Assembly (NCBI GenBank): GCA_041496705.1
Contig: JBGQFD010000001.1
Span: forward strand, 39,127-103,126
Source: Gammaproteobacteria bacterium
Lineage (GTDB): Bacteria; Pseudomonadota; Gammaproteobacteria; Burkholderiales; SG8-39
Direction of reading: 5' to 3'
DNA length: 64,000 bases
Positions 1 through 64,000 of the stretch are shown here, one piece after another. The translations under genes were made by a program, and so were the position numbers. Numbering within the stretch: position 1 is the stretch's first letter; every line of letters starts with the position of its first letter. The notes beneath the pieces are model-generated. The model saw only the letters and a program-made list of their open reading frames with translations, had not been told where the DNA came from and made no database searches.

Positions 1-57
1 GCCCGAGGCGGGACGGCGGGTCTTGCTCGAACGTTGCGGCATGACGGTTCCTCCTGG

Positions 58-759
58 TTATCGCAGTCCTTCGATCCAGCGGTCGTAGAGGCGGTCGGCG
101 ACCTCATGGAGCGAGCGCACGCGCTCGCCGAGCCTTTCATGCATTTGCTCCGGCGTCTGCACCGAGGCGCTCACCGTTGGCACCCGCTCCTTTTCCCAAT
201 CCGCGCACCAGGCGCTGATCAGCTCGGGGGTCATCTCGACGTGGCACTGCATGCCCAGGTGCTTACCGAGCGCGAACGCCTGGTTGGCGCAATAGGGACT
301 GGCGGCGAGCCGGGTCGAGCCGGGGGGAGGGGTAAAGGTCTCGCCGTGCCAGTGGAAGCCGGAGAACTCCCGGGTCGGCCCGAACCATTCGCGTGCCACG
401 GGGTGGTCCTCGATGCTCACCAGGCCCCAGCCGATTTCCTCCACCGGGTTGCGCGTCACCTGGCCGCCCAGCGCCTTGGAAATGAGCTGCCCCCCCAGGC
501 AGTGCCCGAGCACCGGAATATCCGCGTCGACCGCCTTGTTTACCAGCGCGAGCACGCGGGGGATCCACGGGAGCTCGTCATTGACGCTCATCGGCCCGCC
601 CATGAACGCCAGTCCCGAGAAATCGCCGGGGTCCGCCGGCACCGCCTCGCCGGCGTCCACCTTGACGATCGTCCAGGGAATACGGCGCGAATCCAGAAAG
701 ATGGCAAAATAGCCCGGCCCTTCGGTGCTGCTGTGGCGGAATATAGCGACGGGCTTCAT
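58..759 (-). CDS. class I (type 1) glutamine amidotransferase-like protein
   Basis: 233-aa ORF with the GATase1 nucleophile elbow GHCLGGQL and downstream His/Glu (CHVEM). N-terminus MKPVAIFRH is typical of the family. Confidence 0.85.
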   Translation of the reverse strand: MKPVAIFRHSSTEGPGYFAIFLDSRRIPWTIVKVDAGEAVPADPGDFSGLAFMGGPMSVNDELPWIPRVLALVNKAVDADIPVLGHCLGGQLISKALGGQVTRNPVEEIGWGLVSIEDHPVAREWFGPTREFSGFHWHGETFTPPPGSTRLAASPYCANQAFALGKHLGMQCHVEMTPELISAWCADWEKERVPTVSASVQTPEQMHERLGERVRSLHEVADRLYDRWIEGLR

Positions 760-771
760 TGGGGAGGTTCG

Positions 772-1425
772 ATGTCCACCTTGCGCCTGGTTATTGTTAT
801 TGTAATCGCGCCGCTTGCCCTGTTCTCAGCGCGTGCCTTCGGCGCCGACGTCAATGTCATCGGGCTCTTTCCCGGCAAGGCGGTGGTGACGATCGACGGC
901 GGGGCCCCGCGCGTACTCTCGGCCGGCCAGAAGACTGCCGAGGGCATCGTCCTGCTCTCGACCGACCGCGAATCGGCGACCTTCCTCATCAACGATCGGA
1001 AGAAAACACTCGCCATCGGCCAGCACCATTCCGGTCCGGCACCCGCGTCTTCCTCCCAGAGCGTCACCCTCACGGCGGATCCCCGCGGCCACTTCTTCGT
1101 CGAGGGCCAGATCAACGGCGGGCCGGTGCGCTTCCTGGTCGACACGGGCGCCACCTCGATCGCCTTGTCCGCAGCGGACGCACGACGGCTCGGCATCGAC
1201 TACCACAGCGGCCAGCCCGGCCTGATGGGAACGGCAAACGGGACCGCGACCGCCTACCGCGTGCGGCTCGACAACGTTCGCGTCGGCGAGATCGTAGTGA
1301 ACAACGTCGAGGGTGCGGTCCTGGAGGGCAGCCAGATGCCGGTGGCGCTGCTCGGCATGAGCTTCCTCAACCGCATGGAGATGAGGCGCGAGGGGCAGTT
1401 CATGGTGCTTACGCGGCGATTCTAA
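772..1425 (+). CDS. retropepsin-like (clan AA) aspartic protease with signal peptide
   Basis: Internal Met (aa 247) of ORF 34..1425. Signal-like N-terminus MSTLRLVIVIVIAPLALFSARAFG and catalytic motif FLVDTGATSIALS (D-T-G). The upstream part of the ORF is antisense to the GATase gene and Arg/His-rich. Confidence 0.8.
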   Translation: MSTLRLVIVIVIAPLALFSARAFGADVNVIGLFPGKAVVTIDGGAPRVLSAGQKTAEGIVLLSTDRESATFLINDRKKTLAIGQHHSGPAPASSSQSVTLTADPRGHFFVEGQINGGPVRFLVDTGATSIALSAADARRLGIDYHSGQPGLMGTANGTATAYRVRLDNVRVGEIVVNNVEGAVLEGSQMPVALLGMSFLNRMEMRREGQFMVLTRRF

Positions 1426-1545
1426 GGACGAGCCGGTTCCGACCGGTCGGAGTTCCACCGCTCGTAACGGGGAAGCCGAGGCGTCAGCCGAGGTCGGGGC
1501 CCTGAATCAGGCCGCGCGAGCTTGATGTGCGGCCGGTCGTTGAGA

Positions 1546-2349
1546 CTACTTCTCGGTCTTGTCTTTCTCGATCAGCGCGTAGGCGGAGTGGTTGTGGATG
1601 GACTCGAAGTTCTCCGACTCCACGACGTACGACTCGATGCGCTTGTCCCGGTTCAGGTCGGCGGCGATGTCGCGCACCAAGTCCTCGACGAACCTGGGAT
1701 TGTCGTAGGCACGCTCGGTTACGAATTTCTCGTCTGGGCGCTTGAGCAGGCCGTACAGCTCGCTGGAGGCGTGCTTTTCGGCGTAGCCGACCAGCTCCTC
1801 GATCCATACGAATCCCTTGGTACGCGCGGTGATGGTCACGTGCGAGCGCTGGTTGTGCGCGCCGTAGTCGGAAATGCGCTTCGAGCACGGGCACAGGCTC
1901 GTGACCGGCACCACGACTTTCATCCTGAAGCACTTCTCACCCTTGGCGATCTCGCCGGCGAAGGTCACTTCGTAGTCCATCAGGCTCTTCACCTTCGATA
2001 CCGGCGCGGCCTTGTTGATGAAATACGGGAAGGCCATTTCGATGCGTCCCGACTGCGCCTCGAGCCGCTCGACCATTTCGTCGAGCATGACCTGGAAGGT
2101 GTCGACCGAGATCTCGCGCTCGTGCGCGTTGAGTATCTCGACGAAGCGCGACATGTGCGTGCCCTTGAACTGGTGCGGCAGGCCCACGTACATGTTGAAC
2201 GTGGCGATGGTGTGCTGGGTGCCGCCGGAACGCTCCGCAACGCGGATCGGGTGGCGGATGGCCTTGATGCCGACCTGATCGATCGCCAGCTTTCGCCGGT
2301 CCTCGGAACTCTGCACGTCGGGGATGGCGAGCGGATCGCGGGTGTTCAT
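1546..2349 (-). CDS. folE2: GTP cyclohydrolase IB (FolE2)
   Basis: 267 aa, full-length resemblance to FolE2, including [19 protein letters not shown] and the C-terminal [10 protein letters not shown]. Confidence 0.9.
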
Positions 2350-2455
2350 CGAGAGTCTTTCTCGGGAGATGGCTCAGAATTGGACGATTCTAACATGCGT
2401 GCCGTTCCCGCCTTTTCAAGTGTCTCCCCCTGGCGTGGGAGCTTTCGCCCGCTTC

Positions 2456-4393
2456 CTAACCCAGCCGCGCGCGAATCGCCGCGACGATGCCCGACTTGTC
2501 GAGGCCGACCGACGCCAGCAATTGCGCCTGGTCGCCGTGATCGACGAAGCGGTCGGGAAGCCCCAGCTGCAGCAGCGGGGTGAAGATCGAGCGGGCGGCG
2601 AGCGCCTCGGCCACCGCGCTCCCGGCGCCGCCCATGATCGCGTTCTCCTCGAGGGTGACGAGAAGCCCGTGCGTTGCAGCCAGCTGTGCCGCGAGGTCCG
2701 CGTCCACGGGCTTCACGAAGCGCATGTCGGCGACGGTCGCACCCAGTTCCTCGCCCGCATCGAGCGCGGGGTGCAGCACGGGGCCAAAAGCGAGAATGGC
2801 GACGCCTCGTTTGCCGCCGGCCCCGCGCCGCAGCACTTCGCCCTTTCCGATCGGCAGCGCGCGCATCTCCGCCTTCACGTCCGCGCCTGGGCCGCTGCCG
2901 CGCGGATAGCGGACTGCCGCCGGCTGCTCGAGTGCGAACGCGGTGAACAGCATCTGCCGACACTGGTTCTCGTCGCTCGGCGTCATCACGACCATGTTGG
3001 GAACGCAGCGCAGGAAACTCAGATCGAAAGCGCCGTTGTGCGTGGCGCCGTCGCCGCCGACCAGCCCGGCGCGATCCAGCGCGAACACGATCGGCAGCTT
3101 CTGGATGCAGACATCGTGGATCAGCTGGTCGTAGCCGCGCTGGAGAAAAGTCGAGTAGATCGCGAGCACCGGCTTCAGGCCCTCGCAGGCGAGGCCCGCG
3201 GCGAATGTCACCGCGTGCTGCTCGGCAATGCCGACATCGAAGTAGCGCTCCGGAAATTCCGCTGCGAAGCGGACCATCCCGGAGCCCTCGCGCATCGCCG
3301 GCGTGATGCCGACCAGGCGCGAATCGAGAGTCGCCATGTCGCAAAGCCACTGGCCGAACACCTGCGTATAGGTCGGCTTTCCGCTGCTAGCCTTCTTGAT
3401 TCCCTCGGCGGGATCGAACTTGCCCGGCCCGTGATAGAGCACCGGGTCCGCCTCGGCGAGCTTGTAGCCCTGCCCCTTTTTGGTAACCACGTGCAGGAAC
3501 TGCGGTCCTTTCAGCGCCTTGATGTTCTTCAGCGTCGGAATCAGCGAATTCAGGTCGTGGCCGTCGATCGGCCCGACGTAGTTGAAGCCGAACTCCTCGA
3601 ACAGCGTCGACGGAACGACCAGCCCCTTGGCATGCTCCTCGACTTTCTTGGCGAGCTCTAGGAGCGGCGGGACACCCCCGAGGACCTTCTCGCCGGCCCG
3701 CTTGGCCGCCGCGTAAAAGCCGCCCGACATCAGCCGCGCCAGATAACGATTGAGCGCTCCGACCGCGGGCGAGATCGACATGTCGTTGTCGTTGAGGATA
3801 ACGAGCAGATCGGTGTCCATGACGCCTGCGTTGTTGAGGGCCTCGAAGGCCATGCCGGCCGACATCGCGCCGTCTCCGATCACCGCGATCACGTGGCGCC
3901 GCTTGTGGCCGGTTTCGCCTTTCAGCCTCGAAGCCTGGGCCATGCCGAGTGCCGCGCTTATCGAGGTACTCGAATGCGCGGTTCCGAACGTGTCGTACTC
4001 GCTTTCGCTTCTGCGCGGGAATCCCGAGATCCCGCCCTGCATGCGCAGCCGCGCCATGGCCTCGCGGCGGCCGGTGAGGATCTTGTGCGCGTAGGTCTGG
4101 TGCCCGACATCCCACACGATGCGGTCCCGAGGCGTATCGAACACGTAGTGGAGCGCGATGGTCAGCTCGACCGTGCCCAGGTTCGAGGACAGGTGGCCGC
4201 CCGTCTGGCTGACCGACGTCAGAACGTAGGCGCGCAACTCTTCCGCCAGCCGCTGCAATCCCGCGCGGTCCAGACTGCGCAGCGCCGCCGGATCGTCGAT
4301 GGTCTTCAGCAGCTCGTAGCGGGTCGGTTCGCATGCAGGCGAACCGGATTCCGGGCGCGTTCCGGGAAGATCCGCCTGTCCGATGGCGCTCAT
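2456..4393 (-). CDS. dxs: 1-deoxy-D-xylulose-5-phosphate synthase
   Basis: 645 aa with [38 protein letters not shown] and the TPP motif [16 protein letters not shown]. Downstream of ispA and xseB as in the classical operon. Confidence 0.95.
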
Positions 4394-4510
4394 GGCCCGG
4401 GATTATGCGGCAATTCCCCGCGGACCGCCGGATCCTCCGGCCGCGTTCGTGCAAAAGCCATGCAAGGCGGCCGCATCGCCTCCAGGCCAGGCCCTGCCGG
4501 AGGAGCCCGC

Positions 4511-5422
4511 TCAGAACTTTCGCAGAACGATGAAATCCGCCAATTCGGAAAGACGGCGCGTCCCCGCGCCCCGCCCGGAAAGCGCGGCCTGCGCCTGTTG
4601 GCGCAGTTCCTCGGCGAGCGCTCTTGCGCGCGCCAGACCGAGCACCGAAACGTAGGTCGGCTTGTGATTGGCGGCGTCCTTGCCGGCGGTCTTGCCCAGG
4701 GTCGCCGTGGAGGATTCTTGGTCGAGGATGTCATCCACCACTTGAAAGGCCAGGCCGATGCAATTCGCGTAACGATCGTAACGCGCCAGCTGCTCGGGCC
4801 CGGGCGCCTTCGAGCAGCGCGCGCCGAGCGCGACCGACGCCCGGATCAGCGCGCCGGTCTTGTGGATGTGCATATGCTCGAGCTCGGGCAGGCTCAGCAC
4901 CTGCCCCACGCTAGCGAGATCGATCGCCTGGCCGCCCGCCATGCCGCGGCTGCCGCAGGCTGCCGCGAATATCTTGATCATCTCGATCTGCGTGGCGGGA
5001 TCGTCGGCTAGACGCTGCTCGGTGAGCAGCTGAAACGCCAGCGCCTGCAGGCTGTCGCCTGCCAGCAGGGCGGTGGCCTCGTCGAACTCGACGTGGCACG
5101 TGGGTTTCCCGCGGCGAAGCACGTCGTTGTCCATGCAAGGGAGGTCATCGTGGACGAGCGAATAGGCATGAACGCACTCGACGGCGCAGGCCACGACTTC
5201 GAACCGCAGCGGATCGCCACCGGGATCGCCTGCGACCGCTTCGCCCGCGGCAAACACCAGCAGCGGGCGCACGCGCTTGCCCCCGCCCAGGACCGCGTAA
5301 CGCATCGCCTCGTGCAGGCGCTGCGGGGCAATTCTCTCCGAGGGAAGAAAACGTGCCAGAGCAGCTTCGACACGCGCCTGGACGTTTGCCATCCAGGCGG
5401 TAAAGTCATTGTTGGTCGTCAC
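4511..5422 (-). CDS. ispA: (2E,6E)-farnesyl diphosphate synthase
   Basis: 303 aa with both Asp-rich motifs (LVHDDLPCMDND and FQVVDDILD). The listed start appears to be GTG and overlaps the xseB stop. An ATG 10 codons downstream (MANVQ) is an alternative start. Confidence 0.9.
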   Translation of the reverse strand: MTTNNDFTAWMANVQARVEAALARFLPSERIAPQRLHEAMRYAVLGGGKRVRPLLVFAAGEAVAGDPGGDPLRFEVVACAVECVHAYSLVHDDLPCMDNDVLRRGKPTCHVEFDEATALLAGDSLQALAFQLLTEQRLADDPATQIEMIKIFAAACGSRGMAGGQAIDLASVGQVLSLPELEHMHIHKTGALIRASVALGARCSKAPGPEQLARYDRYANCIGLAFQVVDDILDQESSTATLGKTAGKDAANHKPTYVSVLGLARARALAEELRQQAQAALSGRGAGTRRLSELADFIVLRKF

Positions 5423-5645
5423 CGGGGAAGTTTTTCAAGGTGTTTTCTTCGAGCACCTTGACTTGCTGTTGCGCGCGGGCGAGGACTCCCTGGCAGTGCT
5501 GGGCCAGCTCCAGGCCGCGCTTGTGGGCGGCGAGGGACTGCTCGAGCGTGAGCTTCCCCGACTCCATGCTGGCAACGATCTTCTCCAGTTCGGCAAGAGC
5601 GGCCTCAAAGCTCTCGGGCTGTTCGGGCTTGGCAGGTTTGGACAT
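5406..5645 (-). CDS. xseB: exodeoxyribonuclease VII small subunit
   Basis: 79 aa starting at the internal Met of ORF 5406..5693 (MSKPAKPEQPESFEAALAELEKIV..LEQSL). Sits in the xseB-ispA-dxs order. Confidence 0.85.
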   Translation of the reverse strand: MSKPAKPEQPESFEAALAELEKIVASMESGKLTLEQSLAAHKRGLELAQHCQGVLARAQQQVKVLEENTLKNFPGDDQQ

Positions 5646-5834
5646 GGGTCGCGACGCTGCCCACTCGGGACACGCCGTTCTGGAAAAGGGCAAAAATAGC
5701 CTATGGGGGAGGCAGGGTCAAATTGATCTCTGAAAAAAGCTCTTCCTGAAAGGAAAAATCGCTGGAAGGCGAGGGGAAAAGGGGCTAGAATCGCGCGCAT
5801 TTTAATTGATTGCCATCGGGAGTTCTCACCCAAT

Positions 5835-6938
5835 ATGTCCGACCTGCCCAGTTCACGGAAGCTGAATCCAAATACCTCACAGCTTCCCGTGTCGTGGTAT
5901 CTGGAGCCACGCGTCTTCGAACTGGAGCAAGAGCTGCTGTTCGCCACCGGCCCCGGCTACGTCGGCCACGAGCTGATGGTGCCCAACCCGGGCGACTACC
6001 ACGTGCTTGACTGGATGAATCGCGGCAAGGTGCTGGTGCGCAACACCAACGGCATCGAACTCCTCTCGAACGTCTGCCGGCACCGGCAGTCGACGTTGCT
6101 GCAGGGGCGCGGTAACGCGACCAATATCGTATGCCCGCTGCATCGCTGGACCTACGACATGCAGGGCGAGCTCCTCGGCGCCCCGCATTTCCCCGACAAT
6201 CCCTGCCTGAATCTGGGTAGCAGCAAGCTGCAGAACTGGCGCGGTCTGCTGTTCTCCGGTAAGCGCGACGTCGGCCGCGACCTCGCCGGGCTTTCGCTCG
6301 CCGACCAGTTCGATTTCTCCGGCTACCTGCTGGACCATGTCGAAACGATGGAACTCGATCAGAACTGGAAGACCTTCATCGAGGTGTATCTCGAGGACTA
6401 CCACGTCGTGCCGTTCCATCCCGGGCTCGGAAATTTTGTCACCTGCGACGATCTCAAGTGGGAACTGAACGACGCCTGGTCGGCGCAGACGGTGGGCGTC
6501 AAGGACGGCTTCGCCAAGCCCGGCACCCCCGCGTACGCCAAGTGGCACCAGGCGCTGATGCGATTCCTCGATGGCCGTGTGCCCAGGCAGGGCGCCATCT
6601 GGTTCCTCTACTACCCCAACGTGATGATCGAGTGGTACCCGCATGTGCTCGTCGTCAGCACCCTGTTGCCGCGCTCGCCGGCGCTCACCACCAACGTCGT
6701 CGAGTTCTACTACCCCGAGGAGATCGTGCACTTCGAGCGGGAATTCATCGAGGCCGAGCGCACCGCCTACATGGAAACCGCGATCGAAGACGACGAGATC
6801 GCCAAGCTCATGGATCGCGGTCGCCGCGCGCTCTACGAGCGTGGGGACAACGAAGTCGGGCCGTACCAGTCGCCCATGGAAGACGGCATGATGCATTTCC
6901 ACGAGTACATCCGCCGGGGCCTCGCCGGAAACGCGTAG
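5835..6938 (+). CDS. Rieske [2Fe-2S] non-heme iron oxygenase, alpha-subunit-like
   Basis: 367 aa with Rieske motif CRHRQ...CPLHRW and mononuclear-iron motif EDYHVVPFH. No reductase or ferredoxin partner is adjacent. Confidence 0.8.
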   Translation: MSDLPSSRKLNPNTSQLPVSWYLEPRVFELEQELLFATGPGYVGHELMVPNPGDYHVLDWMNRGKVLVRNTNGIELLSNVCRHRQSTLLQGRGNATNIVCPLHRWTYDMQGELLGAPHFPDNPCLNLGSSKLQNWRGLLFSGKRDVGRDLAGLSLADQFDFSGYLLDHVETMELDQNWKTFIEVYLEDYHVVPFHPGLGNFVTCDDLKWELNDAWSAQTVGVKDGFAKPGTPAYAKWHQALMRFLDGRVPRQGAIWFLYYPNVMIEWYPHVLVVSTLLPRSPALTTNVVEFYYPEEIVHFEREFIEAERTAYMETAIEDDEIAKLMDRGRRALYERGDNEVGPYQSPMEDGMMHFHEYIRRGLAGNA

Positions 6939-6987
6939 GAAGCGGCCGTCCTTCCGGACCCGCCTGTCCCGCGGTTAAGATAGCGCC

Positions 6988-7845
6988 ATGATCCTGATGG
7001 CGCTCGCCGAAACCGAGATCCTCGCGCAACACTTGGACGATCCCGACTGGGTGGTGTTCGATTGCCGCCACGACCTTGCCGATCCGGGTCGCGGGCGCGC
7101 CGACTTCCTGAAATCGCACGTCCCGGGAGCGCGCTTCGCGCACTTGGACGACGACCTGTCCGGGCCCCGCAACGGGAAAAACGGACGCCATCCCCTCCCC
7201 AATCCCTCCGTGCTTGCGGAAAGACTCGGGCGGGCGGGCGTCGATTCGGGCAAGCAGGTCGTCGCTTACGATGCGCAAGGGGGCCTGTTCGCGGCCAAGT
7301 TATGGTGGCTGCTGCGCTGGCTCGGGCACCTTCCGGTCGCGGTGCTCGACGGCGGCTGGAACCAGTGGACTGCCGAAGGGCGTCCGCAGACCGCGGACGT
7401 GTCTGCGCCGCGGGCGGCGCAGTTTTCCGGGCAAGCCGACGATAGCTGGGTGGACGCGCAATTCGTGCTTGGCAGCCTCGGCGAGCCCGGCAGCGTGCTT
7501 CTCGATGCCCGAGCGCCCGACCGCTTCCGCGGCGAGAACGAAACACTCGACCCGGTGGGCGGGCGCATTCCGGGTGCGCGCAACCGCTTTTTCCGGGACA
7601 ACCTGGATGCGAAGGGTTGTTTCAAGCCTCCGCAGATGCTCGCGGCAGAACTCTCCGCGGCGCTCGGGGGTGCGCGCCCGGAGCGCAGCGTGCACTATTG
7701 CGGCTCGGGCGTTTCGGCCGCGCACAATCTCCTGGCGATGGAAATCGCCGGCTTGCGCGGCGCCCGCCTCTACCCGGGCTCCTGGAGCGAATGGTGCGCC
7801 GACTCTTCGCGACCCGTGGCGGCGGGTGAGCCGCAACCGGGCTGA
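6988..7845 (+). CDS. tandem-rhodanese sulfurtransferase (thiosulfate/3-mercaptopyruvate type)
   Basis: 285 aa with two rhodanese-like halves. Active-site loop YCGSGVSAAH followed by YPGSWSEW. Confidence 0.85.
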   Translation: MILMALAETEILAQHLDDPDWVVFDCRHDLADPGRGRADFLKSHVPGARFAHLDDDLSGPRNGKNGRHPLPNPSVLAERLGRAGVDSGKQVVAYDAQGGLFAAKLWWLLRWLGHLPVAVLDGGWNQWTAEGRPQTADVSAPRAAQFSGQADDSWVDAQFVLGSLGEPGSVLLDARAPDRFRGENETLDPVGGRIPGARNRFFRDNLDAKGCFKPPQMLAAELSAALGGARPERSVHYCGSGVSAAHNLLAMEIAGLRGARLYPGSWSEWCADSSRPVAAGEPQPG

Positions 7846-7855
7846 TGAGTCACCC

Positions 7856-8242
7856 ATGGCGCTCGGATGGCTTGCCGACTCGATCCTCGTCCTTCACGTC
7901 TTGTTCGTGTTGTTCGTCGTGGGTGGCCTTGCCTTGATTCTCGCCGGGGCGCGACGCTGGAGCTGGATCCGCAACCGGGCGTTCCGCACGCTGCATCTTA
8001 CGGCGATCGCCTTCGTCGCGATCGAAGCTCTCCTCGGCATCACCTGCCCGCTGACGCGCTGGGAAGACCTGCTGCGAGCCACCCGACCCGAAGAGCGCAG
8101 TTTCATCGGAAGGTGGCTTGCGCGCTTTCTCTACTACGATTTCCCGGAATGGGTCTTTGCCTCGGCCTATTTCGCCTTCGCTCTAACGGTCGCCTGGGCC
8201 TGGCGCGCGATTCCGCCGCATTCAAGGCGGGCGCCACCATGA
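7856..8242 (+). CDS. DUF2784-like small membrane protein
   Basis: 128 aa starting at the internal Met of ORF 7214..8242. Three or four hydrophobic helices and a CPLTRWE motif. Family assignment is from memory. Confidence 0.6.
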   Translation: MALGWLADSILVLHVLFVLFVVGGLALILAGARRWSWIRNRAFRTLHLTAIAFVAIEALLGITCPLTRWEDLLRATRPEERSFIGRWLARFLYYDFPEWVFASAYFAFALTVAWAWRAIPPHSRRAPP

Positions 8243-8264
8243 ACGCTGAATTGCACGGACTACG

Positions 8265-9059
8265 ATGAAGCAGTACCTGGATCTCATGCGCCACGTGCTG
8301 GAGCACGGGGCGAAAAAGACCGATCGCACCGGGACCGGTACGTTGTCCACGTTCGGCTGGCAGATGCGCTTCGACCTGCGGCAGGGTTTTCCTCTGCTCA
8401 CCACCAAGAAAATCCACCTCAAGTCGATCGTCTACGAGCTGCTTTGGTTCCTGCGGGGCGACACCAACGTGCGCTGGCTGCAGGAGCGCGGCGTAAGCAT
8501 CTGGGACGAGTGGGCAGACGAGCGCGGCGAACTCGGCCCCGTGTACGGCTCGCAGTGGCGCAGCTGGCCGTCAGCCGGCGGCGGCTCGATCGACCAGATC
8601 GCGCAGGTCTTGAAATCGATCCGCGAGCGCCCCGACTCGCGCCGCCATGTCGTCACCGCCTGGAATCCGGCCGAGATCGACCGCATGAAGCTGCCGCCGT
8701 GCCACGCGCTCTTCCAGTTCTACGTCGCCGAGGGCGAGCTCTCCTGCCAGCTCTATCAGCGCAGCGCCGATATCTTCCTCGGCGTGCCGTTCAACATCGC
8801 CTCGTACGCGCTGCTTACCCTGATGACCGCGCGGGTCACGGGCTTGAAAGCCGGCGAATTCGTCCACGTCCTGGGCGACGCGCATCTGTACCTCAACCAT
8901 CTCGACCAGGCGAAGGAGCAGCTGTCGCGCACACCCAGGCCGCTGCCGCGCATGCGGCTCGACCCGGCTGCGACCGACATCTTCGGCTTTCGCTACGAGG
9001 ATTTCACCCTGGAAGGCTACGATCCGCACCCGGCGATCAAGGCACCGATCGCAGTCTAG
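8265..9059 (+). CDS. thyA: thymidylate synthase
   Basis: 264 aa with [37 protein letters not shown] and the catalytic [11 protein letters not shown]. Confidence 0.97.
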
Positions 9060-10045
9060 CCGGCTCGAGCCGCGTCGGCGGCGGGGCGGCGCAGTAAGGC
9101 CGCAGGCGCAACCGGCATGCCTGCCTGAGGAATGCCGGCCGGCCCGGACGCACCATCGATCGGAACGCCGAGCAAGACCCGGTGCGTTTCCTTTCCGGCG
9201 GCATCGCGGTAGACCAGCTCATTCGTGTCGAACTCGTATTCCGGATGTCGCTGGTCGTTCCACTCGTTCAGGAAGTACGTGTAGAAGGGCACGAACAGTC
9301 CGTTGCGTGGCTCGCGGTGCTGGAGCGCGAAGACGTACTCGGGCTGTTGGCTGACCTGGAATCCGCTGTGGCAGTGCTGCACCCAGACGTGGTCGCCGAG
9401 CACGACCACCTTCCAGAAAGGCTCCTCCTCGTAGAACTTGAGTTTCACCTGCTTTCCCAGCCTGCGCAGCCCGGAGAGGTACGCGATGCTCGCCTCGATC
9501 TCGGTTTGCAGGGTGAGCACGGTGATGTCCGGCGGCAGGGAGTCAGCACGCCGGCGCATGTGCATCCCCACCGGGCTGAGCAGCATCACCCTTACTTCGT
9601 AGGCTTTCTCCAACGTTCCACGCAGCAGACTTTCGTCCGAGACGAAGGTGTCGTAGCCGGTCAGCGTCAGGACGAACGCGTCACGTGCTGCCGGAAGCTG
9701 CTTCACCAGGACGCGCTCACGCCAGCGCGTCAGCCATCCGCGTCCGCCGTTCCGTGCGTAGACGAGGGATGCAAGCCGCGCGATCCGCACTTTCTGCCGG
9801 CCGTCCCAGGCGATCTTGGCGAGATTGAAGAGCAGCGCGAGTATTGAGGCAAGGCCGATCTCGCTGGCGAGCAGAAAACTGGCGTTGCTTTCGACCTTCG
9901 GCCACCACTGATTCAGGATGTAGCTTGCGCCTTGCGGCAGCGAGAAGGCGACGGCAACCGCAAGCAGGGTCATGAGGCCGTGCGAGAGGATCTGTTTCAG
10001 GCTGACCCACAGGCTGTGCGCCTGTATTCCCTGGTGCATCTGCAT
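9056..10045 (-). CDS. membrane protein of unknown function (N-terminal TM helices plus soluble domain)
   Basis: I prefer the ATG at 10045 (MQMHQG...), which forms a TGATG stop/start overlap with the upstream peptidase gene. I recognise no family. Its stop overlaps the thyA stop in convergent orientation. Confidence 0.6.
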
Positions 10046-11034
10046 CAACGCTGCCACGCCCGTTCGGTCCTGCCCGCACGCGCGGCAACCGCGTGCAGGG
10101 TGCGAGTCGCCGTATCCTCGAGCGGCCCGCCGAGACTCACGGCTATTTGTGCTTCTGCCAGTGCCTCCTCATAGCGATCGAGGTCGGCGAGCGTCTGCGC
10201 AAGGTTATTGTGCGCGGCGGCCGACCGGGGGTGAGTGAGGGTCGCCCGGCGGAAAGCCCGCTCTGCAGTCTCGAAGTCGCCCTGGACGTAAGCGGTGTTT
10301 CCCAGACCGAGGAGCGCCACGAGGTTTTCCGGCGCGCGTCTCAAGACGCTGTCGTAAGCGGTCCGCGCGGGCTCCGGCTGACCGCCTTTTTCGAGCTTCA
10401 TGACGGCGCCCAGATAATCCGGAACGGCTAGGCTGGCTGGCAAGCGCTGCGGAGGCAGCGCGAGCATCGCCCAGCGACCGCCGCCCTTCCACGTGCGTTC
10501 GAAGGAATCGAACGTCATCTCGACCCTGCGCTTGCTCCCCGAGCGCAGCACGATGCGCCCGGCGTCCAAGTCATAGCCGACCGCCACTGCGTAGTGCCAG
10601 GCGGGTTTCCAGTCGAAAGCGAGGTTCTGCAGGACGACAACCGGGGTGCCGGCCGCGATCTCGGCGAGCAAGTCCGGGAGGTTCGGTTTCAACTCGACTG
10701 CAACGAAGCCGTTGCGGCGCGCTGCGGCGAGCATTTCCACCTGGAGGCTGCCGTGTCTGCCTGGAACATAGACCTGCGGCCGCAACGTCTCCGGCTCGAC
10801 CGGATTGCCGCCGGCACCGAGCACCATCGCCAAGGCGGCCGGGCCGCACTGGTACTCGTCCTGCGCGTAGAACGGAACGCCGTCGAGTTCGACGCGTTGC
10901 GGAATTTGCTCGAGCCCGTCTTGCGCGACCGCCTGGAGCCGCGGTGCGGCGCAGCCTGCAAGCGATATCAGCACGAAGCCCAGCGCCAGAAAGCGGCGGG
11001 CGCTACGCCGGCACGGCGAGGAGCGATCGCTCAC
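10045..11034 (-). CDS. PA2778-family C39-like cysteine peptidase lipoprotein with C-terminal TPR repeats
   Basis: 329 aa with lipobox LISLAGC, papain/C39-like catalytic motifs YQCGPAALAMVL and WHYAVAVGYD, and a TPR-like C-terminus. GTGA start/stop overlap with the upstream gene. Confidence 0.8.
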   Translation of the reverse strand: MSDRSSPCRRSARRFLALGFVLISLAGCAAPRLQAVAQDGLEQIPQRVELDGVPFYAQDEYQCGPAALAMVLGAGGNPVEPETLRPQVYVPGRHGSLQVEMLAAARRNGFVAVELKPNLPDLLAEIAAGTPVVVLQNLAFDWKPAWHYAVAVGYDLDAGRIVLRSGSKRRVEMTFDSFERTWKGGGRWAMLALPPQRLPASLAVPDYLGAVMKLEKGGQPEPARTAYDSVLRRAPENLVALLGLGNTAYVQGDFETAERAFRRATLTHPRSAAAHNNLAQTLADLDRYEEALAEAQIAVSLGGPLEDTATRTLHAVAARAGRTERAWQR

Positions 11035-11438
11035 TTGGCCGTGCGGGTGAAGCTAAACACTTTGGTGAACCCCAGTATGTCGGTCACCAGGAGAATGACG
11101 AACGCCAGGAACCCGACCAAGAGGGCGGCCGAGATCGCATCGCCGCCTGCGGGAAGCGCGTCCAGGCGCGCGGCAACGCGCTCGATTTCGTCATCGCTCA
11201 GGGCGTCCACCCGGGCCTTCGCGTCCGAGGCGCTGACGCCATGGCGCTCCAGCCCGGCACGGACGTCGTCGCGCGCGAGAAGGGTCGCAATTCGTTCGCG
11301 CGCGCTGGCGCGCAGCGGCTGTACGGTGTCCGCCTCATCGGTCGCGACCAGTTCCGCGTGAGCCACCGGAACCGGCAGGCCGAAGCAGAACATGCTGACG
11401 ACGAGCACGCGCGCGACGCTCCTGTAGACGCTCTTCAT
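11031..11438 (-). CDS. PA2779-family protein (signal peptide, helical periplasmic region, C-terminal TM anchor)
   Basis: 135 aa with signal peptide ending VAHA, the SDDEIERVAARLDALPAGGD segment and the hydrophobic tail AISAALLVGFLAFVILLVTDILGF. GGAGAG Shine-Dalgarno upstream. Usual partner of PA2778-family peptidases. Confidence 0.7.
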   Translation of the reverse strand: MKSVYRSVARVLVVSMFCFGLPVPVAHAELVATDEADTVQPLRASARERIATLLARDDVRAGLERHGVSASDAKARVDALSDDEIERVAARLDALPAGGDAISAALLVGFLAFVILLVTDILGFTKVFSFTRTAK

Positions 11439-11480
11439 GTTGTTCTCTCCTGGGTTGAATCGTTCGTGGGTAGCGGAATC

Positions 11481-11963
11481 TTACCCCCGCACGAGCTTTC
11501 CCTCGACCACGCGCACCTTGTCGCCGACGGCGAACGCGGGAGGGCTTGAGAGCGACACGGTGCGAAACGACCCGTCGTCCATGCGCACCGTAACGCGGTA
11601 GGCGTGGCGCTTCTTCACCCCCGGCTCGCCCGTGGCAAAGGCACCCCCAGCGAAACCCAGGATCGTCGTGGAGCGACCCGCCTCCGCATCACCGCGCCGT
11701 CCGCCGGCTTGCAGTCCTGCGGGAGCCCCGGCATCGGCGCCGTTTTCTGCAGACTCGTCTCGAACTTCGAGAATCCGGATCGATACAACCCCGCCACAAA
11801 TCGCGCAACTACCGGCCCGAGCCGTCACGGCCGCCGGCGCTACCGCCCCCGGCCGAACCCCGGGGTGTCCGCTGAGCATCTCGATCGCCAAGCCGAGCAG
11901 GGCTGCGCCGGCCGCGATTGCTGCCAGCGGGCCGATCCAGGCCCAGGACGTTCTAGCGCTCAT
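11481..11963 (-). CDS. small membrane-anchored protein, related to glycine-zipper / 17-kDa-antigen-like proteins
   Basis: 160 aa starting at the internal Met of ORF 11481..12047. GGGAGAAG Shine-Dalgarno 6 nt upstream. N-terminal TM helix, CAICGGVVSI motif, and C-terminal YRVTVRMDDGSFRTV...GDKVRVVEGKLV. Confidence 0.55.
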   Translation of the reverse strand: MSARTSWAWIGPLAAIAAGAALLGLAIEMLSGHPGVRPGAVAPAAVTARAGSCAICGGVVSIRILEVRDESAENGADAGAPAGLQAGGRRGDAEAGRSTTILGFAGGAFATGEPGVKKRHAYRVTVRMDDGSFRTVSLSSPPAFAVGDKVRVVEGKLVRG

Positions 11964-12043
11964 GAATAGCTTCTCCCTCGGGACGCGTACGCGCCTGGAC
12001 GAGTTTCCGGCGCGACAGAATCGTGCAATTCCGGCAGGACACG

Positions 12044-12058
12044 GCAAGCACCGTGCCA
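12044..12058 (-). promoter_or_regulatory. sigma-54 (-24/-12) promoter
   Basis: The minus strand reads TGGCACGGTGCTTGC, matching the TGGCACG-N4-TTGC consensus at every fixed position. It lies about 80 nt upstream of the 11963 start codon and directly downstream of a sigma-54 activator gene. Confidence 0.65.
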
Positions 12059-12123
12059 GAGAGTACTTGAACAGTCGCTTCAGATAGTTATGCGGGAAAT
12101 CGAGACGCGCACCGAGCCCGAAG

Positions 12124-12141
12124 TGTCACCTGAGGACGACG
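12124..12141. promoter_or_regulatory. second, imperfect TGTC-N10-GACG site
   Basis: TGTCACCTGAGGACGACG, matching 7 of 8 half-site positions, about 70-85 bp upstream of the -24 element. Confidence 0.3.
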
Positions 12142-12190
12142 CCCGCTTGAGCGCAACCGAGAATCAAGCTGAATCGAAAAGGATTTGCCC

Positions 12191-12208
12191 TGTCGCCCCG
12201 GGGCGACA
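12191..12208. promoter_or_regulatory. candidate enhancer-binding (GlrR/QseF-type) site TGTC-N10-GACA
   Basis: Perfect palindrome TGTCGCCCCGGGGCGACA about 135-150 bp upstream of the sigma-54 promoter. It has the same half-site and spacing pattern reported for E. coli GlrR. Confidence 0.45.
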
Positions 12209-12222
12209 CGGGGCACGCGCGT

Positions 12223-13563
12223 TCAGCTCTTTTCGAGCTTGAACATCTTGGATTCGAGCTGGTGGCGCTCCAGGAGCTTGTAGAACTCGGTGCGGTTGCG
12301 CTGCGCAAGCTTCGCCGCCTGGGTTACGTTGCCCCCGGTCATACGCAGAATGCGAACCAGATAGTCGCGCTCGAATGCGCCGCGGGCCTGTTCGAGCGAA
12401 GCGAGCGGCATCGGCTGCTCCTTGAGCGCTTGCTGCGCCAGGGAGGCCGGTACTACGCCGGAGGGGCACAGTGCCACCATCTGTTCCACCGCGTTGACCA
12501 GCTGGCGCACGTTTCCGGGCCACGCCGCTGCGAGGAGCAGCTCAAGCGCCTCTGGCGCAAAAGCGCTCACATCCTTCTTGTAGCGCTCGGCGGTGCTCTT
12601 GAGGTAGTGCATGGCGATGGGAGCGATGTCCTCGCGCCGCTCGGCGAGAGGCGGCAACGCCAGGGAAACGACGTTCAGGCGGTAATACAAGTCTTCCCGG
12701 AAGCGCCCTGCTTTCATCTGGGCGTCGAGGTCCCGGTGCGTGGCGGAGATGACGCGCACGTCCACCGGCATGCCCTGCGTGGCTCCGACCGGCCGCACCT
12801 CGTGGTCCTGCAGCACGCGAAGCAGCTTCGCTTGGAGAGACAACGGCATGTCGCCGATCTCGTCCAGGAAAAGCGTGCCGCCGTCGGCCGCAGGCACCAA
12901 CCCCTTGTGATCGTACATCGCACCGGTAAAAGACCCCTTTCGATGGCCGAACAACTCCGATTCGAGCAGGTTTTCGGGAATCGCGGCGCAGTTCACGGCC
13001 ACGAAGGGCCCGTCGGCGCGGCGGCTGGCACGGTGGATAGCCCGAGCGAGGAGTTCCTTTCCGGTGCCGCTGGCACCCTGGATGAATACGCTCGCATCCG
13101 ATTGAGCGACCAGCCGCGCCTGGTGGAGCACGTTCTCCATCTTGGGGCTCTGCGTCACGAACTCGCGCCGCCAGTCCTCCTCGATTGTCCCCGGCCCGGA
13201 TCCAGAGAGCCGCAGCGCCTGCTCGACCTGCTCGAGCAACTGTTTTCCGTCGAACGGCTTGGGCTGAAAACCGAATACACCGCGCCGGGTGGCGGAAACG
13301 GCGTCGGGGATCGTGCCATGCGCGGTCAGGATGATGACGGGGAGCATCGGCGCCTGCTTGCGCACCTCCTCGAAAAGAGACATGCCGTCCATCCCGCCCA
13401 TTTTGAGGTCGGTGATGATCAGGTCGGGCCGGGATGCTGCGAGCGCGGCGAGCGCCCTTTCGCCGCTGTCCACAGCCTGAACGCGGTAGCCCGCGGCGCT
13501 CAAACGCAATGACAACAGCTTGAGGATGTCAGCGTCGTCGTCGACGAGAAGAATCGTGCTCAT
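12223..13563 (-). CDS. sigma-54-dependent response regulator (NtrC family, GlrR/QseF-like)
   Basis: 446 aa with a receiver domain (LLVDDDADILK...ITDLKMGGMDG), AAA+ motifs GASGTGKE, ESELFGHRKGSFTGA and GTLFLDEIG, and a C-terminal Fis-type HTH (GNVTQAAKLAQRNRTEFYKLL). Confidence 0.9.
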   Translation of the reverse strand: MSTILLVDDDADILKLLSLRLSAAGYRVQAVDSGERALAALAASRPDLIITDLKMGGMDGMSLFEEVRKQAPMLPVIILTAHGTIPDAVSATRRGVFGFQPKPFDGKQLLEQVEQALRLSGSGPGTIEEDWRREFVTQSPKMENVLHQARLVAQSDASVFIQGASGTGKELLARAIHRASRRADGPFVAVNCAAIPENLLESELFGHRKGSFTGAMYDHKGLVPAADGGTLFLDEIGDMPLSLQAKLLRVLQDHEVRPVGATQGMPVDVRVISATHRDLDAQMKAGRFREDLYYRLNVVSLALPPLAERREDIAPIAMHYLKSTAERYKKDVSAFAPEALELLLAAAWPGNVRQLVNAVEQMVALCPSGVVPASLAQQALKEQPMPLASLEQARGAFERDYLVRILRMTGGNVTQAAKLAQRNRTEFYKLLERHQLESKMFKLEKS

Positions 13564-14066
13564 TTTGGTCGTGCCTTTTCGCGCTCGATGATCCCGCGTT
13601 CGATGGCTTTCAAAGCGTCGAGTTGTTCCCGCAACTGCGCCGAGCGACGCTGCTCCCGGGTGCGCTCGCTGATCTGCGCGTACAGCAGCCCTGCAAACTG
13701 CTGCAGCGACCCCTTCGGCAGCTCGAGGGCGGCGGACTCGGCGAGCGGCTCGAGCAAGCCGGCCGCGCGAGTGTCGTCGTTGAAAGCGGTTCCGGGCAGG
13801 GCGAGCAGCAGTGCCAGCCTGACCCGCCCATAGACGCCCCGGCCCTTGGAAAACATCTGGGTCGAAACGTTCAACTCACGCCGCTGCTCGTCAGCATGCA
13901 TGGCCGCGACTCGCTGAACGTAACCGACGAGTTCCGCGACCACGCGGGCTTCTTCGGCCTCGCGTGTCTGCACTACGGCGGGCGAGTTCCCGCCCGCGAA
14001 CGGAAAAGCCGCGCAGCCGGCCAGTACCGAAGCCCACGTTGCCATTATCGCCAGACTAAGACGCAC
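13560..14066 (-). CDS. helical lipoprotein, positional equivalent of QseG/YfhG
   Basis: A GTG start at 14066 gives the signal peptide (M)RLSLAIMATWASVLAGC with a lipobox. The ATG at 14045 is the alternative start. It overlaps the kinase stop and the regulator start, so all three are tightly coupled. Confidence 0.55.
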   Translation of the reverse strand: MRLSLAIMATWASVLAGCAAFPFAGGNSPAVVQTREAEEARVVAELVGYVQRVAAMHADEQRRELNVSTQMFSKGRGVYGRVRLALLLALPGTAFNDDTRAAGLLEPLAESAALELPKGSLQQFAGLLYAQISERTREQRRSAQLREQLDALKAIERGIIEREKARPK

Positions 14067-15531
14067 GGCCCCGGGACGCAGCGGCGACGAGCGGAATCGA
14101 GACGCGGAAATGCGCACCGCCGGCCTGGTTGTCCACGACCTCGACCCTCCCCGCATGAGCAACAACGAACTCCCTGACGATGGCGAGCCCCAGGCCGCTG
14201 CCCTGCACCCGACCGTGATGCTGGTACTCGCCCTGATAGAACCAGTCGAAAATCCTCTCCCCATCCTCGGGCGGTATACCCGGGCCCGCGTCCCCGACGT
14301 CCAAAATCACGTTATCTCCCTCGCGTCGCAGCGCCAAGGAAATAATACCCCCATCGGGGGAGTATTTGATCGCGTTTGAAACTAGGTTGGCCACCACCGC
14401 GCGCAGCTTGTCCGCGTCCGCCTCGAGAGCGACAGGCTGCAGTTGCAGTTCCGCGCGAATGCCCCTGGCCCGGGCCGCAAGCCGATGATCCTCGATGACC
14501 TGGTCCACGATGCGATCGAGTCGCAGCATCGACATGTCCAGTCGCCCGACACTCTCCTGGGCGCGGTGGTAACTGAGCAGGTCTTCGATCAGAGCCTGCA
14601 GCTGCACGCTCTTCTGCTGCAAGATGGCGACGATCTCCCGTTGCGGAGCGGCGAGCGGTCCGGCCGTTCCTTCCATCAAGAGTTCCGAGCCTTCCCGCAA
14701 CGCCGTGAGCGGCGTCTTCAGCTCATGCGAGACGTGGCGCAGGAAGAATCGCTTTTGCTGTTCCAGCTCGATCAGCCGCTGGCGCAGCCACTCTAGGCGC
14801 CCCCCGAGATACTTCAGGTCGGCCGGCCCGCCGACGCGAATGCCGGCATCGAACTCACCCGCACCCAGCCGCCGGATCGCCTGGTCGAGTTGCCGGATCG
14901 GCCTGGCGATGAGCAGCGTAACCCCGACGGCCAGGAATATTCCCAGCGGAATCGTGGCCGCCAGCTGTAACCAGAGCGTTTTCTGCGCGCGCTCGGCCGT
15001 GCGACGCATTGAGTCGATCTCCCGATCGATCAGGGCGTTGCTCGTGTTCAGCACTTCACGAGCCAGCTCCGACAGCGAGACATAGCCTTCTATGAGGGCC
15101 GTCTTCTCCGCGCGAACCGACGGACGGCGCAGCAAGGTTTCGTACAATCCCTGTTCCTTGTCGATCGTGGCGTTGAGGCCGCGCAATTGCAGTTCGTCCA
15201 GCGGCTGCAGGGACAGTTCGCTCGTGTTGGATTTGAAGTTCCCTCTCAACCTGGCGTAGTCGTTGAGGAGCTCCGCGTCATCGAGGATCAGGTACTGGCG
15301 CGCCACCCGCTCGAGCGCCGTCGTCTGCTCGACCAGCAAGCGGCTGCCGCGCGAAGCCTGGGCTGCCTGCGAGACTGCGGTCTGACTTTGCCCCGCAAGC
15401 TCCTCGACGTACACTGCCGCGTTGTAGAACGCCACGATCAACGGCGCGGCCACCAGTGCGAACGCGAGCAGCAGCAGGCTGAGGAACGATCTGGGGTAGT
15501 AGCGACGGGGAAAGTCGAGCCCGATTTTCAT
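14056..15531 (-). CDS. sensor histidine kinase (two TM helices, periplasmic domain, HAMP, HisKA, HATPase)
   Basis: 491 aa with H-box RHVSHELKTPLTAL, N-box NLVSNAIKYSP and G-boxes DVGDAGPGI and GSGLGLAIV. Confidence 0.9.
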   Translation of the reverse strand: MKIGLDFPRRYYPRSFLSLLLLAFALVAAPLIVAFYNAAVYVEELAGQSQTAVSQAAQASRGSRLLVEQTTALERVARQYLILDDAELLNDYARLRGNFKSNTSELSLQPLDELQLRGLNATIDKEQGLYETLLRRPSVRAEKTALIEGYVSLSELAREVLNTSNALIDREIDSMRRTAERAQKTLWLQLAATIPLGIFLAVGVTLLIARPIRQLDQAIRRLGAGEFDAGIRVGGPADLKYLGGRLEWLRQRLIELEQQKRFFLRHVSHELKTPLTALREGSELLMEGTAGPLAAPQREIVAILQQKSVQLQALIEDLLSYHRAQESVGRLDMSMLRLDRIVDQVIEDHRLAARARGIRAELQLQPVALEADADKLRAVVANLVSNAIKYSPDGGIISLALRREGDNVILDVGDAGPGIPPEDGERIFDWFYQGEYQHHGRVQGSGLGLAIVREFVVAHAGRVEVVDNQAGGAHFRVSIPLVAAASRGRAS

Positions 15532-15623
15532 CGACGCTATAATGCCGGAGTTTTCGACCGGACGCGCCGCGCCGAAACCGCGCAGAGCCCGGCAACAGAC
15601 ATTTCAGCCGGTTACCAATAACC

Positions 15624-16121
15624 ATGAGCCTCGCCCGATCCGTCTCTATCATCGCCGCGGTGGGCGGCAACAGGGTCATAGGTCGCGGCGGCCGCTTGCC
15701 GTGGCACCTTCCGAACGATCTGAAGCATTTCAAGCAGGTGACCCTTGGCCACACCGTGATCATGGGACGCAAGACCTTCGAGGCCATCGGCAAACCTCTG
15801 GCGAGGCGCAGCAACGTCGTCGTGACGCGATCGCGCGAGTGGAATCACCTGGGCTGCAGAACCGCTGCATCACTCGAGGCGGCTCTGGAAACTCTAGGGC
15901 CGGCGGAGGCCCCTTTCGTAATCGGCGGCGCGGAAATCTACGCACTCGCCCTGCCCATCGCGGGACGCCTCTGCCTGACGGAAATCGAGCGCGATTTCGA
16001 CGGCGATACCTTCTTTCCCGAGTTCAACCGGGCCCAGTGGCACGAGGTATCACGCGAGTCGCAGGTGCTCGAAGGCGGCGACGGCTTCCGTTACGCCTTC
16101 GTCGAGTACCGGCGCGGCTAG
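15624..16121 (+). CDS. folA: dihydrofolate reductase
   Basis: 165 aa with IAAVGGNRVIGRGGRLPW, LKHFKQVTLGHTVIMGRKTFEAIG and VIGGAEIY. Confidence 0.95.
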   Translation: MSLARSVSIIAAVGGNRVIGRGGRLPWHLPNDLKHFKQVTLGHTVIMGRKTFEAIGKPLARRSNVVVTRSREWNHLGCRTAASLEAALETLGPAEAPFVIGGAEIYALALPIAGRLCLTEIERDFDGDTFFPEFNRAQWHEVSRESQVLEGGDGFRYAFVEYRRG

Positions 16122-16149
16122 AAGCCCGCGCCGTTCCTGCTGCAATCCG

Positions 16150-17367
16150 CTAGATCACCCGGACTTCCGGTAGCGGAAACCCGTTGAAGGTGCTCGCGTA
16201 GGCCGTCGTATACGCGCCGGCATTCTTGAGGTAGATGTAGTCGCCTTCCTGGAGGTCCGAAGGCAACGGCTCGTCGCGCATCACGACATCTATCGAATCG
16301 CAGGTCGGCCCGGCCACGTTCCACGGAATGTCAGGCCCGGAGCGGTCGGTGCGAATCTTGTACTTGAGCCCTTCGGCCGTTTCTATAATTCCGCCGAACA
16401 GACCCGCGTCGAGATGCATCCAGCGCTTGCCGGCGCGTAGCGCCGTACCCATGATGCGGCAGACGAAGTAGCCGGCATCGGAGACCAGGAACCGCCCAGG
16501 TTCGGCAATCACCCGTACCGAGGCCGGAAACGTTTCCAGCGAGCGGTTAACGACCTCGCCGATGACCTCGATGGCCGGAATCGGTTTTACGTGCCTGACC
16601 GGAAATCCCCCCCCGATGTTGAGGAGGCGCGGGTTGAGCCCGGCCTTGGCCATCTGATCGAAAACCGCGCGCGCCTTCTCGATGCCTACGCGCCAATTCT
16701 CGGGGTTGCGACATTGCGAACCCACGTGAAAGGCGATACCGGCCAGGTCGGCCTTGATTTTCGCGGAGGTGGCGATGATTTCGCGAATCTCGGAGGCGTG
16801 GGCGCCGAACTTGCCGGCAAGCGGCCAGTCGCTGCCGATGTTGGGCGTATCGATGCGCAGGTAAAGTTTGGCGTCGGCCTTGACCGAATGGATTTTCCTG
16901 ACCTCATCCACGCTGTCGACGACGAACCATTCCACGCCCTTGGCGGCCGCGTGCGCGACAAAATCGCGCGGCTTGATCGGATTCGAATAGTAGATTTCGC
17001 TCGCCGGTACGCCGAGGGACGTGAGCAAATCGACTTCGGCGGTCGAGGCAATCTCGAATCCGGCGCCCTCTTCGATCAGTACCCTGACGACGCGCGGGTC
17101 CGGATTGGCTTTGACCGCGTAGTGCGGATGCACGCGCGGCATGGCCGCAACGAAGCGCCGCGATTTTTCGCGAACGATGCTCGAATCTATCAGTAGGAAG
17201 GGCTTGCCGTAGCCGTCTTTGGCGGCTGCCCGGACCTTCTCGAAGTCCAGGCTCGACTCAGGGTGAGAGTCGAAAAGATGGGATTGTTCAAATGCCTGCT
17301 GTCGGATGGATCTGATGGTTTTTCTTGCTACGCCGGCGCGCATCTGCATCGGAAGGGTCTCCAGCAC
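16150..17367 (-). CDS. fold-III PLP-dependent decarboxylase (ornithine/lysine/DAP decarboxylase family)
   Basis: 405 aa with HYAVKANPDP (PLP lysine), FHVGSQ, IGGGFP, EPGRFLV and CDSIDV. The listed start appears to be GTG. ATG alternatives lie at 17349 and 17343. Confidence 0.85.
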   Translation of the reverse strand: MLETLPMQMRAGVARKTIRSIRQQAFEQSHLFDSHPESSLDFEKVRAAAKDGYGKPFLLIDSSIVREKSRRFVAAMPRVHPHYAVKANPDPRVVRVLIEEGAGFEIASTAEVDLLTSLGVPASEIYYSNPIKPRDFVAHAAAKGVEWFVVDSVDEVRKIHSVKADAKLYLRIDTPNIGSDWPLAGKFGAHASEIREIIATSAKIKADLAGIAFHVGSQCRNPENWRVGIEKARAVFDQMAKAGLNPRLLNIGGGFPVRHVKPIPAIEVIGEVVNRSLETFPASVRVIAEPGRFLVSDAGYFVCRIMGTALRAGKRWMHLDAGLFGGIIETAEGLKYKIRTDRSGPDIPWNVAGPTCDSIDVVMRDEPLPSDLQEGDYIYLKNAGAYTTAYASTFNGFPLPEVRVI

Positions 17368-17371
17368 GAAC

Positions 17372-17437
17372 CTACGTTACGGGAATGTCGAGTTCGGAAA
17401 AATCCTGCGAGCCGTAGCACTCCCTAGTGCTTGTCAT
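17372..17437 (-). CDS. candidate 21-codon upstream ORF (MTSTRECYGSQDFSELDIPVT)
   Basis: AAGGAGGT Shine-Dalgarno with a 4-nt spacer before the ATG. Its TAG stop lies 4 nt before the decarboxylase GTG. No homology is known to me and GC3 is only moderate. Confidence 0.25.
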   Translation of the reverse strand: MTSTRECYGSQDFSELDIPVT

Positions 17438-17550
17438 GATGACCTCCTTCTGTGCTGGTTCGCCACGCATGTCCAATTCCCCAAAAAACATCGGGCCCGG
17501 GTTTGACCGTCCGCATTGCAGACAACCGAACCGCAGCCCGTTTGCACACG

Positions 17551-17578
17551 ATTATAGGGACGGCTTTCTTGAAATCAA
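17551..17578 (-). promoter_or_regulatory. near-consensus sigma-70 promoter (TTGATT-N16-TATAAT)
   Basis: The minus strand reads TTGATTtcaagaaagccgtcccTATAAT. The nucleotides were cross-checked against the translation of overlapping track ORF 17427..17690. It lies about 180-200 nt upstream of the decarboxylase start. Confidence 0.5.
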
Positions 17579-17831
17579 GCGGGATATTTGGCATTTTCCG
17601 CACCTCCCCCACACGACCACGCTCGCCACGGTCCCAACCCGCACACAAGTAATGGTAGGGAAACCACCGCTGAAACGCAAGGGGCAGTAGTCCAAAGACC
17701 GCCCTGGCGCGCCGACGCCGGCCACGCCGCTGCCCCGCGTCCCCCTGCCTTGGGTTCGGGCGCGGCGGCGCGTTATCGCCCCGTCCCGCGGCCTCCCGCT
17801 CGGAGCCTGCCGATGCCGGAATCGACCAGCT

Positions 17832-19868
17832 TCAGGAACGCCCCGCCCGTTTCTTCGACTCTATGACCTGATAGCGCGTATACCAGTCGGCCAGAGCTGA
17901 GATAGCCCGTGCCCGCTCGCCCTGCTGCGCGAGCATCGGGGGGATCCCGGCGGCCTGCTTGAGTACCGACCCTGAATCGTCCCATTGGAACGCGGCCGGC
18001 CGGCCGACATAGGGAAGGAGCGCGCCGGCGCGACTAAACAGCAGCTGGTAACCCACAATGGCGAACGAGCGCCTCTCCGGAAGCGGAGCAAACAGGTCGT
18101 CGCCGAACGCCGGATAAGGCGCGTCCGAAAGCGCCAGGCGGTAGAGGGTGGGAAACATGTCGCGATGGCCGGCGTAACGATCCAGGTCCGGCGGGTTTTC
18201 GGGACGATACGCCCTGGGCACGTAGAAATACCCGGGCACGCTGTGAAAATCCTTGCTGTCGGCGGGCAACCGGTACTGAAACAGGGTGCGGAGATTGTGA
18301 TCTCCCGTGGCAGCGACGATGGTCTTCCTGCCGAGTGGCCCGGCCTCAATCCTGTCCAGGAAAAGACCGAACTGGTGGGTGGCGTACTGGTAGGTTTGGA
18401 GCTGCTTCTCGCTGCCCTGGACGTCCTTTGCAAGGTGCGCCCGCATGGACTTGAGATCGATGGGCAGGGGACGGTAGCTCTCCGGAACGCTGTGGGGGGG
18501 GTGGTTGGTCGTACTCACCAGGAAAATAAATGTCTTGCGCCGCCCGGTCTCCCCTTCCTGAAGGAGATCGTAGGCATAGCGAAACAGGTACTCGTCGTAC
18601 ACGCCCCATACCGTGCGCTGTGCGTCGGGGTAGCGCGCGAGGATATGGCCCATGTCGTTGACTTCGTCGAAATACTGGTTCTTGAGAGTTCGCCCCAGCG
18701 AGCGCCAAGCATTGCTGCCCCCATAGACAAATATCGTGCGATATCCCTGCTCCTTGAACGGGCGCGCAGCCGCCGCAGGGAAGCTGATGAGCCCGTATTG
18801 CCCCTGCGTGAGCGGGGTGAGCGGAGAGTTCAGCAGCAACGCCTCCAGCGTGGGGTGGGTACCATAATGTGCAGGGAAAAAATTCCAGAAGGTGATGTCG
18901 CCTTTCAGATGCTTGGCCATCGCCCCGGCGAGATTGTTTTCCGGCGAATCAAATTTCAGCGCGTGCGTTCCCCAGGACTCCTTCAGCGCGAACACGACGT
19001 GGGGGGGGCGATCCGCGAGGCGAGCGTTGCGCGGAGTGCGACGGAATACCGCTTTTTCAAGCTCGCTCGCAGTACCCTGCACGCCCAGCGTCTTCGCCAG
19101 ATCGTCCAGCGAGGCAAAGCCGTAGGCCGGAAGGCGAGCCGCCGCGTCATCGCTGATGGTGACCTGCGCGCGCCGATCCCTCGACGAATCGTAGAGCGTC
19201 TGCAGCGAGTTCCGTACGAGGTCGTTGACGAAGGGATCCGCGGAGACCGTGGCGTCCTGGTCGCGCAGCGGAAACGTGCCCAGGGTCCCGCGAGCGAGCA
19301 GTGCAAGAACCAGCACGGTCGAGATCCCCGCGGCCAATCTTTTCGCCGCTGACGGCCGGGCAGAGGGTAGCCCGGGGGCGAAGCGGACGACCAGCCAGGA
19401 CTGAAGCGCCGTAGCAACGATCACGCCCAACATCGCCGTGACCACGGGGAAGTCGCTCCAGATCGAAGCGATGATTCCCCACGTATCGTCCTCGTAGAGC
19501 CCGAAGACAATCGGCGTAAACGGCGTCTTGTAGAACCCGTAGTAAAAGTACTGGCAGGCCGCGCTGAAATTGACAACAAAGAAAATCGCCGCTACGGCAC
19601 CGCGCTGCAGCCAGGCACCGAGGCGACGCGTGAGTGTCGGCATTGCAACCAGGCTGGCCGGGCCTAGGAACACCAGCAGCATGACTGAGAGCGCCTTGAA
19701 GTCGAACCGTGCCCCCATCCAGAACGCGCGCGCAAGATCACCCATATGGCCGGTGATCAGCGCGGTATCCCCGTAGCGCAGCAGCTGCGTCAGACGAAAC
19801 GCAAGGAAGCCGAGCGCCCCGAGCGCAAGCACGGCCCAAACGGAGCGGTGAAATTGGAGCGGTCTCAT
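17832..19868 (-). CDS. LTA-synthase / phosphoglycerol-transferase-family membrane sulfatase-fold protein
   Basis: 678 aa with an N-terminal polytopic region and an alkaline-phosphatase-superfamily domain (VFALKESWG, TTNHPPHS, ATGDHN). Confidence 0.75.
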   Translation of the reverse strand: MRPLQFHRSVWAVLALGALGFLAFRLTQLLRYGDTALITGHMGDLARAFWMGARFDFKALSVMLLVFLGPASLVAMPTLTRRLGAWLQRGAVAAIFFVVNFSAACQYFYYGFYKTPFTPIVFGLYEDDTWGIIASIWSDFPVVTAMLGVIVATALQSWLVVRFAPGLPSARPSAAKRLAAGISTVLVLALLARGTLGTFPLRDQDATVSADPFVNDLVRNSLQTLYDSSRDRRAQVTISDDAAARLPAYGFASLDDLAKTLGVQGTASELEKAVFRRTPRNARLADRPPHVVFALKESWGTHALKFDSPENNLAGAMAKHLKGDITFWNFFPAHYGTHPTLEALLLNSPLTPLTQGQYGLISFPAAAARPFKEQGYRTIFVYGGSNAWRSLGRTLKNQYFDEVNDMGHILARYPDAQRTVWGVYDEYLFRYAYDLLQEGETGRRKTFIFLVSTTNHPPHSVPESYRPLPIDLKSMRAHLAKDVQGSEKQLQTYQYATHQFGLFLDRIEAGPLGRKTIVAATGDHNLRTLFQYRLPADSKDFHSVPGYFYVPRAYRPENPPDLDRYAGHRDMFPTLYRLALSDAPYPAFGDDLFAPLPERRSFAIVGYQLLFSRAGALLPYVGRPAAFQWDDSGSVLKQAAGIPPMLAQQGERARAISALADWYTRYQVIESKKRAGRS

Positions 19869-19946
19869 ACGTACACGTACGCTGTGGTCGCGCCGGGAGT
19901 CTGAAGTTCTGACACCGAACCAATCTCGCAGGCGCGGGGCCGGACC

Positions 19947-21047
19947 TCAGGTATTCTTGGAGACGACGATATTCGGGAACTTCGAGGTCATGTCCCGCGC
20001 CGATTCGGCGATCTTGATAGCGACGCGCCGCGCGATGGCGCGGTAAGCCTCGGCAGCTCGACCGTCGGGATCGGCCACCACCGTCGGCCTGCCCGAATCG
20101 GCCTGCTCGCGGATATTGATGTCGAGGGGCATCGCTCCCAGGAGCTCGGTGCCGTAGTCCTTGCACATGCGCTCGGCCCCGCCCTGGCCGAAGATGTGCT
20201 CCTCGTGGCCACAGTTGGAGCAGATGTGAGTGCTCATGTTCTCGACCACGCCGAGAATGGGAATACCGACTTTTTCGAACATCTTGAGCCCCTTGCGGGC
20301 GTCGATCAGGGCGATGTCCTGAGGCGTGGTGACGATCACCACCCCGGTCACGGGCACCTTCTGCGCAAGCGTTAGCTGAATGTCTCCGGTGCCGGGCGGC
20401 ATGTCGACGATCAGGTAGTCCACGTCGCGCCAGCGAGTGTCCTTGAGAAGCTGCTCCAGTGCCTGGGTCACCATCGGTCCGCGCCAGACCATGGGCGTGT
20501 CGCTATCGATCAGAAAACCGATCGAGATCGCCTGGATCCCGTGTCCGGTCATGGGCTCGAGGGTCTTGCCATCGCGCGACTCTGGCCTCCCGGTGATGCC
20601 GAGCATCATGGGTTGGGAAGGTCCGTAAATGTCGGCGTCCAGCACTCCGACACTGGCACCTTCGGCCGCCAGCCCGAGAGCCAGGTTCACCGCGGTCGTG
20701 GATTTGCCCACGCCCCCCTTGCCCGAGGCCACGGCGATGATGTTCTTGACGCCGGGAATGAGCTTCACCCCGCGCTGTACCGAGTGCGAAACGATCTTGC
20801 TCGTGACGCTGACCGATACGGTACCCAATCCGGGGATCGCGCGCAGCCTCGTCGATACGAGCCGGCGCAACGGATCGAACTGGGTTTTCGCGGGATAGCC
20901 GAGTTCGACCTCCAGCGTGACGGCGTCGCCGTCGATGCGCAGGTTCTTGACCGATTTCGTGGCAAGGAGATCCTTGCCAGTATTCGGGTCAAGAATTTCC
21001 TTGAGCGCGCCGTGAATTTGTTCCTGCGTGACTGGCATGGTGGACAT
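19947..21047 (-). CDS. apbC: iron-sulfur cluster carrier protein ApbC/Mrp
   Basis: 366 aa with an N-terminal MIP18/DUF59-like domain, a deviant Walker A (SGKGGVGKST) and a CSNCGH cluster-binding motif. Confidence 0.93.
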   Translation of the reverse strand: MSTMPVTQEQIHGALKEILDPNTGKDLLATKSVKNLRIDGDAVTLEVELGYPAKTQFDPLRRLVSTRLRAIPGLGTVSVSVTSKIVSHSVQRGVKLIPGVKNIIAVASGKGGVGKSTTAVNLALGLAAEGASVGVLDADIYGPSQPMMLGITGRPESRDGKTLEPMTGHGIQAISIGFLIDSDTPMVWRGPMVTQALEQLLKDTRWRDVDYLIVDMPPGTGDIQLTLAQKVPVTGVVIVTTPQDIALIDARKGLKMFEKVGIPILGVVENMSTHICSNCGHEEHIFGQGGAERMCKDYGTELLGAMPLDINIREQADSGRPTVVADPDGRAAEAYRAIARRVAIKIAESARDMTSKFPNIVVSKNT

Positions 21048-21210
21048 AGAGGGGCAGCATCCGGGGGTTACCGGCCGGCAATAGGTTGATATTCTAGCAA
21101 CTTTCGGATGCTCCCCGGGCGCCAGCGCGGTAGAATGCTGTCATACCGGGGGGACGGCCGCCGGCATCGCCGGCGGTTCGGACGCGGACCACTACGACTC
21201 TTACCAAGGC

Positions 21211-22545
21211 ATGCCGGACCCGACCAACAGAACCTTTATCTATAGCGTGCTGTTTCTCGACATTGTCGAGTATTCACAGTGCGTTGTCCCCAAACAGATC
21301 CGGCTCAAGGAGCGTTTCAACGCGGTTCTGACCGAGGCGATCGCCGGGGTGCCGGCGGACGATCGCATCATCCTCGATACTGGCGACGGGGCGGCAGTCT
21401 GTTTCCTGGGGGACCACGAAGACGCCATGTTCGTTGGCCTGGCCATGCGCGACGCGATCGCCTGCGAGGATCAGACCGGGGGCCGTGAGTTGGACATTCG
21501 CATCGGCATCAACCTCGGGCCTGTGAGGCTCGTCAAGGACATCAACGGCAACCCCAACATCATCGGCGACGGCATCAACGTGGCCCAGCGCGTCATGAGT
21601 TTCGCCGTGAAGGGCCAGATCCTGGTGCATCGCGATTACTACAACCTCATGGTGCGCATGTCCGAGGATTACGCCCAGCTGTTCCACTACGAAGGGGCGA
21701 TGACAGACAAGCACGTTCGCGAGCACGATGTTTATTCCATCATCAACGCCGCGCCCAGCACCCTCCGCCGGACCGCGCCCTTGCCTGTGCCCAGGCCGGT
21801 GATACGCCTGCCACGCCTCAGGCTTCCCAGCATCCACCTGTCCGACCTGCGGGTTCTCAGCGCACGCCTTCGGCCGATCGCTTCCAGGCTGGCGGTGAAC
21901 AGCAAGCTCCTTGTCGCCGCGCCGCTGGCGTTCATCCTGATCGTCAGTTCCGGCGTGATTGCGCGCAGCCACCGGAACTCCCCTGGAGAAGAAAAGAGCG
22001 GCGCACCCGTGTCGTCCGGCACGCCCAGGGCGGAGCAATCCCCCCTGAAGGTCGCAACGGCCGGAGCCGATCAGATCCAGCCGGACCAGGGGAGAACTGC
22101 CCCGGTGGAAAATCCGGCCACCCCTCCCAAGTCGGAGAATCCGACCGCTCCGGCCAAGTCGCAGCGGCCCATCGCCAACGCCAGGGCCCGGGATGCAGGT
22201 TCGACACGGGATGCCTTCCCGGCTGGCCGGAGGGCACCTGTGCAGACCGCCAGGGTCAAGGATGTCGCCGAAATGCTGGCCCTGCCCAAGGAGGCCGAAA
22301 CTCCTGTCGCGCCGCGTGGGCCCACCGCGGACACGGGGATCAACGTCGTGATCGTCGCGTTTCCCTGGGCCGAGGTCTACGTAGATGGGAACCGGCTGGG
22401 GGTCAGTCCGCCGCTCCGCTCGATCCCGCTCAAGCCGGGCAAGCACAAGGTAGAACTGCGCAATTCTTCTTTTCCCGCCCACGTCGAGACCGTCGAGGTC
22501 AAGAGCGGCGCTGAGATCAGCGTAAAGCACCGGTTCCGCCGCTGA
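21211..22545 (+). CDS. class III nucleotidyl cyclase-homology-domain protein with TM helix, Pro-rich linker and PEGA-like C-terminal domain
   Basis: 444 aa with CHD-like motifs VLFLDIVEYS, ILDTGDGAAVCF and IGDGINVAQRV, TM helix LLVAAPLAFILIVSSGVIA, and the C-terminal FPWAEVYVDGNRLGVSPP...KPGKHKVEL. Confidence 0.75.
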   Translation: MPDPTNRTFIYSVLFLDIVEYSQCVVPKQIRLKERFNAVLTEAIAGVPADDRIILDTGDGAAVCFLGDHEDAMFVGLAMRDAIACEDQTGGRELDIRIGINLGPVRLVKDINGNPNIIGDGINVAQRVMSFAVKGQILVHRDYYNLMVRMSEDYAQLFHYEGAMTDKHVREHDVYSIINAAPSTLRRTAPLPVPRPVIRLPRLRLPSIHLSDLRVLSARLRPIASRLAVNSKLLVAAPLAFILIVSSGVIARSHRNSPGEEKSGAPVSSGTPRAEQSPLKVATAGADQIQPDQGRTAPVENPATPPKSENPTAPAKSQRPIANARARDAGSTRDAFPAGRRAPVQTARVKDVAEMLALPKEAETPVAPRGPTADTGINVVIVAFPWAEVYVDGNRLGVSPPLRSIPLKPGKHKVELRNSSFPAHVETVEVKSGAEISVKHRFRR

Positions 22546-22551
22546 GGGACG

Positions 22552-22953
22552 ATGCCACGCTTCCGCTATCACGCGCTGTTGTTCGGATGCCTGGTGCTGA
22601 CCGGTTGCGCGTCGTTCAGGAACTTCAACGAGGACCTGGTCGGGATGTTCGCGGCGAAGGGTCAGAGGGAACTCGAAGTCGCCATCAAAGCCTACGAAGA
22701 CGGGGAGTACGCCTACTCGGCAAGGCTCCTGCAGGCAAGCCTGGATTCGGGCCTGCGCGGGGCGGCCAACCAGGTGCGAGCACACAAGTACCTCGCGTTT
22801 CTTCACTGCGCGGCCAGCCGCATACAACAGTGCCGCGACGAGTTCAGGAAGGCACTCGACATCGACCCTTCCTTCGATCTCCGGGACGACGAAGTCGGGC
22901 ACCCCGTGTGGGGTCCGGTTTTTCGCAGCCTGAGAACGACCTCCAGGAAATAA
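22552..22953 (+). CDS. small lipoprotein with TPR-like helical repeat
   Basis: 133 aa with lipobox LVLTGC. Only 6-nt gaps separate it from both neighbouring genes. Confidence 0.65.
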   Translation: MPRFRYHALLFGCLVLTGCASFRNFNEDLVGMFAAKGQRELEVAIKAYEDGEYAYSARLLQASLDSGLRGAANQVRAHKYLAFLHCAASRIQQCRDEFRKALDIDPSFDLRDDEVGHPVWGPVFRSLRTTSRK

Positions 22954-22959
22954 CCGGCC

Positions 22960-24150
22960 ATGACCGAACCGTGGCTGCTCGGCCGCTATGAAGTCGTTGC
23001 CGAACTCGGCAAAGGCGCCATGGGCGTCGTCTATCGGGCGAACGACCCGATGCTCAACCGCACGGTGGCCATCAAGACCATCAACATGGACGAGGCCGAG
23101 AACGAGGGTATGGCCGAGTACGAGGCGCGCTTCTACACCGAGGCCAAGGCGGCGGGCGGCCTGAATCACCCGAACATCATCATCATCTATGACATCGGCA
23201 AGAGCAGCCACCTAGTGTACATGGCGATGGAGTACATCGAGGGACGCGAGCTGCGCGAATTGCTCACCGAAGGGCAGCCGCTGCCCGTCGTACAGGGAAT
23301 CGACATCGCGGCGCAGATCGGGGAGGGATTGGCGTACGCCCACCAGCACCAGGTCGTGCATCGGGACATCAAACCTGCCAACATCCTCATCACCGGCGAA
23401 GGCCGCGCCAAGATCGCCGATTTCGGCATCGCGCGCATGCGCTCCAGCGAGACGCGTACGCAGACGGGCATCATTCTCGGCTCACCCAAGTACATCTCTC
23501 CCGAGCAGGTGGTCGGCAAGCGCGCCGACCATCGCTCCGATATCTTTTCCCTGGGCGTGATCCTCTACCAGTGCCTGACCGGCATGACCCCCTTCAACGG
23601 CGAAGGTCTGACCGCGCTCATGTACCAGATCACCAACTACGAGCCGCCGCCACCCAGTTCGACCAATCCCCAGGTACCGGTGATGCTCGACTACATCATC
23701 GCCAAGGTCCTCGCCAAGGCGCCGGAGGCGCGCTACCAGAGTGCGGCCGACCTGGCGAACGACCTGCGCGAGTGCAGATTGCAGATGGAAGGTGGCACGG
23801 CGGCCAGCCTATCGGCGACGGCGCCGATCCCCATCATGCCGGCCCTGGCGGCAGCCGCGCAGAAGCCTTCGGCGCTCCCGGCGCCCGATGCCACGGAGGA
23901 TCCTGCGGCGCTGCCACCTCCCACCAAGGGCATATCGCGCGCTTTCGACTCGCACGAAGCCACCTCGCGCCTGATGCGCCAGATCAGCGCCGACGGCACC
24001 GAGGAATTCGTGGTGTCGCCGTTTTCAACCAGCGCGCTGCGGTCTGGCAGGCGGTCCACGGAACATCCCTGGGGACCGCGCGAGAACGCCATCTTCGCTG
24101 CTACCGTAATCGCCGCGATGTTCATCGCTACCGCCATCGTCCTGCTGTGA
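22960..24150 (+). CDS. Hanks-type serine/threonine protein kinase, C-terminally tail-anchored
   Basis: 396 aa with GKGAMGVVY, VAIK, HRDIKPANIL, DFGIA and SPEQ. A single TM helix sits at the extreme C-terminus (IFAATVIAAMFIATAIVLL). Confidence 0.9.
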   Translation: MTEPWLLGRYEVVAELGKGAMGVVYRANDPMLNRTVAIKTINMDEAENEGMAEYEARFYTEAKAAGGLNHPNIIIIYDIGKSSHLVYMAMEYIEGRELRELLTEGQPLPVVQGIDIAAQIGEGLAYAHQHQVVHRDIKPANILITGEGRAKIADFGIARMRSSETRTQTGIILGSPKYISPEQVVGKRADHRSDIFSLGVILYQCLTGMTPFNGEGLTALMYQITNYEPPPPSSTNPQVPVMLDYIIAKVLAKAPEARYQSAADLANDLRECRLQMEGGTAASLSATAPIPIMPALAAAAQKPSALPAPDATEDPAALPPPTKGISRAFDSHEATSRLMRQISADGTEEFVVSPFSTSALRSGRRSTEHPWGPRENAIFAATVIAAMFIATAIVLL

Positions 24151-24211
24151 GCGCAGTGCCGCGCCGGAGACCGGCGCGTGGCGGTAAAATGACAGCTTTT
24201 TGAAAGTCAGC

Positions 24212-26299
24212 ATGTCTCGCCGGCTGTTCGTCACCACCGCCCTCCCTTACGCGAACGGCGCGTTTCACATCGGCCATATCATGGAGTACATCCAGGCCGA
24301 CATCTGGGTGCGGTTTCAGCGCATGCAGGGCCATGAAGTGCATTTCATCGGCGCCGACGACGCGCACGGCGCGCCCATCATGCTCGCGGCGGAGAAGGCC
24401 GGAAAATCGCCTGAGCAATTCATCGACGAAATCGCGAAGGGACGCAAGCAATACCTCGACGGCTTTCACATCGAATTCGACAACTGGCACTCGACTCATT
24501 CGAAAGAAAATACCGAGCTATCGCAAGACATATACCGCAAGCTCGTCAAGGCGGGGCTCGTCTACAAAGAAGCGATAGCGCAGTTCTTCGATCCAGTGAA
24601 AAGCATGTTCCTCGCCGACCGTTACATCAAGGGCGAATGCCCAAACTGCGGCGCGAAGGATCAGTACGGGGATGCGTGCGAGAACTGCAGCACCGTGTAT
24701 TCACCCACGCAGCTCAAGAACCCGTACTCGACCCTCTCCGGTGCGAAGCCAGAGCTCAAGTCGTCTGAGCACTACTTCTTCAGACTTTCCGATCCGAAGT
24801 GCACCGAGTTCCTGAAGAAATGGATCGCGGACGCAGGACGGCTCCAGCCGCAGGTCGCGAACAAGGCAAGAGAATGGCTCGAAGGCAAGGGCGAGAAGAC
24901 GCTCGCCGACTGGGACATCTCGCGCGACCCGCCGTATTTCGGCATCCGCATCCCCGACATCAAGGAAGAGAAATACCTCTACGTCTGGCTCGACGCGCCG
25001 ATCGGTTATCTCGCGAGCCTGAAGAACTACTGCTCGAAGAAGAAGCTCGACTTCGAAAAGCTCCTCGCCGACCCGAAAACCGAGCAGATTCACTTCATCG
25101 GAAAAGACATCATCTACTTCCATGCCCTGTTCTGGCCGGCGATGCTGAAATTCGCCGGCTACAAAATCCCGGACCACGTCTACGTGCACGGCTTCATCAC
25201 CGTGTCGGGCGACAAGATGTCGAAGAGCCGCGGAACAGGGATCGATCCTCTGCGATATCTAGAGCTTAGGATGAATCCGGAGTGGCTGCGCTACTACTTG
25301 GCGGCAAAGTTGAATGCAAACGTCGAGGACGTTGACTTCAACCCCGACGACTTCATAGCGCGAGTCAACAGCGATCTGGTGGGCAAGTATGTGAATATCG
25401 CGAGCCGTGCAGCAAAACTCCTCAGTGAGTATTTCCAAGGCCGCATTGATCCAATCAGGGGCCCCGCTCACTCACCTGCCTATTTGCTCGAGCACGCACG
25501 AGCTTCCGCCGATATGACCAAGGGCTACTACGAACGCAGAGAATACAGCCTCGCTCTTCGGGACGCGATGCACCTTGCAGATGAAGTAAACGAGTATTTC
25601 GATTCCAGGAAGCCCTGGGAATTGGCGAAGAAAGTCGCCTTGGAATCAGGGCAACATTTCAAAGAAGAACTCCACGAAGTATGTTCGGTCGCGCTAATTT
25701 GCTTCCGACGCTTGACGATCCAGTTGTCTCCTGTTTTGCCAGTCTTGAGTGAGACGGTGGCCAGAGAGCTTTTCGGAATGGATCGACCATTTACGTGGGC
25801 TGATCTCGAAGTAATACCCGAAAGAATCAATCCTTACCATCACCTAGTGACCCGTGTGGAAGAAAAGCAGCTCGATCAACTCTTCGACGTCCAGTCCGTG
25901 CCGCAGCCGGCGGCACCCCAGCGGCACGCCGAAAAGCAGCAACACGCAGCCAAGGAGCTATCCGTGGGCGACGGGACCATTTCAATCGACGACTTCAACA
26001 AAGTGGACCTGCGCATCGCGAAGATCGTCAAAGCCGAGCAAGTCGAAGGGGCGGACAAGCTCCTGAGGCTGACCCTCGACCTCGGCGGTGGAACGCGCAC
26101 GGTGTTCGCCGGGATAAAATCCGCCTACGACCCGGCGAAGCTCGAGGGCCGGCTCACTGTGATGGTCGTGAACCTCGCGCCGCGCAAGATGAAGTTCGGC
26201 GTTTCGGAGGGCATGGTGCTTGCCGCGAGCGGCGACGACCCGGGCCTTTACCTGCTCGCGCCGGACAACGGCGCCCGGCCGGGCATGAAGGTCAAATAG
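24212..26299 (+). CDS. metG: methionine--tRNA ligase
   Basis: ATG at codon 5 of ORF 24200..26299. Motifs: [11 protein letters not shown] (HIGH), Zn knuckle CPNCGA...CENC, KMSKS, and a C-terminal EMAP/Trbp111-like domain. Confidence 0.97.
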
Positions 26300-26301
26300 G
26301 A

Positions 26302-28323
26302 ATGGACGTGGCGCCGCTTTCAGGTTCGCTGCTCGTCGCGGTTGCGTGGCTCGCGATTGCGGCGCTGGGGCTGGTACCCGCCGGCAACGCGTTCTTCGCC
26401 AGGCGGCTCGCGTTTCCGCTCGGGGCGCTCGCCGGTGTCGCGCTCGCGGCCTTCGGCCTACAGGCGGTGTGGCTGCCGGCGCAGTCCTTGACGCTGCCGC
26501 TCGGGCTGCCCGACCTGCCTTTCCATCTGCGCATCGACGCGCTCGCAGGATTCTTCCTGATGCTGCTCGGCTCGGTGTCGGCGGGCATCTCCGTGTACTC
26601 CGCGGGCTATTTCCGCGAAGAGTCCTCGGGGCGCCTCGCGCTCATCAGCCTTCAGTACCACGTGTTTCTTGCCAGCATGGCCTTCGTGCTGCTCGCCGAC
26701 GACGCCTATATGTTCATGGTGGCCTGGGAAACGATGGCGCTGTCCTCGTATTTTCTGGTCATCACCGACCACCGGCAGCCGGCGATACGCAGCGCCGGTT
26801 TCCTCTATCTGCTGATCGCGCATCTGGGAGCGATCGCGATCCTCTTGTGCTTCGGCGTGCTGCACGGCGGACGCGGCGATTACACGTTCGCCGCGCTGCG
26901 CGCCGCCCAGCTGCAGCCGGCGTGGGCGAGCGTGGCCTTCCTGCTCGCCTTCTTCGGCTTCGGCGCCAAGGCGGGGATGATCCCGCTTCACGCATGGCTG
27001 CCCGAGGCGCACCCGGCTGCGCCTTCCCCCGTCTCGGCACTGATGAGCGGCATCATGCTCAAGACCGCCATCTACGGCATGGTGCGGGTGATCTTCGACC
27101 TGATCGGAAACGTGCGCTGGGAATGGGGCATGGTGGTGCTCGCGGTCGGTGCCGGCACGACGCTCTTCGGCGTGCTCTACGCCCTCATGCAGCACGATCT
27201 GAAACGCCTGCTCGCCTATCACTCGGTCGAGAACATCGGGATCATCCTGCTCGGCCTCGGTATGTCGATGGTGTTCATCGGCTTCGGCCATCCGGCGGCA
27301 GGTGCGCTGGGCCTGATCGCCGGGCTCTACCACACCCTCAACCACGCCGTGTTCAAGGGACTCCTCTTCCTCGGCGCGGGCTCGATCCTGCACTCGACGG
27401 GCCTGCGCAACCTGAACGACATGGGCGGCCTGATCCACAGCATGCCGAGGACCGCGTTCTACTTCCTCATCGGCGCGCTCGCGATCTCCGCGCTGCCGCC
27501 CTTGAACGGATTCGTATCCGAGTGGCTGACTTTCCAGACTGCCCTGCAAGCACCCCTCCTTCTCCAGAACAGCATCGTGCGCAGCCTGCTGCCGCTTTTC
27601 GCGGCGACTCTGGCCCTCGCCGGCGCGCTCACCGCGATGTGCTTCGTCAAGGTCTACGGCATCGCCTTTCTCGGCCGGCCGCGCGAGCCCGCGCATCCTT
27701 CGCCTCTGCCCCACGCGGGGGACGCGGGCCTCATGGAACGCTTTGGCATGGCCTGGCTTGCGGCCGGCTGCTTCGTGCTCGGGCTATTCCCGAGCTCGTT
27801 TCTATTGATCCTGAACCGAGTCGGCGTTTCGCTGACCGGCCAGGGCTTGTCCGAGCAGGCGCTTGCCGGTTCGGGCTGGCTGTGGCTCGTGCCCACCGCG
27901 CCGGAGCAGGCCAGCTACTCGCCCGTCATCTTTCTGGTGGTGATTGTCGCCGTGACGCTGCTTGCGTTCCTGCTGGTGCGCCGCTTCTACCACGGCCGCA
28001 TGCGCTTCGCCGATCCCTGGGACTGCGGCTACCCCGAGCAGACCCCGCGCATGCAGGACACGGCGGACGCTTTCGGCCAGCCGATCCGCCACGTCTTTGG
28101 CCCGATCTACCGCATGGACCGCAGGCTCCCCGGTCCCGACGACGCCGCGCCGAGATACGTGCTCAAAGTCGAAGACCGCCATTGGTATTGGCTCTACCTG
28201 CCCGTGGCGCGTGCGGCCGAATTCGTCTCGTCGAAGATCGCCCTGCTGCAGCAAGGCCGGATCAGCATTTACCTGCTCTACAGCTTCATCACCCTGATCG
28301 CGCTGCTGGTGTTCGTGAGATGA
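26302..28323 (+). CDS. HyfB-like antiporter-type membrane subunit (NuoL/M/N family)
   Basis: 673 aa, polytopic, same length class as E. coli HyfB. Motifs WETMALSSYFLV and LPEAHPAAPSPVSALMSG. The start lies 2 nt after the metG stop. Confidence 0.85.
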   Translation: MDVAPLSGSLLVAVAWLAIAALGLVPAGNAFFARRLAFPLGALAGVALAAFGLQAVWLPAQSLTLPLGLPDLPFHLRIDALAGFFLMLLGSVSAGISVYSAGYFREESSGRLALISLQYHVFLASMAFVLLADDAYMFMVAWETMALSSYFLVITDHRQPAIRSAGFLYLLIAHLGAIAILLCFGVLHGGRGDYTFAALRAAQLQPAWASVAFLLAFFGFGAKAGMIPLHAWLPEAHPAAPSPVSALMSGIMLKTAIYGMVRVIFDLIGNVRWEWGMVVLAVGAGTTLFGVLYALMQHDLKRLLAYHSVENIGIILLGLGMSMVFIGFGHPAAGALGLIAGLYHTLNHAVFKGLLFLGAGSILHSTGLRNLNDMGGLIHSMPRTAFYFLIGALAISALPPLNGFVSEWLTFQTALQAPLLLQNSIVRSLLPLFAATLALAGALTAMCFVKVYGIAFLGRPREPAHPSPLPHAGDAGLMERFGMAWLAAGCFVLGLFPSSFLLILNRVGVSLTGQGLSEQALAGSGWLWLVPTAPEQASYSPVIFLVVIVAVTLLAFLLVRRFYHGRMRFADPWDCGYPEQTPRMQDTADAFGQPIRHVFGPIYRMDRRLPGPDDAAPRYVLKVEDRHWYWLYLPVARAAEFVSSKIALLQQGRISIYLLYSFITLIALLVFVR

Positions 28324-28333
28324 GCTGCGCAAG

Positions 28334-29284
28334 ATGAACTACGGGGCTGCAAGCGCGTTCCAGATCCTGCAGTCGGTGTTCGTGGTGCTCGCCGCGCCGC
28401 TGCTCATGGGCTGGGTCAATCAGTGCCGCGCCTGGCTGCAGAACCGATCGGCGCCGAGCCTGCTGCTGCCGTACTGGACGCTGGCGAAGCTGTTCCACAA
28501 GGACGCCGTGTTCGCACGCAACGCCTCGCCGATTTTTCGATGGACGCCCTACATTCTGTTCGGCTGCATGTGGCTCGCCGCGGGCATCGTGCCGGTACTG
28601 GCGACCGGCCTGCCCTTCGCGCCCGCCGCGGACATCATCGCGCTCGTCGGAGTGTTCGCGCTCGCGCGAGTGTTCTCCGCGCTCGCCGCCATGGACATCG
28701 GCACCTCGTTCGGCGGACTGGGCGCCCGGCGCGAAATGCTGATCGGTTTTCTCGCCGAGCCGGCGATGCTGATGACGCTGTTCACCGCGGCCTTCATTTC
28801 CGGCTCCACCCAGCTCACTACCATCGTGGACACGCTCGGACACCGCGAGTTCGCGCTCCACCCGAGCCTCGCCTTCGCGGCGGTCGCCTTCCTCATGGTG
28901 CTGCTCGCCGAGAACGCGCGCATCCCGATTGACAATCCGACTACTCACCTCGAGCTCACCATGGTGCACGAGGCGCTGATTCTCGAGTACTCGGCGCGGC
29001 ATCTTGCGCTGATCGAATGGGCGGTCGCGATCAAGCTCTTCGCCTACATCACCATCGGCATTGCGCTCTTCGTCCCCTGGGGCATCGCCGAGGCCGGCGA
29101 CTGGATGGCGCTGCCGCTGGCGGTCGCGGCGCTCCTGATCAAGCTCGCCCTGGCCGGCGCCGGGCTGGCACTGATCGAAGCAGTGCTCGCCAAGCTGCGG
29201 CTCTTCCTCGCCCCCGAGTTCCTGTCCACCGCGTTCCTGCTGGCGGTGCTGGGCATGCTCACGCACTTTCTGGTTCAAGGCTGA
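28334..29284 (+). CDS. HyfC/HycD-like (NuoH-family) membrane subunit
   Basis: 316 aa, polytopic, with FDIPTAE-equivalent region RIPIDNPTTHLELTMVHEALILEYS. Confidence 0.85.
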   Translation: MNYGAASAFQILQSVFVVLAAPLLMGWVNQCRAWLQNRSAPSLLLPYWTLAKLFHKDAVFARNASPIFRWTPYILFGCMWLAAGIVPVLATGLPFAPAADIIALVGVFALARVFSALAAMDIGTSFGGLGARREMLIGFLAEPAMLMTLFTAAFISGSTQLTTIVDTLGHREFALHPSLAFAAVAFLMVLLAENARIPIDNPTTHLELTMVHEALILEYSARHLALIEWAVAIKLFAYITIGIALFVPWGIAEAGDWMALPLAVAALLIKLALAGAGLALIEAVLAKLRLFLAPEFLSTAFLLAVLGMLTHFLVQG

Positions 29285-29289
29285 AAGAG

Positions 29290-29946
29290 ATGCCGCTCCT
29301 CGCCCAGCTCGTCAACGTTCTCGCGGCATTTCTGCTGCTGCTCGCGTTCGCCATGCTTTCCCAGCGCCGCGTCCTCACTCTGATCAAGCTCTTCGCCTGG
29401 CAGGGCGCGGCGCTCGCGTTGTCGACCGGAATCGTCGCCTGGTCGACCGGTCAGACGCACCTCTACTGGTCGGCGCTGCTGACGGTGCTGCTCAAGGTGA
29501 TCCTCATCCCCTGGGTCCTGCACCGACTGATCGACCGACTGTACGTGCGCTGGGACATCGAGACCCTGATCAACATTCCGACCACGATGCTGATCGGCAT
29601 CGGGCTGGTGATCTTCGCCTTCGCTCTTGCCGCCCCGATCTCGCAGATGGCGAGCACACTCACGCGCTCCACCCTGGGGATCGCGATGGCGAGCATTCTG
29701 CTCTCCTTCCTCATGATGATCGTGCGCAGAAAGGCGGTGCCGCAGGTGATCGGCTTTCTCGCGATGGAAAACGGCCTGTTCTTCGCCGCTACCAGCGCGA
29801 CCTACGGAATGCCGCTTGTGGTGGAGCTCGGCGTGGCGCTCGACGTGCTGGTGGGCACCTTCATCTTCGGCATCTTCTTCTTCCATATCCGCGAGCAGTT
29901 CGACTCCCTCGACATCCGGCATATGGAAAAGCTGAAGGAAGACTGA
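29290..29946 (+). CDS. HyfE-like small membrane subunit
   Basis: 218 aa starting at the internal Met of ORF 29017..29946. About six TM helices. Position and size match HyfE. Confidence 0.75.
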   Translation: MPLLAQLVNVLAAFLLLLAFAMLSQRRVLTLIKLFAWQGAALALSTGIVAWSTGQTHLYWSALLTVLLKVILIPWVLHRLIDRLYVRWDIETLINIPTTMLIGIGLVIFAFALAAPISQMASTLTRSTLGIAMASILLSFLMMIVRRKAVPQVIGFLAMENGLFFAATSATYGMPLVVELGVALDVLVGTFIFGIFFFHIREQFDSLDIRHMEKLKED

Positions 29947-29947
29947 G

Positions 29948-31396
29948 ATGGAAATCGCGCTTGTCCTCGGCGTCCCGCTACTCGGCGGGCTGCTACTCGC
30001 GCTCGTCGGCCACAAGCGCTGGGCGCCGGAGCTGAATGCTTTAATGAGCCTCATCGCCCTTGTCGCCGCGGCAGCGCTGACCCGTCGCGTCATCACCGAC
30101 GGCCCGATGACGGCGCTGCAGGAGCAGTTCTTCGTCGATCCGTTCAACGTGTTCCTGGTGGCGCTGACGGCCTTCGTCGCCTTCACCACCGCGCTGTTCT
30201 CCCGGCCCTACATGCGCATCGAGGAGCACCACGGGCGCCTGAACGCGGCACGCTTGCGCCTCTACCACAGCATGTATCAGTTGTTTTCCTTCACCATGGT
30301 GTTGTGCCTGCTATCGAACAATGTCGGCATCCTGTGGGTGGCACTGGAGGGCGCGACGCTCTCGACCGTGCTGCTGGTGAGCCTGTACCGCACGCCAGCG
30401 AGCCTCGAGGCGGCGTGGAAGTATTTCATTCTCTGCTCGGTCGGCATCGCGCAGGCATTGTTCGGCGTGATTTTGCTCTATTTCGCCGCGGAAAAAGTTC
30501 TCGGCCCGGGAGGGACTTCACTCCTGTGGACGCACCTGTACGCAGTGCGCGAACAGCTCGAACCGACGGTGCTGTCGCTCGCGTTCGTGTTCCTGCTTGT
30601 CGGCTTTGGCACCAAAGTGGGCCTGGTGCCGTTGCACAACTGGCTGCCCGACGCGCACGCCGAAGGCCCGACCCCGGTATCGGCGGTGCTCTCGGGGCTG
30701 CTCCTCAACGTTGCGCTATACGCCGTGGTGCGCAGCAAGGTCCTGGTGGACGGCGCGCTCGGGCGCAATTTCTCCGGCGGACTGATGATGGGCTTCGGCC
30801 TGCTCTCGGTCGTCGTTGCGGCGTTCTTCCTCTCCCGGCAGCGCGACATCAAACGCATGTTCGCCTATTCGTCGGTCGAGCACATGGGCATCATGACTTT
30901 CGCCTTCGGCATGGGCGGACCGGTGGCGGCGTTCGCAGGACTCCTGCACATGACGGTGCACTCGCTCACCAAGAGCGCGATCTTCTTCACCGTCGGCCAC
31001 GCCTCGCAGAAGACCGGCACGCAGAACATGGCGGACATCCGCGGGCTCATCGAGCAGAGCCCCGCGATCGGTTGGGGCCTGGTGCTCGGCAGCCTCGCCA
31101 TCCTCGGCATGCCGCCCTTCGGCGTGTTCACGAGCGAGTTCATGGTGCTCACCACCGCGATGCACGAGCACCCCTGGGCGACGCCTTTCCTGCTGGTGGC
31201 GCTCGGCGTGGCGTTCGCCGCGATTTTCGGCAAGGTGCAGCCGATGGTATTCGGCGAAACCAATGCGCGCCGGCTGCCGCACGCGCCGGCGCTCATCCCG
31301 GTTTTCGTCCACCTGGGGATCGTATTGATGCTCGGACTCTACATTCCGCCCTATCTCGTCGGCTGGTATCGCCAGGCGGCGGCGCTGATCGGGTGA
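29948..31396 (+). CDS. HyfF-like antiporter-type membrane subunit (NuoM/N family)
   Basis: 482 aa with LHNWLPDAHAEGPTPVSAVLSG and YSSVEHMG. Confidence 0.85.
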   Translation: MEIALVLGVPLLGGLLLALVGHKRWAPELNALMSLIALVAAAALTRRVITDGPMTALQEQFFVDPFNVFLVALTAFVAFTTALFSRPYMRIEEHHGRLNAARLRLYHSMYQLFSFTMVLCLLSNNVGILWVALEGATLSTVLLVSLYRTPASLEAAWKYFILCSVGIAQALFGVILLYFAAEKVLGPGGTSLLWTHLYAVREQLEPTVLSLAFVFLLVGFGTKVGLVPLHNWLPDAHAEGPTPVSAVLSGLLLNVALYAVVRSKVLVDGALGRNFSGGLMMGFGLLSVVVAAFFLSRQRDIKRMFAYSSVEHMGIMTFAFGMGGPVAAFAGLLHMTVHSLTKSAIFFTVGHASQKTGTQNMADIRGLIEQSPAIGWGLVLGSLAILGMPPFGVFTSEFMVLTTAMHEHPWATPFLLVALGVAFAAIFGKVQPMVFGETNARRLPHAPALIPVFVHLGIVLMLGLYIPPYLVGWYRQAAALIG

Positions 31397-32952
31397 TCGT
31401 GAACGAGACATTCAAAGAGCTGGGATTGAACGCCGCAGCGCTTCCTGGGGCGATGCCGGTGTTCTGCGCCTCGATCCCGGCCGGCGAGTTGCGCGGCATC
31501 TGCGAGCAGGCGCGCGCGCGCAAGGCGCGCCTCGTGGCGCTGTGGGGCAGCGACGAGACGCAGCGCCATGCGGGTTTCGCGCTGCACTTCGCGTTGGCCT
31601 TCCCCGCGGGTCTCCTCTGGCTCAGCGTGCCGCTATCGCGAGAGGACCCGCGCTATCCCGGCATCGCCGACATCTATCCGAGCGCGAACCGCATGCAGCG
31701 CGCCACCGCCGACCTGCTCGGTATCCGTCCGGATGAGGGCGCCGATCCACGCAAGTGGCTGCGCCACGGCGCCTGGCCCGAGGACACCTTTCCGCTGCGC
31801 AAGAGCGTCGGTGCGGGCGCCCGCTTCCCCCAGGCGCCGGACCGCTATCCATTTGTCTCCGTCGAAGGCGAAGGCGTGCACGAGATCCCGGTCGGCCCGG
31901 TCCATGCGGGCACGATCGAGCCCGGGCATTTTCGCTTTTCCATCGTCGGCGAGAAAATCCTGCGGCTGGAGGAGCGGCTCGGCTACAAGCACAAGGGCAT
32001 CGAGAAGCTCTTCGAGTCGATGACGCTCGAAGAGGGCGCGAAGCTCTCGGGCAGGGTGAGCGGCGATTCTACGGTCGCCTATGCCTGGGCCTACGCCATG
32101 GCGGTCGAAGGGGCCACGGGAACCGCGCCGCCGAGCCGGGCGCTCGCGCTGCGCGGCGTCTTCCTCGAGCTCGAGCGCATCGCCAACCACCTCGGCGACC
32201 TCGGTTACCTCGGCAACGACGTCGCGCTGTCCTTCGGCTTTTTTCAGTTCTGGCGGCTGAAGGAAGATCTGCTGCGGACGAACGCGCGCCTGTTCGGCCA
32301 CCGCTACCTGATGGACGCCGTCGTTCCCGGCGGCGTCGCGAAGGACCTGCCGCGCCCCGAGGCCGAATTCCTCACCGGCCACCTGGACAAGATCGAGCGC
32401 GAGGTCGTGACGCTCAAGGCAATCTACGACGAGCACGCGGGCGCGCAGGACCGCTTCATCATGACAGGACAGGTGCCCCCGGAACTCGCCGAGCGCATGG
32501 GCCTCACCGGGATCGCCGGCCGCGCGAGCGGGATGACGCGCGATCTGCGCAGCGATCATCCGATTCCGCCCTACCAGCAGATCGACCCCCGCATCGCTTC
32601 GCACACGCGCGGGGACGTCGCGGCGCGCGTATCGGTGCGCTTCGACGAGGTCTTCGAATCGATGCGCCTGGTACGCGCGCTCGTGCAGCAGCTGCCGCCC
32701 GGCGCGATCCGCACGGCGGTCGCGGCGGCCGAAGCGGGCGGGCGCGGCCTCGGCTGGGTCGAGGGCTGGCGCGGCGAAGTGCTGATCGCGCTCGAGACCG
32801 CCGGGGCAAACCGCATCCACCGCCTGCATCCGCACGATCCTTCCTGGCAGAACTGGCCGCTCCTCGAGCACGCGGTGCACGGCAATATCGTTCCAGACTT
32901 TCCGCTCATCAACAAGTCGTTCAATCTGAGTTACAGCGGAGCAGACCTCTGA
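31393..32952 (+). CDS. HyfG/HycE-like NuoC-NuoD fusion subunit lacking the [NiFe] cysteine ligands
   Basis: 519 aa from a GTG that overlaps the hyfF-like stop (GTGA). Motifs GPVHAGTIEPGHFRF, LGYKHKGIEK and ERIANHLGDLG. The ligand motifs read RVSGDSTVAY and NLSYSGADL-stop in place of RxCGxCxxxH and DPCxxCxxR/H. Confidence 0.85.
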   Translation: MIVNETFKELGLNAAALPGAMPVFCASIPAGELRGICEQARARKARLVALWGSDETQRHAGFALHFALAFPAGLLWLSVPLSREDPRYPGIADIYPSANRMQRATADLLGIRPDEGADPRKWLRHGAWPEDTFPLRKSVGAGARFPQAPDRYPFVSVEGEGVHEIPVGPVHAGTIEPGHFRFSIVGEKILRLEERLGYKHKGIEKLFESMTLEEGAKLSGRVSGDSTVAYAWAYAMAVEGATGTAPPSRALALRGVFLELERIANHLGDLGYLGNDVALSFGFFQFWRLKEDLLRTNARLFGHRYLMDAVVPGGVAKDLPRPEAEFLTGHLDKIEREVVTLKAIYDEHAGAQDRFIMTGQVPPELAERMGLTGIAGRASGMTRDLRSDHPIPPYQQIDPRIASHTRGDVAARVSVRFDEVFESMRLVRALVQQLPPGAIRTAVAAAEAGGRGLGWVEGWRGEVLIALETAGANRIHRLHPHDPSWQNWPLLEHAVHGNIVPDFPLINKSFNLSYSGADL

Positions 32953-33470
32953 TGTATCAACTCCTGAAACAGATCGCAAAGACCGGCATCGTCACCGAGC
33001 CCGCGCCGCTCCCGGATGCGGCACTGCGCGAAACCGAGCAGCGGCTGGGCGAGGTGATCCTGCGGCACTTCGGGCGCGCGCTGGCGATCCGCCACGTAGA
33101 CGCCGGATCGTGCAACGGCTGCGAACTCGAGATCCATGCGATGAACAGCCCCTACTACAACCTCGAGCGGCTCGGCATCAAGTTCGTCGCCAGCCCGCGC
33201 CATGCCGACCTGCTGCTGGTGACCGGGCCGGTGTCGCGCCATATGGAGGTCGCGCTCAAGCGCACCTACGACGCCACACCCGATCCCAAGCTGGTCGTGG
33301 CGATCGGCGACTGTGGCTGCACGGGGGGAGTGTTTGGCGAGAGCTACGCGAGCTGCGGACGCGTGGCTAACGTGATCCCGGTGGACATCGCCGTGCCCGG
33401 CTGTCCGCCCGAACCGCTAGCGATCATGCGCGGCATCCTCACCGCGATCACCCCCGGAAAACGGCGCTAG
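32952..33470 (+). CDS. HyfI/HycG-like NuoB-family [4Fe-4S] subunit
   Basis: 172 aa, with the ATG overlapping the upstream TGA. Cluster cysteines are retained (GSCNGCELE, IGDCGCTGG, PGCPP). Confidence 0.85.
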   Translation: MYQLLKQIAKTGIVTEPAPLPDAALRETEQRLGEVILRHFGRALAIRHVDAGSCNGCELEIHAMNSPYYNLERLGIKFVASPRHADLLLVTGPVSRHMEVALKRTYDATPDPKLVVAIGDCGCTGGVFGESYASCGRVANVIPVDIAVPGCPPEPLAIMRGILTAITPGKRR

Positions 33471-33475
33471 CGTCG

Positions 33476-33913
33476 ATGGAACTCTCACTCGCCTTCATCG
33501 GCTGGTTCTTCACGCTGACCTCGGCCGGCGCCGTGCTCCTTTCAGTGATCCTCATCGCCACGCTGTTCAACGCCGGCGAGCTGTCGCGGCGTTACCTCAG
33601 CTACAGCTTCTGGAACGACCTGATGCTGGGTGCAATCTGGGTGCTCGGGCTCGCGGGGGGAATCGGCGTGATCCGCCTGCAGCCCTGGGGCCGCTATCTG
33701 CTGGAGCTTTTCTGCTGGGCGCTGATCGTGCTGATGCTGCTCTCGGCCGCGAGTCGCCTGTACGCGCTGCGCCGGTCCGGGCCGGGCGACCCGCCGGTCA
33801 ACTGGCTCGGTGCGATCTCCGGGGTGACGCTGATAGTCGTCCCGCTCCTCGCCATCTGCGCCGCTACGATCGTGACGCTGCGCAGCCCCGAGGCACTGAA
33901 AGCATTCTCCTAG
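33476..33913 (+). CDS. four-TM membrane protein of unknown function, last gene of the hyf-like operon
   Basis: 145 aa, starting 5 nt after the NuoB-like gene ends. Four hydrophobic helices. I recognise no family. Confidence 0.55.
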   Translation: MELSLAFIGWFFTLTSAGAVLLSVILIATLFNAGELSRRYLSYSFWNDLMLGAIWVLGLAGGIGVIRLQPWGRYLLELFCWALIVLMLLSAASRLYALRRSGPGDPPVNWLGAISGVTLIVVPLLAICAATIVTLRSPEALKAFS

Positions 33914-34056
33914 GGCTTGAGGTAAGCGTAACCCTCCTTTGGCTGCAGGTGCGTGGCCTGCACCACACCGGAGGGCACGAACTCGACACCAAGGATGAAC
34001 TGCTCCTTCTTCAGCTTGCGGTTGCGCAGCGTGATCTCGCAGAGCTGGAACTTCAC
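33910..34056 (-). CDS. candidate 48-aa small protein ([48 protein letters not shown])
   Basis: Below the ORF-track size cutoff; found by reading the minus strand. Third-codon positions are G/C in about 42 of 48 codons, typical of real genes here. GTG start preceded by an in-frame TAA. No clear Shine-Dalgarno and no family recognised. Confidence 0.3.
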
Positions 34057-34105
34057 GAAACGCCGATCACTTTACGCGAACCGCCCAAGATTGGAAAATC
34101 CACCC

Positions 34106-34375
34106 ATGGCCAAACAGCTGAGAATTTCCGGCCACGTCCAAGGTGTGGGCTTCCGCTACTCGTTGATGGAGGAAGCCGAACGGCTGGGCGTCACCGGCTG
34201 GGTGAGGAACCGCCGCGACAGCACGGTGGAAGCCGTGGTGGATGGTACGCCCGATACGGTCGAGGCGATGCTCGCCTGGGCGCGCCGCGGGCCTCGCGGT
34301 GCGCGCGTGACCGACGTCGAAGTCACCGAAGTTCCGGGAAGCTTCGAGCGCTTCGAGATGCGTCCGACCGAATAG
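34106..34375 (+). CDS. acyP: acylphosphatase
   Basis: 89 aa with HVQGVGFRY and [12 protein letters not shown] signatures. Confidence 0.9.
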
Positions 34376-34407
34376 CGCGCACCCCCGACACCGACCGTTG
34401 CGCGAAT

Positions 34408-34647
34408 TCAGCTGCGCTGCCCCTCGCAAGCCTCCGAGTCGCGCTGGCAGGCTTCCTGGCAGGCCTGCGCGGCCGGAGCCTCGGTGGTCGTGCGCCGGCA
34501 GATCTTCATGCACGTGTCGAATGCGCCGCGGCACGTGGGGGCGCCGTCGGGCCCGGAGATGCCCCTGTAGGCGTAGTAGCCGACCGCCACGGCAATGGCG
34601 ATCACGACCAGAAGACCGAACGAGCTCAGGCCCTGCTGCGAATTCAT
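34408..34647 (-). CDS. small membrane-anchored cysteine-rich protein
   Basis: 79 aa with TM helix LSSFGLLVVIAIAVAVGYYAY followed by C-x6-C-x3-C-x12-C-x3-C-x6-C. ATGA overlap with the upstream lipoprotein gene. Confidence 0.6.
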   Translation of the reverse strand: MNSQQGLSSFGLLVVIAIAVAVGYYAYRGISGPDGAPTCRGAFDTCMKICRRTTTEAPAAQACQEACQRDSEACEGQRS

Positions 34648-35906
34648 CTTGACACCGCGTTCGCGCCAAAGGCGCCCACCGCGACGTACATCCCCGGCGT
34701 GAAGATGACGGCGCTAAGATCGGCGGCACCCGCCGAGGCCGTGCTCCAGTTCAGCCCGTCGTCGCTGTAGGCGACGGCGCCGCCCTGACCGACGGCAAGG
34801 AAGCGCGAGCCAAAGACGACGCCGCGGAGATTCTGCGAGAGCGGCGGAGCGACCGGGCTCCAGGAGAGCGTATCGCTGCTTGTCACGATCGTGCCCGCGT
34901 CGCCGACCGCCACGTAGCGGCCTGCGCCCGCGACCAGTCCGAACGCAGCGCCGCGCAAGGCGTTCGCGGTACCGGAGTTCGGCGCGGTCCAACTGCTCCC
35001 GTCCAGGCTCGTCAGCAGCGTTCCGTTCGCGCCGGTCGCGATGAAGCTCCCGTTCACGAATGTCACGCCGTTGAGATCATTCGGGGTGACCGGTGCGACT
35101 TGCGTCCAGGTAGTCCCGCTGTCGCTGCTCGTGAAGATGCTGCCACCGCTTCCCACGGCGACGAACAGCTGGAAACCGACGAATCCCACGGTGATTCCAT
35201 TCATTACCACAGGGCCGCTCGGGATGGCGTTGGCGGAAGTCCAGGTGAGGCCATCGCCGCTCGCCAGGACGGAACCGTCCCTGGCGAGCGCCATGAATGC
35301 GGCCCCGGTGAACACCATCGCGCCGAAGTCCTTGGCGGGGCCGGCCGGAACCGAGGTTGGCGTCGCCCAGGCTGTGACGCCGGGAGGATCATCGCTGGCG
35401 TAGTTGTAATCGCCCGCAAACAGCGCGCCGGCATCGCCGACCGCCACCAGCCGCGTGCCGCTGAAGGCAACCGCGTTGAGATTCTGGAGCGGCGCGCCGC
35501 CGAGCGGCAGCGGCGTGCCCGGTTTCCAAGTCGAGGTGGCTCCCGCGAGCCGAGGTATGATACCGGGGACCACCGGCGAGGCCGGCCCCGCCGGACTGTC
35601 CTGGTTGGTGGCGTTCATGACGAACGCGTACTCGGTTCCGTTTATCAGATTGGCGACGACGCGCGGCGATTGCGCAGTGCGAATGAGCGGCACGCCGGGC
35701 ACGGCCGGCACGACGGAGCTGCCGGCCCGATAGAAGATCCAGTAGGTCAGGTCGGGAAGCTGATCCCAGGAAACGAGCGCGACGCCGTCTCCCTCCTTGA
35801 CCTTCACGTTCCCCGGCGCGTCGCTGGGCGGATCCGCCTGCCGATGGCAGGCAGCGGCGCAAAGCAGCGTTACAACGGCGAGGAGGCGGAGCAGCAAGCG
35901 GTCCAA
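34644..35906 (-). CDS. putative lipoprotein with FN3-like domain and Ycf48/BNR-like beta-propeller repeats
   Basis: 420 aa with a TTG start. N-terminus LLAVVTLLCAAAC, FN3-like VKVKEGDGVALVSWD, and repeated S.D.G.TW blades (SGDGLTWTS, SSDSGTTWTQ, SLDGSSWTA, SSDTLSWSP, SDDGLNWST). Confidence 0.7.
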   Translation of the reverse strand: MDRLLLRLLAVVTLLCAAACHRQADPPSDAPGNVKVKEGDGVALVSWDQLPDLTYWIFYRAGSSVVPAVPGVPLIRTAQSPRVVANLINGTEYAFVMNATNQDSPAGPASPVVPGIIPRLAGATSTWKPGTPLPLGGAPLQNLNAVAFSGTRLVAVGDAGALFAGDYNYASDDPPGVTAWATPTSVPAGPAKDFGAMVFTGAAFMALARDGSVLASGDGLTWTSANAIPSGPVVMNGITVGFVGFQLFVAVGSGGSIFTSSDSGTTWTQVAPVTPNDLNGVTFVNGSFIATGANGTLLTSLDGSSWTAPNSGTANALRGAAFGLVAGAGRYVAVGDAGTIVTSSDTLSWSPVAPPLSQNLRGVVFGSRFLAVGQGGAVAYSDDGLNWSTASAGAADLSAVIFTPGMYVAVGAFGANAVSR

Positions 35907-36184
35907 TCGCGGAGTCCCTTCGTTTCGCGGCGGTCGAGACCTAATAGCGAAGCCCGACTCGCGCAGTGTATCAAACGGCGACCGGCATCACTCCCGGCTG
36001 ACGCCGCAGCGCGACCCTGCCCGCACTGCAACAAGCCTGCGCCGCGGACCCGGGACCGCCGCGATTGCCCGGCGCCTGCGAAGTGACTACCATCTCGCCT
36101 TCCAGAACGGCGGCGCCGATTTCACCATGCGGGACCGCACGATCCGCGCCGGTTCCACTGTCGAACAACAGGAGGAGTAGATTC

Positions 36185-37255
36185 ATGGGCAGCAAATACA
36201 AAATTCTCATCATGGGCGCCTCGTACGGTTCGCTTCTCGCAACCAAGCTGGCGCTCGCCGGGCACGCGACGCATCTCATCTGCCTGCCGGCCGAAGCCGA
36301 GCTGATCAACAAGGAAGGCGCAATCGTTCGCATGCCGGTAAAGGGGCGCGAGGGGCTGGTCGAGATCAACTCCAGGAACCTGCCGGGCAAGATATCCGCC
36401 GGCGGCACCACGGGCGTCAATCCTTCCGATTACGATCTGGTGGCACTCGCCATGCAGGAACCGCAGTACCGTTCGCCGGGCGTGCGCGAGCTGCTCGCCG
36501 CGGTCGCCAAGTCCAGGGTGCCGTGCATGTCGATCATGAACATGCCGCCGCTGACGTATCTCAAGCGCATTCCGGGCGTCGACGTCGAGGCCTGCCGCAG
36601 CTGCTACACCGACGCCAGCGTCTGGGATACGTTCGACCCCAAGGTCATGACGCTGTGCAGCCCGGACCCGCAGGCGTTCCGCCCGCCGGAGGAAAAGGTG
36701 AACGTCCTGCAGGTGAGGCTGCCGACCAACTTCAAGTCGGCGCGCTTCGATTCGGAAGCGCACACGGCGATCCTGCGCCAGATCGAGTCGGACATCGAAG
36801 CCTCGCGCTTCGACACGGGTACTGGAAAGATCGAGTTGCCCGTCAAGCTCAAGGTCCACGACTCGGTGTTCGTGCCGCTCGCCAAGTGGGCGATGCTCGT
36901 CGCCGGAAACTACCGCTGCGTGCTGAAGGACAGCGTGCGCCCCATCAAAGACGCCGTGCACAGCGACCTCGAAGCCTCGCGCTCCGTCTACAACTGGGTG
37001 GTCAAGCTGTGCGTGAGGCTGGGAGCGAACGAGAAAGACCTGGTGCCGTTCGAGAAATACGCCAACGCGGCCTTGTCGCTGGGCAGCCCGTCCTCCGCGG
37101 CACGGGCGCTCGCCGCCGGCGCACCTAACATCGAGCGTGTCGACCGGCTGGTGAAGACTATAGCGGCACAGAAAGGCATGCACTCCGAAGTCCTCGATCA
37201 GACCGTTGCGCTGGTCGATGGCTGGCTGGAGAAAAACCGCAGAAAGGCCGCCTGA
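36185..37255 (+). CDS. ketopantoate-reductase-family-like NAD(P)-binding oxidoreductase, function unknown
   Basis: 356 aa starting at an internal Met with AGGAGG upstream. Rossmann N-terminus KILIMGASYGSLLATKLA. Overall ApbA/PanE-like architecture judged by eye. Confidence 0.6.
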   Translation: MGSKYKILIMGASYGSLLATKLALAGHATHLICLPAEAELINKEGAIVRMPVKGREGLVEINSRNLPGKISAGGTTGVNPSDYDLVALAMQEPQYRSPGVRELLAAVAKSRVPCMSIMNMPPLTYLKRIPGVDVEACRSCYTDASVWDTFDPKVMTLCSPDPQAFRPPEEKVNVLQVRLPTNFKSARFDSEAHTAILRQIESDIEASRFDTGTGKIELPVKLKVHDSVFVPLAKWAMLVAGNYRCVLKDSVRPIKDAVHSDLEASRSVYNWVVKLCVRLGANEKDLVPFEKYANAALSLGSPSSAARALAAGAPNIERVDRLVKTIAAQKGMHSEVLDQTVALVDGWLEKNRRKAA

Positions 37256-39794
37256 TTCAGGCGCTGATTCTCCTATCACTGCCGCGGTTGCCCGTGATAG
37301 CCTTTTCACGGAGAGGGACCGCGCAGTCGTGCTCGAAAGAATAGGCAAGTACGAGATCCGCCTGCAGATCGGACGCGGTGCGATGGGCATCGTGTACGAA
37401 GGTTTCGACCCGGCGATCGGCCGGCGCGTGGCGATCAAGACGCTGCGCACCGAAATGTTCGAGCCGAGCCAGCTCCCCAGCGTGCTTGCCCGCTTCAAGC
37501 GCGAAGCGCAGTCGGCGGGGCGCCTCTCGCATCCCCACATCGTCACCATCCACGATTACGGCGAAGAACAAGGCACGCCGTACATCGTGATGGAGTACAT
37601 CTCCGGCGACGAGCTGGGCCGCCAGCTCGAACGCGGCTCTCGGCTTAAGCCCGACCAAGTGGTGCGCATCATGACCGCGCTCCTCGCGGCGCTCGCGCAC
37701 GCGCACGAACACGGGGTCATTCACCGCGACCTCAAGCCCTCGAACATGTTCGTACTGAACGACGGCTCGCTCAAGGTCGTGGACTTCGGCATCGCGCGGG
37801 TCGAGGCCTCCGACCTCACCGACACCGGCACGACGCTCGGCACCCCCGCCTACATGTCTCCGGAGCAGTTCCTCGCACTTCCGGTGGATGCGCGCAGCGA
37901 CCTCTACTCGGCGGGCGTCATCCTCTACCAGCTCCTTACCGGCGACAAGCCGTTCACCGGCTCGATCACCGCCATCATGCAGAAGGTGCTGCACCAGCAG
38001 CCGATCGAGCCCTCGGTCCTGAACCCGACGCTCTCGAATGTCTGGGACGCCGTGGTGCTGCGGGCGATGGCGAAAAAGCCCGAGGCGCGCTACCAGAGCG
38101 CGCGGGAATTCCTCGAGGCGGTGAAGGCGGCACAGGCGGCGGAGCGCGGGGAACCGGTCGCCACCCCAGCGCACGCGGCCGCGCCGCAGGGCGGGCGCGA
38201 GGACGAACGTACGATCCGCGTGCGGCCGGGACCGGATCCCGAGGCGACATTGCCCTCGCTGCCGGCAGCGGAAGGCAGCCGGGCGGGCGAAGCACCGCGC
38301 TCGCGCAAGGGGCTCGCCATCGCCGCGGGGCTCATCGCCCTCCTCGGACTCGGCGCAGGGCTCGTCTATCTGCGCAACGACTCCGACCGCACGTCGATCG
38401 AGCGCGCGCGCCAGGCAGCGGAGCGCCGCGCCGCCGACGCGGAAGAGCGCGCGAGGAAGGAATCCGAGCGCGCGAACCAGGAAGCGCTAGCGCGGGCGAA
38501 GACCGAAGCGGCGCGCAGCGAAGACCAGCGACGCGAGGCCGAGGCGGCCAAGGCGCGTGCCCGCAAGGAGGCGGAACGGGCGAAGCAAGAGACCGACGCG
38601 AGGGCCAAAGCCGAGGCCGATCGCAGGGAAGAGGAGCTTCGCCGCGAGGCGGACGCGGCCAAGGCGCGCGCCGCGGAAATCGCGCGCAAGGAAGCAGAAG
38701 AAAAGACGAGGCTGGCGGCGCTGCGGGCGGACGAGGCAAAGCGCAAAGCCGCCTCCGCGGCACTGGCGAAAAAGGAGGCCGATGACAGAGCAAGGGATGC
38801 CGCAAGGAAGGCGGACGCGGCGAGAAAGGCCGAGGAAGCCCGCAAGGCGGAAAAAGCGCGCGCCGAGCAGGCCCTGCGCGACAAGTACAAGGCGGGAAGC
38901 GGACTCCGCGACTGCATCGACTGCCCGCAAATGGTGGTGATTCCCGCCGGCGAATTCACGATGGGTTCGCCGGCGTCGGAGGCCGGGCGCTTCGACCATG
39001 AGAGCCCGCAGCACGCCGTGCGGATCGCACAGACGTTTGCGCTGGGGCAGAGCGAAGTCACGTTTGCCCAGTTCGAACGATTCGTAACGGAGGCCGGATA
39101 CAAGACCGAGGCTGAGCGCGACGTCGGCAAGGCGGGATGCCTCGGGTTCAACTTTTCCGATCGAACGGCTACCAAGGACGACTGGCTGGCGGGAAGGAGC
39201 TGGCGCAACCCCGGATTCGAGCAGACCTCCGACCGCGACCCGGTGGTCTGCGTGAGTTGGAACGACGCGAAAGCGTACGTTCGCTGGCTATCGACAAAAA
39301 CCGGGAAGACCTATAGATTGCCGACCGAGGCGGAATGGGAGTATGCCGCGCGCGCCGGGACGAAAACCGCGCGCTACTGGGGCGACGATCCCAATCAAGC
39401 GTGCCTCTATGCGAACGTAGCCGATCAGAGCACCTACAGGACAGGGGTGGGGCCGAGCGCGAAGACCTGGTCGCGCTCGAGCGCGCGCAGGCACGAATGC
39501 AACGACGGCAGATACTTCACCGCACCGGTCGGCTCGTACCGGGCGAACGGCTTCGGGCTGTACGACGTGCTGGGGAACGCGTGGGAATGGACCGAGGATT
39601 GCTGGAACGCAAGCTATACGGGTGCTCCGGCCGACGGCACGGCCTGGCTGACCGGAGATTGTTCCCGACGCGTGCTCCGCGGCAATTCCTGGGTCCAGGA
39701 ACCGCGCTACGCACGCTCGGCGAACCGCGACCGGGGCCCTTCCGATTTGCGGCGCACCGGTAGCGGTTTCCGTGTTGCCAGAACGCTCGAATGA
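37206..39794 (+). CDS. Hanks-type Ser/Thr kinase - TM - charged coiled coil - FGE-sulfatase (SUMF1-like) domain fusion
   Basis: Kinase motifs GRGAMGIVY, VAIK, HRDLKPSNM, DFGIA and SPEQ. TM helix LAIAAGLIALLGLGAGLVYL. FGE-domain motifs include WEYAARAG, GNAWEWTEDCW and RGNSW. The true start may be the GTG at 37329 (VLERIGKYEI), which would remove the 50-nt overlap with the previous gene. Confidence 0.85.
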   Translation: MRWSMAGWRKTAERPPDSGADSPITAAVARDSLFTERDRAVVLERIGKYEIRLQIGRGAMGIVYEGFDPAIGRRVAIKTLRTEMFEPSQLPSVLARFKREAQSAGRLSHPHIVTIHDYGEEQGTPYIVMEYISGDELGRQLERGSRLKPDQVVRIMTALLAALAHAHEHGVIHRDLKPSNMFVLNDGSLKVVDFGIARVEASDLTDTGTTLGTPAYMSPEQFLALPVDARSDLYSAGVILYQLLTGDKPFTGSITAIMQKVLHQQPIEPSVLNPTLSNVWDAVVLRAMAKKPEARYQSAREFLEAVKAAQAAERGEPVATPAHAAAPQGGREDERTIRVRPGPDPEATLPSLPAAEGSRAGEAPRSRKGLAIAAGLIALLGLGAGLVYLRNDSDRTSIERARQAAERRAADAEERARKESERANQEALARAKTEAARSEDQRREAEAAKARARKEAERAKQETDARAKAEADRREEELRREADAAKARAAEIARKEAEEKTRLAALRADEAKRKAASAALAKKEADDRARDAARKADAARKAEEARKAEKARAEQALRDKYKAGSGLRDCIDCPQMVVIPAGEFTMGSPASEAGRFDHESPQHAVRIAQTFALGQSEVTFAQFERFVTEAGYKTEAERDVGKAGCLGFNFSDRTATKDDWLAGRSWRNPGFEQTSDRDPVVCVSWNDAKAYVRWLSTKTGKTYRLPTEAEWEYAARAGTKTARYWGDDPNQACLYANVADQSTYRTGVGPSAKTWSRSSARRHECNDGRYFTAPVGSYRANGFGLYDVLGNAWEWTEDCWNASYTGAPADGTAWLTGDCSRRVLRGNSWVQEPRYARSANRDRGPSDLRRTGSGFRVARTLE
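38390..38900 (+). repeat. low-complexity K/E/A/R-rich coding region (TolA-like charged helix)
   Basis: About 170 codons of AERRAADAEERARKESERANQEALARAKTEAA... with degenerate internal periodicity, inside the kinase-FGE gene. Confidence 0.7.
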
Positions 39795-39819
39795 CTCTTA
39801 TTTTTCCGTTCCCCAAGAG

Positions 39820-40479
39820 TCAGCCGAACACCATCACCGTGATCGACGGCATGCGCGAAACCTGCAAATTGACGTCGAAAAAGTAGTACTGCAGGTACGC
39901 CAGCACCAGGGCGAGCAGCATGAACGCCTGCCTCGCAATCATTCGCCGGCTGGCCGCGTTCGCGGTCCCGAGTTTTCCCGCGAGAAAGCCATGGAGAAAC
40001 CGGCGAATCGTCTGCCCCGGCCGTTTCGCTGACGGCGCTTCCGTCACCACGCCCTGAATCGACGTGCCGGTCCCCTCGGTCGGCGTGACCGGCTTCGGCG
40101 GCGGTTCGGCGCGGATCAGCTCGACGAGCGAGTCGTGCAGGTGGCGGCATACGGCGCGCGCCCTCTCAAGCTTGGCGTCCGACTCGGCCACCTTGGCGTG
40201 CGCCTCGGCCCGGTCGGTGACCGCCTGGGCGAGGTCGGCCTTCGCCCTGGCGAGCGCGCCTTCAACATCCTGCCGCTTGCCCATGAGCCCTCGTTTCGTC
40301 TGCCGCGGCCGTTTCGCGCGTGCCTTCTCGAGCTTGGCGTCCGCCTCGGCCACGTTGGCGTGCGCCTTGGCTCGGTCGGTGACCGCCTGGGCGAGGTCGG
40401 CCTCCGCCCTGGCGAGCGCGCTTTCAACATCCTGCCGTTTCCCCATGAGTCCTCTTTGCAAGAGCCGTACATATACCAC
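39820..40479 (-). CDS. tail-anchored coiled-coil protein of unknown function
   Basis: 219 aa with two tandem 54-aa helical repeats and a single C-terminal TM helix (FMLLALVLAYLQYYFF). An alternative start is Met12 (MGKRQD). Confidence 0.55.
   Translation of the reverse strand: MVYVRLLQRGLMGKRQDVESALARAEADLAQAVTDRAKAHANVAEADAKLEKARAKRPRQTKRGLMGKRQDVEGALARAKADLAQAVTDRAEAHAKVAESDAKLERARAVCRHLHDSLVELIRAEPPPKPVTPTEGTGTSIQGVVTEAPSAKRPGQTIRRFLHGFLAGKLGTANAASRRMIARQAFMLLALVLAYLQYYFFDVNLQVSRMPSITVMVFG
40155..40449 (-). repeat. intragenic tandem duplication, 2 x 162 bp
   Basis: Copies at about 40155-40287 and 40315-40449. I counted 8 mismatches over the ~119-bp core. They encode GLMGKRQDVE[S/G]ALARA[E/K]ADLAQAVTDRA[K/E]AHA[N/K]VAE[A/S]DAKLE[K/R]ARA. 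Confidence 0.85.
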
Positions 40480-40739
40480 AGCGTCATATGCGAATGTTAC
40501 AGCCCCTCTAGAATTCCTGTCGGGTTAACCCTGATACTCTTTGTCGGGTTATCCCGGATGGCGTGGCGCGGACGGACATCGCAAAATGAGTGTCGGCAAA
40601 TCGCGGCTCGTGGGGTCCGCAATGACCGGGGAAAGCGCGAGGCTCCTGGCGGCATTCACCGCATCTTCCACGCCTTCGACCGTCATTCCGTTGTTTCACC
40701 GTGGAAACCTGCGATCCGCTCATAGACACGAGGACGCTG

Positions 40740-42800
40740 ATGACCTATGAAGAGCGGTTGACTCGTTTGGCCCACCACTGGCGGATGTTCGTCTATGTAG
40801 TCAACGTCTGCCAGTTCAGCCTGCTGGTGCTGATCGCCGGCGCGGCGCTTCTGTTTGCAGGCCAGGGGCAAGACCTGCTGCTCAGCACTGCGGAGGATGA
40901 AAAGTACCTCGTGCTGGTGCTCAGCCTCCTGATGTGGGCCTTCAGCATCTGGCTGTGGACGCGCACCTTGCTGGAGATTCGTTTTCCCTCGACCCCGGCA
41001 GATGAGCCGGTGCTGCTCGCCAAGTACCGCAGCCGGACGCCGCGTGTGCTCGGATTGCTGCCCTTTGTTTTTGGCGCCTGGGCATTGTTCTCCGCCGGTG
41101 ATCCGGCCTCGCGCTACGTGTGGCTGACGCTGCTCGTAGGCGTCTTGTTCGCCGTGTTCGTGGTGTTCCGGCGCTGGGCCGGGCGCAAGGTGGCGGGCAT
41201 CGTTTCGCGTGCGCAGCCGCAGAAGAGCAGGTTGTGGGTGGACGAGATGGGGCAGGAACCCGTGCGAGAGAGCCTTTGGACGGGGTTGGGGACGTTGGAC
41301 TTTGCGGCGCTGTTGCTCCTGGTAGCAGGTATGGTGATGTTTCTCTGGGGCATGATCGATCCGCTCAGCATGGGCAATTACTTCAACGCGCTCGTCCTGC
41401 TCATGGCCTGGGGCGCCACCTTCCTGCCTCTCGGCAGTTTCATCAGCTACTACGCGAACCTCTGGCGGTTGCCGTTCGTGACGCTGCTCGTGGTGCTGGC
41501 GTTGGCGTCGAGCACGTGGAACGACAACCATGCGATCCGCCCGCTTGCCGGCGATGCGGCGGACAAGCGCATCACCGCCAGGGAAGCGCTCGACGCCTGG
41601 GCCAAGAAGCATTGCCCGCCCGAGGGCCCGGGCAAGGACTGCGGCGCTCTCGTCGTCGTGGCGACCGCCGGCGGCGGCATCCGCGCCGCGTACTGGACCG
41701 GCACCGTGCTCGGACATCTCGAGGAAAGGCTTGCGTCGTTTCACGACCGCGTGTTTGCGATCAGCGGCGTCTCCGGGGGCTCCGTCGGCGCGAGCGTCTA
41801 CCGTGCCGTCGTGGCAGGGGCGGATGCCAAGGGCTGCAAAGACACCGTACTCAAGTGCAGCAACGACGTGCTGTCGCGCGACTATCTCTCGCCGCTATCC
41901 GCCAATCTGCTCTATCGTGACCTGTTGCAGCGGTTCATCCCGGTGTCGCTACTGCCGGACCGGGCGCAGACGCTGGAGACCGCGTGGGAACGCGGTTTTG
42001 CGGAGGTCACCGGCACTCAAACGTTCAGCGAGTCGTTCGCTTCGCTCGGCCTGCCCGGCAAGACACCTTGGCCGGCGCTGTTTCTGAATGCCACCCGGTC
42101 GGAGAACGGCCGACGCATTATCGCTTCGACGGTGCGCATCGACAATGAACCCGCTTTCAAGCTCGCCAAAGACCAGCTGGACGTGCTCGGCTATGACGTT
42201 CGTCTTTCCAGCGCAGCGCACAACAGCGCGCGCTTTCCATTCGTGAGCCCAGCCGGCAGCTGGCACGAAGGCAAGGGTGAGGATAGGACTGCGGGAAAGA
42301 TACTCGGGCGCGTGCAGGACGGGGGCCTCTTCGAGAACTACGGTGCCGTCACGGCGCTCGAGATCCTCCAGCTCGCCGAGCAGCGACTCGCCAAGCGATA
42401 TACCCCGGTTGTGATACAGATCAGCAGCGATCCGACCTTGCCGGCCGATCTCGCCCCGAGCCCCGAGGGCCCTGTAAAGAACTTTGCGTACGAGGCCTTG
42501 ACCACGCTTCGTACGTTGTTCAATACCCGCGTCAGCCATGGCGAGGAAGCCGCAGTACAGCTGAAGGAGTGGGCCGAACGCAGGGGACGCTACGTGCACT
42601 TCCGCATGTGCGATCACACGCGCGAGAACCTCGATCCGCCTCTTGGCTGGGCGTTGTCGAAACACGCCGAGAAGACGATCGAGAGTTACCTGCTTGATAC
42701 CCTGGACGGCGACAAGCCGCCAAGCTGCCGTCCGGAAAACCAGGAAAACGTGCGGCAGCTGTGCACCTTGCTGGGTGCGAAGGCGGGGACATGTCGATGA
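40740..42800 (+). CDS. patatin-like phospholipase with N-terminal seven-TM domain
   Basis: 686 aa from the ATG (a GTG lies at 40701). Seven hydrophobic helices are followed by the oxyanion motif TAGGGIRAAYW, nucleophile elbow ISGVSGGS and catalytic Asp motif VQDGGLFENYG. Confidence 0.8.
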   Translation: MTYEERLTRLAHHWRMFVYVVNVCQFSLLVLIAGAALLFAGQGQDLLLSTAEDEKYLVLVLSLLMWAFSIWLWTRTLLEIRFPSTPADEPVLLAKYRSRTPRVLGLLPFVFGAWALFSAGDPASRYVWLTLLVGVLFAVFVVFRRWAGRKVAGIVSRAQPQKSRLWVDEMGQEPVRESLWTGLGTLDFAALLLLVAGMVMFLWGMIDPLSMGNYFNALVLLMAWGATFLPLGSFISYYANLWRLPFVTLLVVLALASSTWNDNHAIRPLAGDAADKRITAREALDAWAKKHCPPEGPGKDCGALVVVATAGGGIRAAYWTGTVLGHLEERLASFHDRVFAISGVSGGSVGASVYRAVVAGADAKGCKDTVLKCSNDVLSRDYLSPLSANLLYRDLLQRFIPVSLLPDRAQTLETAWERGFAEVTGTQTFSESFASLGLPGKTPWPALFLNATRSENGRRIIASTVRIDNEPAFKLAKDQLDVLGYDVRLSSAAHNSARFPFVSPAGSWHEGKGEDRTAGKILGRVQDGGLFENYGAVTALEILQLAEQRLAKRYTPVVIQISSDPTLPADLAPSPEGPVKNFAYEALTTLRTLFNTRVSHGEEAAVQLKEWAERRGRYVHFRMCDHTRENLDPPLGWALSKHAEKTIESYLLDTLDGDKPPSCRPENQENVRQLCTLLGAKAGTCR

Positions 42801-42895
42801 CGAGCGAAAGGAATACCGAAGGAGGACACAACGCGAGCAGACGCTGGAACGCGATTGCCACGGTGCCGTTAATGGATGCCTTAGAGCTCTGCCCC

Positions 42896-45800
42896 CTACG
42901 GATACAGCACCTCCACATTCTCCGGCCTCAACCACTCGTTCAGCGACTTCAGCAGCGCATCGTCCAGATTGACCCGCCAGCTCTCCCCTAGCTGCATCTC
43001 CACGCTAGCGCCGCCGTTGCGGTAGCACACCGCGACGGGACAGGGGCCATTCCGATACGGCTCCAGCAAGCTACGAAGTTTCGCCGATGCCGCCGCCCCC
43101 CCGGCAGAGGCCTCGCCGTTCATCGACAGCCGCACGCCCCGCGCGAACCGACTTCGTGCACCGGCCAAATCGTAGATCCTCTCCGCCGCGATGCGCATAA
43201 ACACGCTCTCGCCCTCCTCGCCCACCGAACGCCGCACGTTCCTCACTTTCGCCTCGATCACCACCAGCGCGTCCTCCTTCACCAGGTCGCGGTACTGGTC
43301 GAATACCTCGTTGTATACAGTCACCTCCTGGGTCGCGGTGCCGTCTGACAAATTGACGACGATCATGCGGCCGCCTTGCGTCTTCTGGAAGCGCAGCGAC
43401 TCGACGATGCCGGCGATGAGCTGGGTGTGCACGCCGCCGGCGCCCTCGACGGACGGTGCGAGGCTCTTCAGGCTGGTGCGCACGAAGCGGGAAACTTCCC
43501 CGCGCACCGCAGCGAACGGGTGCCCCGAAAGATAGAAGCCCAGGCTCGTCTTCTCCTCGCGCAGGCGCCGCGTCTCGTCCCAGCGTTCCGCGGCGACGAG
43601 CGCGATGCGCTGCTGCGATTCGCCGTCGGCCGCGCCGAACAGGTTCGTCTGCTGCGCGTGGCGCTCGGCCTGCTCGGCCGCCTCCATCGCCACGCCCACC
43701 GAGGCCAGCAGGCTCGCGCGGTGGTCGTTCAGCGAATCGAACGCACCGGCGCGCACCAGCGCCTCGACCGTGCGCCGGTTGACGGCGCGCTTGTCCACGC
43801 GCTCGCAGAAATCGAAGAGGTCGAGGAACGGACTGTCCTTCCTCGCCGCGAGAACCGCCGCGATCGCCGACTCGCCCGTGCCTTTCACCGCGCCCAGTCC
43901 ATAGCGTATCGTCTTTGCGTCCACCGGAACGAAGCGGTATTCCCCTGAGTTGATGTCGGGCGCGAGCACCTTCAGGCCGTTCCCGAGCGCGTCCTCGTGG
44001 AACTGGTGCACCTTGTCGGTGTCGTCCATCACCGCCGAGAGGTTGGCCGCCATGAACGCAGCGGAATAGTGCGCCTTTAGGAACGCGGTCTGGTAGGCGA
44101 TGAGCGCGTAGGCGGCGGCGTGCGACTTGTTGAAGCCGTAGCCGGCGAACTTCTCCATCAGGTCGAACAGAAGGATGGCTTTCGCGCGCGGCAGACGGTT
44201 CTTCTCCGCGCCGGCGACGAAGACATCCCGTTGCTGCGCCATTTCCTTCGCGTCCTTCTTGCCCATCGCGCGGCGCAAGAGGTCCGCGCCGCCGAGCGAA
44301 TAACCGCCCATCACTTGCGCGATCTGCATCACCTGCTCCTGGTACACCATGATCCCGTAAGTGGGTTTCAGGATGGGCTCCAGGCGCGGATCGAGATATT
44401 CGACGCGCTTGCCGTTCTTGCGTTCGACGAATTCTGGAATGAGCTCCATCGGCCCGGGCCGGTACAGGGCGACGAGCGCGATGATGTCCTCGAAGCGGTC
44501 GGGCCGGGCCCGCTTGACGAGGTCGCGCATGCCGCGCGATTCGAACTGGAATATCGCGGTGGTGTTGGCATTGGCGAACACCGCATACGCGCGAGGATCG
44601 TCGAGCGGGATCTTCTCCAGCGCGAACTCGGGTGAGCCCATCGCGCGAATGGACTGCACCGCCCAGTCGAGAATGGTGAGCGTGGTGAGACCGAGGAAGT
44701 CGAACTTCACCAGACCGATCCTCTCGACGTCCTTCATGTCGAACTGCGAGATCGTGCTCTCGGTCCCTTGAGCCGCGTACAACGGGCAGAAGTCGGTGAG
44801 CTTCCCCGGCGCGATCAGGACGCCGCCCGCGTGCATGCCGACGTTGCGGGTCAACCCCTCGAGCTGCCCGGCGAGTGCAAGCAGCGCGCGCGTCTCCTCC
44901 TCGGTCTTCTCGCGCTCGGCCAGGCGCGGTTCCATCTCGCGTGCGTCCTGCAGAGTGATGCGCTTGCCGGGCTGGAAGGGAATGAGCTTCGCCAACTCGT
45001 CGGTACGCGCGTAGCTCCATTCCATCACGCGGCCGACGTCGCGCACCACGGCGCGCGCGGCCATGGTGCCGAACGTGGCGATCTGCGAGACCGACTGCGC
45101 GCCGTACTTCTGCCTGACGTACTCGATCACGCGGTCGCGGCCGCGCTCGCAGAAGTCGATGTCGAAGTCCGGCATCGACACGCGCTCGGGGTTGAGGAAA
45201 CGCTCGAATAGGAGGTCGTACCGAAGGGGATCGAGATCGGTGATCCCGAGCGAATAGGCGACCAGCGACCCCGCGCCAGAGCCGCGCCCCGGGCCCACAG
45301 GCACGCCGTTCGACTTCGCCCAGTTGATGAAATCGGCGACGATGAGGAAGTAGCCGGCGAAGCCCATCTGCACGATGGTTTTCGTCTCGAGATCGAGACG
45401 CTGCCGGTAGCGCGGTTCCTCTTTCGCGCACCGTTCCGCGTCCGGGTAGAGCGCGGCGAGCCGCCGCTCGAGGCCCTGCCCGGCCGTATGCGCCAGATAA
45501 TCCTCCAGGCTCGCCCCACCGGGCGTGGGAAACTTCGGCAGCCGGCTCTTGCCCAAATCGAGGGACAGATTGCAGCGGCGCGCGATCTCCACTGAATTCG
45601 CGAGCGCCTCGGGCAGATCGGCGAAGCGCTCCGCCATCTGCGCCTGCGACAGGAAATAGCTGTCGCGCGTAAAGGCCCGCGGGCGGCGCTGGTCGCCGAG
45701 CACGTGCCCTTCGGCGATGCACACCCGCGCCTCGTGCGCGGTGAAGTCCTCGGGCTTCAGGAACTGCACCGGGTGGGTGGCGACCACGGGGAGTGAGCAC

Positions 45801-46372
45801 GCCCCGGCGAGACCCACCGCGGCATCGACGTAGCTCTCCGCCTGCGGGCTGCCCGGGCGCTGCAACTCGAGGTAAAACCGTCCGGGAAAGAGCCCTGCCC
45901 ACTCCTGCGCCAGCCGCTCGGCCTGCGCGCGGTTGTCCTGGAGCAGCGCCGCGCCGATGTCACCGTACATCGCGCCGGAGAGCGCGATCAGACCCTCGGT
46001 GCCCGCTGCGAACCAGTTCTTCTTCATCTCGGCGCGACCGCGATGCTGATTCTCCAGCCACGCCCGCGTCAGCAGCTCCGACAATTTCAGATAACCCTGC
46101 CGCGACTGCACCAACAGGACCATCCGGTGCGGCTTGTCGCGCTCGGATTCGTTGGTCATCCAGAGGTCGCAGCCGATGACCGGCTTGACACCGGCGGCGC
46201 GCGCCGCCTTGTAGAACTTGACCATGCCGAACACGTTGGCGAGGTCGGTGATGGCGAGCGCCGGCATGCCGTCGGCGGCGGCCCGGGCGACGCCTTCGTC
46301 GATGCGCACGATGCCGTCGCTGACGGAGAATTCGCTGTGCAGCCGCAGATGGACGAAGGCGGGGGTTGGCAT
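42896..46372 (-). CDS. dnaE: DNA polymerase III subunit alpha
   Basis: 1158 aa with PHP N-terminus FVHLRLHSEFS, GPGRGSGAGSLVAY, and an OB fold at the C-terminus. Confidence 0.98.
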   Translation of the reverse strand: MPTPAFVHLRLHSEFSVSDGIVRIDEGVARAAADGMPALAITDLANVFGMVKFYKAARAAGVKPVIGCDLWMTNESERDKPHRMVLLVQSRQGYLKLSELLTRAWLENQHRGRAEMKKNWFAAGTEGLIALSGAMYGDIGAALLQDNRAQAERLAQEWAGLFPGRFYLELQRPGSPQAESYVDAAVGLAGACSLPVVATHPVQFLKPEDFTAHEARVCIAEGHVLGDQRRPRAFTRDSYFLSQAQMAERFADLPEALANSVEIARRCNLSLDLGKSRLPKFPTPGGASLEDYLAHTAGQGLERRLAALYPDAERCAKEEPRYRQRLDLETKTIVQMGFAGYFLIVADFINWAKSNGVPVGPGRGSGAGSLVAYSLGITDLDPLRYDLLFERFLNPERVSMPDFDIDFCERGRDRVIEYVRQKYGAQSVSQIATFGTMAARAVVRDVGRVMEWSYARTDELAKLIPFQPGKRITLQDAREMEPRLAEREKTEEETRALLALAGQLEGLTRNVGMHAGGVLIAPGKLTDFCPLYAAQGTESTISQFDMKDVERIGLVKFDFLGLTTLTILDWAVQSIRAMGSPEFALEKIPLDDPRAYAVFANANTTAIFQFESRGMRDLVKRARPDRFEDIIALVALYRPGPMELIPEFVERKNGKRVEYLDPRLEPILKPTYGIMVYQEQVMQIAQVMGGYSLGGADLLRRAMGKKDAKEMAQQRDVFVAGAEKNRLPRAKAILLFDLMEKFAGYGFNKSHAAAYALIAYQTAFLKAHYSAAFMAANLSAVMDDTDKVHQFHEDALGNGLKVLAPDINSGEYRFVPVDAKTIRYGLGAVKGTGESAIAAVLAARKDSPFLDLFDFCERVDKRAVNRRTVEALVRAGAFDSLNDHRASLLASVGVAMEAAEQAERHAQQTNLFGAADGESQQRIALVAAERWDETRRLREEKTSLGFYLSGHPFAAVRGEVSRFVRTSLKSLAPSVEGAGGVHTQLIAGIVESLRFQKTQGGRMIVVNLSDGTATQEVTVYNEVFDQYRDLVKEDALVVIEAKVRNVRRSVGEEGESVFMRIAAERIYDLAGARSRFARGVRLSMNGEASAGGAAASAKLRSLLEPYRNGPCPVAVCYRNGGASVEMQLGESWRVNLDDALLKSLNEWLRPENVEVLYP

Positions 46373-46484
46373 CGAATCGCGGGGACGACGGGAAAATTCC
46401 CGCGCAGAAATTTTACACCGGGGTTTCCGCGCGGGGGCCGATCGCCGTCAAAACTCCCGGCGGGTTCCAGGGTCCAACAACATC

Positions 46485-46988
46485 ATGCAGCACGCAAATA
46501 TGCGATTCCTCACCGCGATCAAGGGCCTAGTCGCGTTGACCGCGGCGCTTGCGCCGCTCGCCTGCAACGCGGACACCGTATACAAGTACCAGTATCCGGA
46601 CGGCAAGGTCGTTTACTCGGACTCGCCGGTCCGCGGAGCGCGGCTGATCGGCCGCTATCTGCTGCTTCCGCAACCGGCCGGCGAAAGCAAGGCAAAGGCG
46701 GTGCCCGGCGGCGCGGATCCCGAAGAACGCGCGCGCCGGCGCTCACAGGCGCTCGACGCGTCCGACGCCGCGATCAAGGCCGCAGAGCTCGCACTGAAGA
46801 GCGCGCAGGAGCGCCAGAAGGCTGGCGTCGAGTCGCTTCCCGGCGAGCGCATCGGCAACGCTTCCGGACGCGGCTCGCGGCTGCGTCCGGAATACTTCGT
46901 GCGCCAGCGGCAGCTGATAGACGACCTCGAGCAGGCTCAGGGTCGGCTCGACGAGGCATGGCGGGCGCACAACGAACTGCGCGATTGA
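46485..46988 (+). CDS. DUF4124-domain periplasmic protein
   Basis: 167 aa (or a start at 46500, MRFLTAIKG...). Signal peptide followed by VYKYQYPDGKVVYSDSP, typical of DUF4124. Confidence 0.75.
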   Translation: MQHANMRFLTAIKGLVALTAALAPLACNADTVYKYQYPDGKVVYSDSPVRGARLIGRYLLLPQPAGESKAKAVPGGADPEERARRRSQALDASDAAIKAAELALKSAQERQKAGVESLPGERIGNASGRGSRLRPEYFVRQRQLIDDLEQAQGRLDEAWRAHNELRD

Positions 46989-47034
46989 CGCCCGTTCCCT
47001 TTCTGCGGTCTGGCCCCGCCCTGAACCGGTCGCA

Positions 47035-48072
47035 TCAGGCGATCGAGACCTGCGGCTCGGCGGCATTGCGCGCCTCGACGCGGCCGATTCGGAAGACCGT
47101 TTCCCCGGCGCCCGCGAGCGAGCGCGCCGCACGATCGGCGTCCTTCGCGTCCAACACGACAACCATGCCGATGCCGCAGTTGAATACACGGTGCATCTCG
47201 GCGTCGGCGACTCCGCCTTCGCGCTGCAGCCACTGGAACAGCGGCGGCAGCGGCCAGGACGCGCGCACGATCGCCGCTTTCACGGACTCGGGCAGGATGC
47301 GCGGGAGGTTTTCCAGCAGACCCCCGCCCGTGATGTGCGCCATGCCCTTCACCTTGACCTCGCGCAGCAGCGCGAGCAGCGACTTCACGTAGATGCGCGT
47401 CGGCTCGAGCAGCACGTCCCCGAGCGGTCTGCCGTGAAAATCAGCGTGGAGATCGGGCTTCGCCCGCTCGACGATCCGGCGCACCAGGGAATACCCATTC
47501 GAATGCGCGCCGCTAGCCGCGAGCCCGAGCAGCACGTCGCCGGCCGCGATGTCCCGGCCGTCGACGATCGCGCTTTTCTCGACCACACCGACCGCGAACC
47601 CGGCGAGATCGTACTCGCCTTCGGCGTACATGCCGGGCATCTCGGCGGTCTCCCCGCCGATGAGCGCGCAGCCGGCAAGTTCACAGCCGCGCGCAATGCC
47701 CTTGACCACGTCGGTGGCGACCGCCACGTCGAGCCTGCCGCAGGCGAAGTAGTCGAGGAAGAATAGCGGCTCGGCGCCTTGCACCAGGATGTCGTTGACG
47801 CTCATCGCCACGAGGTCGATGCCGACGGTGTCGTGCCTGCCGAGCTGGAAGGCGAGCTTGAGCTTGGTGCCGACGCCGTCGGTGCCGGAGACGAGCACGG
47901 GCTCGCGGTATTTTTTCGAGACCTCGAACAGGGCGCCGAATCCGCCGATCCCGGCGAGCACTTCTGGGCGCAGCGTCCTCTTCGCGAAGGGCTTGATCGC
48001 CTCGACCAGCGCGTTGCCGGCGTCGATGTCCACCCCCGCGTCGCGGTAAGTGAGAGGAGTGCGGTTGGCCAA
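47035..48072 (-). CDS. purM: phosphoribosylformylglycinamidine cyclo-ligase
   Basis: 345 aa with [23 protein letters not shown] and GGETAEMPG. Confidence 0.97.
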
Positions 48073-48181
48073 GGTGGAAGCGACTATGAGGATTCTAAAG
48101 ACGAGGGATATGCAAGGGAGCGCGCCCCCTTTTTCGACACCCTGATAGAGTTACGCGTTTAGCGCTGGAATTTTAATCGAA

Positions 48182-49246
48182 ATGCCCCCTGTCCGCCTTA
48201 CCGATCCGGAGAAATGGTGGTGGCCCGCGCTTGCGCTGGCGGTGCTGGTGCTGTTCTACTTTCTCTCGCCGATCCTCGCGCCCTTCCTGCTCGGCGGCAT
48301 CCTCGCCTACATCTGCGATCCGCTGGTCGACTGGCTGGAGCGCAGGCGCGTGCCCCGCACGATCGCGGTGCTCCTGGTGATGCTGCTGCTGGTCGCGCTC
48401 CTCGTGCTGCTCGCGGTGATCTTGGTGCCGCTGTTCTACAAGGAAGTGAAGCTGCTCTCCGAGCGCCTGCCCGGATACCTCGACCAGGTGAACGTCCATC
48501 TCGTGCCGTGGCTCAAGGATCGCTTCGGCATCCAGATCCAGGTCGACGCGGCGAGCATCCGCCAGCTGGTGACGGACAGCCTGCAGGGCACCGAAGGCAT
48601 CGGGCTGAAGCTGCTCGAATCGCTCAAGATCGGGGGCCTCACGGTGATCGGCTACCTCGTCAACCTCCTGCTCGTGCCGGTGGTGCTGTTCTACATGTTG
48701 CGCGACTGGAAGGGGCTGCTCGCGCGCCTCGACCGACTGGTGCCGCGGCGCTGGCACACCAAGGCCCGCGGGCTGGTCGCCGAGATCGACGCCGTGCTCG
48801 CCGAATTCCTGCGCGGCCAGGTCACGGTGATCCTCGCCATGAGCGCCTTCTACACGCTCGGCCTTTGGCTCACCGGGCTGGAGTTCTTCCTCCCCGTCGG
48901 CGTGATCACCGGCGTCCTGGTTTTCATTCCCTACGTCGGCATGCTCACCGGGCTGGTGCTCGCCACGCTCTCGGCGCTGATGCAGTTCGGCGCGACCTCG
49001 GGCCTCGTGTGGGTGGGCGTGGTGTTCGCCGCCGGCCAGGCGCTCGAGGGCTTCGTCATCACCCCGGCGCTCGTCGGGCAGCGCGTCGGCCTGCACCCGG
49101 TCGCGGTGATCTTCGCGCTGCTTGCCTTCGGCCAGATCTTCGGGTTCTTCGGCGTGCTGCTGGCGCTGCCGGCGAGCGCGGCACTGCTGGTCGGCCTGCG
49201 TCACCTGCGCACCCGCTACTACGCGAGCTCGTTCTACAAGAATTGA
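48182..49246 (+). CDS. AI-2E family transporter (PerM-like permease)
   Basis: 354 aa, polytopic, with IPYVG and ITPALVG motifs. Divergent from purM. Confidence 0.85.
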   Translation: MPPVRLTDPEKWWWPALALAVLVLFYFLSPILAPFLLGGILAYICDPLVDWLERRRVPRTIAVLLVMLLLVALLVLLAVILVPLFYKEVKLLSERLPGYLDQVNVHLVPWLKDRFGIQIQVDAASIRQLVTDSLQGTEGIGLKLLESLKIGGLTVIGYLVNLLLVPVVLFYMLRDWKGLLARLDRLVPRRWHTKARGLVAEIDAVLAEFLRGQVTVILAMSAFYTLGLWLTGLEFFLPVGVITGVLVFIPYVGMLTGLVLATLSALMQFGATSGLVWVGVVFAAGQALEGFVITPALVGQRVGLHPVAVIFALLAFGQIFGFFGVLLALPASAALLVGLRHLRTRYYASSFYKN

Positions 49247-49911
49247 TGCAACAACTGCTCCTCGAACTCTCTCCTCCACCGTCGCCGACGCTGGAGAATT
49301 TCTTCCCGGGGCAAAACGGCGCGGCGCTCGGCGCGCTGCGCGCGGCGCTCGCCGGCGGCGAGGCCTTCGTCTACCTGTGGGGCGCCGCCGGCAGCGGCAA
49401 GACGCATCTGCTGCGCGCCTTTGCCCGGGCGGCAGGTGCCGACGCGGCCTACCACGAGATGGCGCGTGCCGACTGGAAGGGCCTGGAAACTCTCAAGACC
49501 GTCGCAATCGACGACGTTTCCCGGCTCGACGAACCCGGGCAGATCACCGCCTTCGATCTGTGCAACCGGCTGCGCGCGTCGGGCGGTGTGCTGGTCGCGA
49601 GCGGCACGGTGCCGCCCGCGGAGCTCGCTTTGCGTGCGGACCTGCGCTCGCGCCTTGCCTCGGGAATCGTTCTGCAACTGCACCCGCTGGGCGACGCGGA
49701 AAAATCCCAGGTGCTGCGCGAACACGCCGCCGCGCGCGGACTGGCGATCGACGAGGCTCTCATCGACTACCTGCTCACCCACTTCGAGCGGGACATGGGA
49801 ACGCAGATCGCGCTCCTCGATGCGCTCGACCGCTACTCCCTGCAGCGCCAGCGCGGCATCACGCTGCCGCTGTTGAAGGAAGTGCTGCAGCAGCTGCGTC
49901 CGGTGCAGTGA
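49246..49911 (+). CDS. hda: DnaA regulatory inactivator Hda
   Basis: 221 aa with an ATGA overlap with the upstream gene. Walker A GAAGSGKTHLL. Truncated DnaA-domain-III architecture. Confidence 0.85.
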   Translation: MQQLLLELSPPPSPTLENFFPGQNGAALGALRAALAGGEAFVYLWGAAGSGKTHLLRAFARAAGADAAYHEMARADWKGLETLKTVAIDDVSRLDEPGQITAFDLCNRLRASGGVLVASGTVPPAELALRADLRSRLASGIVLQLHPLGDAEKSQVLREHAAARGLAIDEALIDYLLTHFERDMGTQIALLDALDRYSLQRQRGITLPLLKEVLQQLRPVQ

Positions 49912-49916
49912 GCGCC

Positions 49917-50597
49917 ATGGGAAACCGCTTGGAACTGGCGCTTTTCGATCTGGACAATACGCTGCTCTCCGGGGACAGCGATTACGAGTGGGCGCAGTTC
50001 CTCATCGAGCGCGGCGTGCTCGAGCGCGCGCACTACGAGGCGAGGAACGAGCATTTTTTCTCGCAGTACAAGGAAGGGCGCCTGGACATCCACGAGTTCC
50101 TCGACTTCCAGCTCGCGCCGCTGGCGCGCCACCCGCGCGAACAGCTCGAAGCCTGGCACGCCGAATTCATGCGCGTGAAGGTGAAGCCGATGATCCGCAA
50201 GAAGGGGCTGGCGCTGGTGCGCGCTCACCTGGCGCAGGCGCACCTGTGCGCGATCGTCACCTCGACCAACGCCTTCATCACCGAACCGATCGCGCGCGAA
50301 TTCGGCGTCGAGCACCTGCTCGCGACCGAGCTCGAAGTCCGCGACGGGCGCTTCACCGGCAAGCCCCGCGGCACGCCCGCGTTCCGGCAGGGCAAGGTGA
50401 CGCGCCTCGCCGAATGGCTGGGCGGGCGGAGCGAGACGCTCGCGTCCTTCAGCGCGAGCTGGTTCTACAGCGATTCGCTGAACGACCTGCCGCTGCTCGA
50501 GCGCGTCACCCGGCCGGTCGCGGTCGACCCCGACGACACCCTGCGGCGGGAAGCGCTCGCGCGCGGCTGGCCGGTCGTCAGCCTCGGTGACGCGTGA
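49917..50597 (+). CDS. HAD-IB family hydrolase
   Basis: 226 aa with FDLDNTLL (motif I), VTSTN (motif II) and YSDSLNDLPLL (motif III/IV). Confidence 0.8.
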   Translation: MGNRLELALFDLDNTLLSGDSDYEWAQFLIERGVLERAHYEARNEHFFSQYKEGRLDIHEFLDFQLAPLARHPREQLEAWHAEFMRVKVKPMIRKKGLALVRAHLAQAHLCAIVTSTNAFITEPIAREFGVEHLLATELEVRDGRFTGKPRGTPAFRQGKVTRLAEWLGGRSETLASFSASWFYSDSLNDLPLLERVTRPVAVDPDDTLRREALARGWPVVSLGDA

Positions 50598-51553
50598 AGG
50601 CCGTTCCGGTCCTGGTGATCGCGCTGGTGCCGGCGAGCCTGGCGCTCGCCGTCGCGTTCGGCAGCGTCGATCTCGGCGCGGCGCGGCTCGCCGATGCGCT
50701 TCTTTTGCGCGGCGATGAGCTCGCGCGCGAGATCGTCTGGGGCGTGCGCGTGCCGCGTGCCCTCGCCGGGTTCGCCTGCGGCGGCCTGCTCGCACTCGCC
50801 GGCAGCCTGCTGCAAGTGCTACTGCGCAACCCGCTCGCCGATCCCTACATCCTCGGCGTTTCGGGCGGGGCCTCGGCGGGCGCGCTCGGGGCCATGCTGC
50901 TGGGAGCGTCGCTGGCTGGGCTCCACGTGTCCGCTTTCGCCGGCGCCGCGCTCGCCGCCGGAGCGGTCTGGGCGTTCTCGCTGGGACCCTCGGGCTGGAA
51001 TCCTTACCGGGTGCTGCTCGCGGGGGTGGCGCTGTCCTCTGGCTTCGGCGCCATCGTCGGCCTGCTCTTGTCGCTCGCGCCTTCGGCGCAACTGCAGGGC
51101 ATGCTCTTCTGGCTGCTCGGCGATCTGTCGCCCGCGGGCGATCCGACGCCCGCGCTCGTGGCGCTCGCGGCGTGCGCCGCGCTGGCCTTCCCGCAGTCGG
51201 CGGCCCTCGACGTTCTGGTCCTCGGCGAGGACAAGGCGCGCTCGCTCGGCGTCGCAGTGACCCGCGTGCAGTTGCTCGCCTTCGGCTGCGCCACGGTCGC
51301 AACGGTTGCCGCGGTCCTCCTCGGCGGTGCGATCGGCTTCGTCGGGCTGGTCGTGCCTCATATGCTCAGGCTCTGCGGTATCCACCGCCACGCCGCGCTC
51401 CTGCCCCTGGCCACGTGCCTCGGAGGCAGCCTCCTCGCCCTCGCCGATACGCTCTCGCGGAGCATCGCCGCCCCGACCGAGCTTCCCGTCGGCGTGGTCA
51501 CCGCCCTCATCGGGGTCCCGGTGCTGCTCGTCCTGCTCGCGAGGCTGCGCTGA
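50594..51553 (+). CDS. FecCD/BtuC-family ABC transporter permease
   Basis: 319 aa, polytopic, with RNPLADPYILGVSGGA and LPVGVVTALIGVP. Confidence 0.85.
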   Translation: MKAVPVLVIALVPASLALAVAFGSVDLGAARLADALLLRGDELAREIVWGVRVPRALAGFACGGLLALAGSLLQVLLRNPLADPYILGVSGGASAGALGAMLLGASLAGLHVSAFAGAALAAGAVWAFSLGPSGWNPYRVLLAGVALSSGFGAIVGLLLSLAPSAQLQGMLFWLLGDLSPAGDPTPALVALAACAALAFPQSAALDVLVLGEDKARSLGVAVTRVQLLAFGCATVATVAAVLLGGAIGFVGLVVPHMLRLCGIHRHAALLPLATCLGGSLLALADTLSRSIAAPTELPVGVVTALIGVPVLLVLLARLR

Positions 51554-52303
51554 ATGCTCAAGGCGAGGGACCTCACCCTGCACATCGGCGGCCGCGAGCT
51601 GGTGCGAAGTCTCGACATCGCGCTCGCGCCGGGTGAGTGCTGGGCGCTGCTGGGGCGCAACGGCGCGGGAAAGACGAGCCTCATCCTCGCGCTCACGGGC
51701 TTGCGCGCGGCAAACGCCGGTTCGATCGACCTGGAGGGCAGACCGCTCGCGTCCCTTGCGCGCCGGGAAGCGGCGCAGCGCATCGGCGTGCTGCTGCAGG
51801 ACGAGGATGCGGATTTCTGGGGCAACGTGATCGACTACGTCATGCTCGGGCGCCACGCGCGCACCCGCAGTGCCTGGGGCCGCGACGAAGAAGGCGCAGC
51901 GCTCGCGCGGCGCTGGCTCGGGGAACTCGACCTCGCCGGGCACGCCGCCCAGGCCTACCGCACGCTCTCGGGCGGGGAACGGCAGCGGGCGCGCATTGCG
52001 CAGCTCTTCGTGCAGGACCCGGATATCCTGCTGCTCGACGAGCCGCTGCAGCACCTCGACCTGCGCTACCAGGCGCTGGTGATGCGCACGCTCGCCGCGC
52101 ACGCCGCCGCCGGCAAGACGGTGCTCGCCGCACTGCACGAGCCCGCGCACGCCGCGCGATACTGCGGATTCTGCGTTTTACTGTATGATGCGGGCCGCGC
52201 GAGCCTGGGGCGCTCGGGCGACATGCTCACCCAAGCCAATCTCGAGGCGCTGTACCAGTGCCGGCTGGAAACCGCCGGCGCGCTGAGTTTTCATCCCATT
52301 TGA
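51554..52303 (+). CDS. ABC transporter ATP-binding protein (FecE/BtuD-like)
   Basis: 249 aa with Walker A GRNGAGKTS, signature LSGGERQR and Walker B ILLLDEP. Confidence 0.85.
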   Translation: MLKARDLTLHIGGRELVRSLDIALAPGECWALLGRNGAGKTSLILALTGLRAANAGSIDLEGRPLASLARREAAQRIGVLLQDEDADFWGNVIDYVMLGRHARTRSAWGRDEEGAALARRWLGELDLAGHAAQAYRTLSGGERQRARIAQLFVQDPDILLLDEPLQHLDLRYQALVMRTLAAHAAAGKTVLAALHEPAHAARYCGFCVLLYDAGRASLGRSGDMLTQANLEALYQCRLETAGALSFHPI

Positions 52304-53622
52304 TCAAGAAATTCATCCGGCGCGTTCTGCGGCTCGACGCAGCCGAGCCGCACCTCATCCCGCGCGAGCGGCACGGCATCGGCCGCGAGGCCATTTCGCC
52401 GGGCTCGCGCAAGGTCTGCGAGACGCTGCAAAGCCACGGCCATACCGCGTACGTGGTGGGCGGCGCGGTGCGCGACCTGCTCCTCGGCCTGCGCCCCAAG
52501 GATTTCGATGTCGCCACCGACGCCGATCCCGAGGACGTGCACCGGCTGTTCCGGCGCTCGCGCCTTATCGGCCGGCGCTTCAAGCTAGTGCACGTGATGT
52601 TCGGCGAGGAGACGGTAGAGGTGTCCACATTCCGCTCACGCACCGCCGCGGAGACCGACGAGCATGGACGTGTCCTTCGCGACAATATCTATGGCACGCG
52701 CGAGGACGATGCGATCCGGCGCGATTTCACGGTGAACGCCCTGTACTACGACCCGGCCACCGAGACCATCCTCGACTATCACAACGGGTTGAGGGACATG
52801 CGCCACAAGTCCGTGCGCGTCATCGGCGACGCCCGCGCGCGCTACCGCGAGGACCCGGTGCGCATGCTGCGCGCTGCCCGCTTCGCGGCGAAGCTCGGCT
52901 TCACCATCGACGAGCGCACGCGCAAGCCCATCCGCGAGATGGCCTCGTTGCTGGAAAACGTCCCCGCGTCGCGGGTCTACGAGGAAATACAAAAGCTGCT
53001 GCTCTCCGGCCACGCCGCCACCAGCCTGCGACAGCTGCGCAGCGAAGGCCTGCACCATGGCCTCTTGCCGCTGCTCGATGTCATCTTCGAGCAGCCGATG
53101 GGAGAACGCTTCGTGCAACTCGCGCTCGAGCAAACCGACGCGCGCGTGCGCTCGGGCAAGCCGGTGTCGCCGGCGTTCCTCTTCGCCGCGCTGCTCTGGC
53201 ACGAAGTGCTGGCGGCATGGAAGAAACTGGAGCATCAGGGCCAGCACCGGATTCCGGCGCTTTTTCGCGCGATGGACACGGTGCTCGACATCCAGACCGG
53301 GAAGCTCGCCATCCCGCGGCGCTTCACTGCGGTGATGAAGGAGATCTGGGCGATGCAGCCGCGCCTGGAGCAGCGCAGCGGCCGCCGCCCGTTCGCTGTG
53401 CTCGCGAACGACAAGTTCCGCGCCGGCTTCGATTTTCTGGTGCTGAGAGCACAAAGCGGTGAAGCCCCCGAGGAGCTCGCGCAATGGTGGCAGCGATTCC
53501 AGCGCTCGAGCGAGGCCGAACGCCAGGCGATGCTGCTCGAGCCGCAAGCCGGCGAACACCGGCGTCGGCGGCGCCGGCGGCGAAAGCATCCGTCCGCGCC
53601 ACCGGACGCGGCGCCGGTTTGA
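52300..53622 (+). CDS. pcnB: poly(A) polymerase I
   Basis: GHTAYVVGGAVRDLLLG, PKDFDVAT and RRDFTVNALYY. I prefer the TTG at 52300 (LIKKFIRR, with a TTGA overlap to the upstream stop) over the first listed start at 52258. Confidence 0.9.
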   Translation: MIKKFIRRVLRLDAAEPHLIPRERHGIGREAISPGSRKVCETLQSHGHTAYVVGGAVRDLLLGLRPKDFDVATDADPEDVHRLFRRSRLIGRRFKLVHVMFGEETVEVSTFRSRTAAETDEHGRVLRDNIYGTREDDAIRRDFTVNALYYDPATETILDYHNGLRDMRHKSVRVIGDARARYREDPVRMLRAARFAAKLGFTIDERTRKPIREMASLLENVPASRVYEEIQKLLLSGHAATSLRQLRSEGLHHGLLPLLDVIFEQPMGERFVQLALEQTDARVRSGKPVSPAFLFAALLWHEVLAAWKKLEHQGQHRIPALFRAMDTVLDIQTGKLAIPRRFTAVMKEIWAMQPRLEQRSGRRPFAVLANDKFRAGFDFLVLRAQSGEAPEELAQWWQRFQRSSEAERQAMLLEPQAGEHRRRRRRRRKHPSAPPDAAPV

Positions 53623-53658
53623 GCCGGAGCCGTATAATTTGAGCCTAACGCCCGAATC

Positions 53659-54576
53659 ATGAAACGCGTTCTGCTTGTGCATTTTTCGCAAACCGGGCAG
53701 CTCGCCCGCGTGGCTCGCCGCCTCACCTCGCCGCTCTCCGGCGCGGGCGACGTAGAGCTGGTGGAGGAAGTACTGCGTCCACGCCAGCCGTATCCCTTTC
53801 CGTGGCCGCTGTGGAAGTTCCTCGATACCATGCCGGAATCAGTGCTGCTCGATCCGCCCGCACTCGAACCTCTCTCGAGGCGCGTGGACGAGGATTTCGA
53901 TCTCATCATCCTCGCCTACCAGGTGTGGTATCTCGCGCCCGCCGGTCCGATGACTGCCTTCCTCAAGAGCCAGACCGCGACGCGCCTTCTGCGCGGGCGC
54001 CCGGTGGTCACGGTGATCGCCTGCCGCAACATGTGGTTGCTCGCCCAGGAAACCGTCAAACGCCTGATCGGCGAGGCGGGCGGAATTCTGCGCGACAACG
54101 TGGTCTTGACAGACCGCGGCAGCGCGCTGGAGACCTTCATCACCACGCCGCGCTGGCTGCTCACGGGGCAACGCGACGCGTTCTGCGGCCTGTCGGCGGC
54201 CGGAGTCTCGGAGGATGACATCGCGGGCGCCGACCGGTTCGGCCGCGCGCTTCTCGACGCGCTGCGCGCGCACCGCGAACGCGACACCGCACCGATGTTG
54301 GCGGGCCTGGGCGCAGTGCGCGTGGATCCGCGCCTGATCTTCAGCGAGCGCGCCGCGCGACGCGCGTTTTCGGTCTGGTCCCGCGTCATCCGGCTCGGCG
54401 GTCCCCAGGGATCGGTGGGCCGCCTGCCGCTGCTGGCGCTATTTTCCGTATATCTTGTCGCAATGATCTTGCTCGTCGTGCCCGCGAGTCTGCTGCTGCA
54501 GCGTCTGGCGCGGCCGCTGCTCACGCGACACCTGCAATCGCTGCAGACTTACTACGAACTTCCTTCGGGGCGCTGA
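53659..54576 (+). CDS. darA: DarA-like dialkylresorcinol-condensing-enzyme family protein (flavodoxin-like fold, C-terminal TM helix)
   Basis: 305 aa. N-terminus MKRVLLVHFSQTGQL and overall size match my memory of DarA. It sits immediately upstream of a KAS III-like gene, as in dar loci. Confidence 0.6.
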   Translation: MKRVLLVHFSQTGQLARVARRLTSPLSGAGDVELVEEVLRPRQPYPFPWPLWKFLDTMPESVLLDPPALEPLSRRVDEDFDLIILAYQVWYLAPAGPMTAFLKSQTATRLLRGRPVVTVIACRNMWLLAQETVKRLIGEAGGILRDNVVLTDRGSALETFITTPRWLLTGQRDAFCGLSAAGVSEDDIAGADRFGRALLDALRAHRERDTAPMLAGLGAVRVDPRLIFSERAARRAFSVWSRVIRLGGPQGSVGRLPLLALFSVYLVAMILLVVPASLLLQRLARPLLTRHLQSLQTYYELPSGR

Positions 54577-54612
54577 CGCGACCCGAAGAGCGAATCGACC
54601 GGGAAACCTCGA

Positions 54613-55770
54613 ATGGACCGCCGCACCGCCTACATCACGCGCAGCTCCATCTGCCTGCCCAACGCGCCGGTGGAGAATGACCAGGTAGAGGCGATCCTGG
54701 GCCAGGTCGGCGGGCGGCCTTCGAGGGCGCGACGCGTCGTGCAGCGCAGCAATGGAATCCGGCGGCGCTACTACGTCATCGATCCGGCCACCGGCCAGCC
54801 GAACTACACCAACGCCAGCCTCACCGCGAAGGCCGTCAAGGGTCTCGCAAGCAAGGGTTTTGCTCTCGATGACCTCGCGTGCCTGGTGTGCGGCACCTCG
54901 AACCCGGACCAGCTGATGCCCAATCACGCGGTCATGGTTCACGGCGAGCTCGGCTCTCCAGTCTGCGAGGTCGCTGCGACGGCCGGGGTATGCGTTTCCG
55001 GCGCCACGGCGCTGAAGTACGCATGGATGTCGGTGCTGTCCGGAAGCGCGCCCAACGCCGTCGCGACCGGTTCCGAGGTCGCGTCGCTGGGCCTGCGCGC
55101 GCAGAACTATCCTCCCGAGGGGCCGGACACCGCCGAGAATCTGGAAGCACATCCGGAGCTGGCGTTCGAAAAGGATTTCCTGCGCTGGATGCTGTCCGAC
55201 GGAGCCGGCGCGCTGCTCGTCGAACCCGCGCCCCGGCCCGGACTGAACCTGCGCATCGACTGGATTGACGTTTTCTCCTACGCGCACCTGCTGCCCGCCT
55301 GCATGTACGTCGGCGCCGAAAAGCAGCCCGACGGCGGGCTGCGCGGCTGGATGCTCTACTCTGCCCGCGAACGTGAATCGAATTCGGTGTTCGCCTTGAA
55401 GCAGGACGTGAGGCTGCTGAACGAAGAGGTCATCGAGCACACCCTGGTCAAGCCGCTGGCGCGCGTCATCGCGCAGCGCTCGCTCGCTGCGGCGGACGTC
55501 GACTGGTTTCTGCCACACTATTCGTCGGAATATTTCCGCAAACCGGTCGCCGACGGACTCGCCCGGGCCGGTCTGCCGATCCCGCAGGAGCGCTGGTTCA
55601 CCAATCTCGAACAGGTGGGCAACGTCGGATCGGCGTCGATTTACATCATGCTGGACGAACTGCTACAAAGCGGGCGCCTGAAGGACGGGCAGCGTCTCCT
55701 GTGCTGGGTGCCGGAGAGCGGACGATTCTCGAGCGCCTTCATCGGTCTCACCGCCGTAACGCATGCGTGA
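54613..55770 (+). CDS. darB: KAS III-like ketosynthase (DarB-like)
   Basis: 385 aa, FabH-like, with active-site region ATAGVCVSGATAL and a C-terminal GNVGSASIYIML. Confidence 0.7.
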   Translation: MDRRTAYITRSSICLPNAPVENDQVEAILGQVGGRPSRARRVVQRSNGIRRRYYVIDPATGQPNYTNASLTAKAVKGLASKGFALDDLACLVCGTSNPDQLMPNHAVMVHGELGSPVCEVAATAGVCVSGATALKYAWMSVLSGSAPNAVATGSEVASLGLRAQNYPPEGPDTAENLEAHPELAFEKDFLRWMLSDGAGALLVEPAPRPGLNLRIDWIDVFSYAHLLPACMYVGAEKQPDGGLRGWMLYSARERESNSVFALKQDVRLLNEEVIEHTLVKPLARVIAQRSLAAADVDWFLPHYSSEYFRKPVADGLARAGLPIPQERWFTNLEQVGNVGSASIYIMLDELLQSGRLKDGQRLLCWVPESGRFSSAFIGLTAVTHA

Positions 55771-56158
55771 GCGGGAAGTACCCCAGGAGGGTAACTCCAC
55801 CCTGGCGGGCCATCGCAAGGCAGTCTACGCGGCCGACGCGGACGGCAGGCTGCGGCTGGTGCCTTCGCGCGGCTGGGAGGTCGAGGAGATCGTCACGCGC
55901 CAGGCGGTGGACGACCTGGCGCGGCGCGCGGCGGATGCGCAAGCCCGGGCGCTTTCCGGGGAGTCTTCCCCGCTCGAATGCCACATGTACCGTGCGCGCA
56001 TGGACCTCGGTCTGCTCTCGCAAACCACCGGCATCTGGCGCTGGCGCGTGCGGCGTCACTTCAGGCCGCGCGTGTTTGCGCGCCTGCCGCTCGCGCTGAA
56101 GGCGCGTTACGCCGAGGCGCTCGGGATCACGGTCGACGCGCTCGAGAAGGTGGACTAG
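55763..56158 (+). CDS. hypothetical protein
   Basis: 131 aa with an ATG overlapping the darB-like end by 8 nt. I recognise no family. Confidence 0.45.
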   Translation: MREREVPQEGNSTLAGHRKAVYAADADGRLRLVPSRGWEVEEIVTRQAVDDLARRAADAQARALSGESSPLECHMYRARMDLGLLSQTTGIWRWRVRRHFRPRVFARLPLALKARYAEALGITVDALEKVD

Positions 56159-56160
56159 AA

Positions 56161-57168
56161 ATGCCCGACGCCTTCGTGCACGCGCACGCCTCACACTGCG
56201 AGTCCGGCGTCATGTCGTCGCTCCTGCGCCATCACGGCCTGCCCCTGTCCGAGGCGATGGCCTTCGGCTTGTCCTCCGCCTTGGCCTTCGCCTACCTGCC
56301 GTGCATCCGCATCAACGGGCTGCCGCTCATATCCTTCCGCATGCCGCCGCGAGCCATCGTCAAGGGCCTCCAGCGCCGGCTAGGCCTCGCGATGCACTTC
56401 GAGACTTTCCGCTCGCCCGCGGACGGAACGGCGCGGCTCGACGCGCTGCTCGACTCGGGGAAGCTCGTCGGCCTGCAGGCTTCGGTGTTCTGGCTGCCGT
56501 ATTTTCCGCCCGACCTGCGCTTTCATTTCAACGCGCACAACCTGCTCGTCTACGGCCGCGAGGGCGATGAATACCTGGTCAGCGATCCGGTCGGGGAAAC
56601 GCCGGTCCGCTGTGCGCGCAAGGATCTCGAAAAAGCGCGTTTTGCGAAGGGGGCGCTCGCGCCGAAGGGGCTGCTCTACTACCTGACCGCGCCGCCGCCG
56701 GCGCCGGACTGGTCGCTCCTCGGGCGGCGTGCGCTCGCGCGCACCGCACACATCATGCTGCACGCCCCAGTGCCCCTCGTCGGCGTGCGCGGCATCGAGA
56801 TCCTCGCGCGCCGCGTCGGGCGGCTGCCCCTCGCCGACGGCGGCGAGCGAGCGCGCCTGTACATCGGCAACATCGTGCGCATGCAGGAGGAGATCGGCAC
56901 GGGCGGCGGCGGCTTCCGCTTCCTCTACGCTTCGTTCCTTCAGGAGCTCTCGTCGGTGACGCGCTACGCTGCGCTGGAAGCACTGGCCGGGCGCCTGGTG
57001 GAGATCGGGGACCGCTGGCGCGAGTTCGCGCTCTCCGCGGCGCGCATGATCCGCGGGCGCGACGCACTCGCTCCGCCCAGACTCGCCGCGCTCCTGCGCG
57101 CGCTCGCCGGAGAAGAGAGGCTTTTTTTCCGAGACCTGCTACGCACAACACGCGCATGGGCACGCTGA
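56161..57168 (+). CDS. BtrH N-terminal-domain / DUF4872-like protein (papain-like fold)
   Basis: 335 aa starting at an internal Met. N-terminal HCESGVMSSLLRHHG resembles the BtrH_N catalytic-Cys region. Assignment is from memory. Confidence 0.6.
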   Translation: MPDAFVHAHASHCESGVMSSLLRHHGLPLSEAMAFGLSSALAFAYLPCIRINGLPLISFRMPPRAIVKGLQRRLGLAMHFETFRSPADGTARLDALLDSGKLVGLQASVFWLPYFPPDLRFHFNAHNLLVYGREGDEYLVSDPVGETPVRCARKDLEKARFAKGALAPKGLLYYLTAPPPAPDWSLLGRRALARTAHIMLHAPVPLVGVRGIEILARRVGRLPLADGGERARLYIGNIVRMQEEIGTGGGGFRFLYASFLQELSSVTRYAALEALAGRLVEIGDRWREFALSAARMIRGRDALAPPRLAALLRALAGEERLFFRDLLRTTRAWAR

Positions 57169-58085
57169 GCCTCGAGGGCGTGTCGTTCCGCTACCCCGGC
57201 CGCGTCGAAGCCGTGCTGGATGAGGTCACTCTCGACATTCCCGCGGGCGGCATCTTCGGCCTGCTCGGGCCGAACGGCGCCGGCAAGACCACGCTGATTG
57301 CGGTGGTCACCGGGCAGTTGCGCGGGGCGAGCGGGCGTATCTTCCTCGGGGGCGAACCGTTCGAGCGCGTGCGCCGCGCGCGGCCGCGCTGCCTGGGGCT
57401 GGTGCCGCAGGAGTACGCGTTCTACCCGATGCTGACTTGCCGGGAGAATCTTCGCTTCTTCGGCGCGGTGCAGGGCCTTGCCGGCGACGAGCTGCGGCGT
57501 CGCATCGCCGCGGTCGCGGTGTTCGCGCGCATCGAAGCCGTGCTCGCTCGCCGCGCCGGGCAGCTCTCCGGCGGCCTGAAACGCCGCCTGAATCTCGCCA
57601 TCGGCCTGCTCGCCGAGCCGCAGCTGCTGCTGCTCGATGAGCCCACGGTGGGCGTGGACCCGCAATCGCGCGCCTTCCTGCTCGAATCGATCCGCTCGCT
57701 CGCCGCGGACGGCCGCACCATCGTCTACACCAGCCATTACATGGAGGAAGTGCAGGCGATCTGCGACCGCGTGGCGATCGTCGACCGCGGCCGGGTGCTC
57801 GTGACCGGCGCGCTGTCGGATCTGCTGCAGGACCGTTCCGGCCTGCTGACGCTGCGTCTGCGCTCGCCGCTGCCGCCGGCGCTCGCCGAGGCGTGGCGCA
57901 CGCGCCACGCGCTGCAGGACGACGGCGAGGCGCGCTATCGCCTGCGGCTGCGCGCGGCCGACGAAGTTGCCGCGATCCTCGCGTCGGCGCACAGCGCGGG
58001 TTGCGAGCCGCTGGCGATCGCCTACGGGCGGCGCGACCTCGAGCAGCTTTTCATGCAGCTGACCGACCGGTCTCTGCGGGACTAG
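57156..58085 (+). CDS. ABC transporter ATP-binding protein (ABC-2 exporter type)
   Basis: 309 aa with Walker A GPNGAGKTT, signature LSGGLKRR and Walker B LLLLDEP. Confidence 0.85.
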   Translation: MGTLSLEGVSFRYPGRVEAVLDEVTLDIPAGGIFGLLGPNGAGKTTLIAVVTGQLRGASGRIFLGGEPFERVRRARPRCLGLVPQEYAFYPMLTCRENLRFFGAVQGLAGDELRRRIAAVAVFARIEAVLARRAGQLSGGLKRRLNLAIGLLAEPQLLLLDEPTVGVDPQSRAFLLESIRSLAADGRTIVYTSHYMEEVQAICDRVAIVDRGRVLVTGALSDLLQDRSGLLTLRLRSPLPPALAEAWRTRHALQDDGEARYRLRLRAADEVAAILASAHSAGCEPLAIAYGRRDLEQLFMQLTDRSLRD

Positions 58086-58097
58086 GGACAGCCCCTG

Positions 58098-59294
58098 ATG
58101 CGCCGCGTGCTCGCCTTGTGGGAAAAGGAATGGCTCGTCCTGGCGCGCGACGTGCACGGCCTGGCAGTGCTGTTCCTCATGCCGGCGGTGTTCATCGTGG
58201 TGATGTCGCTCGCGCTGAGCGACGCTTTCAAGGAAGACGGCGCGCGCCAGGCTGAATTCGCCGTGCTCGCCGCTGACGATGCGCCGCTCGCCCAGCGCTT
58301 CGCGCAAAGCCTGTCGGGCGACGGGTTCCGCGCGGTGAGCGCCCCGGCGAACGAGGCCGAGGCGCGGCGAAGCGTGCGCAACGGCAAGCCGGCTCTGGTG
58401 CTGGTCCTCCCGCGCGAACTCGCCCGCGGCCTGGCGGCACCTCCGGGCGGCCCGGCCCCGGCGTTGACGCTGCTCGCCGATCCGGCGCTGCCGTCGCTGC
58501 AGCTCGCTGCCTTCCAGCAACGCGTGCGCGGCGCGGTGCTCGAGCTGGGCGTTTCGGTGCTCCTCGCGCGTGCCGGCGCGCCCGCCGGCACCGGCCTGCC
58601 CGAACTGAGGCGCGCCGCGGCGCTCTCCGTCGAGGTGCTCGGCCAATCCCGGGTGCAGCGTCCCTCCTCGGTGCAGCAGAACGTTCCCGCCTGGCTGATC
58701 TTCGGCATGTTCTTCGTGGTGCTGCCGATCGCATCGCTCTTCATCGTCGAACGGCGCGACGGGACGCTCGCGCGCCTGGTGGCGCAGCAGGTGCCGTTCC
58801 CGCTGCTGCTGCTCGGGAAACTCGCGCCGTTCTTCGTGGTGAATCTCGGGCAGACGGCGCTGATGCTGCTCGCCGGGCGCATGCTGGTCCCCTGGTTCGG
58901 TGGCGAAACCCTGGCCCTGCCGGCGCGCTGGGATCTGCTCGCGGCGGTGGCCGCCAGCACCAGCTTCGCGGCGATCGCCTGGGGACTGCTGGTGGCGGTG
59001 TGCGCGCGCACGCTCGAGCAGGCGACGGTGATCGGCGGCGTCGGCAACATCCTCGCCGCCGCGGTGGGCGGCATCATGGTGCCGCGCTTCGTCATGCCGC
59101 AGGCGATGCAGACGCTGGCGGATTATTCGCCGATGGCCTGGGCGCTGGAGGGCTTCCACGCGGTACTCCTGCGCGAGGGGACCACCGCCAGCATCGCCGC
59201 ACCCTGCGCGAAGCTGCTCGCCCTGGCGGCCGCGCTGCTCGCGCTCGCGCTTTTCGTGCATAGTCGCCGCCGCGTCCTGCATTCCGCCCAATGA
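58098..59294 (+). CDS. ABC-2 type transporter permease
   Basis: 398 aa with an N-terminal TM helix, a large loop and a C-terminal five-TM bundle, typical of ABC-2 permeases. Confidence 0.8.
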   Translation: MRRVLALWEKEWLVLARDVHGLAVLFLMPAVFIVVMSLALSDAFKEDGARQAEFAVLAADDAPLAQRFAQSLSGDGFRAVSAPANEAEARRSVRNGKPALVLVLPRELARGLAAPPGGPAPALTLLADPALPSLQLAAFQQRVRGAVLELGVSVLLARAGAPAGTGLPELRRAAALSVEVLGQSRVQRPSSVQQNVPAWLIFGMFFVVLPIASLFIVERRDGTLARLVAQQVPFPLLLLGKLAPFFVVNLGQTALMLLAGRMLVPWFGGETLALPARWDLLAAVAASTSFAAIAWGLLVAVCARTLEQATVIGGVGNILAAAVGGIMVPRFVMPQAMQTLADYSPMAWALEGFHAVLLREGTTASIAAPCAKLLALAAALLALALFVHSRRRVLHSAQ

Positions 59295-59557
59295 GCCCGC
59301 GCGAATCGCTGGTGGCCGAGCTGACGGCGCTGGTACTCGAAGCGACGGAAAAATCCCTCGACGGCGCGCCGCTCGCCGCCGACGAGCCGATCTTCGGACC
59401 CGATTCGCGTCTCAAACTCGATTCCCTGGATGCCCTGCAGGTGTCCATGGCGCTCTTGAAGCGCTACGGCGTCCGACTCACCGACAGCAAGGAAACGCGG
59501 CGAATTCTTTCCTGTGTCGGCAACCTCGCCGACGCCCTGCTGCAGCGGCGCGCATGA
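59291..59557 (+). CDS. acyl carrier protein
   Basis: 88 aa with phosphopantetheine-attachment motif LKLDSLDALQV. Overlaps both neighbours by 4 nt. Confidence 0.75.
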   Translation: MSPRESLVAELTALVLEATEKSLDGAPLAADEPIFGPDSRLKLDSLDALQVSMALLKRYGVRLTDSKETRRILSCVGNLADALLQRRA

Positions 59558-60642
59558 TGCCCGTGTTCGTACGCGCGGCGGCGCTCGCATGCTCGCTCGG
59601 GCCGGACCTCGCGACCGCGGTGCAGCGCCTGTCGGGGAAGCCCCTCGCGCCGGATCGCGCTGCCGCGGCGGGCGCGGACTGGCCGTATTTTCCGATTCCC
59701 GTCGTCGCCGGAGACTGGACGCAGCGCGCCGGGGCCATCTCGCGCGCGGTCGCCGCCGACCTGCGGGGCCGCGCCGCGCTCAAGCCCGGGGACTGGGAGG
59801 CGCTGCCCTGCTTCGTCGGATCATCTTCGCTTTCGGCCGGCGCATGGGACGCGGGAGGCCGGGAGGCCTTGCGGCCGCCGCTGGAATTCTCCGCATCGCT
59901 CGCCACATGGTTCGGCGCGCGCGGCCCGGTGATCTCCGTCAACACCGCCTGCACTTCGGGACTTTCGGCATTCGACATCGCGGCGAATCTCGTCGCCGCG
60001 GGTGAGTGTGGCGACGCGCTGGTGCTTGGCGTGGAGTTCGCGAACCGAATGACGCTTTCCGGATTCGCCGGCATGGAGCTACTGTCGCGCACCGCTGCCC
60101 GCCCCTGCGACCGCGACCGCGACGGCTTGGTGCTCGGCGAGGCGCTGGGCGCCGTGCTCGTCTCCGCAACGCCAGGACCATGGCGCGTCGCCGCGCTCGC
60201 CTCGCAAATCGACGCGGCGAACGTCACCGGTCCGCCGCCCGGCGGCGAAGCGGCGGAAGCGACGATGCGCAGCGCCCTCGACGCCGCTGGCTGGCGAAGC
60301 GGCGCCGTCGACCTGGTCAAACTGCAGGCGGGCGGCGGGCCGATCGCCGATCTCGCCGAGGCGCGGGCGCTGCGGCGGGTGTTCGCGGCGCCGCCCGCGG
60401 TGGTTTCTCTCAAGGGCGCGCTCGGCCACACGCTGGGCGCGAGCGGCCCCGTAGAGCTCGCGCTGCTCCTCGAATGCCTCGCACAAGGGCGCGTGCCCGC
60501 GACCTGGGGATTCGAGACGCCCGACGAAGAGGTCGGCCTGGAGCCGGCGGGCGGCGACGCCGGCGGGGTGAAGCGCGTATTGTTCAACCTCTCCGGATTC
60601 GGCGGCAACGTCATGAGCCTGGCGCTCGAAAGGACCGGCTAG
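59554..60642 (+). CDS. beta-ketoacyl-ACP synthase (KAS I/II family)
   Basis: 362 aa with VNTACTSGLSA (active-site Cys) and LKGALGHTLGASG (second His). The first catalytic His position reads Q (KLQAGGGPIADLAE). Confidence 0.8.
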   Translation: MMPVFVRAAALACSLGPDLATAVQRLSGKPLAPDRAAAAGADWPYFPIPVVAGDWTQRAGAISRAVAADLRGRAALKPGDWEALPCFVGSSSLSAGAWDAGGREALRPPLEFSASLATWFGARGPVISVNTACTSGLSAFDIAANLVAAGECGDALVLGVEFANRMTLSGFAGMELLSRTAARPCDRDRDGLVLGEALGAVLVSATPGPWRVAALASQIDAANVTGPPPGGEAAEATMRSALDAAGWRSGAVDLVKLQAGGGPIADLAEARALRRVFAAPPAVVSLKGALGHTLGASGPVELALLLECLAQGRVPATWGFETPDEEVGLEPAGGDAGGVKRVLFNLSGFGGNVMSLALERTG

Positions 60643-61290
60643 GTGCAGCTGCTCGCGCCCACCACGCTGAGGATCGCTCCCGCAGAATTGCCGCCGCGGG
60701 TCCGCGCGCGCTTCGCCACCGAGCTGCGTCGCGCCGGGAGCTTCGCGCAGATCGGCATGCTCGGCGCGCAAGCGTGCCTCGACGCCGCCGGCGGCGAAGG
60801 GCGCCTGGGCGTGCTGTGGTCCTCGCGCCTCGGCGCGATGGGCGCCTTCCGCGCGGCGTTCGACGACGACCTGCGCCACGGCGCGCCGGTGATGCCTTTC
60901 ACCTTCATCGGCATGCAGCCCCACCTTGCGGCGGCGCTGCTCGCGCAGCGGCAAACGGTCGCGCGCAGCGCCCACCTGCATCTCGTCGCCGAGGCCTGGC
61001 CGTGGCTGCTGCGCGTCGCGCAGGGCTGGCTCGCCAGCTGCGAGCGGGTGCTGGTCGGCTGCGTCGAGGAGTCCGGCGGCGACGACGCCGCGCACCGCAG
61101 CGACTGGTGCCTGGTGCAGAATGCAGCCGCAGCCGGGTCGGTCCGCGCCGAACCCGCGCGCGACCCCATGGCGACCCGCGCAACGACCGCAGACTGGATC
61201 GGCCGGATCGGCGACTGGCGCGCCGGCGCGCGTACGCCCCTCGTCCTCGCCGGAGACGGCGAGGCGTGGAGCTTCGGAGTTCCGGACTGA
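60643..61290 (+). CDS. truncated ketosynthase-like / chain-length-factor-like protein
   Basis: 215 aa with a GTG start directly after the KS stop. Weak KS N-terminal-like region (SFAQIGMLGAQACLDAAG). No active-site Cys motif. Confidence 0.5.
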   Translation: MQLLAPTTLRIAPAELPPRVRARFATELRRAGSFAQIGMLGAQACLDAAGGEGRLGVLWSSRLGAMGAFRAAFDDDLRHGAPVMPFTFIGMQPHLAAALLAQRQTVARSAHLHLVAEAWPWLLRVAQGWLASCERVLVGCVEESGGDDAAHRSDWCLVQNAAAAGSVRAEPARDPMATRATTADWIGRIGDWRAGARTPLVLAGDGEAWSFGVPD

Positions 61291-61294
61291 TCCC

Positions 61295-61786
61295 ATGGCC
61301 GCGGTGAACGCCTTCGTCGGGCTGGGCGCCAACCTCGGCGAGCCGCGGGCGCAGCTGCGCGCCGCCGCGGTGGCGCTCGCGGAAATTCCGCGCACGCGGC
61401 TGATGGCGCTCTCGCCGCTGTACCGCAGCGCGCCGCTCGGCGTCACGGCGCAACCCGATTTCGTCAACGCCGTCGCCGCAATCGAGACCGGGCTCGCCCC
61501 CTGGGCCCTGCTCGAGGCGCTGCTCGCGCTCGAAGCCCGCTTCGGCCGCACCCGGGAAACCCCAGGCGAGGCCCGGAGCCTGGACCTCGACCTGCTGCTC
61601 TTCGCGGACCGCATCATCGACGAGCCTGGACTCATCGTCCCCCATCCGCGCATGCACCAGCGCGCCTTCGTGCTCGCGCCGCTCGCGCAGCTTGCGCCGG
61701 ACCTGGTGATCCCGGGCCGGGGCCCGGTTGCCGCGCTGCTCGCCGCGTGCAAGGATCAGACCATAGAACGACTAGGCGCAGTATGA
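61295..61786 (+). CDS. folK: 2-amino-4-hydroxy-6-hydroxymethyldihydropteridine diphosphokinase
   Basis: 163 aa starting at an internal Met, with VGLGANLG, SPLYRSAPLG, RSLDLDLL and IVPHPRMHQRAFVLAPL. Confidence 0.92.
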   Translation: MAAVNAFVGLGANLGEPRAQLRAAAVALAEIPRTRLMALSPLYRSAPLGVTAQPDFVNAVAAIETGLAPWALLEALLALEARFGRTRETPGEARSLDLDLLLFADRIIDEPGLIVPHPRMHQRAFVLAPLAQLAPDLVIPGRGPVAALLAACKDQTIERLGAV

Positions 61787-62787
61787 AATCTCCCCTCATG
61801 GCCCACGCCGTGCTGCTGCTCGCTCTGCTGCTTTCGTCCGTCCACGGGCTCGCCGCGGACGCGACCATGCTGCCACCGTGGTTCACCGAGACATTCCTCG
61901 ACATCCGCGAGGACGTCGCGGACGCCGCCAAGGACGGGAAACGGCTGATGCTCTTCTTCGAGCAGGACGGCTGTCCCTACTGCAAGCAACTGCTGCAGGT
62001 GAACTTCAGCCAGAAAGCCATCGCCGACAAGGCCCGCAGCCGCCTGACCAGCGTCGTGCTCAACATCTGGGGCGACCGCGAAGTCACCTGGACCGACGGC
62101 AGGAAATTCAGCGAGAAGCAGTTCGCCACATTTCTCAAGATACAGTTCACGCCGACCCTCGTCTTCTTCGACGAGCAGGGCAAGGTGGTCGCCCGCATCA
62201 ACGGCTACTACCCGCCGCACCGCTTCGAGGCGGTGCTCGACTGGGTCGCCGGCCGCATGGAAAACCGCATCGCGCTCGCCGAGCACCTGCGCAGCGCGGT
62301 GCGCGAGCCCGCGGGCGAGCAGCTGCACGACGAGCCCTTCTTCCTCAAGCCGCCGTACGATCTGCGGCGCGTCTCGAAGAAGCCGCTCGCGGTGCTGTTC
62401 GAGACGCCCTCGTGCGCAGCGTGCGACGAGCTGCACCGCGAGGCCTTGCGCCGCCCCGAGATCGCGGAGTCGCTGAAGCACTTCGACGTCGTGCGGTTCG
62501 GGCTCGGCGATCGCACGCCCGTGGTCACGCCGGGAGGCCAGCGGCTCGCGGCGGAGGACTGGGCGCGCTCGCTCGGCATCGCGTACACGCCCTCGGTGGT
62601 GTTCTTCGGCACCGACGGCACCGAGGCGCTCCGCATCGAAGCCTACCTGCGACCCTTCCACCTGTGGGGTTCACTCGAGTACGTCGCCAGCCGCGCCTAC
62701 CTGCGCGAGCCGAGCTTCCAGCGCTACCTGCAGGCGCGCGCCGAGCGCCTGCGCGAAGGAGGCCACGCCGTCGACCTGTGGCGCTAG
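61783..62787 (+). CDS. secreted tandem thioredoxin-fold protein
   Basis: 334 aa starting at Met13 of ORF 61747..62787 (ATGA overlap with the folK stop). Signal peptide and two CxxC motifs (GCPYCKQL, PSCAACDEL). Confidence 0.7.
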   Translation: MKSPLMAHAVLLLALLLSSVHGLAADATMLPPWFTETFLDIREDVADAAKDGKRLMLFFEQDGCPYCKQLLQVNFSQKAIADKARSRLTSVVLNIWGDREVTWTDGRKFSEKQFATFLKIQFTPTLVFFDEQGKVVARINGYYPPHRFEAVLDWVAGRMENRIALAEHLRSAVREPAGEQLHDEPFFLKPPYDLRRVSKKPLAVLFETPSCAACDELHREALRRPEIAESLKHFDVVRFGLGDRTPVVTPGGQRLAAEDWARSLGIAYTPSVVFFGTDGTEALRIEAYLRPFHLWGSLEYVASRAYLREPSFQRYLQARAERLREGGHAVDLWR

Positions 62788-62830
62788 GGAAAGTCTGTAT
62801 GATGGCGCCGTCGCGCGCCCGGCCCGTCTC

Positions 62831-63472
62831 GTGCTGCCCTCGAAATACCACTATGTCGTCATCGAAGGACCGATCGGGGTCGGCAAGACCACGCTCGCGA
62901 AGCGCCTCGCCGAGCGCGTGCAGGCGAGCCTGGTGCTCGAGCACCCCGAGCAGAATCCCTTCCTTGCGCGCTTCTACCAGGACATGGCGAGGTTCGCGCT
63001 GCCGACGCAGCTGTTCTTTCTCTTCCAGCGGATTGCGCAGTTGCGCGAGCTCGCGCAGATGGATCTGTTCAACCGGCTCACCGTCAGCGATTTCCTTCTC
63101 GAGAAAGATCCGCTCTTCGCGCGCCTGACGCTGTCCGGGGACGAGCTCGCCCTCTACCAGAAGATTTTCGACGCGCTCAAGCCCCAGGCCCCGCGGCCCG
63201 ACCTGGTGATCTACCTGCAGGCGGACCCGGCGATCCTGTACGAGCGCGTGCGCCGCCGCAGCGTAGAATTCGAGCGCCCGATCACCTCCGAGTATCTGGC
63301 CCTGCTCGCGGACAGCTACAATCGGTTTTTCTATCACTTCGGCGGGACGCCCGTGCTCATCGTGAATTCGGAGAGGCTCAACTTCGTCAGGCAGGATAGC
63401 GACCTCGATCTGCTCCTTGAGCGCATCGCCGCCATGCGCGGCAATCGCGAGTTCTTCAACTGGGGAGACTAG
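62831..63472 (+). CDS. deoxynucleoside kinase
   Basis: 213 aa with P-loop [11 protein letters not shown], and ERS/DRF-type and LID-region similarity to the dNK family. Confidence 0.85.
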
Positions 63473-63473
63473 C

Positions 63474-64000
63474 GTGACCCGACTGACCATCAAGGCCTTG
63501 CAGAAGCTGCGCGAGGACGGCGAGAGAATCGCCATGCTCACCTGCTACGACGCGAGCTTCGCGGCGATGCTCGACGCGGCGGGACTGGACAGCCTGCTCG
63601 TCGGAGACTCGCTGGGCATGGTGCTGCAAGGGCACGACACCACGCTGCCGGTGACGCTCGCCGACATGGCCTACCACACGCACTGCGTCGCGCGCGGCAG
63701 CAAGCGCGCCTTCCTGATCACCGACATGCCTTTCGGCACCTACCAGGAATCGCCGCAACAGGCATTCCGCAGCTCGGCCGCGCTCATGGCCGCGGGAGCG
63801 CAGATGGTCAAGCTCGAGGGCGGCGCAGAGCTCGCCGAAACCGTGCGCTTTCTCATCCAGCGCGGCGTCCCCGTCTGCGGGCACCTTGGCCTCACGCCGC
63901 AATCGGTGCACCAGTTCGGCGGCTATCGCGTGCAGGGCAAGGGCGAGGATGCGGAACAGAAACTGATAGCGGACGCCGTCGAACTCGAGACGGCCGGCGC
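63474..64000 (+). CDS. panB: 3-methyl-2-oxobutanoate hydroxymethyltransferase (5' partial, runs off the window)
   Basis: Read directly from the sequence; it is absent from the track because there is no stop in the window. GTG start. Motifs [34 protein letters not shown] and GHLGLTPQS. Confidence 0.9.

Follow-up and report, generated by a model that had tools for sequence, protein, structure and literature searches.

An Ehr-type membrane complex without a [NiFe] catalytic site, encoded directly behind metG in an uncultured soil Burkholderiales clade

Described relatives of the locus analyzed here are the six-gene clusters annotated as hyfBCEFGI, among them Rmet_4666-4671 and H16_A2196-2201 (PMC2864759). 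HydDB calls the catalytic subunit of the hyfBCEFGI cluster of A. ferrooxidans a non-hydrogenase (PMC7735108). [quoted passage not shown] This family is widespread and already known: species representatives that carry it number at least 600, and its homologs form more than 8000 protein clusters. The present module is not unusual.

Analysis of the window, by which is meant the whole 64,000-nucleotide stretch of DNA under study, shows that positions 26302-33913 encode an Ehr-type (EhrABCDLS) membrane complex together with an extra 4-TM protein, and that this complex, which is related to complex I and to membrane-bound hydrogenase, no longer has the [NiFe] catalytic site. We took open reading frames and junctions from the window sequence itself and family assignments from Pfam and NCBIfam (Table 1). 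The order of seven genes behind metG, with gaps and overlaps of 10 nt or less, is borne out as an earlier note on this DNA, made from sequence alone, had described it. All seven reading frames are intact, with dN/dS values ranging from 0.09 to 0.35 overall and from 0.09 to 0.25 for the six core ehr genes, and wherever a genome locus extends far enough, its genes follow the same order, B-C-E-F-L-S (80 species, several phyla).

Table 1. Positions of genes and motifs in the window; spacing is to the preceding gene, with overlaps negative.
Feature	Position	Strand	Spacing (nt)	Remarks
metG, methionine--tRNA ligase, C-terminal tRNA-binding domain	24212..26299	+		stop TAG 26297-26299
metG stop/ehrA start junction	26297..26304	+		TAG-GA-ATG, 2-nt spacer; read from sequence
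ehrA, HyfB/NuoL-like antiporter-type subunit, 673 aa	26302..28323	+	+2	ATG start; PF00361
ehrB, HyfC/HycD/NuoH-like, 316 aa	28334..29284	+	+10	PF00146 NADHdh, E = 2e-30
ehrC, HyfE-like small membrane subunit, 218 aa	29290..29946	+	+5	NF008556
ehrD, HyfF/MbhH/NuoM-N-like antiporter-type subunit, 482 aa	29948..31396	+	+1	PF00361
ehrL, fused NuoC-NuoD/HycE-like "large subunit", 519 aa	31393..32952	+	-4	GTG start; PF00329 + PF00346
EhrL former L1 NiFe motif	32053..32082	+		now RVSGDSTVAY; HycE: RVCGICGFAH; general form RxCGxCxxxH
EhrL former L2 NiFe motif	32911..32949	+		now NKSFNLSYSGADL then stop codon; HycE: ..LDPCYSCTD + extension
ehrS, NuoB/HycG-like small subunit, 172 aa	32952..33470	+	-1	PF01058
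Vestige of HyfH/HycF (NuoI-like) ferredoxin subunit	32952..33008	+		first 19 residues of EhrS, MYQLLKQIAKTGIVTEPAP
4-TM protein gene, 145 aa	33476..33913	+	+5	clade-specific

The upstream gene is metG (MetRS model NF001100, 877 bits against a cut-off of 587; PF09334 and PF01588), for which an alternative TTG start lies at 24200 and which was called identically on the identical contig L001. EhrA aligns over its full length to NuoL, scores 885 bits with NF005086, "hydrogenase 4 subunit B" (cut-off 667), and has a dN/dS of 0.09-0.14; the motifs AWE, GAKAG..PLH, MLKTAIYG, and FKGLLF hold what we interpret as the Glu of TM5 and the Lys residues of TM7, TM8, and TM12, respectively. EhrD scores 865 bits with NF005045 (cut-off 543), has MbsH (6u8y_H) and MbhH (6cfw_H) as its best PDB matches, and aligns at the Glu/Lys motifs that we assign to TM5, TM7, and TM12. 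At TM8 its Lys is replaced by Asn, an observation that counts against the mechanism proposed below. These two proteins are the only antiporter-like subunits, and not three as previously counted, as the HyfC-like EhrB, which occupies this place in each of the 80 genome loci, is NuoH-like, and the HyfE-like EhrC is a small membrane subunit. EhrC is without a Pfam match or a PDB sequence match and scores 78.9 bits with NF008556, "hydrogenase 4 membrane subunit" (HyfE), under the cut-off of 136; it is kept in all loci at 45-92% identity.

The best PDB match of EhrL is HycE (7z0s_E, E = 1e-60), and alignment to that structure places Ser, Asp, Ser, and Gly at the positions of the four cysteines that ligate [NiFe] in E. 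coli HycE. The C-terminus reads NLSYSGADL-stop in place of DPCxxCxxR, and, because the protein ends three residues past the former L2 motif, it carries no cleavage tail of the HycI type. The only cysteines of EhrL, C25 and C37, are both located in the NuoC-like domain. Across 80 species representatives (44-79% identity), the forms R.SGD and N.SY[SA]G.D-stop are the rule with rare variants, which in genome loci with a readable R.SGD motif are Ser-to-Cys or Ser-to-Ala; both forms also dominate the 50%-clustered representatives of the wider family, and true hydrogenases bearing the cysteines are first seen at approximately 38% identity. The framing of the module as a hyf-like hydrogenase thus fails, as all four ligands are replaced and the extension recognized by a maturation protease is absent; that the "large subunit" is devoid of every [NiFe] ligand had been overlooked in the earlier note. 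A quinone site in the style of complex I is likewise not supported, since the quinone ligands are not conserved: opposite His38 and Tyr87 of T. thermophilus Nqo4, EhrL has Ile175 and Gly224.

EhrS most closely matches MbhJ (6cfw_J, 3e-41) and HycG (7z0s_G, 5e-37) in the PDB. One [4Fe-4S] site is predicted, for which C54 and C57 align with the MbhJ/HycG cysteines, C151 lies within a conserved GCPP motif, and the third ligand would be C121 or C123; 78 of 83 loci have all three cysteine motifs, and the other loci are truncated. An HMM of the N-terminal segment of EhrS matches almost exclusively the N-termini of HyfH-like or fused HyfH-NuoB proteins (6255 ORFs). In one such fused relative, from locus L128, residues 1-106 align to residues 1-112 of HycF (7z0s_F, E = 2e-11), while the part that follows aligns to HycG. 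Multiple alignment reveals an internal deletion of approximately 120 residues in EhrS that removes both Fe-S motifs, and among relatives the clusters of the HyfH-like domain are dismantled stepwise, from two to one to none. Together these alignments show a HyfH/HycF-type 2x[4Fe-4S] domain, fused to the NuoB-like subunit in relatives, that has here been deleted and not moved. The single proximal cluster of EhrS is therefore the only predicted redox cofactor, and the missing partner is not simply encoded elsewhere. The claim of a minimal module without electron-input subunits is accordingly strengthened, the fused HyfH-HyfI ancestor having lost its ferredoxin domain except for a 19-residue vestige.

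Because both the nickel-iron site and the ferredoxin-like wire have been lost, the Ehr module can neither make nor consume H2. Pfam scans of 39 window proteins, precomputed Pfam matches on the identical contig, and a CxxCxxCxxxC scan of crudely called ORFs returned no ferredoxin-like, formate dehydrogenase, hyp, hycI, or FhlA-type gene in the window, and no conserved partner gene was found near the cluster in 80 neighborhoods. Given that the NiFe cysteines and the C-terminal extension are missing, the absence of formate dehydrogenase, hyp, and HycI is expected and not puzzling.

Our best guess is that the Ehr module is an ion-translocating redox module that works with a separate partner; as the searched literature holds no experiment on any member of this subfamily, this mechanism is a conjecture. 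A chemical event would take place in a conserved pocket formed by EhrL, EhrS, and EhrB, to which EhrL would contribute Ser223-Gly-Asp225, Ser513-Tyr-Ser-Gly516, Glu176, and His179. The EhrS cluster would relay one electron to a partner or accept one from it; this partner, soluble or separately encoded, might dock at the position of the former ferredoxin-like subunit. The pocket event would be coupled to movement of H+ or Na+ by way of EhrB (NuoH-like), EhrC (HyfE-like), and the antiporter-like EhrA and EhrD, and coupling could run in either direction, as redox-driven pumping or as gradient-driven reduction of a low-potential acceptor. Since the ferredoxin-like wire has been lost, the cluster could also be structural or regulatory.

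The 2-nt junction between the metG stop codon and the first ATG is real, and a comparably tight weld (-4 to +2 nt) is kept within a single clade of uncultured soil Burkholderiales, across at least six lineages at species level (+2 nt here; L087, L088, L089, L090, and L008: -4, -4, +2, +2, and -4 nt). In the wider set of loci, metG lies directly upstream of the cluster in 5 of 49 informative loci and within 10 kb in 12 of 80, and only some betaproteobacterial lineages show the arrangement. A sequence scan of the junction returned no promoter or terminator consensus, and read-through from metG is the simplest reading. Since the weld is kept in these lineages, co-transcription of metG, the ehr cluster, and the 4-TM gene is likely, as judged by spacing, and would confer housekeeping-level expression on the ehr genes; the constitutive expression argued for in the earlier note is an inference. 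ATGA/GTGA overlaps in three lineages suggest that metG and ehrA are perhaps translationally coupled as well. The 4-TM protein is specific to the same clade, its gene following ehrS in L007, L008, and L087-L090, and is probably co-transcribed with the ehr genes (dN/dS 0.22-0.35). It matches no Pfam or NCBIfam model and has 525 homologs; the 120 matches listed are all at least 77% identical, and those with names all derive from uncultured Burkholderiales/betaproteobacterial assemblies. AF2 folds it into a four-helix bundle (pLDDT 85.7) that has no significant PDB fold match.

Taken as a whole, the reading that joins Ehr identity with metG-linked transcription and an ion-translocating redox mechanism is one we hold with moderate confidence. 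That the module is instead a true H2-evolving group 4 [NiFe] hydrogenase or split formate hydrogenlyase, its ferredoxin-like, formate dehydrogenase, and maturation genes lying elsewhere, is extremely improbable, even though the cut-offs of the NCBIfam "hydrogenase 4 subunit B/F" models are exceeded, HycE is the best structural match of the large subunit, and the Ehr proteins of G. sulfurreducens, which belong to a different Ehr clade, are more abundant on formate (PMC7894505). The hydrogenase reading, whether as hydrogenase-4 or as an ordinary split formate hydrogenlyase, is contradicted by the missing NiFe ligands, which EhrL has no other usable cysteines to supply and whose replacements are kept family-wide; the lost maturation tail, the HyfH-like domain visibly deleted in situ, the failure to find formate dehydrogenase, hyp, or hycI genes in 64 kb, and the HydDB classification also weigh against it. 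No more credible is a decaying, non-functional remnant of an ancestral hydrogenase that came to lie behind metG by chance, as might be argued from the loss of catalytic residues and of a whole Fe-S domain and from the judgment of the C. metallidurans genome paper that these genes are unlikely to act in lithotrophy (PMC2864759). Such a relic is contradicted by the purifying selection on the genes here, and it sits poorly with seven intact reading frames, gene order held across phyla, replacement residues themselves conserved in nearly all loci, the sheer number of homologous clusters, and a metG junction kept in six lineages.

A redox-independent device is unlikely: the complex might on this view act as an Mrp-like cation/proton antiporter or other gradient-driven machine, its EhrS cluster being a structural element or a redox/O2/NO sensor that gates transport, or the Ser/Asp pocket might carry out ion-gradient-driven, non-redox chemistry such as CO2 hydration. 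The stepwise loss of the electron wire, the vanished NiFe site, the missing quinone ligands, the lack of a partner gene nearby, and the intact antiporter-type subunits are all consistent with such a device, as is the tie to a housekeeping gene, which fits a homeostatic role. Also in its favor, approximately 10 loci have a same-strand gene for a SulP-family transporter immediately upstream, and many hosts are chemolithoautotrophs (Gallionella, Thiobacillus, Nitrospirota, Acidithiobacillus, Mariprofundus). However, the four cluster cysteines and the entire NuoB/NuoD/NuoH interface are conserved more strongly than a passive cap would appear to need, only a minority of loci show SulP adjacency, nothing resembling carbonic anhydrase or DabA is present, and we know of no precedent for a complex-I-type peripheral module without redox chemistry. 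Where transcription is concerned, ehrA and the genes behind it may possess their own regulated promoter inside the 3' coding region of metG, leaving the weld without regulatory meaning, which we regard as distinctly improbable. Promoters within upstream genes are common, and a close relative (L007) has a 109-nt metG-ehrA spacer containing two TATAAT-like boxes, which shows that a separate promoter can arise at this position; spacers measure 13-73 nt in more distant relatives, and OmpR-type or CopG-type regulators adjoin the cluster in other clades. Against this, no sigma-70-like match was found on the + strand of 20900-34500, including the metG 3' end, the last ~40 metG codons show no extra synonymous constraint (0.52-0.57 versus a gene average of 0.65), and the overlapping junctions point to translational coupling.

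The preferred reading thus places a probably ion-translocating Ehr complex behind metG, and its subfamily is the most reduced form. The module has its orthologs in the six-gene hyfBCEFGI cluster, which is known from Cupriavidus, Paraburkholderia, Variovorax, Acidithiobacillus, and Nitrospira. The cluster of C. metallidurans CH34 shares 54-72% amino-acid identity with it, and the CH34 large subunit likewise carries RVSGDSTVAY.

As judged from its predicted products, the cluster behind metG is an already described kind of complex, the energy-converting-hydrogenase-related (Ehr) or 'hyfBCEFGI' complex. Specifically, Pfam and NCBIfam matches place NuoH-like and NuoL/M/N-like membrane subunits in one contiguous plus-strand cluster with homologs of both group 4 hydrogenase subunits, large and small, and the assignment follows from the combination that defines Ehr: NuoL-, NuoH- and HyfE-like subunits and a second antiporter-like subunit, accompanied by large and small subunits without the NiFe cysteines. 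Re-reading of the seven ORFs on the plus strand returned the same junctions, and so bore out the coordinates, gene order and spacing described in an earlier note on this DNA; from metG through the gene for a 145-aa membrane protein (the 4-TM protein), the intervals read from the sequence are +2, +10, +5, +1, -4, -1 and +5 nt. That note had counted three antiporter-like subunits, a number that is to be corrected to two, PF00361 being matched in ehrA and ehrD. The order of the cluster is kept in 80 species-representative loci, and dN/dS values for the six core ehr genes, measured against two relatives, range from 0.09 to 0.25. Comparison of the ehrC protein with PDB sequences gave no match, and an Rfam scan of the whole window identified no RNA family. 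The window derives from an uncultured Burkholderiales MAG, and identical contigs are also found in JGI 3300052992, in further samples and in GCA_041492625.1.

Features of the metG-ehr region, in window coordinates
Feature	Position	Strand	Match or remark
metG, 695 aa	24212-26299	+	NF001100, 877 bits; stop TAG 26297-26299
ehrA, HyfB/NuoL-like	ATG 26302 to 28323	+	PF00361; NF005086, 885 bits
ehrB, NuoH/HyfC-like	28334-29284	+	PF00146
ehrC, HyfE-like	29290-29946	+	NF008556, under cut-off
ehrD, HyfF-like	29948-31396	+	PF00361; NF005045, 865 bits
ehrL, fused NuoC-NuoD/HycE-like	31393-32952	+	PF00329 + PF00346
ehrS, NuoB/HycG-like	32952-33470	+	PF01058
4-TM gene, 145 aa, four-helix membrane protein	33476-33913	+	no family match

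In previous reports EhrA, EhrC, EhrL and EhrS have been named and their function stated as unknown (PMC7894505; PMC6349859; PMC10284858). An operon of these six genes, termed hyfBCEFGI and regarded as 'incomplete', has been reported from C. metallidurans CH34 (Rmet_4666-4671) and from C. necator H16 (H16_A2196-2201) (PMC2864759), and the A. ferrooxidans version of hyfBCEFGI is classed by HydDB as a non-hydrogenase (PMC7735108). The CH34 locus is orthologous to that of the window: the genes stand in the same order, their products are 54-72% identical in amino acids, and the RVSGDSTVAY motif is unchanged. RefSeq names for the Variovorax ortholog run 'hydrogenase 4 subunit B', 'NADH-quinone oxidoreductase subunit H', 'formate hydrogenlyase', 'hydrogenase 4 subunit F', 'NADH-quinone oxidoreductase subunit C' and 'NuoB family protein'; the labels 'hydrogenase 4' and 'formate hydrogenlyase' are misleading for such genes and are no basis for inferring H2 metabolism. 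The family comprises at least 8000 protein clusters in a word-index search and at least 600 species representatives in a scan, with hosts that include Burkholderiaceae, iron and sulfur oxidizers, Nitrospirota, methanotrophs and Acidobacteriota; few relatives of complex I without an assigned function are as widespread as Ehr-type complexes. The literature searched for functional work on Ehr, H16_A2196 or Rmet_4666 gave just genome, proteome and metagenome mentions. The window itself is an incremental case only; its modest additions are a junction to metG that is conserved in one clade and a vestige of HyfH, the NuoI-like ferredoxin subunit, that documents loss of the electron wire.

The closest solved match of EhrL is E. 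coli HycE (7z0s_E, E = 1e-60). Alignment to this chain reveals that RVSGDSTVAY of EhrL stands for RVCGICGFAH of HycE, and NLSYSG(ADL) for DPCYSC, with Ser, Asp, Ser and Gly at the positions of the four [NiFe] ligand cysteines of HycE. The only cysteines of EhrL, C25 and C37, both lie within the NuoC-like domain, and the protein ends three residues past the old L2 motif (the second ligand site), leaving no tail for a HycI-type protease. The replacements are invariant in 21 close homologs and hold generally across the 80 species representatives (44-79% identity), where variants are rare; among representatives clustered at 50%, the replaced form predominates, and true hydrogenases bearing the cysteines (RxCGxCxxSH / ELCYxCxDR) first appear at approximately 38% identity. 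By the pattern of these residues, the replacements are not decay, and the module is not a hydrogenase. At the old NiFe position EhrL presents a near-invariant pocket (Ser-Gly-Asp / Ser-Tyr-Ser-Gly). The quinone ligands of complex I are not kept: in an ungapped alignment to 2fug_4, EhrL has Ile175 and Gly224 where Nqo4 has His38 and Tyr87 (T. thermophilus numbering), which we take to be the ligands of the quinone head group in NuoD. In some genomes two Ehr-type clusters lie in tandem (relatives' loci L040, 79-2932; L044, 326-3743; L074, 143-4392; also L092, L100 and L105). The second large subunits of L040, L044 and L074, with the motifs IVGDSS.. / ..SYCGNDL and RVSGTSS.. / ..SYSGTDM, were considered as true hydrogenases and ruled out, since they too are without NiFe cysteines.

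The cluster motifs GSCNGC, GDCGC and GCPP, of hydrogenase type, are retained in EhrS, and all three are present at 78 of 83 loci, the remaining sequences being truncated. The predicted ligands of its proximal [4Fe-4S] site are C54, C57 and C151, within GSCNGC and GCPP, with C121 or C123 as the third. The origin of the N-terminus of EhrS becomes apparent from a comparison with the nearest Cys-bearing relatives, for which 80 metagenome loci were examined. Those of true hydrogenases and of other Ehr clades (the SISGD...TDR type) have the B-C-E-F-L-S order in common, and in most such loci an L-to-S interval of 220-900 nt codes for a HyfH/HycF-like domain with two [4Fe-4S] motifs or, in many Ehr clades, just one. 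This domain is often fused in frame with the NuoB-like subunit to give proteins of 280-314 aa; in one such fusion, residues 1-106 match HycF (7z0s_F 1-112, E = 2e-11) and the remainder matches HycG (E = 5e-47). The N-terminus of EhrS in the window reads MYQLLKQIAKTGIVTEPAP, and an HMM built on the same segment in about 65 species and searched against 6255 ORFs recovered nearly only HyfH-like or fused N-termini, for example MFKILQKAIRTGIVTTDYP. In a multiple alignment EhrS consists of the first ~19 HyfH-like residues, a deletion of ~120 residues with which both Fe-S motifs are gone, a linker and the NuoB domain. A profile of the 30-residue N-terminus found nothing among PDB sequences, and the link to HycF was therefore made via full-length fused relatives.

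Stepwise loss of the fused HyfH domain accounts for the 'missing' electron-input subunit. As the alignment of EhrS reads, with its stub and its deletion in place, the wire was dismantled from two clusters to one to none and was not relocated elsewhere. Neither HycB/HyfA-type nor HycF/HyfH-type ferredoxin-like subunits are present in the window, HyfH persisting solely as the vestige in EhrS; hyp and hycI genes are absent from its 64 kb; and formate dehydrogenase H and an FhlA/HyfR regulator are found neither in the window nor among the recurrent neighbors of 80 loci. The earlier observation that the module has no obvious electron donor is strengthened by the deletion, and the alternative raised with it, an ordinary split formate hydrogenlyase whose partner genes sit elsewhere, is removed by loss of HyfH in situ.

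Adjacency to metG was profiled across the 80 species representatives, with the count of directly upstream genes taken from the 49 loci with enough flank. The commonest neighbor of the cluster is metG, which lies within 10 kb in 12 of 80 loci and immediately precedes the cluster, in the same orientation, in 5 of 49, plus the partial locus L008; in Gallionellaceae it is downstream of the cluster on the opposite strand. Within the clade of the window (L subunit 74-82% identical), the +2 nt junction recurs in L089 and L090, and metG and ehrA overlap by 4 nt (ATGA or GTGA) in L008, L087 and L088, while more distant relatives have spacers of 13, 45, 55 and 73 nt. The tight junction described at the outset is kept, at -4 to +2 nt, by six lineages of one soil Burkholderiales clade; it characterizes that lineage and not the family as a whole. 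In the close relative L007 a 109-nt insert (4678-4786) separates metG from ehrA and carries two TATAAT-like boxes and G+C-rich inverted repeats, which shows that the junction can be broken; an independent promoter may have arisen there.

A scan of 20900-34500 for sigma-70 and terminator consensus found none at the junction; its single promoter-like site is on the minus strand, and its terminator-like hairpins all fall within coding regions. The scan says no more than that an obvious signal is lacking. The best hairpin, at 27777-27798 (plus strand) inside ehrA, has a 7-bp stem, six of whose pairs are G-C, with a T-rich tract behind it, and probably matches by chance. Synonymous conservation across seven metG orthologs shows no excess in the last ~40 codons, a weak test for an embedded promoter. 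Given the spacing in the six lineages, the lack of consensus signals at the junction and the unremarkable synonymous sites at the 3' end of metG, the simplest reading would be that metG and the ehr genes are co-transcribed and possibly translationally coupled. Conservation of the junction within the clade argues for constant expression rather than induction by anaerobiosis or formate.

The transcription unit may extend beyond metG and ehr, as is suggested by the placement of a further block of genes. In the window, a cyclase-like/PEGA protein, a protein of ~130 aa (for which a relative shows a faint TPR match) and a Ser/Thr protein kinase lie directly upstream of metG (21211-24150, plus strand), separating it from apbC (19947-21140, minus strand). 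The block is also present in L082, L087, L089 and L090, and in L082 it has metG on one side and ehrA on the other, the kinase gene ending ~20 nt short of the ehrA start. L088 lacks the block, and there dcd and apbC are divergent from metG, which is presumably the older context. As for metG itself, horizontal replacement was considered on account of its low GC content (0.57 vs 0.66) and higher dS, and was rejected: across the window and L087-L090 metG has a GC content of 0.57-0.66 vs 0.64-0.71 for the adjacent ehr genes, and within the clade it is 71-77% identical in amino acids vs 74-92% for ehr genes. Low GC and fast divergence in every pair of the clade indicate a property of the gene and not a recent transfer.

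The product of apbC is an ApbC/Mrp, NUBPL-type Fe-S cluster carrier (PF10609 + PF01883), and NUBPL/Ind1, the mitochondrial ApbC homolog, is required for assembly of complex I. Adjacency of apbC and metG is common in proteobacteria, so its link to Ehr may be coincidence.

At the other end of the cluster, the 4-TM protein is a clade-specific accessory. It has 525 homologs, of which the 120 listed share at least 77% identity, and the named sources among these are all uncultured Burkholderiales or betaproteobacterial assemblies; its gene follows ehrS in all close relatives examined, and no homolog was found at the other 78 genome loci (tblastn E <= 1e-5). A dN/dS of 0.22-0.35 indicates purifying selection. 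The AF2 model is a four-helix bundle (pLDDT 85.7), for which Foldseek against the PDB returned nothing below E = 0.2 and no resemblance to small subunits of complex I, Mrp or MBH. Abutting its stop codon is the end of a truncated DsrE-family gene (33913-34056, minus strand), whose remaining 48 C-terminal residues are 83% identical to residues 91-138 of an intact 138-aa DsrE-like gene located between the 4-TM and acylphosphatase genes in L087-L090. The stand-alone acylphosphatase gene (PF00708; 34106-34375, plus strand) recurs downstream in L007, L008, L033, L069, L082 and L087-L090; HypF, a protein of hydrogenase maturation, also has an acylphosphatase fold as its N-terminal domain.

A search of the 80 neighborhoods found no conserved partner gene, and neither a ferredoxin nor a formate dehydrogenase. 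The neighbors that recur are all lineage-specific: metG/apbC/dcd/dnaE synteny, an OmpR-type regulator, SulP, a CopG-like gene, an SthA-like flavoprotein and acylphosphatase. In approximately ten loci of Thiobacillus, Rhodocyclaceae and methanotroph lineages (among them L016, L025, L045, L053, L054, L081, L083 and L085) a SulP-family anion transporter of ~586 aa is encoded directly upstream of ehrA on the same strand, and in Gallionellaceae the SthA-like flavoprotein adjoins the cluster; both are possible functional hints.

The membrane arm of the complex is intact, comprising NuoH-like, HyfE-like and two antiporter-like subunits, and EhrA and EhrD have conserved Glu/Lys motifs at helices assigned as TM5, TM7 and TM12, the TM8 Lys being Asn in EhrD. 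The stepwise loss of HyfH narrows the mechanistic hypotheses to those needing just the proximal cluster. We favor a one-electron process via the EhrS cluster that would be coupled to ion movement, in either direction, with a redox partner that would dock on the surface vacated by the ferredoxin-like domain. The main alternative, which we consider unlikely though arguable, is that redox turnover has been abandoned and that the cluster now either has a structural role or acts as a sensor, within an Mrp-like transporter or another catalyst driven by a gradient. Quite improbable, in our estimation, is the more novel reading that this most reduced Ehr subfamily represents an energy-converting machine of a new kind, which could act as a gradient-coupled catalyst or as an ion pump gated by a sensor, with a chemistry other than turnover of H2 or quinone and with housekeeping expression in aerobic soil betaproteobacteria. 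Behind such a reading lie the absence of a NiFe site, a ferredoxin-like wire and quinone ligands and the presence of a Ser/Asp pocket, one predicted [4Fe-4S] site and an intact ion-translocating arm; the pointer to housekeeping expression is the junction with metG, which is conserved and possibly translationally coupled.

Comparison with known systems reveals both similarities and differences. Mrp-type cation/proton antiporters combine MrpA- and MrpD-like subunits with MrpE/F/G and are without a NuoB/NuoD-like cap; the module of the window has two PF00361 subunits and a NuoB/C/D-like cap, and no match to the MrpE/F/G family was detected in the cluster with Pfam or NCBIfam. With complex I (Nuo/Nqo) the module shares homologs of NuoB, C, D, H, L and M/N and the site equivalent to cluster N2, whereas NuoE/F/G and NuoI are found neither in the cluster nor in the window. 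MbhH and MbsH of P. furiosus MBH and MBS/Mbx (6CFW, 6U8Y) are the closest solved matches of EhrD, and MbhJ that of EhrS, yet both archaeal complexes retain a NuoI-like subunit with two clusters (MbhN or MbsN) as well as Mrp-type subunits, neither of which the Ehr of the window has. MBS is at the same time an earlier example of a complex of hydrogenase origin that lost Ni and changed its substrate. The core membrane and peripheral subunits of E. coli hydrogenase-4 (HyfABCDEFGHIJR) and FHL-1 (HycBCDEFG, 7Z0S) are homologous to those of the window, HycG matching EhrS at E = 5e-37. Unlike Hyf and Hyc, which as group 4a [NiFe] hydrogenases have the ligand cysteines in L1 (RxCGxCxxxH) and L2 (DPCxxCxxR/H), the module lacks NiFe ligands, HycB/HyfA and a C-terminal cleavage tail; HycF/HyfH is reduced to a 19-residue stub; and HyfD, FdhF, FhlA/HyfR and HycI are absent.

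The closest Cys-bearing relatives are the putative group 4f [NiFe] hydrogenases (Ehf; ~36-41% identity), beside which Ehr was placed in a study of Nitrospira (PMC10284858). The B-C-E-F-L-(H)-S order is common to both, and, in contrast to the window, group 4f enzymes keep RxCGxCxxSH, ELCYxCxDR and a HyfH-like protein with two [4Fe-4S] clusters between L and S. Nearer still, the hyfBCEFGI genes of Cupriavidus CH34 and H16 are orthologous to those of the window, with the six genes in the same order. At the Variovorax and Paraburkholderia/Burkholderia loci, unlike in the window, the neighbors are spermidine-synthase-like and CopG-type genes rather than metG, and no homolog of the 145-aa protein was detected. 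Finally, the Ehr complexes of Geobacter sulfurreducens (GSU0739-45), Nitrospira and Margulisbacteria have the same subunit set as the cluster of the window (PMC7894505; PMC6349859; PMC10284858), and both are without the CxxC NiFe motifs while keeping the cluster motifs of the small subunit. Relative to other Ehr clades, which carry a NuoI/HyfH-like Fe-S domain, often fused to EhrS, the subfamily of the window is without that domain, and its lineage is distinguished by being joined to metG and by the 4-TM gene that stands behind it.

Follow-up and report, generated by a model that had tools for sequence, protein, structure and literature searches.

Cys-free relatives of the energy-converting hydrogenases are very common, and many of them are still annotated as "hydrogenase". 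The family has been described before as Ehr, as the Hyq of Azorhizobium and as the hyfBCEFGI of Cupriavidus and Acidithiobacillus, and the literature also places it in Cupriavidus, Methylocystis and Nitrospira. In the diazotrophic alphaproteobacterium Azorhizobium caulinodans, Hyq (hyqRBCEFGI; Ng 2009, Sprecher 2012) shows six structural genes in the order B-C-E-F-G-I, an adjacent regulator gene (hyqR), a fused NuoC-NuoD large subunit without CxxC motifs and a NuoB-like subunit with four cysteines (PMC3357923). The loss of both CxxC motifs in alphaproteobacterial HyqG was published in 2012 (PMC3357923). Ehr, a name credited to Coppi 2005 and Marreiros 2013, is a loose umbrella class which the literature puts beside group 4f (PMC10284858). 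In Geobacter sulfurreducens (GSU0739-0745), for example, Ehr has group-4-like large and small subunits without Ni-Fe ligands (PMC6349859, PMC10284858, PMC8691401, PMC7894505), as well as NuoL-like and HyfE-like membrane subunits, and it is more abundant on formate (PMC7894505). The hyfBCEFGI genes of Cupriavidus metallidurans CH34 (Rmet_4666-4671), C. necator H16 (H16_A2196-2201) and Acidithiobacillus ferrooxidans form a six-gene cassette in aerobic Proteobacteria; a role of this cassette in lithotrophy was judged unlikely (PMC2864759), and the Acidithiobacillus homologue is a non-hydrogenase according to HydDB (PMC7735108). In the literature we came across neither biochemical nor structural work on any family member, and searches for Ehr structure or biochemistry and for data on H16_A2196-2201 gave only genome, proteome and transcriptome mentions. 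Knowing the function of the family would correct inferences on hydrogen metabolism made from genomes and metagenomes, and would reveal how the coupling machine common to complex I and the hydrogenases works with a minimal redox module.

A cassette of this kind was found in a 64 kb window of a Burkholderiales genome of the SG8-39 lineage (GCA_041496705.1, contig JBGQFD010000001.1, 39,127 to 103,126, forward strand), to which all coordinates refer. It contains six close-packed genes on the + strand, hyfB-C-E-F-G-I, located directly downstream of metG:

24212-26299, + strand, metG, methionyl-tRNA synthetase (Pfam tRNA-synt_1g, tRNA_bind), upstream gene of the close-packed unit with the cassette
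26302-28323, + strand, HyfB-like antiporter-type membrane subunit, 673 aa (Pfam Proton_antipo_M)
28334-29284, + strand, HyfC/HycD/NuoH-like membrane subunit, 316 aa (Pfam NADHdh; HycD 7z0s_D, E=3e-42)
29290-29946, + strand, HyfE-like small membrane subunit, 218 aa (NCBIfam "hydrogenase 4 membrane subunit", E=5e-22, below the cut-off)
29948-31396, + strand, HyfF-like antiporter-type membrane subunit, 482 aa
31393-32952, + strand, HyfG/HyqG/EhrL-like large subunit, 519 aa, a NuoC-NuoD fusion, substituted at each of the four [NiFe] ligand positions
31906-31938, + strand, beta1-beta2 loop motif AGTIEPGHFRF in HyfG, invariant in 80 orthologues, with E176 as the hydrogenase-type Glu
32053-32082, + strand, former N-terminal ligand motif RVSGDSTVAY (versus RxCGxCxxxH), HyfG residues 221-230
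32923-32952, + strand, former C-terminal ligand motif NLSYSGADL and stop (versus [DE]xCxxCxD[RH]), residues 511-519 at 32923-32949 and stop at 32950-32952
32952-33470, + strand, HyfI/NuoB-like small subunit, 172 aa (Pfam Oxidored_q6), with four Cys for one [4Fe-4S] cluster
33476-33913, + strand, predicted membrane protein, 145 aa, directly 3' of hyfI, without a Pfam or NCBIfam match

Only GA separates the metG stop codon, TAG, from the hyfB ATG, a gap of 2 nt. Junctions of the cassette, that of metG and hyfB included, are overlapping or of 2 nt, and the frames are intact, with translational coupling between them. HyfB and HyfF scored well above the NCBIfam cut-offs for "hydrogenase 4 subunit B" (885 bits, cut-off 667) and "hydrogenase 4 subunit F" (865 bits, cut-off 543), respectively, and the HyfE-like gene is kept in all related loci. 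The six genes specify a membrane complex of six subunits (HyfB, C, E, F, G, I) that resembles complex I (NuoB, NuoCD, NuoH, NuoL/M/N), with which it shares module architecture and fold. NuoA, E, F, G, I, J and K occur neither in the operon nor in the related loci, and the Pfam scan found none of them in the window.

The large subunit HyfG contains the Pfam domains Complex1_30kDa and Complex1_49kDa, and its best solved relative is HycE of Escherichia coli (7z0s_E, E=1e-60), in agreement with an earlier note, made from the letters alone, which had called it a group-4 or NuoCD-type large subunit. In the HMMER alignment with HycE, RVCGICGFAH aligns with RVSGDSTVAY and DPCYSCTD with NLSYSGAD, which is followed by a Leu and the stop codon, so that both the N-terminal and the C-terminal Ni-Fe cysteine pairs are absent. 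These are the two substitutions that the earlier note had read by eye, and their coordinates match those it gave. HyfG was also aligned with P0149, a four-Cys relative of 38% identity, which is co-linear with it to the C-terminus with only 3 gaps; its end, FELCYSCTDL-stop, falls on FNLSYSGADL-stop of HyfG. A misregister of the reading by eye is ruled out by the HMMER alignments to HycE, Nqo4 and MbhL together with the near-gapless P0149 alignment, and no conserved Cys pair appeared at either motif against HycE or P0149. Only two cysteines are present in the whole protein, C25 and C37, both located in the NuoC-like N-domain, and the NuoD-like domain has none. HyfG therefore cannot bind a Cys-ligated Ni-Fe centre. 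The C-terminal maturation peptide is indeed missing, as the same note remarked, but its absence is not diagnostic: four-Cys sister proteins also end right after CxDR without a C-terminal extension, and the lack of one in HyfG thus carries no evidential weight.

Nor is a complex-I-like quinone site retained. Nqo4 His38 and Tyr87 align in HMMER with I175 and G224 of HyfG, respectively; since both quinone-site residues are replaced, this site is ruled out and a quinone acceptor is unsupported. An AlphaFold2 model of HyfG reached a pTM of 0.80 and, in a fold search, retrieved HycE as the best match (TM 0.82), with only HycE and NuoCD found again; residues 151-204 and 491-519, which form the pocket loops, have pLDDT values below 50, so the model yields no conclusions on the pocket.

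Conservation of the replaced motifs was studied in a close set of 80 betaproteobacterial orthologues, 57-85% identical to HyfG, and in a distant set of 103 representatives, each taken from a different 50%-identity cluster. All 80 orthologues keep R[VI]SGD[ST] and NLSY[SAT]GxDL-stop, and in 75 of the 103 distant representatives all four ligand positions are without Cys. Among these 75, the N-terminal motif retains S223 in 62, G224 in 72 and D225 in 66, and the C-terminal motif S513 in 68, G516 in 71 and D518 in 73. E176 is found in 74 of the 75 and in all 16 representatives with four ligand cysteines, and R460 in 72 of the 75; no Cys position is universal among them. Proteins that retain just the first ligand Cys also exist. 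The dN/dS ratios range between 0.17 and 0.44, and purifying selection acts on the cassette as a whole. The scan found relatives in no fewer than 582 species genomes and in thousands of protein clusters; their hosts are Betaproteobacteria from soil and groundwater, Burkholderia, rhizobia and oxidisers of iron and sulfur. The order B-C-E-F-G-I is kept in all 80 betaproteobacterial loci, as far as contigs reach, and also in Burkholderia diffusa, Falsiroseomonas stagni and Thermodesulfovibrio.

These results bear on whether HyfG might be a decaying, non-functional hydrogenase relic, as the loss of its catalytic ligands could suggest. The ligand substitutions are not decay, because the motifs are kept in the orthologues, most distant representatives are likewise Cys-less and dN/dS is low; a pseudogene is ruled out by dN/dS and motif conservation. 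With coupled, intact frames, replacement motifs invariant in 80 species and largely kept in 75 distant clusters, and so wide a distribution, the chance that HyfG is a relic is negligible. Instead, with its replacement residues so strongly conserved, the pocket looks remodelled rather than merely lost.

Among the relatives described so far, the HyqG proteins of Alphaproteobacteria stand closest to HyfG. HyfG is 46% identical (E=5e-115) to P0133, a 504-aa HyqG-type representative with Cys at 491 and 497, as published for HyqG (PMC3357923), and both proteins show the R-x-SGD motif and the N-x-SYSGxDL C-terminus. The Hyq-type cassette is also found in Falsiroseomonas. However, HyfG has G274, I506 and L512 where HyqG is reported to carry three fully conserved cysteines (C258, C491 and C497), the host is a betaproteobacterium, and metG precedes the operon in place of hyqR, no hyqR-type regulator adjoining the cassette in the window; the two marks of Hyq in the narrow alphaproteobacterial sense, the three cysteines and the adjacent hyqR, are thus both lacking. 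The locus does show the operon make-up of Ehr and Hyq in the wider sense, with NuoB-, NuoH- and HyfE-like subunits and a pair of antiporter-like ones, arranged B-C-E-F-G-I. The likeness to Geobacter EhrL is by published description, and the kinship with the Cupriavidus and Acidithiobacillus cassettes rests on published gene order and on a relative from the Burkholderia cepacia complex, 55% identical to HyfG. Altogether, the complex is almost certainly a Cys-less member of the Hyq/Ehr family and not a [NiFe] enzyme. The earlier note was right in this assignment, although it held the family to be known from comparative genomics; it is not known solely in this way, because the Cys loss of HyqG was published and H2-related phenotypes have been claimed genetically (PMC3357923). 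To this family the window adds a clade whose catalytic domain has no Cys at all, replacement residues that are strongly conserved and a cassette attached directly to a housekeeping gene.

The HyfG lineage adjoins Cys-bearing hydrogenases, which we infer to be group 4f (Ehf). These sisters have 38% identity, equal length and the order B-C-E-F-G-I, and keep the four Cys, E511 and R519, all of which are absent from the window lineage. E. coli FHL (HycE/HycG/HycD, PDB 7Z0S) provides the best solved relative of HyfG and of HyfC; its Ni-Fe site, cleaved C-terminal peptide, HycB/HycF Fe-S relay and formate dehydrogenase H have no counterpart in the window.

The small subunit HyfI matches MbhJ of Pyrococcus first (3e-41) and HycG second (5e-37). 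Its C54, C57, C121 and C151 align with the [4Fe-4S] ligands of both proteins, as the earlier note had stated for this subunit, and their spacing is that of the hydrogenase-type CxxC and not the tandem CC of complex I. HyfI shows no CxxCxxCxxxC motif and no ferredoxin-like extension; it keeps four cysteines predicted to ligate one proximal [4Fe-4S] cluster. In the membrane arm, HyfC retains the acidic residues of HycD (EP, ENARIPIDNP, HEALILEYS), and HyfF, aligned to MbsH, MbhH and NuoM, keeps the TM5 Glu, the TM7 Lys and the TM12 Glu, with Asn in place of the TM8 Lys. Judged from these alignments, the arm still has the charged residues that an ion-translocating module would be expected to carry.

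A possible redox partner was searched for in the window and in related loci. The Pfam scan covered the operon genes and, bar a few, the window genes picked by a GC3 filter; it found no hyp, hycI, fdh or other hydrogenase genes among those of the 64 kb window outside 50-52 kb and 57-59 kb. Flanking ORFs were clustered across the 80 loci, and the only recurrent neighbors were metG, dnaE and genes for an acylphosphatase, a solute-binding protein, a SulP transporter, a Ser/Thr kinase and mrp, with no oxidoreductase, ferredoxin or hyp gene among them. Near the cassette there is no gene, conserved or otherwise, for an electron donor, an acceptor or a relay subunit, and we therefore only infer redox turnover. 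A 2x[4Fe-4S] ferredoxin-like module is found in four of six sampled Cys-bearing operons versus none of about 85 Cys-less loci (Fisher p=5.6e-6).

Our preferred reading, to which we give a probability of about 45%, is that the complex is a redox-linked ion translocator, a minimal one and no hydrogenase. An electron would enter the single HyfI cluster from a directly docking partner, candidates being a carrier of the ferredoxin or flavodoxin type and a formate-dehydrogenase module; the cassette itself encodes no relay subunit. The remodelled polar pocket, putatively formed by S223, D225, S226, S513 and G516 with the retained E176, Y514 and R460, would then handle protonation or a small non-H2 acceptor, and this event would be coupled through HyfC and HyfE to the movement of H+ (or Na+) in HyfF and HyfB, in a process that may be reversible. 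In favor of this reading are the ligand loss, the conserved replacement motifs and low dN/dS, the retained Fe-S cysteines and membrane-arm charges, the kept gene order and tight junctions, the absences noted in window and flanks, the HycE-like fold, the formate response of Geobacter Ehr and the induction of a Methylocystis cluster together with formate dehydrogenases. The lack of a nearby donor, acceptor or relay gene, the low model confidence in the pocket loops, the Asn at the antiporter TM8 Lys position of HyfF and the absent quinone-binding residues count against this mechanism, as do the genetics of Azorhizobium Hyq, which ascribe H2 uptake and evolution to the family (PMC2650096, PMC3357923).

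The distribution of the ferredoxin-like module fits a redox-independent, Mrp-like cation/proton antiporter, where HyfG and HyfI would be a vestigial cap with a structural or regulatory cluster, and HyfB, E, F and C would carry out exchange driven by the proton motive force for pH or cation homeostasis. Further points in its favor are that no partner oxidoreductase is conserved nearby, that the cassette is packed right behind housekeeping metG, that it is present in aerobes such as Burkholderia and that a probably homologous cluster of Methylocystis is acid-induced: this seven-gene "group 4f" cluster, with a quoted motif ending in "AARVS", was induced 16- to 23-fold at pH 5, alongside formate dehydrogenases (bioRxiv 10.1101/2025.08.29.672306). 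However, all four cluster cysteines of HyfI are strictly kept, and the conservation of the pocket residues, Glu176 and Arg460 in very distant members exceeds the constraint on a passive cap. Furthermore, two Cys-bearing sister operons also lack the relay module, therefore its absence alone does not mean redox loss. We consider the antiporter a serious candidate, although clearly a less probable one than the redox-linked translocator.

The phenotypes of A. caulinodans hyq deletion mutants, altered in H2 recycling and H2 evolution (PMC2650096, PMC3357923), would agree with a genuine H2-metabolising enzyme that has a non-canonical, Cys-free active site, as claimed for the Azorhizobium Hyq "endo-hydrogenase". 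The identity and motifs shared with the HyqG-type protein and the retained hydrogenase-type Glu176 and Arg460 point the same way, but these phenotypes are indirect, obtained in vivo in a nitrogenase background, and the Hyq authors themselves rated the Ni-Fe site "uncertain, if not unlikely" (PMC3357923). Moreover, the NuoD-like domain is devoid of Cys, the conserved HyqG cysteines are replaced in HyfG, the Cys-less representatives share no Cys position, hyp genes were not found in the window, and HydDB does not class the Acidithiobacillus homologue as a hydrogenase (PMC7735108). An H2 enzyme is accordingly very improbable. Somewhat less remote, though still unlikely, is that the Cys-free pocket (Ser223, Gly224, Asp225, Ser/Thr226, Ser513, Tyr514, Gly516, Glu176, Arg460) beside the lone [4Fe-4S] cluster constitutes a new catalytic or ion-coupling site, either with a metal-thiolate-free chemistry behind the Hyq H2 phenotypes or as a redox-gated proton or cation pump which needs neither quinone nor H2.

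metG adjoins the cassette in 27 related loci. Since the cassette directly follows this gene, we read it as a constitutive housekeeping device for bioenergetics or pH homeostasis and not as an induced catabolic enzyme. At the other end of the operon, the gene for the 145-aa predicted membrane protein is found in only eight related loci, at a median distance of about 12 nt downstream of hyfI, and its product may be a clade-specific seventh subunit.

The hyfG cassette belongs to an already known, widespread family. Its six genes are followed by a stand-alone acylphosphatase gene:

26302-28323 (+), hyfB, antiporter-like membrane subunit
28334-29284 (+), hyfC, NuoH/HycD-like membrane subunit
29290-29946 (+), hyfE, small membrane subunit
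29948-31396 (+), hyfF, antiporter-like membrane subunit
31393-32952 (+), hyfG, large subunit with the cysteine ligands replaced
32952-33470 (+), hyfI, NuoB-like small subunit
34106-34375 (+), stand-alone acylphosphatase gene, downstream of the cassette

The cassette junctions show spacers of 1-10 nt or overlaps: GTGA is common to hyfF and hyfG, and in the hyfG/hyfI junction, TGATG, the stop and start codons share one base. Upstream, 2 nt lie between the metG stop and the hyfB start (window 26297-26304).

The hyfG open reading frame, 31393-32952 (+), encodes a product of 519 amino acid residues, which according to Pfam is a NuoC-NuoD fusion (Complex1_30kDa and Complex1_49kDa). Across all PDB sequences its top match is E. 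coli HycE (7z0s_E, E=1e-60), followed by T. thermophilus Nqo4 and Pyrococcus MbhL; HycE is also the best PDB match by fold (TM 0.82), and the AlphaFold model of HyfG is unreliable in the pocket loops. The earlier note had claimed that the [NiFe] cysteine ligands are replaced, and the HycE alignment confirmed it: RVSGDSTVAY (residues 221-230, nt 32053-32082) is aligned with RVCGICGFAH, and NLSYSGAD (residues 511-518) with DPCYSCTD, the former motif of this last pair occupying, with the final Leu, nt 32923-32949 before the stop codon. The register, previously set by eye, was upheld by the four-cysteine relative P0149 (38% identity), which aligns with only three gaps up to the C-terminal end (FNLSYSGADL-stop vs FELCYSCTDL-stop) and therefore makes it secure. 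Only two cysteines occur in the protein, C25 and C37, each within the NuoC-like N-domain, thus the NuoD-like domain is cysteine-free. As judged by sequence, a thiolate-ligated metal site is absent from HyfG. A complex-I-type quinone site was considered and rejected, Nqo4 Tyr87 and His38 corresponding to G224 and I175.

Scanning one genome per species, a relative was found in at least 582 genomes. The best 80 belong to Betaproteobacteria (57-85% identity), are mostly metagenome-assembled and include Burkholderiales, Gallionella, Sulfuricella and Thiobacillus, the nearest being grassland-soil genomes. All 80 loci show the B-C-E-F-G-I order, as far as contigs allow, and R[VI]SGD[ST], NLSY[SAT]GxDL-stop and AG[TI]IEPGHFRF are kept in 80/80 orthologues; dN/dS against six orthologues ranges between 0.17 and 0.44. 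The ligand substitution is a conserved state and not decay, and the chance that the complex is a dead relic is negligible.

Searching 1.84 billion cluster representatives yielded 6882 proteins at E<=0.001; of the 150 best, the 103 that were near full length were compared at the ligand positions. No ligand cysteine was present in 75 (Cys-less proteins), all four in 16 and the first only in five.

HyfG residues shared by the 75 Cys-less proteins
S223, 62/75 (Ala in 11)
G224, 72/75
D225, 66/75
S513, 68/75
Y514, 66/75
G516, 71/75
D518, 73/75
E176 (hydrogenase-type Glu), 74/75
R460, 72/75

In the four-cysteine group, position 225 is V or A, 511 is E and 519 is R, and no cysteine position is common to all 75 Cys-less representatives. 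P0125, P0127, P0128, P0247 and P0265 (locus L091) keep only the first ligand cysteine, in CSSG or CSAG, and may represent intermediates in evolution or a third functional state.

In the membrane arm, HyfF keeps the antiporter-type TM5 Glu, TM7 Lys and TM12 Glu, with Asn replacing the TM8 Lys, and HyfC matches HycD (3e-42) with the acidic residues retained; the arm is intact and under selection. HyfI matches MbhJ (3e-41) and HycG (5e-37), and its C54, C57, C121 and C151 occupy the [4Fe-4S] ligand positions of both, in agreement with the earlier claim that the adjacent NuoB/HyfI-like subunit keeps its Fe-S cysteines. On these alignments, one [4Fe-4S] site is retained in the complex. No relay subunit or partner gene is encoded with the cassette.

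The relatives with all four cysteines belong to anaerobes (Planctomycetota, Desulfotomaculum and Desulfitobacterium hafniense DCB-2); their six-gene order is identical to that of the cassette, and they too lack a C-terminal extension. Of the six sister operons with a visible small-subunit gene, four (L087, L088, L089 and L093) carry a 2x[4Fe-4S] ferredoxin-like module, as a HyfI fusion or as a gene of 108-114 aa between G and I, and two (L090 and L095) do not, while the CxxCxxCxxxC motif was found in the corresponding region of 0 of about 85 Cys-less loci (Fisher p=5.6e-6, with a small sister sample). This small sample suggests that Ni-Fe ligand loss accompanies a minimal one-cluster electron path.

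The other window genes scanned with Pfam, picked with a GC3 filter, are housekeeping (folE2, dxs, ispA, thyA, folA, mrp/NUBPL, metG, dnaE, purM and pcnB), and none of them encodes hyp, hycI, formate dehydrogenase or a second hydrogenase. We tentatively propose, with a probability of about 0.45, that the complex acts as a minimal ion translocator linked to redox chemistry. The HyfI cluster would be reduced by a directly docking donor, the polar pocket would serve protonation or a small non-H2 acceptor, and HyfC and HyfE would couple this event to the antiporter-like subunits. An Mrp-like antiporter that works independently of redox chemistry and carries a vestigial cap would suit the housekeeping gene context and the lack of a relay module, but the cluster ligands and pocket residues are strictly conserved, and we consider it rather unlikely.

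The interpretation of the locus as an Ehr-type complex is supported. The Ehr class contains group 4 hydrogenase relatives without Ni-Fe ligands, with function given as unknown (PMC6349859, PMC10284858, PMC4758237). Cupriavidus metallidurans CH34 and C. necator H16 have the same six genes, for which a role in lithotrophy was judged unlikely (PMC2864759), and the Acidithiobacillus ferrooxidans catalytic subunit is a non-hydrogenase by HydDB (PMC7735108). Azorhizobium caulinodans hyqRBCEFGI, with a layout equal to the window cassette, encodes HyqG of 504 aa, reported in 2012 to miss both CxxC motifs and keep C258, C491 and C497 (PMC2650096, PMC3357923), which correspond to G274, I506 and L512 in the window HyfG. 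P0133 (Falsiroseomonas cluster; 504 aa, C-terminal end LCNKSFNCSYSGVDL) fits the HyqG description exactly and has 46% identity to the window HyfG. Deleting hyq changed H2 uptake as well as H2 evolution (PMC2650096, PMC3357923). It is very improbable that the window complex is a true H2 enzyme working with a cysteine-free site.

A Methylocystis seven-gene "group 4f" cluster is 16- to 23-fold up at pH 5, together with formate dehydrogenases (2025-26 preprint, bioRxiv 10.1101/2025.08.29.672306). Its quoted motif ends in "AARVS", the cysteine-free R-V-S state, so the cluster is probably Cys-less, and similarity-based classification may have misassigned it as a true hydrogenase. Geobacter Ehr subunits show higher abundance on formate (PMC7894505). 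In the literature, neither biochemical nor structural work on a family member was found. The Burkholderia cepacia complex homologue (55% identity) has the same stand-alone cassette; the findings point to Burkholderia and Cupriavidus as tractable hosts, and to D225, S513 and the HyfI cysteines as worth mutating.

Five nt after hyfI, 33476-33913 (+) encodes a predicted membrane protein of 145 aa with no Pfam or NCBIfam match, which occupies this position only in the closest relatives (eight loci) and may be a clade-specific seventh subunit. The acylphosphatase gene follows it only among close relatives, and 17 related loci have such a gene in the vicinity of the cassette; an acylphosphatase-like domain forms the N-terminal part of the hydrogenase maturase HypF. 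Next to the cassette, 27 of about 60 related loci have a divergent mrp(NUBPL-type)/metG pair, placed directly upstream or, inverted, a few kb downstream. In eukaryotes, complex I receives Fe-S clusters from Mrp/NUBPL-type proteins, and the linkage could be functional or merely inherited synteny. In the window, genes for signalling lie on both sides of the cassette region: mrp and metG are separated by an insertion (21211-24150) with genes for a cyclase-like/PEGA protein and a Ser/Thr kinase and a small lipoprotein-like ORF, and on the downstream side another Ser/Thr kinase carries a fused FGE-sulfatase domain (37206-39794).

Among betaproteobacterial loci, 11 show a SulP-STAS-Usp transporter just upstream of hyfB and 16 a solute-binding protein downstream of the cassette, in one case as a fusion with DsrE (examples of such neighbours are L073 2060-4624 and L049 2871-4526). 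One of the operons with cysteines has a beta-carbonic anhydrase gene after it (L093 7247-7837). These neighbours, inconsistent across loci, hint at a tie to inorganic carbon or anions. Finally, the long ORFs at 50819-52150 (-) and 56964-59291 (-), in the highest-GC stretches of the window (0.71-0.73), are Arg/Glu-rich, give no Pfam hits and look like shadow ORFs.

Follow-up and report, generated by a model that had tools for sequence, protein, structure and literature searches.

Organization of the dar Module between pcnB and folK

The window, that is, the whole 64-kb stretch of DNA analyzed here, comes from an uncultured, high-G+C lineage of soil Burkholderiales, and both its ORF list and the reading of its sequence place nine plus-strand genes at 53659–61290, between pcnB and folK. 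The upstream flank, pcnB (52258–53622, + strand), encodes poly(A) polymerase I, as indicated by TIGR01942 (511 bits, cut-off 306) and by matches to the Pfam domains PolyA_pol, PolyA_pol_RNAbd, and PolyA_pol_arg_C, and ends in a TGA at 53620–53622; its 3' end is the insertion site of the module. It is followed by a 36-nt spacer (53623–53658) carrying a lone TATAAT hexamer at 53633–53638. The junctions within the module consist, in order, of a 36-nt gap, an 8-nt overlap, a 2-nt gap, a 13-nt overlap, a 12-nt gap, two 4-nt overlaps, and 0 nt. At the far end, the stop codon of the last dar gene (61288–61290) is separated by TCCC from the ATG of folK (61295–61786, + strand; TIGR01498, 137 bits, cut-off 54). 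The initial annotation had described the block with these boundaries and gaps, the hexamer, and a folK start 4 nt past the last dar stop, all of which agreed with our reading. The whole arrangement, including the 36-nt spacer, was found again in three independent assemblies.

All nine dar ORFs are intact in the window. They are real genes and not chance ORFs, since the HMM scores lie far above chance and dN/dS amounts to 0.15–0.24 for all nine (two relatives compared), with dS similar to that of the flanks; all nine are thus under purifying selection.

Assignments of the Individual Genes

The first gene (53659–54576) encodes a DarA-like protein and putative aromatase. Although DarA has no HMM of its own and no Pfam or NCBIfam model matched the protein, two of its 4457 homologues carry the NCBI name "dialkylresorcinol condensing enzyme" at 78–79% identity (78% by BLASTP for the first), and its positional counterpart in L086, a locus from another lineage, shares 55% identity with it. 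Its predicted structure (AF2 pLDDT 65, moderate confidence) comprises a flavodoxin-like N-terminal domain, for which Foldseek returned flavodoxin, WrbA, and PnpB, and hydrophobic C-terminal helices. The named homologues and this predicted fold favor the DarA-like assignment. The DarB assignment of the second gene (54613–55770), an StlD/DarB-type head-to-head condensing ketosynthase, is upheld by a score of 573 bits against the StlD/DarB family model NF005293 (cut-off 450) and by a full-length match to the StlD crystal-structure sequence 5gk0_A (E = 1.1e-139, residues 5–382); the score against NF053539 (resorcinol_DarB) was 475 bits, under the cut-off of 550. The third gene (55763–56158) had been called hypothetical, but the curated NCBIfam model NF053536 (DarG_fam) matches it with 163 bits against a cut-off of 70, placing it in the DarG family; it scored 114 with the flexirubin_DarG equivalog, under the cut-off of 170, and no Pfam or PDB relatives were found. 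The protein initially described as BtrH-like (56161–57168) indeed contains Pfam BtrH_N and DUF4872 and also fits the curated model NF053550 (DarH_acyl; 452 bits, cut-off 300), which names it DarH, a BtrH-related acyltransferase.

Domain matches likewise bear out the proposed ABC-2 exporter, acyl carrier protein (ACP), and KAS I/II-type ketosynthase (KS). The ATP-binding subunit (57156–58085) matched PF00005 (1.3e-28), its best NCBIfam matches being of the DrrA and NodI types, under their cut-offs, and the ABC-2 type permease (58098–59294) matched PF12698 (1.3e-26) and PF01061 (2.7e-17). In the ACP (DarC; 59291–59557), PP-binding was detected at 1.8e-3 and PRK09184 at 39 bits, under its cut-off of 70, and the phosphopantetheine-site motif LDSLDAL can be read from the translation. 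The KS (59554–60642) contains Pfam ketoacyl-synt and Ketoacyl-synt_C and matched FabF structures (E = 1e-27) and ApeO (6qsp_A, 6.5e-24). Its active site reads Cys133-Gln258-His292, not Cys-His-His, with the Gln258 codon at 60325–60327; because the first catalytic His is missing, the activity of this enzyme may differ or be impaired. The His is present in three distant orthologues.

The ninth gene (60643–61290), for which no Pfam or NCBIfam match was found, had been taken for a truncated KS-like protein. Its predicted structure (AF2 pLDDT 83.6) agrees with this view, as the top Foldseek match was ApeC (6qsp_B, E = 5.7e-8), a chain-length factor (CLF), followed by 7f28_A, and its profile matched the N-terminal half of FabF weakly. 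The eighth and ninth proteins resemble ApeO/FabF and ApeC, respectively, as well as the two chains of PDB 7F28, and, as in ApeO:ApeC (PDB 6QSP), the genes are adjacent and sometimes fused; the existence of natural KS–DarK fusion proteins supports a physical pair of the KS and its short CLF-like partner. The pair differs from ApeO:ApeC in the low sequence identity of the ninth protein to ApeC (14%), in the Cys-Gln-His site of the KS, and in its position in a dialkylresorcinol (DAR) module instead of a polyene cluster.

Distribution, Gain and Loss

The E. coli pcnB and folK genes share a 4-nt overlap, and in every relative checked that lacks the cluster, the two likewise overlap or at least abut. 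In distant betaproteobacterial loci, folK directly follows pcnB in all 55 informative cases. Among close soil Burkholderiales, by contrast, the pair is split by the dar module in 12 of 22 loci (window included), the relatives dividing by synteny into 11 loci with the module and 10 without. Close and distant synteny therefore agree on a lineage-specific insertion, as the initial annotation had proposed. One relative, L007, groups within the module-bearing genomes in the PcnB tree and carries a deletion scar, from which we conclude that the module was lost there. After a single gain near the base of the lineage, the module would have passed down by vertical descent and disappeared again from some members; one gain with several losses is the parsimonious history, not a proven one, because support in the PcnB tree is poor at the deep nodes. 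No compositional break was found at the module.

The nine genes are found in other contexts as well. In Casimicrobiaceae, their neighborhood differs and consists of unrelated genes. In L086, they lie directly behind genes for a FabG2-like protein, a PRK09116 KS, and an FlxJ-like methyltransferase, which are of the flexirubin/aryl-polyene (APE) type.

Upstream Region and Transcription

The hexamer in the pcnB–darA gap is rare in a window of 68% G+C (4 occurrences of TATAAT on both strands, 1.3 expected). No −35 hexamer pairs with it, and a full sigma-70 scan of 52000–62500 found no promoter. Ten cluster-bearing relatives conserve a promoter-like motif, TGACAC-N14-18-TTATYCT, upstream of darA, with a variant in L001, the closest relative; this motif is absent from the window, and alignment to relatives revealed a deletion of about 215 nt in the window's spacer relative to L001. 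The window has lost the motif through this deletion, and the TATAAT, although present as first described, is specific to this genome, the relatives carrying the promoter-like motif instead. A dependence of folK on upstream transcription, also suggested initially, is supported: folK and the last dar gene abut or overlap in all seven loci compared, as folK and pcnB do in cluster-less genomes and E. coli. Because of this abutment, we infer cotranscription of folK with the module, and since the relatives' promoter-like motif is missing here, the module is probably driven by read-through from pcnB or by the lone TATAAT.

These features also bear on whether the module is silent or decaying in this genome and persists mainly because its removal would disturb folK expression, a reading that we consider very improbable. 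The lost motif, the Cys-Gln-His site, the abutment of folK, and the loss of the module in relatives would all fit it. However, the nine ORFs are all intact, dN/dS against L001 is low (about 0.09–0.29 for the six comparable genes) and similar to that of pcnB, and read-through or the rare hexamer could still drive expression. Moreover, the Gln is common to all six lineage members examined (6/6), including those that keep the upstream motif, which argues that the His-to-Gln change came before the promoter loss and that selection has kept it.

Comparison with Known dar Systems

The initial annotation knew of no characterized product for this configuration. The dar locus of Azoarcus sp. BH72 (azo0283–0293, darA-B-D-E-F-I-C-J-K), described in 2014 (PMC3949708), has the same gene content and order, so the configuration of the window, judged by its domains, its gene order, and the NCBIfam families common to both, is not of an uncharacterized type. 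Both are betaproteobacterial loci without adjacent polyene genes, and both encode nine functions in one order, beginning with DarA and DarB, continuing with a conserved hypothetical and a BtrH-like protein, the ATPase and permease of an ABC transporter, an ACP, and a KS, and closing with a short hypothetical protein. By position, the DarG-family protein corresponds to DarD, DarH to DarE ("BtrH-like peptidase"), the ATPase to DarF, the permease to DarI, the KS to DarJ, and the short KS-like partner to DarK. Azoarcus differs in a Phd/PIN toxin–antitoxin pair between the ATPase and permease genes, of which the window has none, and in genomic location, no pcnB/folK context being reported for it. 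Natively, the Azoarcus locus furnishes the resorcinol half of arcuflavin, a pigment that is a DAR–polyene ester (PMC3949708).

The chemistry of DarAB has been reviewed (PMC6836626). Other systems share parts of the module. The darABC genes of Pseudomonas aurantiaca/chlororaphis have the DarA, DarB, and ACP core and head-to-head condensation in common with it (PMC6836626) but are three biosynthetic genes only, without a DarG-family protein, BtrH-type protein, ABC exporter, or KS/CLF pair, and yield a free antifungal DAR, 2-hexyl-5-propylresorcinol. Photorhabdus StlD resembles the window DarB over its full length (PDB 5GK0, E = 1e-139), with an aromatase partner gene adjoining; there, however, the substrate is cinnamoyl-derived (StlC/StlD, stilbene) or DarABC makes signaling DARs sensed by a LuxR solo, and no exporter, KS/CLF pair, and BtrH-type gene are found in a single operon. 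The flexirubin clusters of Bacteroidota (Chitinophaga, Flavobacterium; flx, dar) share the DarA, DarB, DarG, and DarH families, with NCBIfam flexirubin_DarG (below its cut-off), DarG_fam, and DarH_acyl all matching window proteins, and the DAR made there is to be esterified to an aryl polyene; their dar genes lie inside a large polyene cluster, whereas the window has no polyene genes in its 64 kb. The cyanobacterial bartoloside (brt) genes include DarA/DarB homologues (BrtC/BrtD) and a dedicated lipid exporter, but this is of the DevBCA type, and glycosyltransferases and a halogenase are encoded without an ACP or KS/CLF pair.

Proposed Pathway and Product

We regard it as probable that the window holds, in intact form, the extended DAR module described for Azoarcus sp. 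BH72, inserted between pcnB and folK, with a product most likely of the arcuflavin/flexirubin kind, and from gene content we infer the following route. The KS, its CLF-like partner, and the dedicated ACP would supply fatty-acyl-derived precursors; DarB would condense two acyl thioesters, one beta-keto and the other alpha,beta-unsaturated, head-to-head to give a carboxy-cyclohexanedione, which the flavodoxin-fold DarA-like protein would aromatize to a 2,5-dialkylresorcinol. The BtrH-type DarH would then transfer an ACP-bound acyl group, and may form an ester to the resorcinol, before export of the lipid from the cytoplasmic membrane by the ABC-2 transporter. The outcome would most likely be an envelope lipid or a pigment that contains a DAR and whose polyene half is encoded by genes at another place in the genome.

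Alternatively, the module could be self-sufficient, without any polyene partner in the genome, and its dialkylresorcinol or cyclohexanedione could be exported in free form to act as a signal or antibiotic, comparable to the DAR signals of Photorhabdus or to 2-hexyl-5-propylresorcinol in Pseudomonas. Such a product would fit the dedicated ACP, KS pair, and exporter of the module, the position of the Casimicrobiaceae copy, which also lies among unrelated genes, and the formation of a DAR in E. coli by the Dar proteins of Azoarcus alone (PMC3949708). The absence of aryl-polyene genes, which holds within these 64 kb as initially noted, points the same way; yet the polyene loci of Azoarcus are unlinked to its dar locus, free DAR was undetectable in that organism, where the polyene ester alone was found (PMC3949708), and the L086 module directly adjoins flexirubin/APE-type genes. 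In addition, the described free-DAR producers have darABC only (PMC6836626), whereas the BtrH-type acyltransferase of the window suggests a further acyl-transfer step. A free product thus seems to us unlikely, and an arcuflavin/flexirubin-like lipid the better reading.

The type of module is already known, and novelty lies only in where it sits and in a few local peculiarities, namely, the split of pcnB and folK, the loss in L007, the missing promoter-like motif, and the Cys-Gln-His site of the KS.

Gene Content of the Locus between pcnB and folK

Nine plus-strand ORFs (ORF1 to ORF9) occupy positions 53659–61290 of the window, separated by gaps of at most 36 nt or joined by short overlaps. Upstream lies pcnB, which ends at 53622 and is followed by a 36-nt spacer harboring a TATAAT hexamer (53633–53638), and downstream lies folK, which starts at 61295, 4 nt past the final module stop. 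Both the ORF map and the underlying sequence confirmed every coordinate given in the initial annotation, and HMM searches left the identity of the flanks unambiguous (PcnB, 511 bits on TIGR01942; FolK, 137 bits on TIGR01498). Since the identical arrangement, including the short spacer, is present in three independent assemblies, the layout is not an assembly artefact; MAGs with precisely this locus include GCA_041490385.1 and GCA_041477765.1. A 775-aa antisense ORF (minus strand, 56964–59291), opposite the DarH, ABC, and ACP genes, was also considered as a gene; it was rejected as a high-G+C artefact because the four genes it faces are strongly supported by HMMs and its first-codon-position G+C is 0.87.

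HMM, sequence, and structure matches for the nine ORFs also upheld the gene identities that had been assigned. The best supported is ORF2 (54613–55770), a DarB that scores 573 bits against NF005293, the StlD/DarB family model (cut-off 450), and aligns along its whole length with StlD of Photorhabdus (5gk0_A, E = 1.1e-139) with a conserved active-site Cys context. Its score against the strict NCBIfam exception model NF053539 (resorcinol_DarB) is 475 bits, below the cut-off of 550; the protein is a member of the StlD/DarB family but has no assignment to the narrowly defined resorcinol_DarB set. ORF1 (53659–54576) matched no Pfam or NCBIfam model in HMM scans, and is called DarA-like from the NCBI name of its close homologues and from its flavodoxin-like N-terminal domain: among 4457 homologues, two at 78–79% identity are named "dialkylresorcinol condensing enzyme". 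The gene preceding DarB in two loci of other lineages, L084 and L086, is likewise DarA-like, the L086 copy being 55% identical to ORF1. The structural model of ORF1, of moderate confidence, combines an N-terminal flavodoxin-like fold (matching WrbA, flavodoxin, and PnpB) with C-terminal hydrophobic helices, and would fit a redox "aromatase".

The two following genes belong to families for which a literature search yielded nothing usable on the origin of the DarG and DarH names, and for which PDB sequence searches returned no match. ORF3 (55763–56158) scores 163 bits on NF053536 (DarG_fam, cut-off 70) and holds the position of Azoarcus DarD, and ORF4 (56161–57168) scores 452 bits on NF053550 (DarH_acyl, cut-off 300), being a BtrH-type, BtrH-related acyltransferase and the counterpart of Azoarcus DarE. 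ORF5 (57156–58085) and ORF6 (58098–59294) were assigned by Pfam as an ABC ATPase and an ABC-2 permease, ORF7 (59291–59557) is an acyl carrier protein (ACP) with a DSL motif, and ORF8 (59554–60642) is a KAS I/II-type ketosynthase (KS) by Pfam and PDB sequence matches. ORF9 (60643–61290) was placed by its AlphaFold model and Foldseek as a predicted partner of the KS, resembling a chain-length factor (CLF).

Known Counterparts of the Module

The content and order of the module equal those of the dar locus of Azoarcus sp. BH72, a correspondence that rests on domain and family calls together with gene order rather than on protein alignment. The Azoarcus genes run darA, darB, darD (conserved hypothetical), darE (BtrH-like), darF (ABC ATPase), a Phd/PIN pair, darI (ABC permease), darC (ACP), darJ (ketosynthase), and darK (hypothetical) (Schöner et al. 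2014, Table 1, PMC3949708); the window module differs in lacking the Phd/PIN toxin–antitoxin insert. In E. coli, the Azoarcus Dar proteins yield dialkylresorcinol (DAR). Free DAR was not seen in Azoarcus itself, which natively makes arcuflavin, a DAR ester of a xanthomonadin-like aryl polyene (APE) whose polyene genes reside at two unlinked loci (PMC3949708). DarAB chemistry begins with a head-to-head Claisen/Michael condensation that gives a carboxy-cyclohexanedione, which DarA then aromatises (PMC6836626). The initial annotation knew of no characterised product for this configuration, a view that does not hold given arcuflavin and the Azoarcus locus; chemistry and gene set have already been described, and the locus is not a new biosynthetic class.

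The nine-gene order was also found in four loci of other lineages or contexts (L084, L085, L086, and L087). In Casimicrobiaceae (genus JACPUX01), the module (L084:2787–10720) stands behind a Mur-ligase-like gene among unrelated neighbours, and in L086 (511–10627) it lies directly downstream of flexirubin/APE-type genes, which encode a FabG2-like reductase, a PRK09116 ketosynthase, and a FlxJ-like methyltransferase. A tblastn search of PLSDB with DarH for plasmid-borne modules returned only distant BtrH_N proteins, at no more than 34% identity.

When some 40 window ORFs beyond the module were scanned with Pfam, they gave housekeeping and signalling genes, which make up the remaining ~56 kb, and no aryl-polyene genes. 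The earlier remark that such genes are missing holds for these 64 kb only. Four folate-related genes are dispersed there, namely folE2 (1546–2373), thyA (8250–9059), folA (15543–16121), and folK (61295–61786), and the same 64 kb hold dxs, ispA, metG, dnaE, and purM. Two Ser/Thr protein kinases are also encoded (21085–24150 and 37164–39794), one fused to an FGE-sulfatase-type domain and the other behind a gene with partial cyclase and PEGA domains. At 31400–33400, after genes for Mrp/Nuo-like membrane subunits, a crude gene caller gave only antisense-looking ORFs, with no Pfam match.

Insertion into a Coupled Gene Pair

A PcnB-seeded search of species-representative genomes, with the window proteins mapped onto the 80 returned loci, bore out the proposed insertion between pcnB and folK. 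In distant Betaproteobacteria, folK directly follows pcnB in all 55 informative loci. The 21 closest loci, from uncultured soil Burkholderiales with PcnB 77–93% identical, carry the module between the two genes in 11 cases and lack it in 10. Where it is missing, the folK start either shares bases with the pcnB stop (TTGA or GTGA) or stands 1 nt after it, and E. coli K-12 has a 4-nt overlap of the two genes; the module therefore splits a deeply conserved, translationally coupled pair. At the 3′ end of the module, tight coupling has been restored: in each of the seven module-bearing loci that extend as far as folK, the last dar gene overlaps or abuts it. This re-established junction supports, as the initial annotation had proposed, a dependence of folK expression on transcription through the module, within which a promoter scan found no consensus promoter.

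The pcnB–darA Spacer

The promoter-like motif TGACAC-N14-18-TTATYCT occurs exactly once in each of ten module-bearing relatives, always inside a pcnB–darA spacer of 93–251 nt (L003:2551–2578, L004:8199–8226, L005:4831–4858, L006:2794–2821, L008:11408–11435, L009:6641–6668, L010:3947–3974, L012:11410–11437, L015:11393–11420, and L016:6633–6660). The copies read ATGACAC, 16–17 nt, and TATTCT or TATCCT; L001, the closest relative of the window genome, has a variant, and neither the window nor the module-less loci contain the motif. Relative to L001, the 36-nt spacer of the window represents a deletion of ~215 nt, and the TATAAT stands at the deletion site. This hexamer, rare in the window (4 occurrences vs. 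1.3 expected), had been over-read. A role as a conserved promoter is ruled out by the absence of the hexamer in all 11 other module-bearing relatives, which makes it unique to the window genome, by the lack of a −35 hexamer, and by a consensus scan that detected no promoter. It may instead serve as a replacement −10 element, or the module may be expressed via read-through from pcnB.

Neither the window spacer nor the longer spacers of the relatives contain an RNA element above the threshold of any Rfam family. Four spacers (L003:2517–2637, L004:8165–8285, L008:11372–11493, and L016:6597–6719) hold a 12-codon upstream ORF (ATG CGC CGC ATT CGA CGC GCG CGC CTT GGG GGG GCA TGA) whose stop overlaps the darA ATG; it could encode a leader peptide or act as a coupling device, and the window has no equivalent.

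Evolutionary History and Selection

In a neighbor-joining tree of PcnB, three module-less genomes are basal and the crown mixes module-bearing with module-less genomes, the deep nodes being weakly supported. One module-less genome, L007, nests among module-bearing ones. Its pcnB–folK junction (L007:5497–5550) retains a 24-nt remnant in which the first ~17 nt of the pcnB–darA spacer are joined to the darK/folK junction, and its folK has the longer N-terminus typical of module-bearing genomes. The remnant is a deletion scar left by loss of the module.

Between two relatives, dN/dS is 0.15–0.24 for all nine module genes (pcnB, 0.15; folK, 0.24), and the dar genes and their flanks have equal dS. 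This equality, together with an even G+C (0.67–0.74 within the module vs. 0.65–0.74 outside) and the lack of a skew break, rules out recent horizontal transfer. The simplest reading would be one old gain followed by vertical descent, with repeated loss or allele replacement via the conserved flanks. Irregular copies were also observed: in the long-read MAG L015, darB and the KS look split or partial (12415–13556 and 17338–18078), and in L005 DarH looks shortened (7374–8206), which could reflect sequencing indels or the onset of gene decay.

An Unusual Ketosynthase and Its Predicted Chain-Length-Factor-Like Partner

In KAS I/II enzymes, an AHGTST motif holds the first catalytic His. In ORF8, the active site is Cys133-Gln258-His292 instead of the canonical Cys-His-His (Gln258 codon, 60325–60327), and the Gln is found at this position in all six lineage members examined, the window and five relatives, within the motif KLQAGGG or KLQSGGG. 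Three distant DarJ-type orthologues retain His there. A literature search for what such a His-to-Gln replacement does to KAS I/II enzymes gave no usable result. Since purifying selection acts on the gene and the replacement is old, we regard the ORF8 ketosynthase as functional, if possibly altered.

ORF9 starts at the base directly after the KS stop. At 215 aa, it spans only about half of the KS length and consequently is without the catalytic-His C-terminal half. No Pfam or NCBIfam family matched it, and a sequence-only PDB search gave a single marginal FabF match (E = 0.46), so its placement needed structure prediction. The AlphaFold model is confident (pLDDT 83.6), and its best solved match in Foldseek is ApeC, the CLF of an APE synthase (6qsp_B, E = 5.7e-8), followed by 7f28 chain A; ORF8 matches the partner chains of these two structures, 6qsp_A and 7f28_B. 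Word-index searches with ORF9 and with the DarA-like protein returned close soil relatives only, and distant DarK relatives were reached solely by an exhaustive profile search, which found the ORF9 family in only 197 representative clusters among 1.84 billion proteins. The DarK-like region is C-terminal in several of these proteins (P0265, 519 aa; P0277; P0323; P0335; P0363), and they are natural KS–DarK fusions; in P0265 the region lies behind a complete DarJ-type ketosynthase. Such fusions lend support to complex formation by the ORF8 and ORF9 proteins, and in combination with the matches to partner chains, ORF8 and ORF9 are best read as a predicted KS:CLF-type pair.

Probable Product and Significance

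The best-supported function of the module would be to make and export a dialkylresorcinol lipid, which most likely ends up in an ester of the arcuflavin/flexirubin type. We consider it rather unlikely that the module of this lineage has diverged from the arcuflavin paradigm, such that the Cys-Gln-His KS and the CLF build an unusual precursor for a new exported DAR-type lipid without an aryl-polyene partner, and that its position, wedged in a conserved, translationally coupled essential pair, ties folate-pathway expression to secondary-metabolite transcription and thereby makes loss of the module slower without preventing it.

The final gene in the extended dar module, described only as hypothetical in 2014, can now be seen as a putative CLF-like KS partner with natural fusions, and the lineage-wide Cys-Gln-His variant, kept under purifying selection, poses a testable question of ketosynthase catalysis. 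The locus also offers a clean natural case of a biosynthetic operon inside a junction of two genes whose 4-nt overlap is shared from E. coli to Betaproteobacteria, and close relatives show its apparent gain, its vertical descent, and its loss with a scar. It further extends the potential for DAR-lipid synthesis to an abundant uncultured soil lineage.
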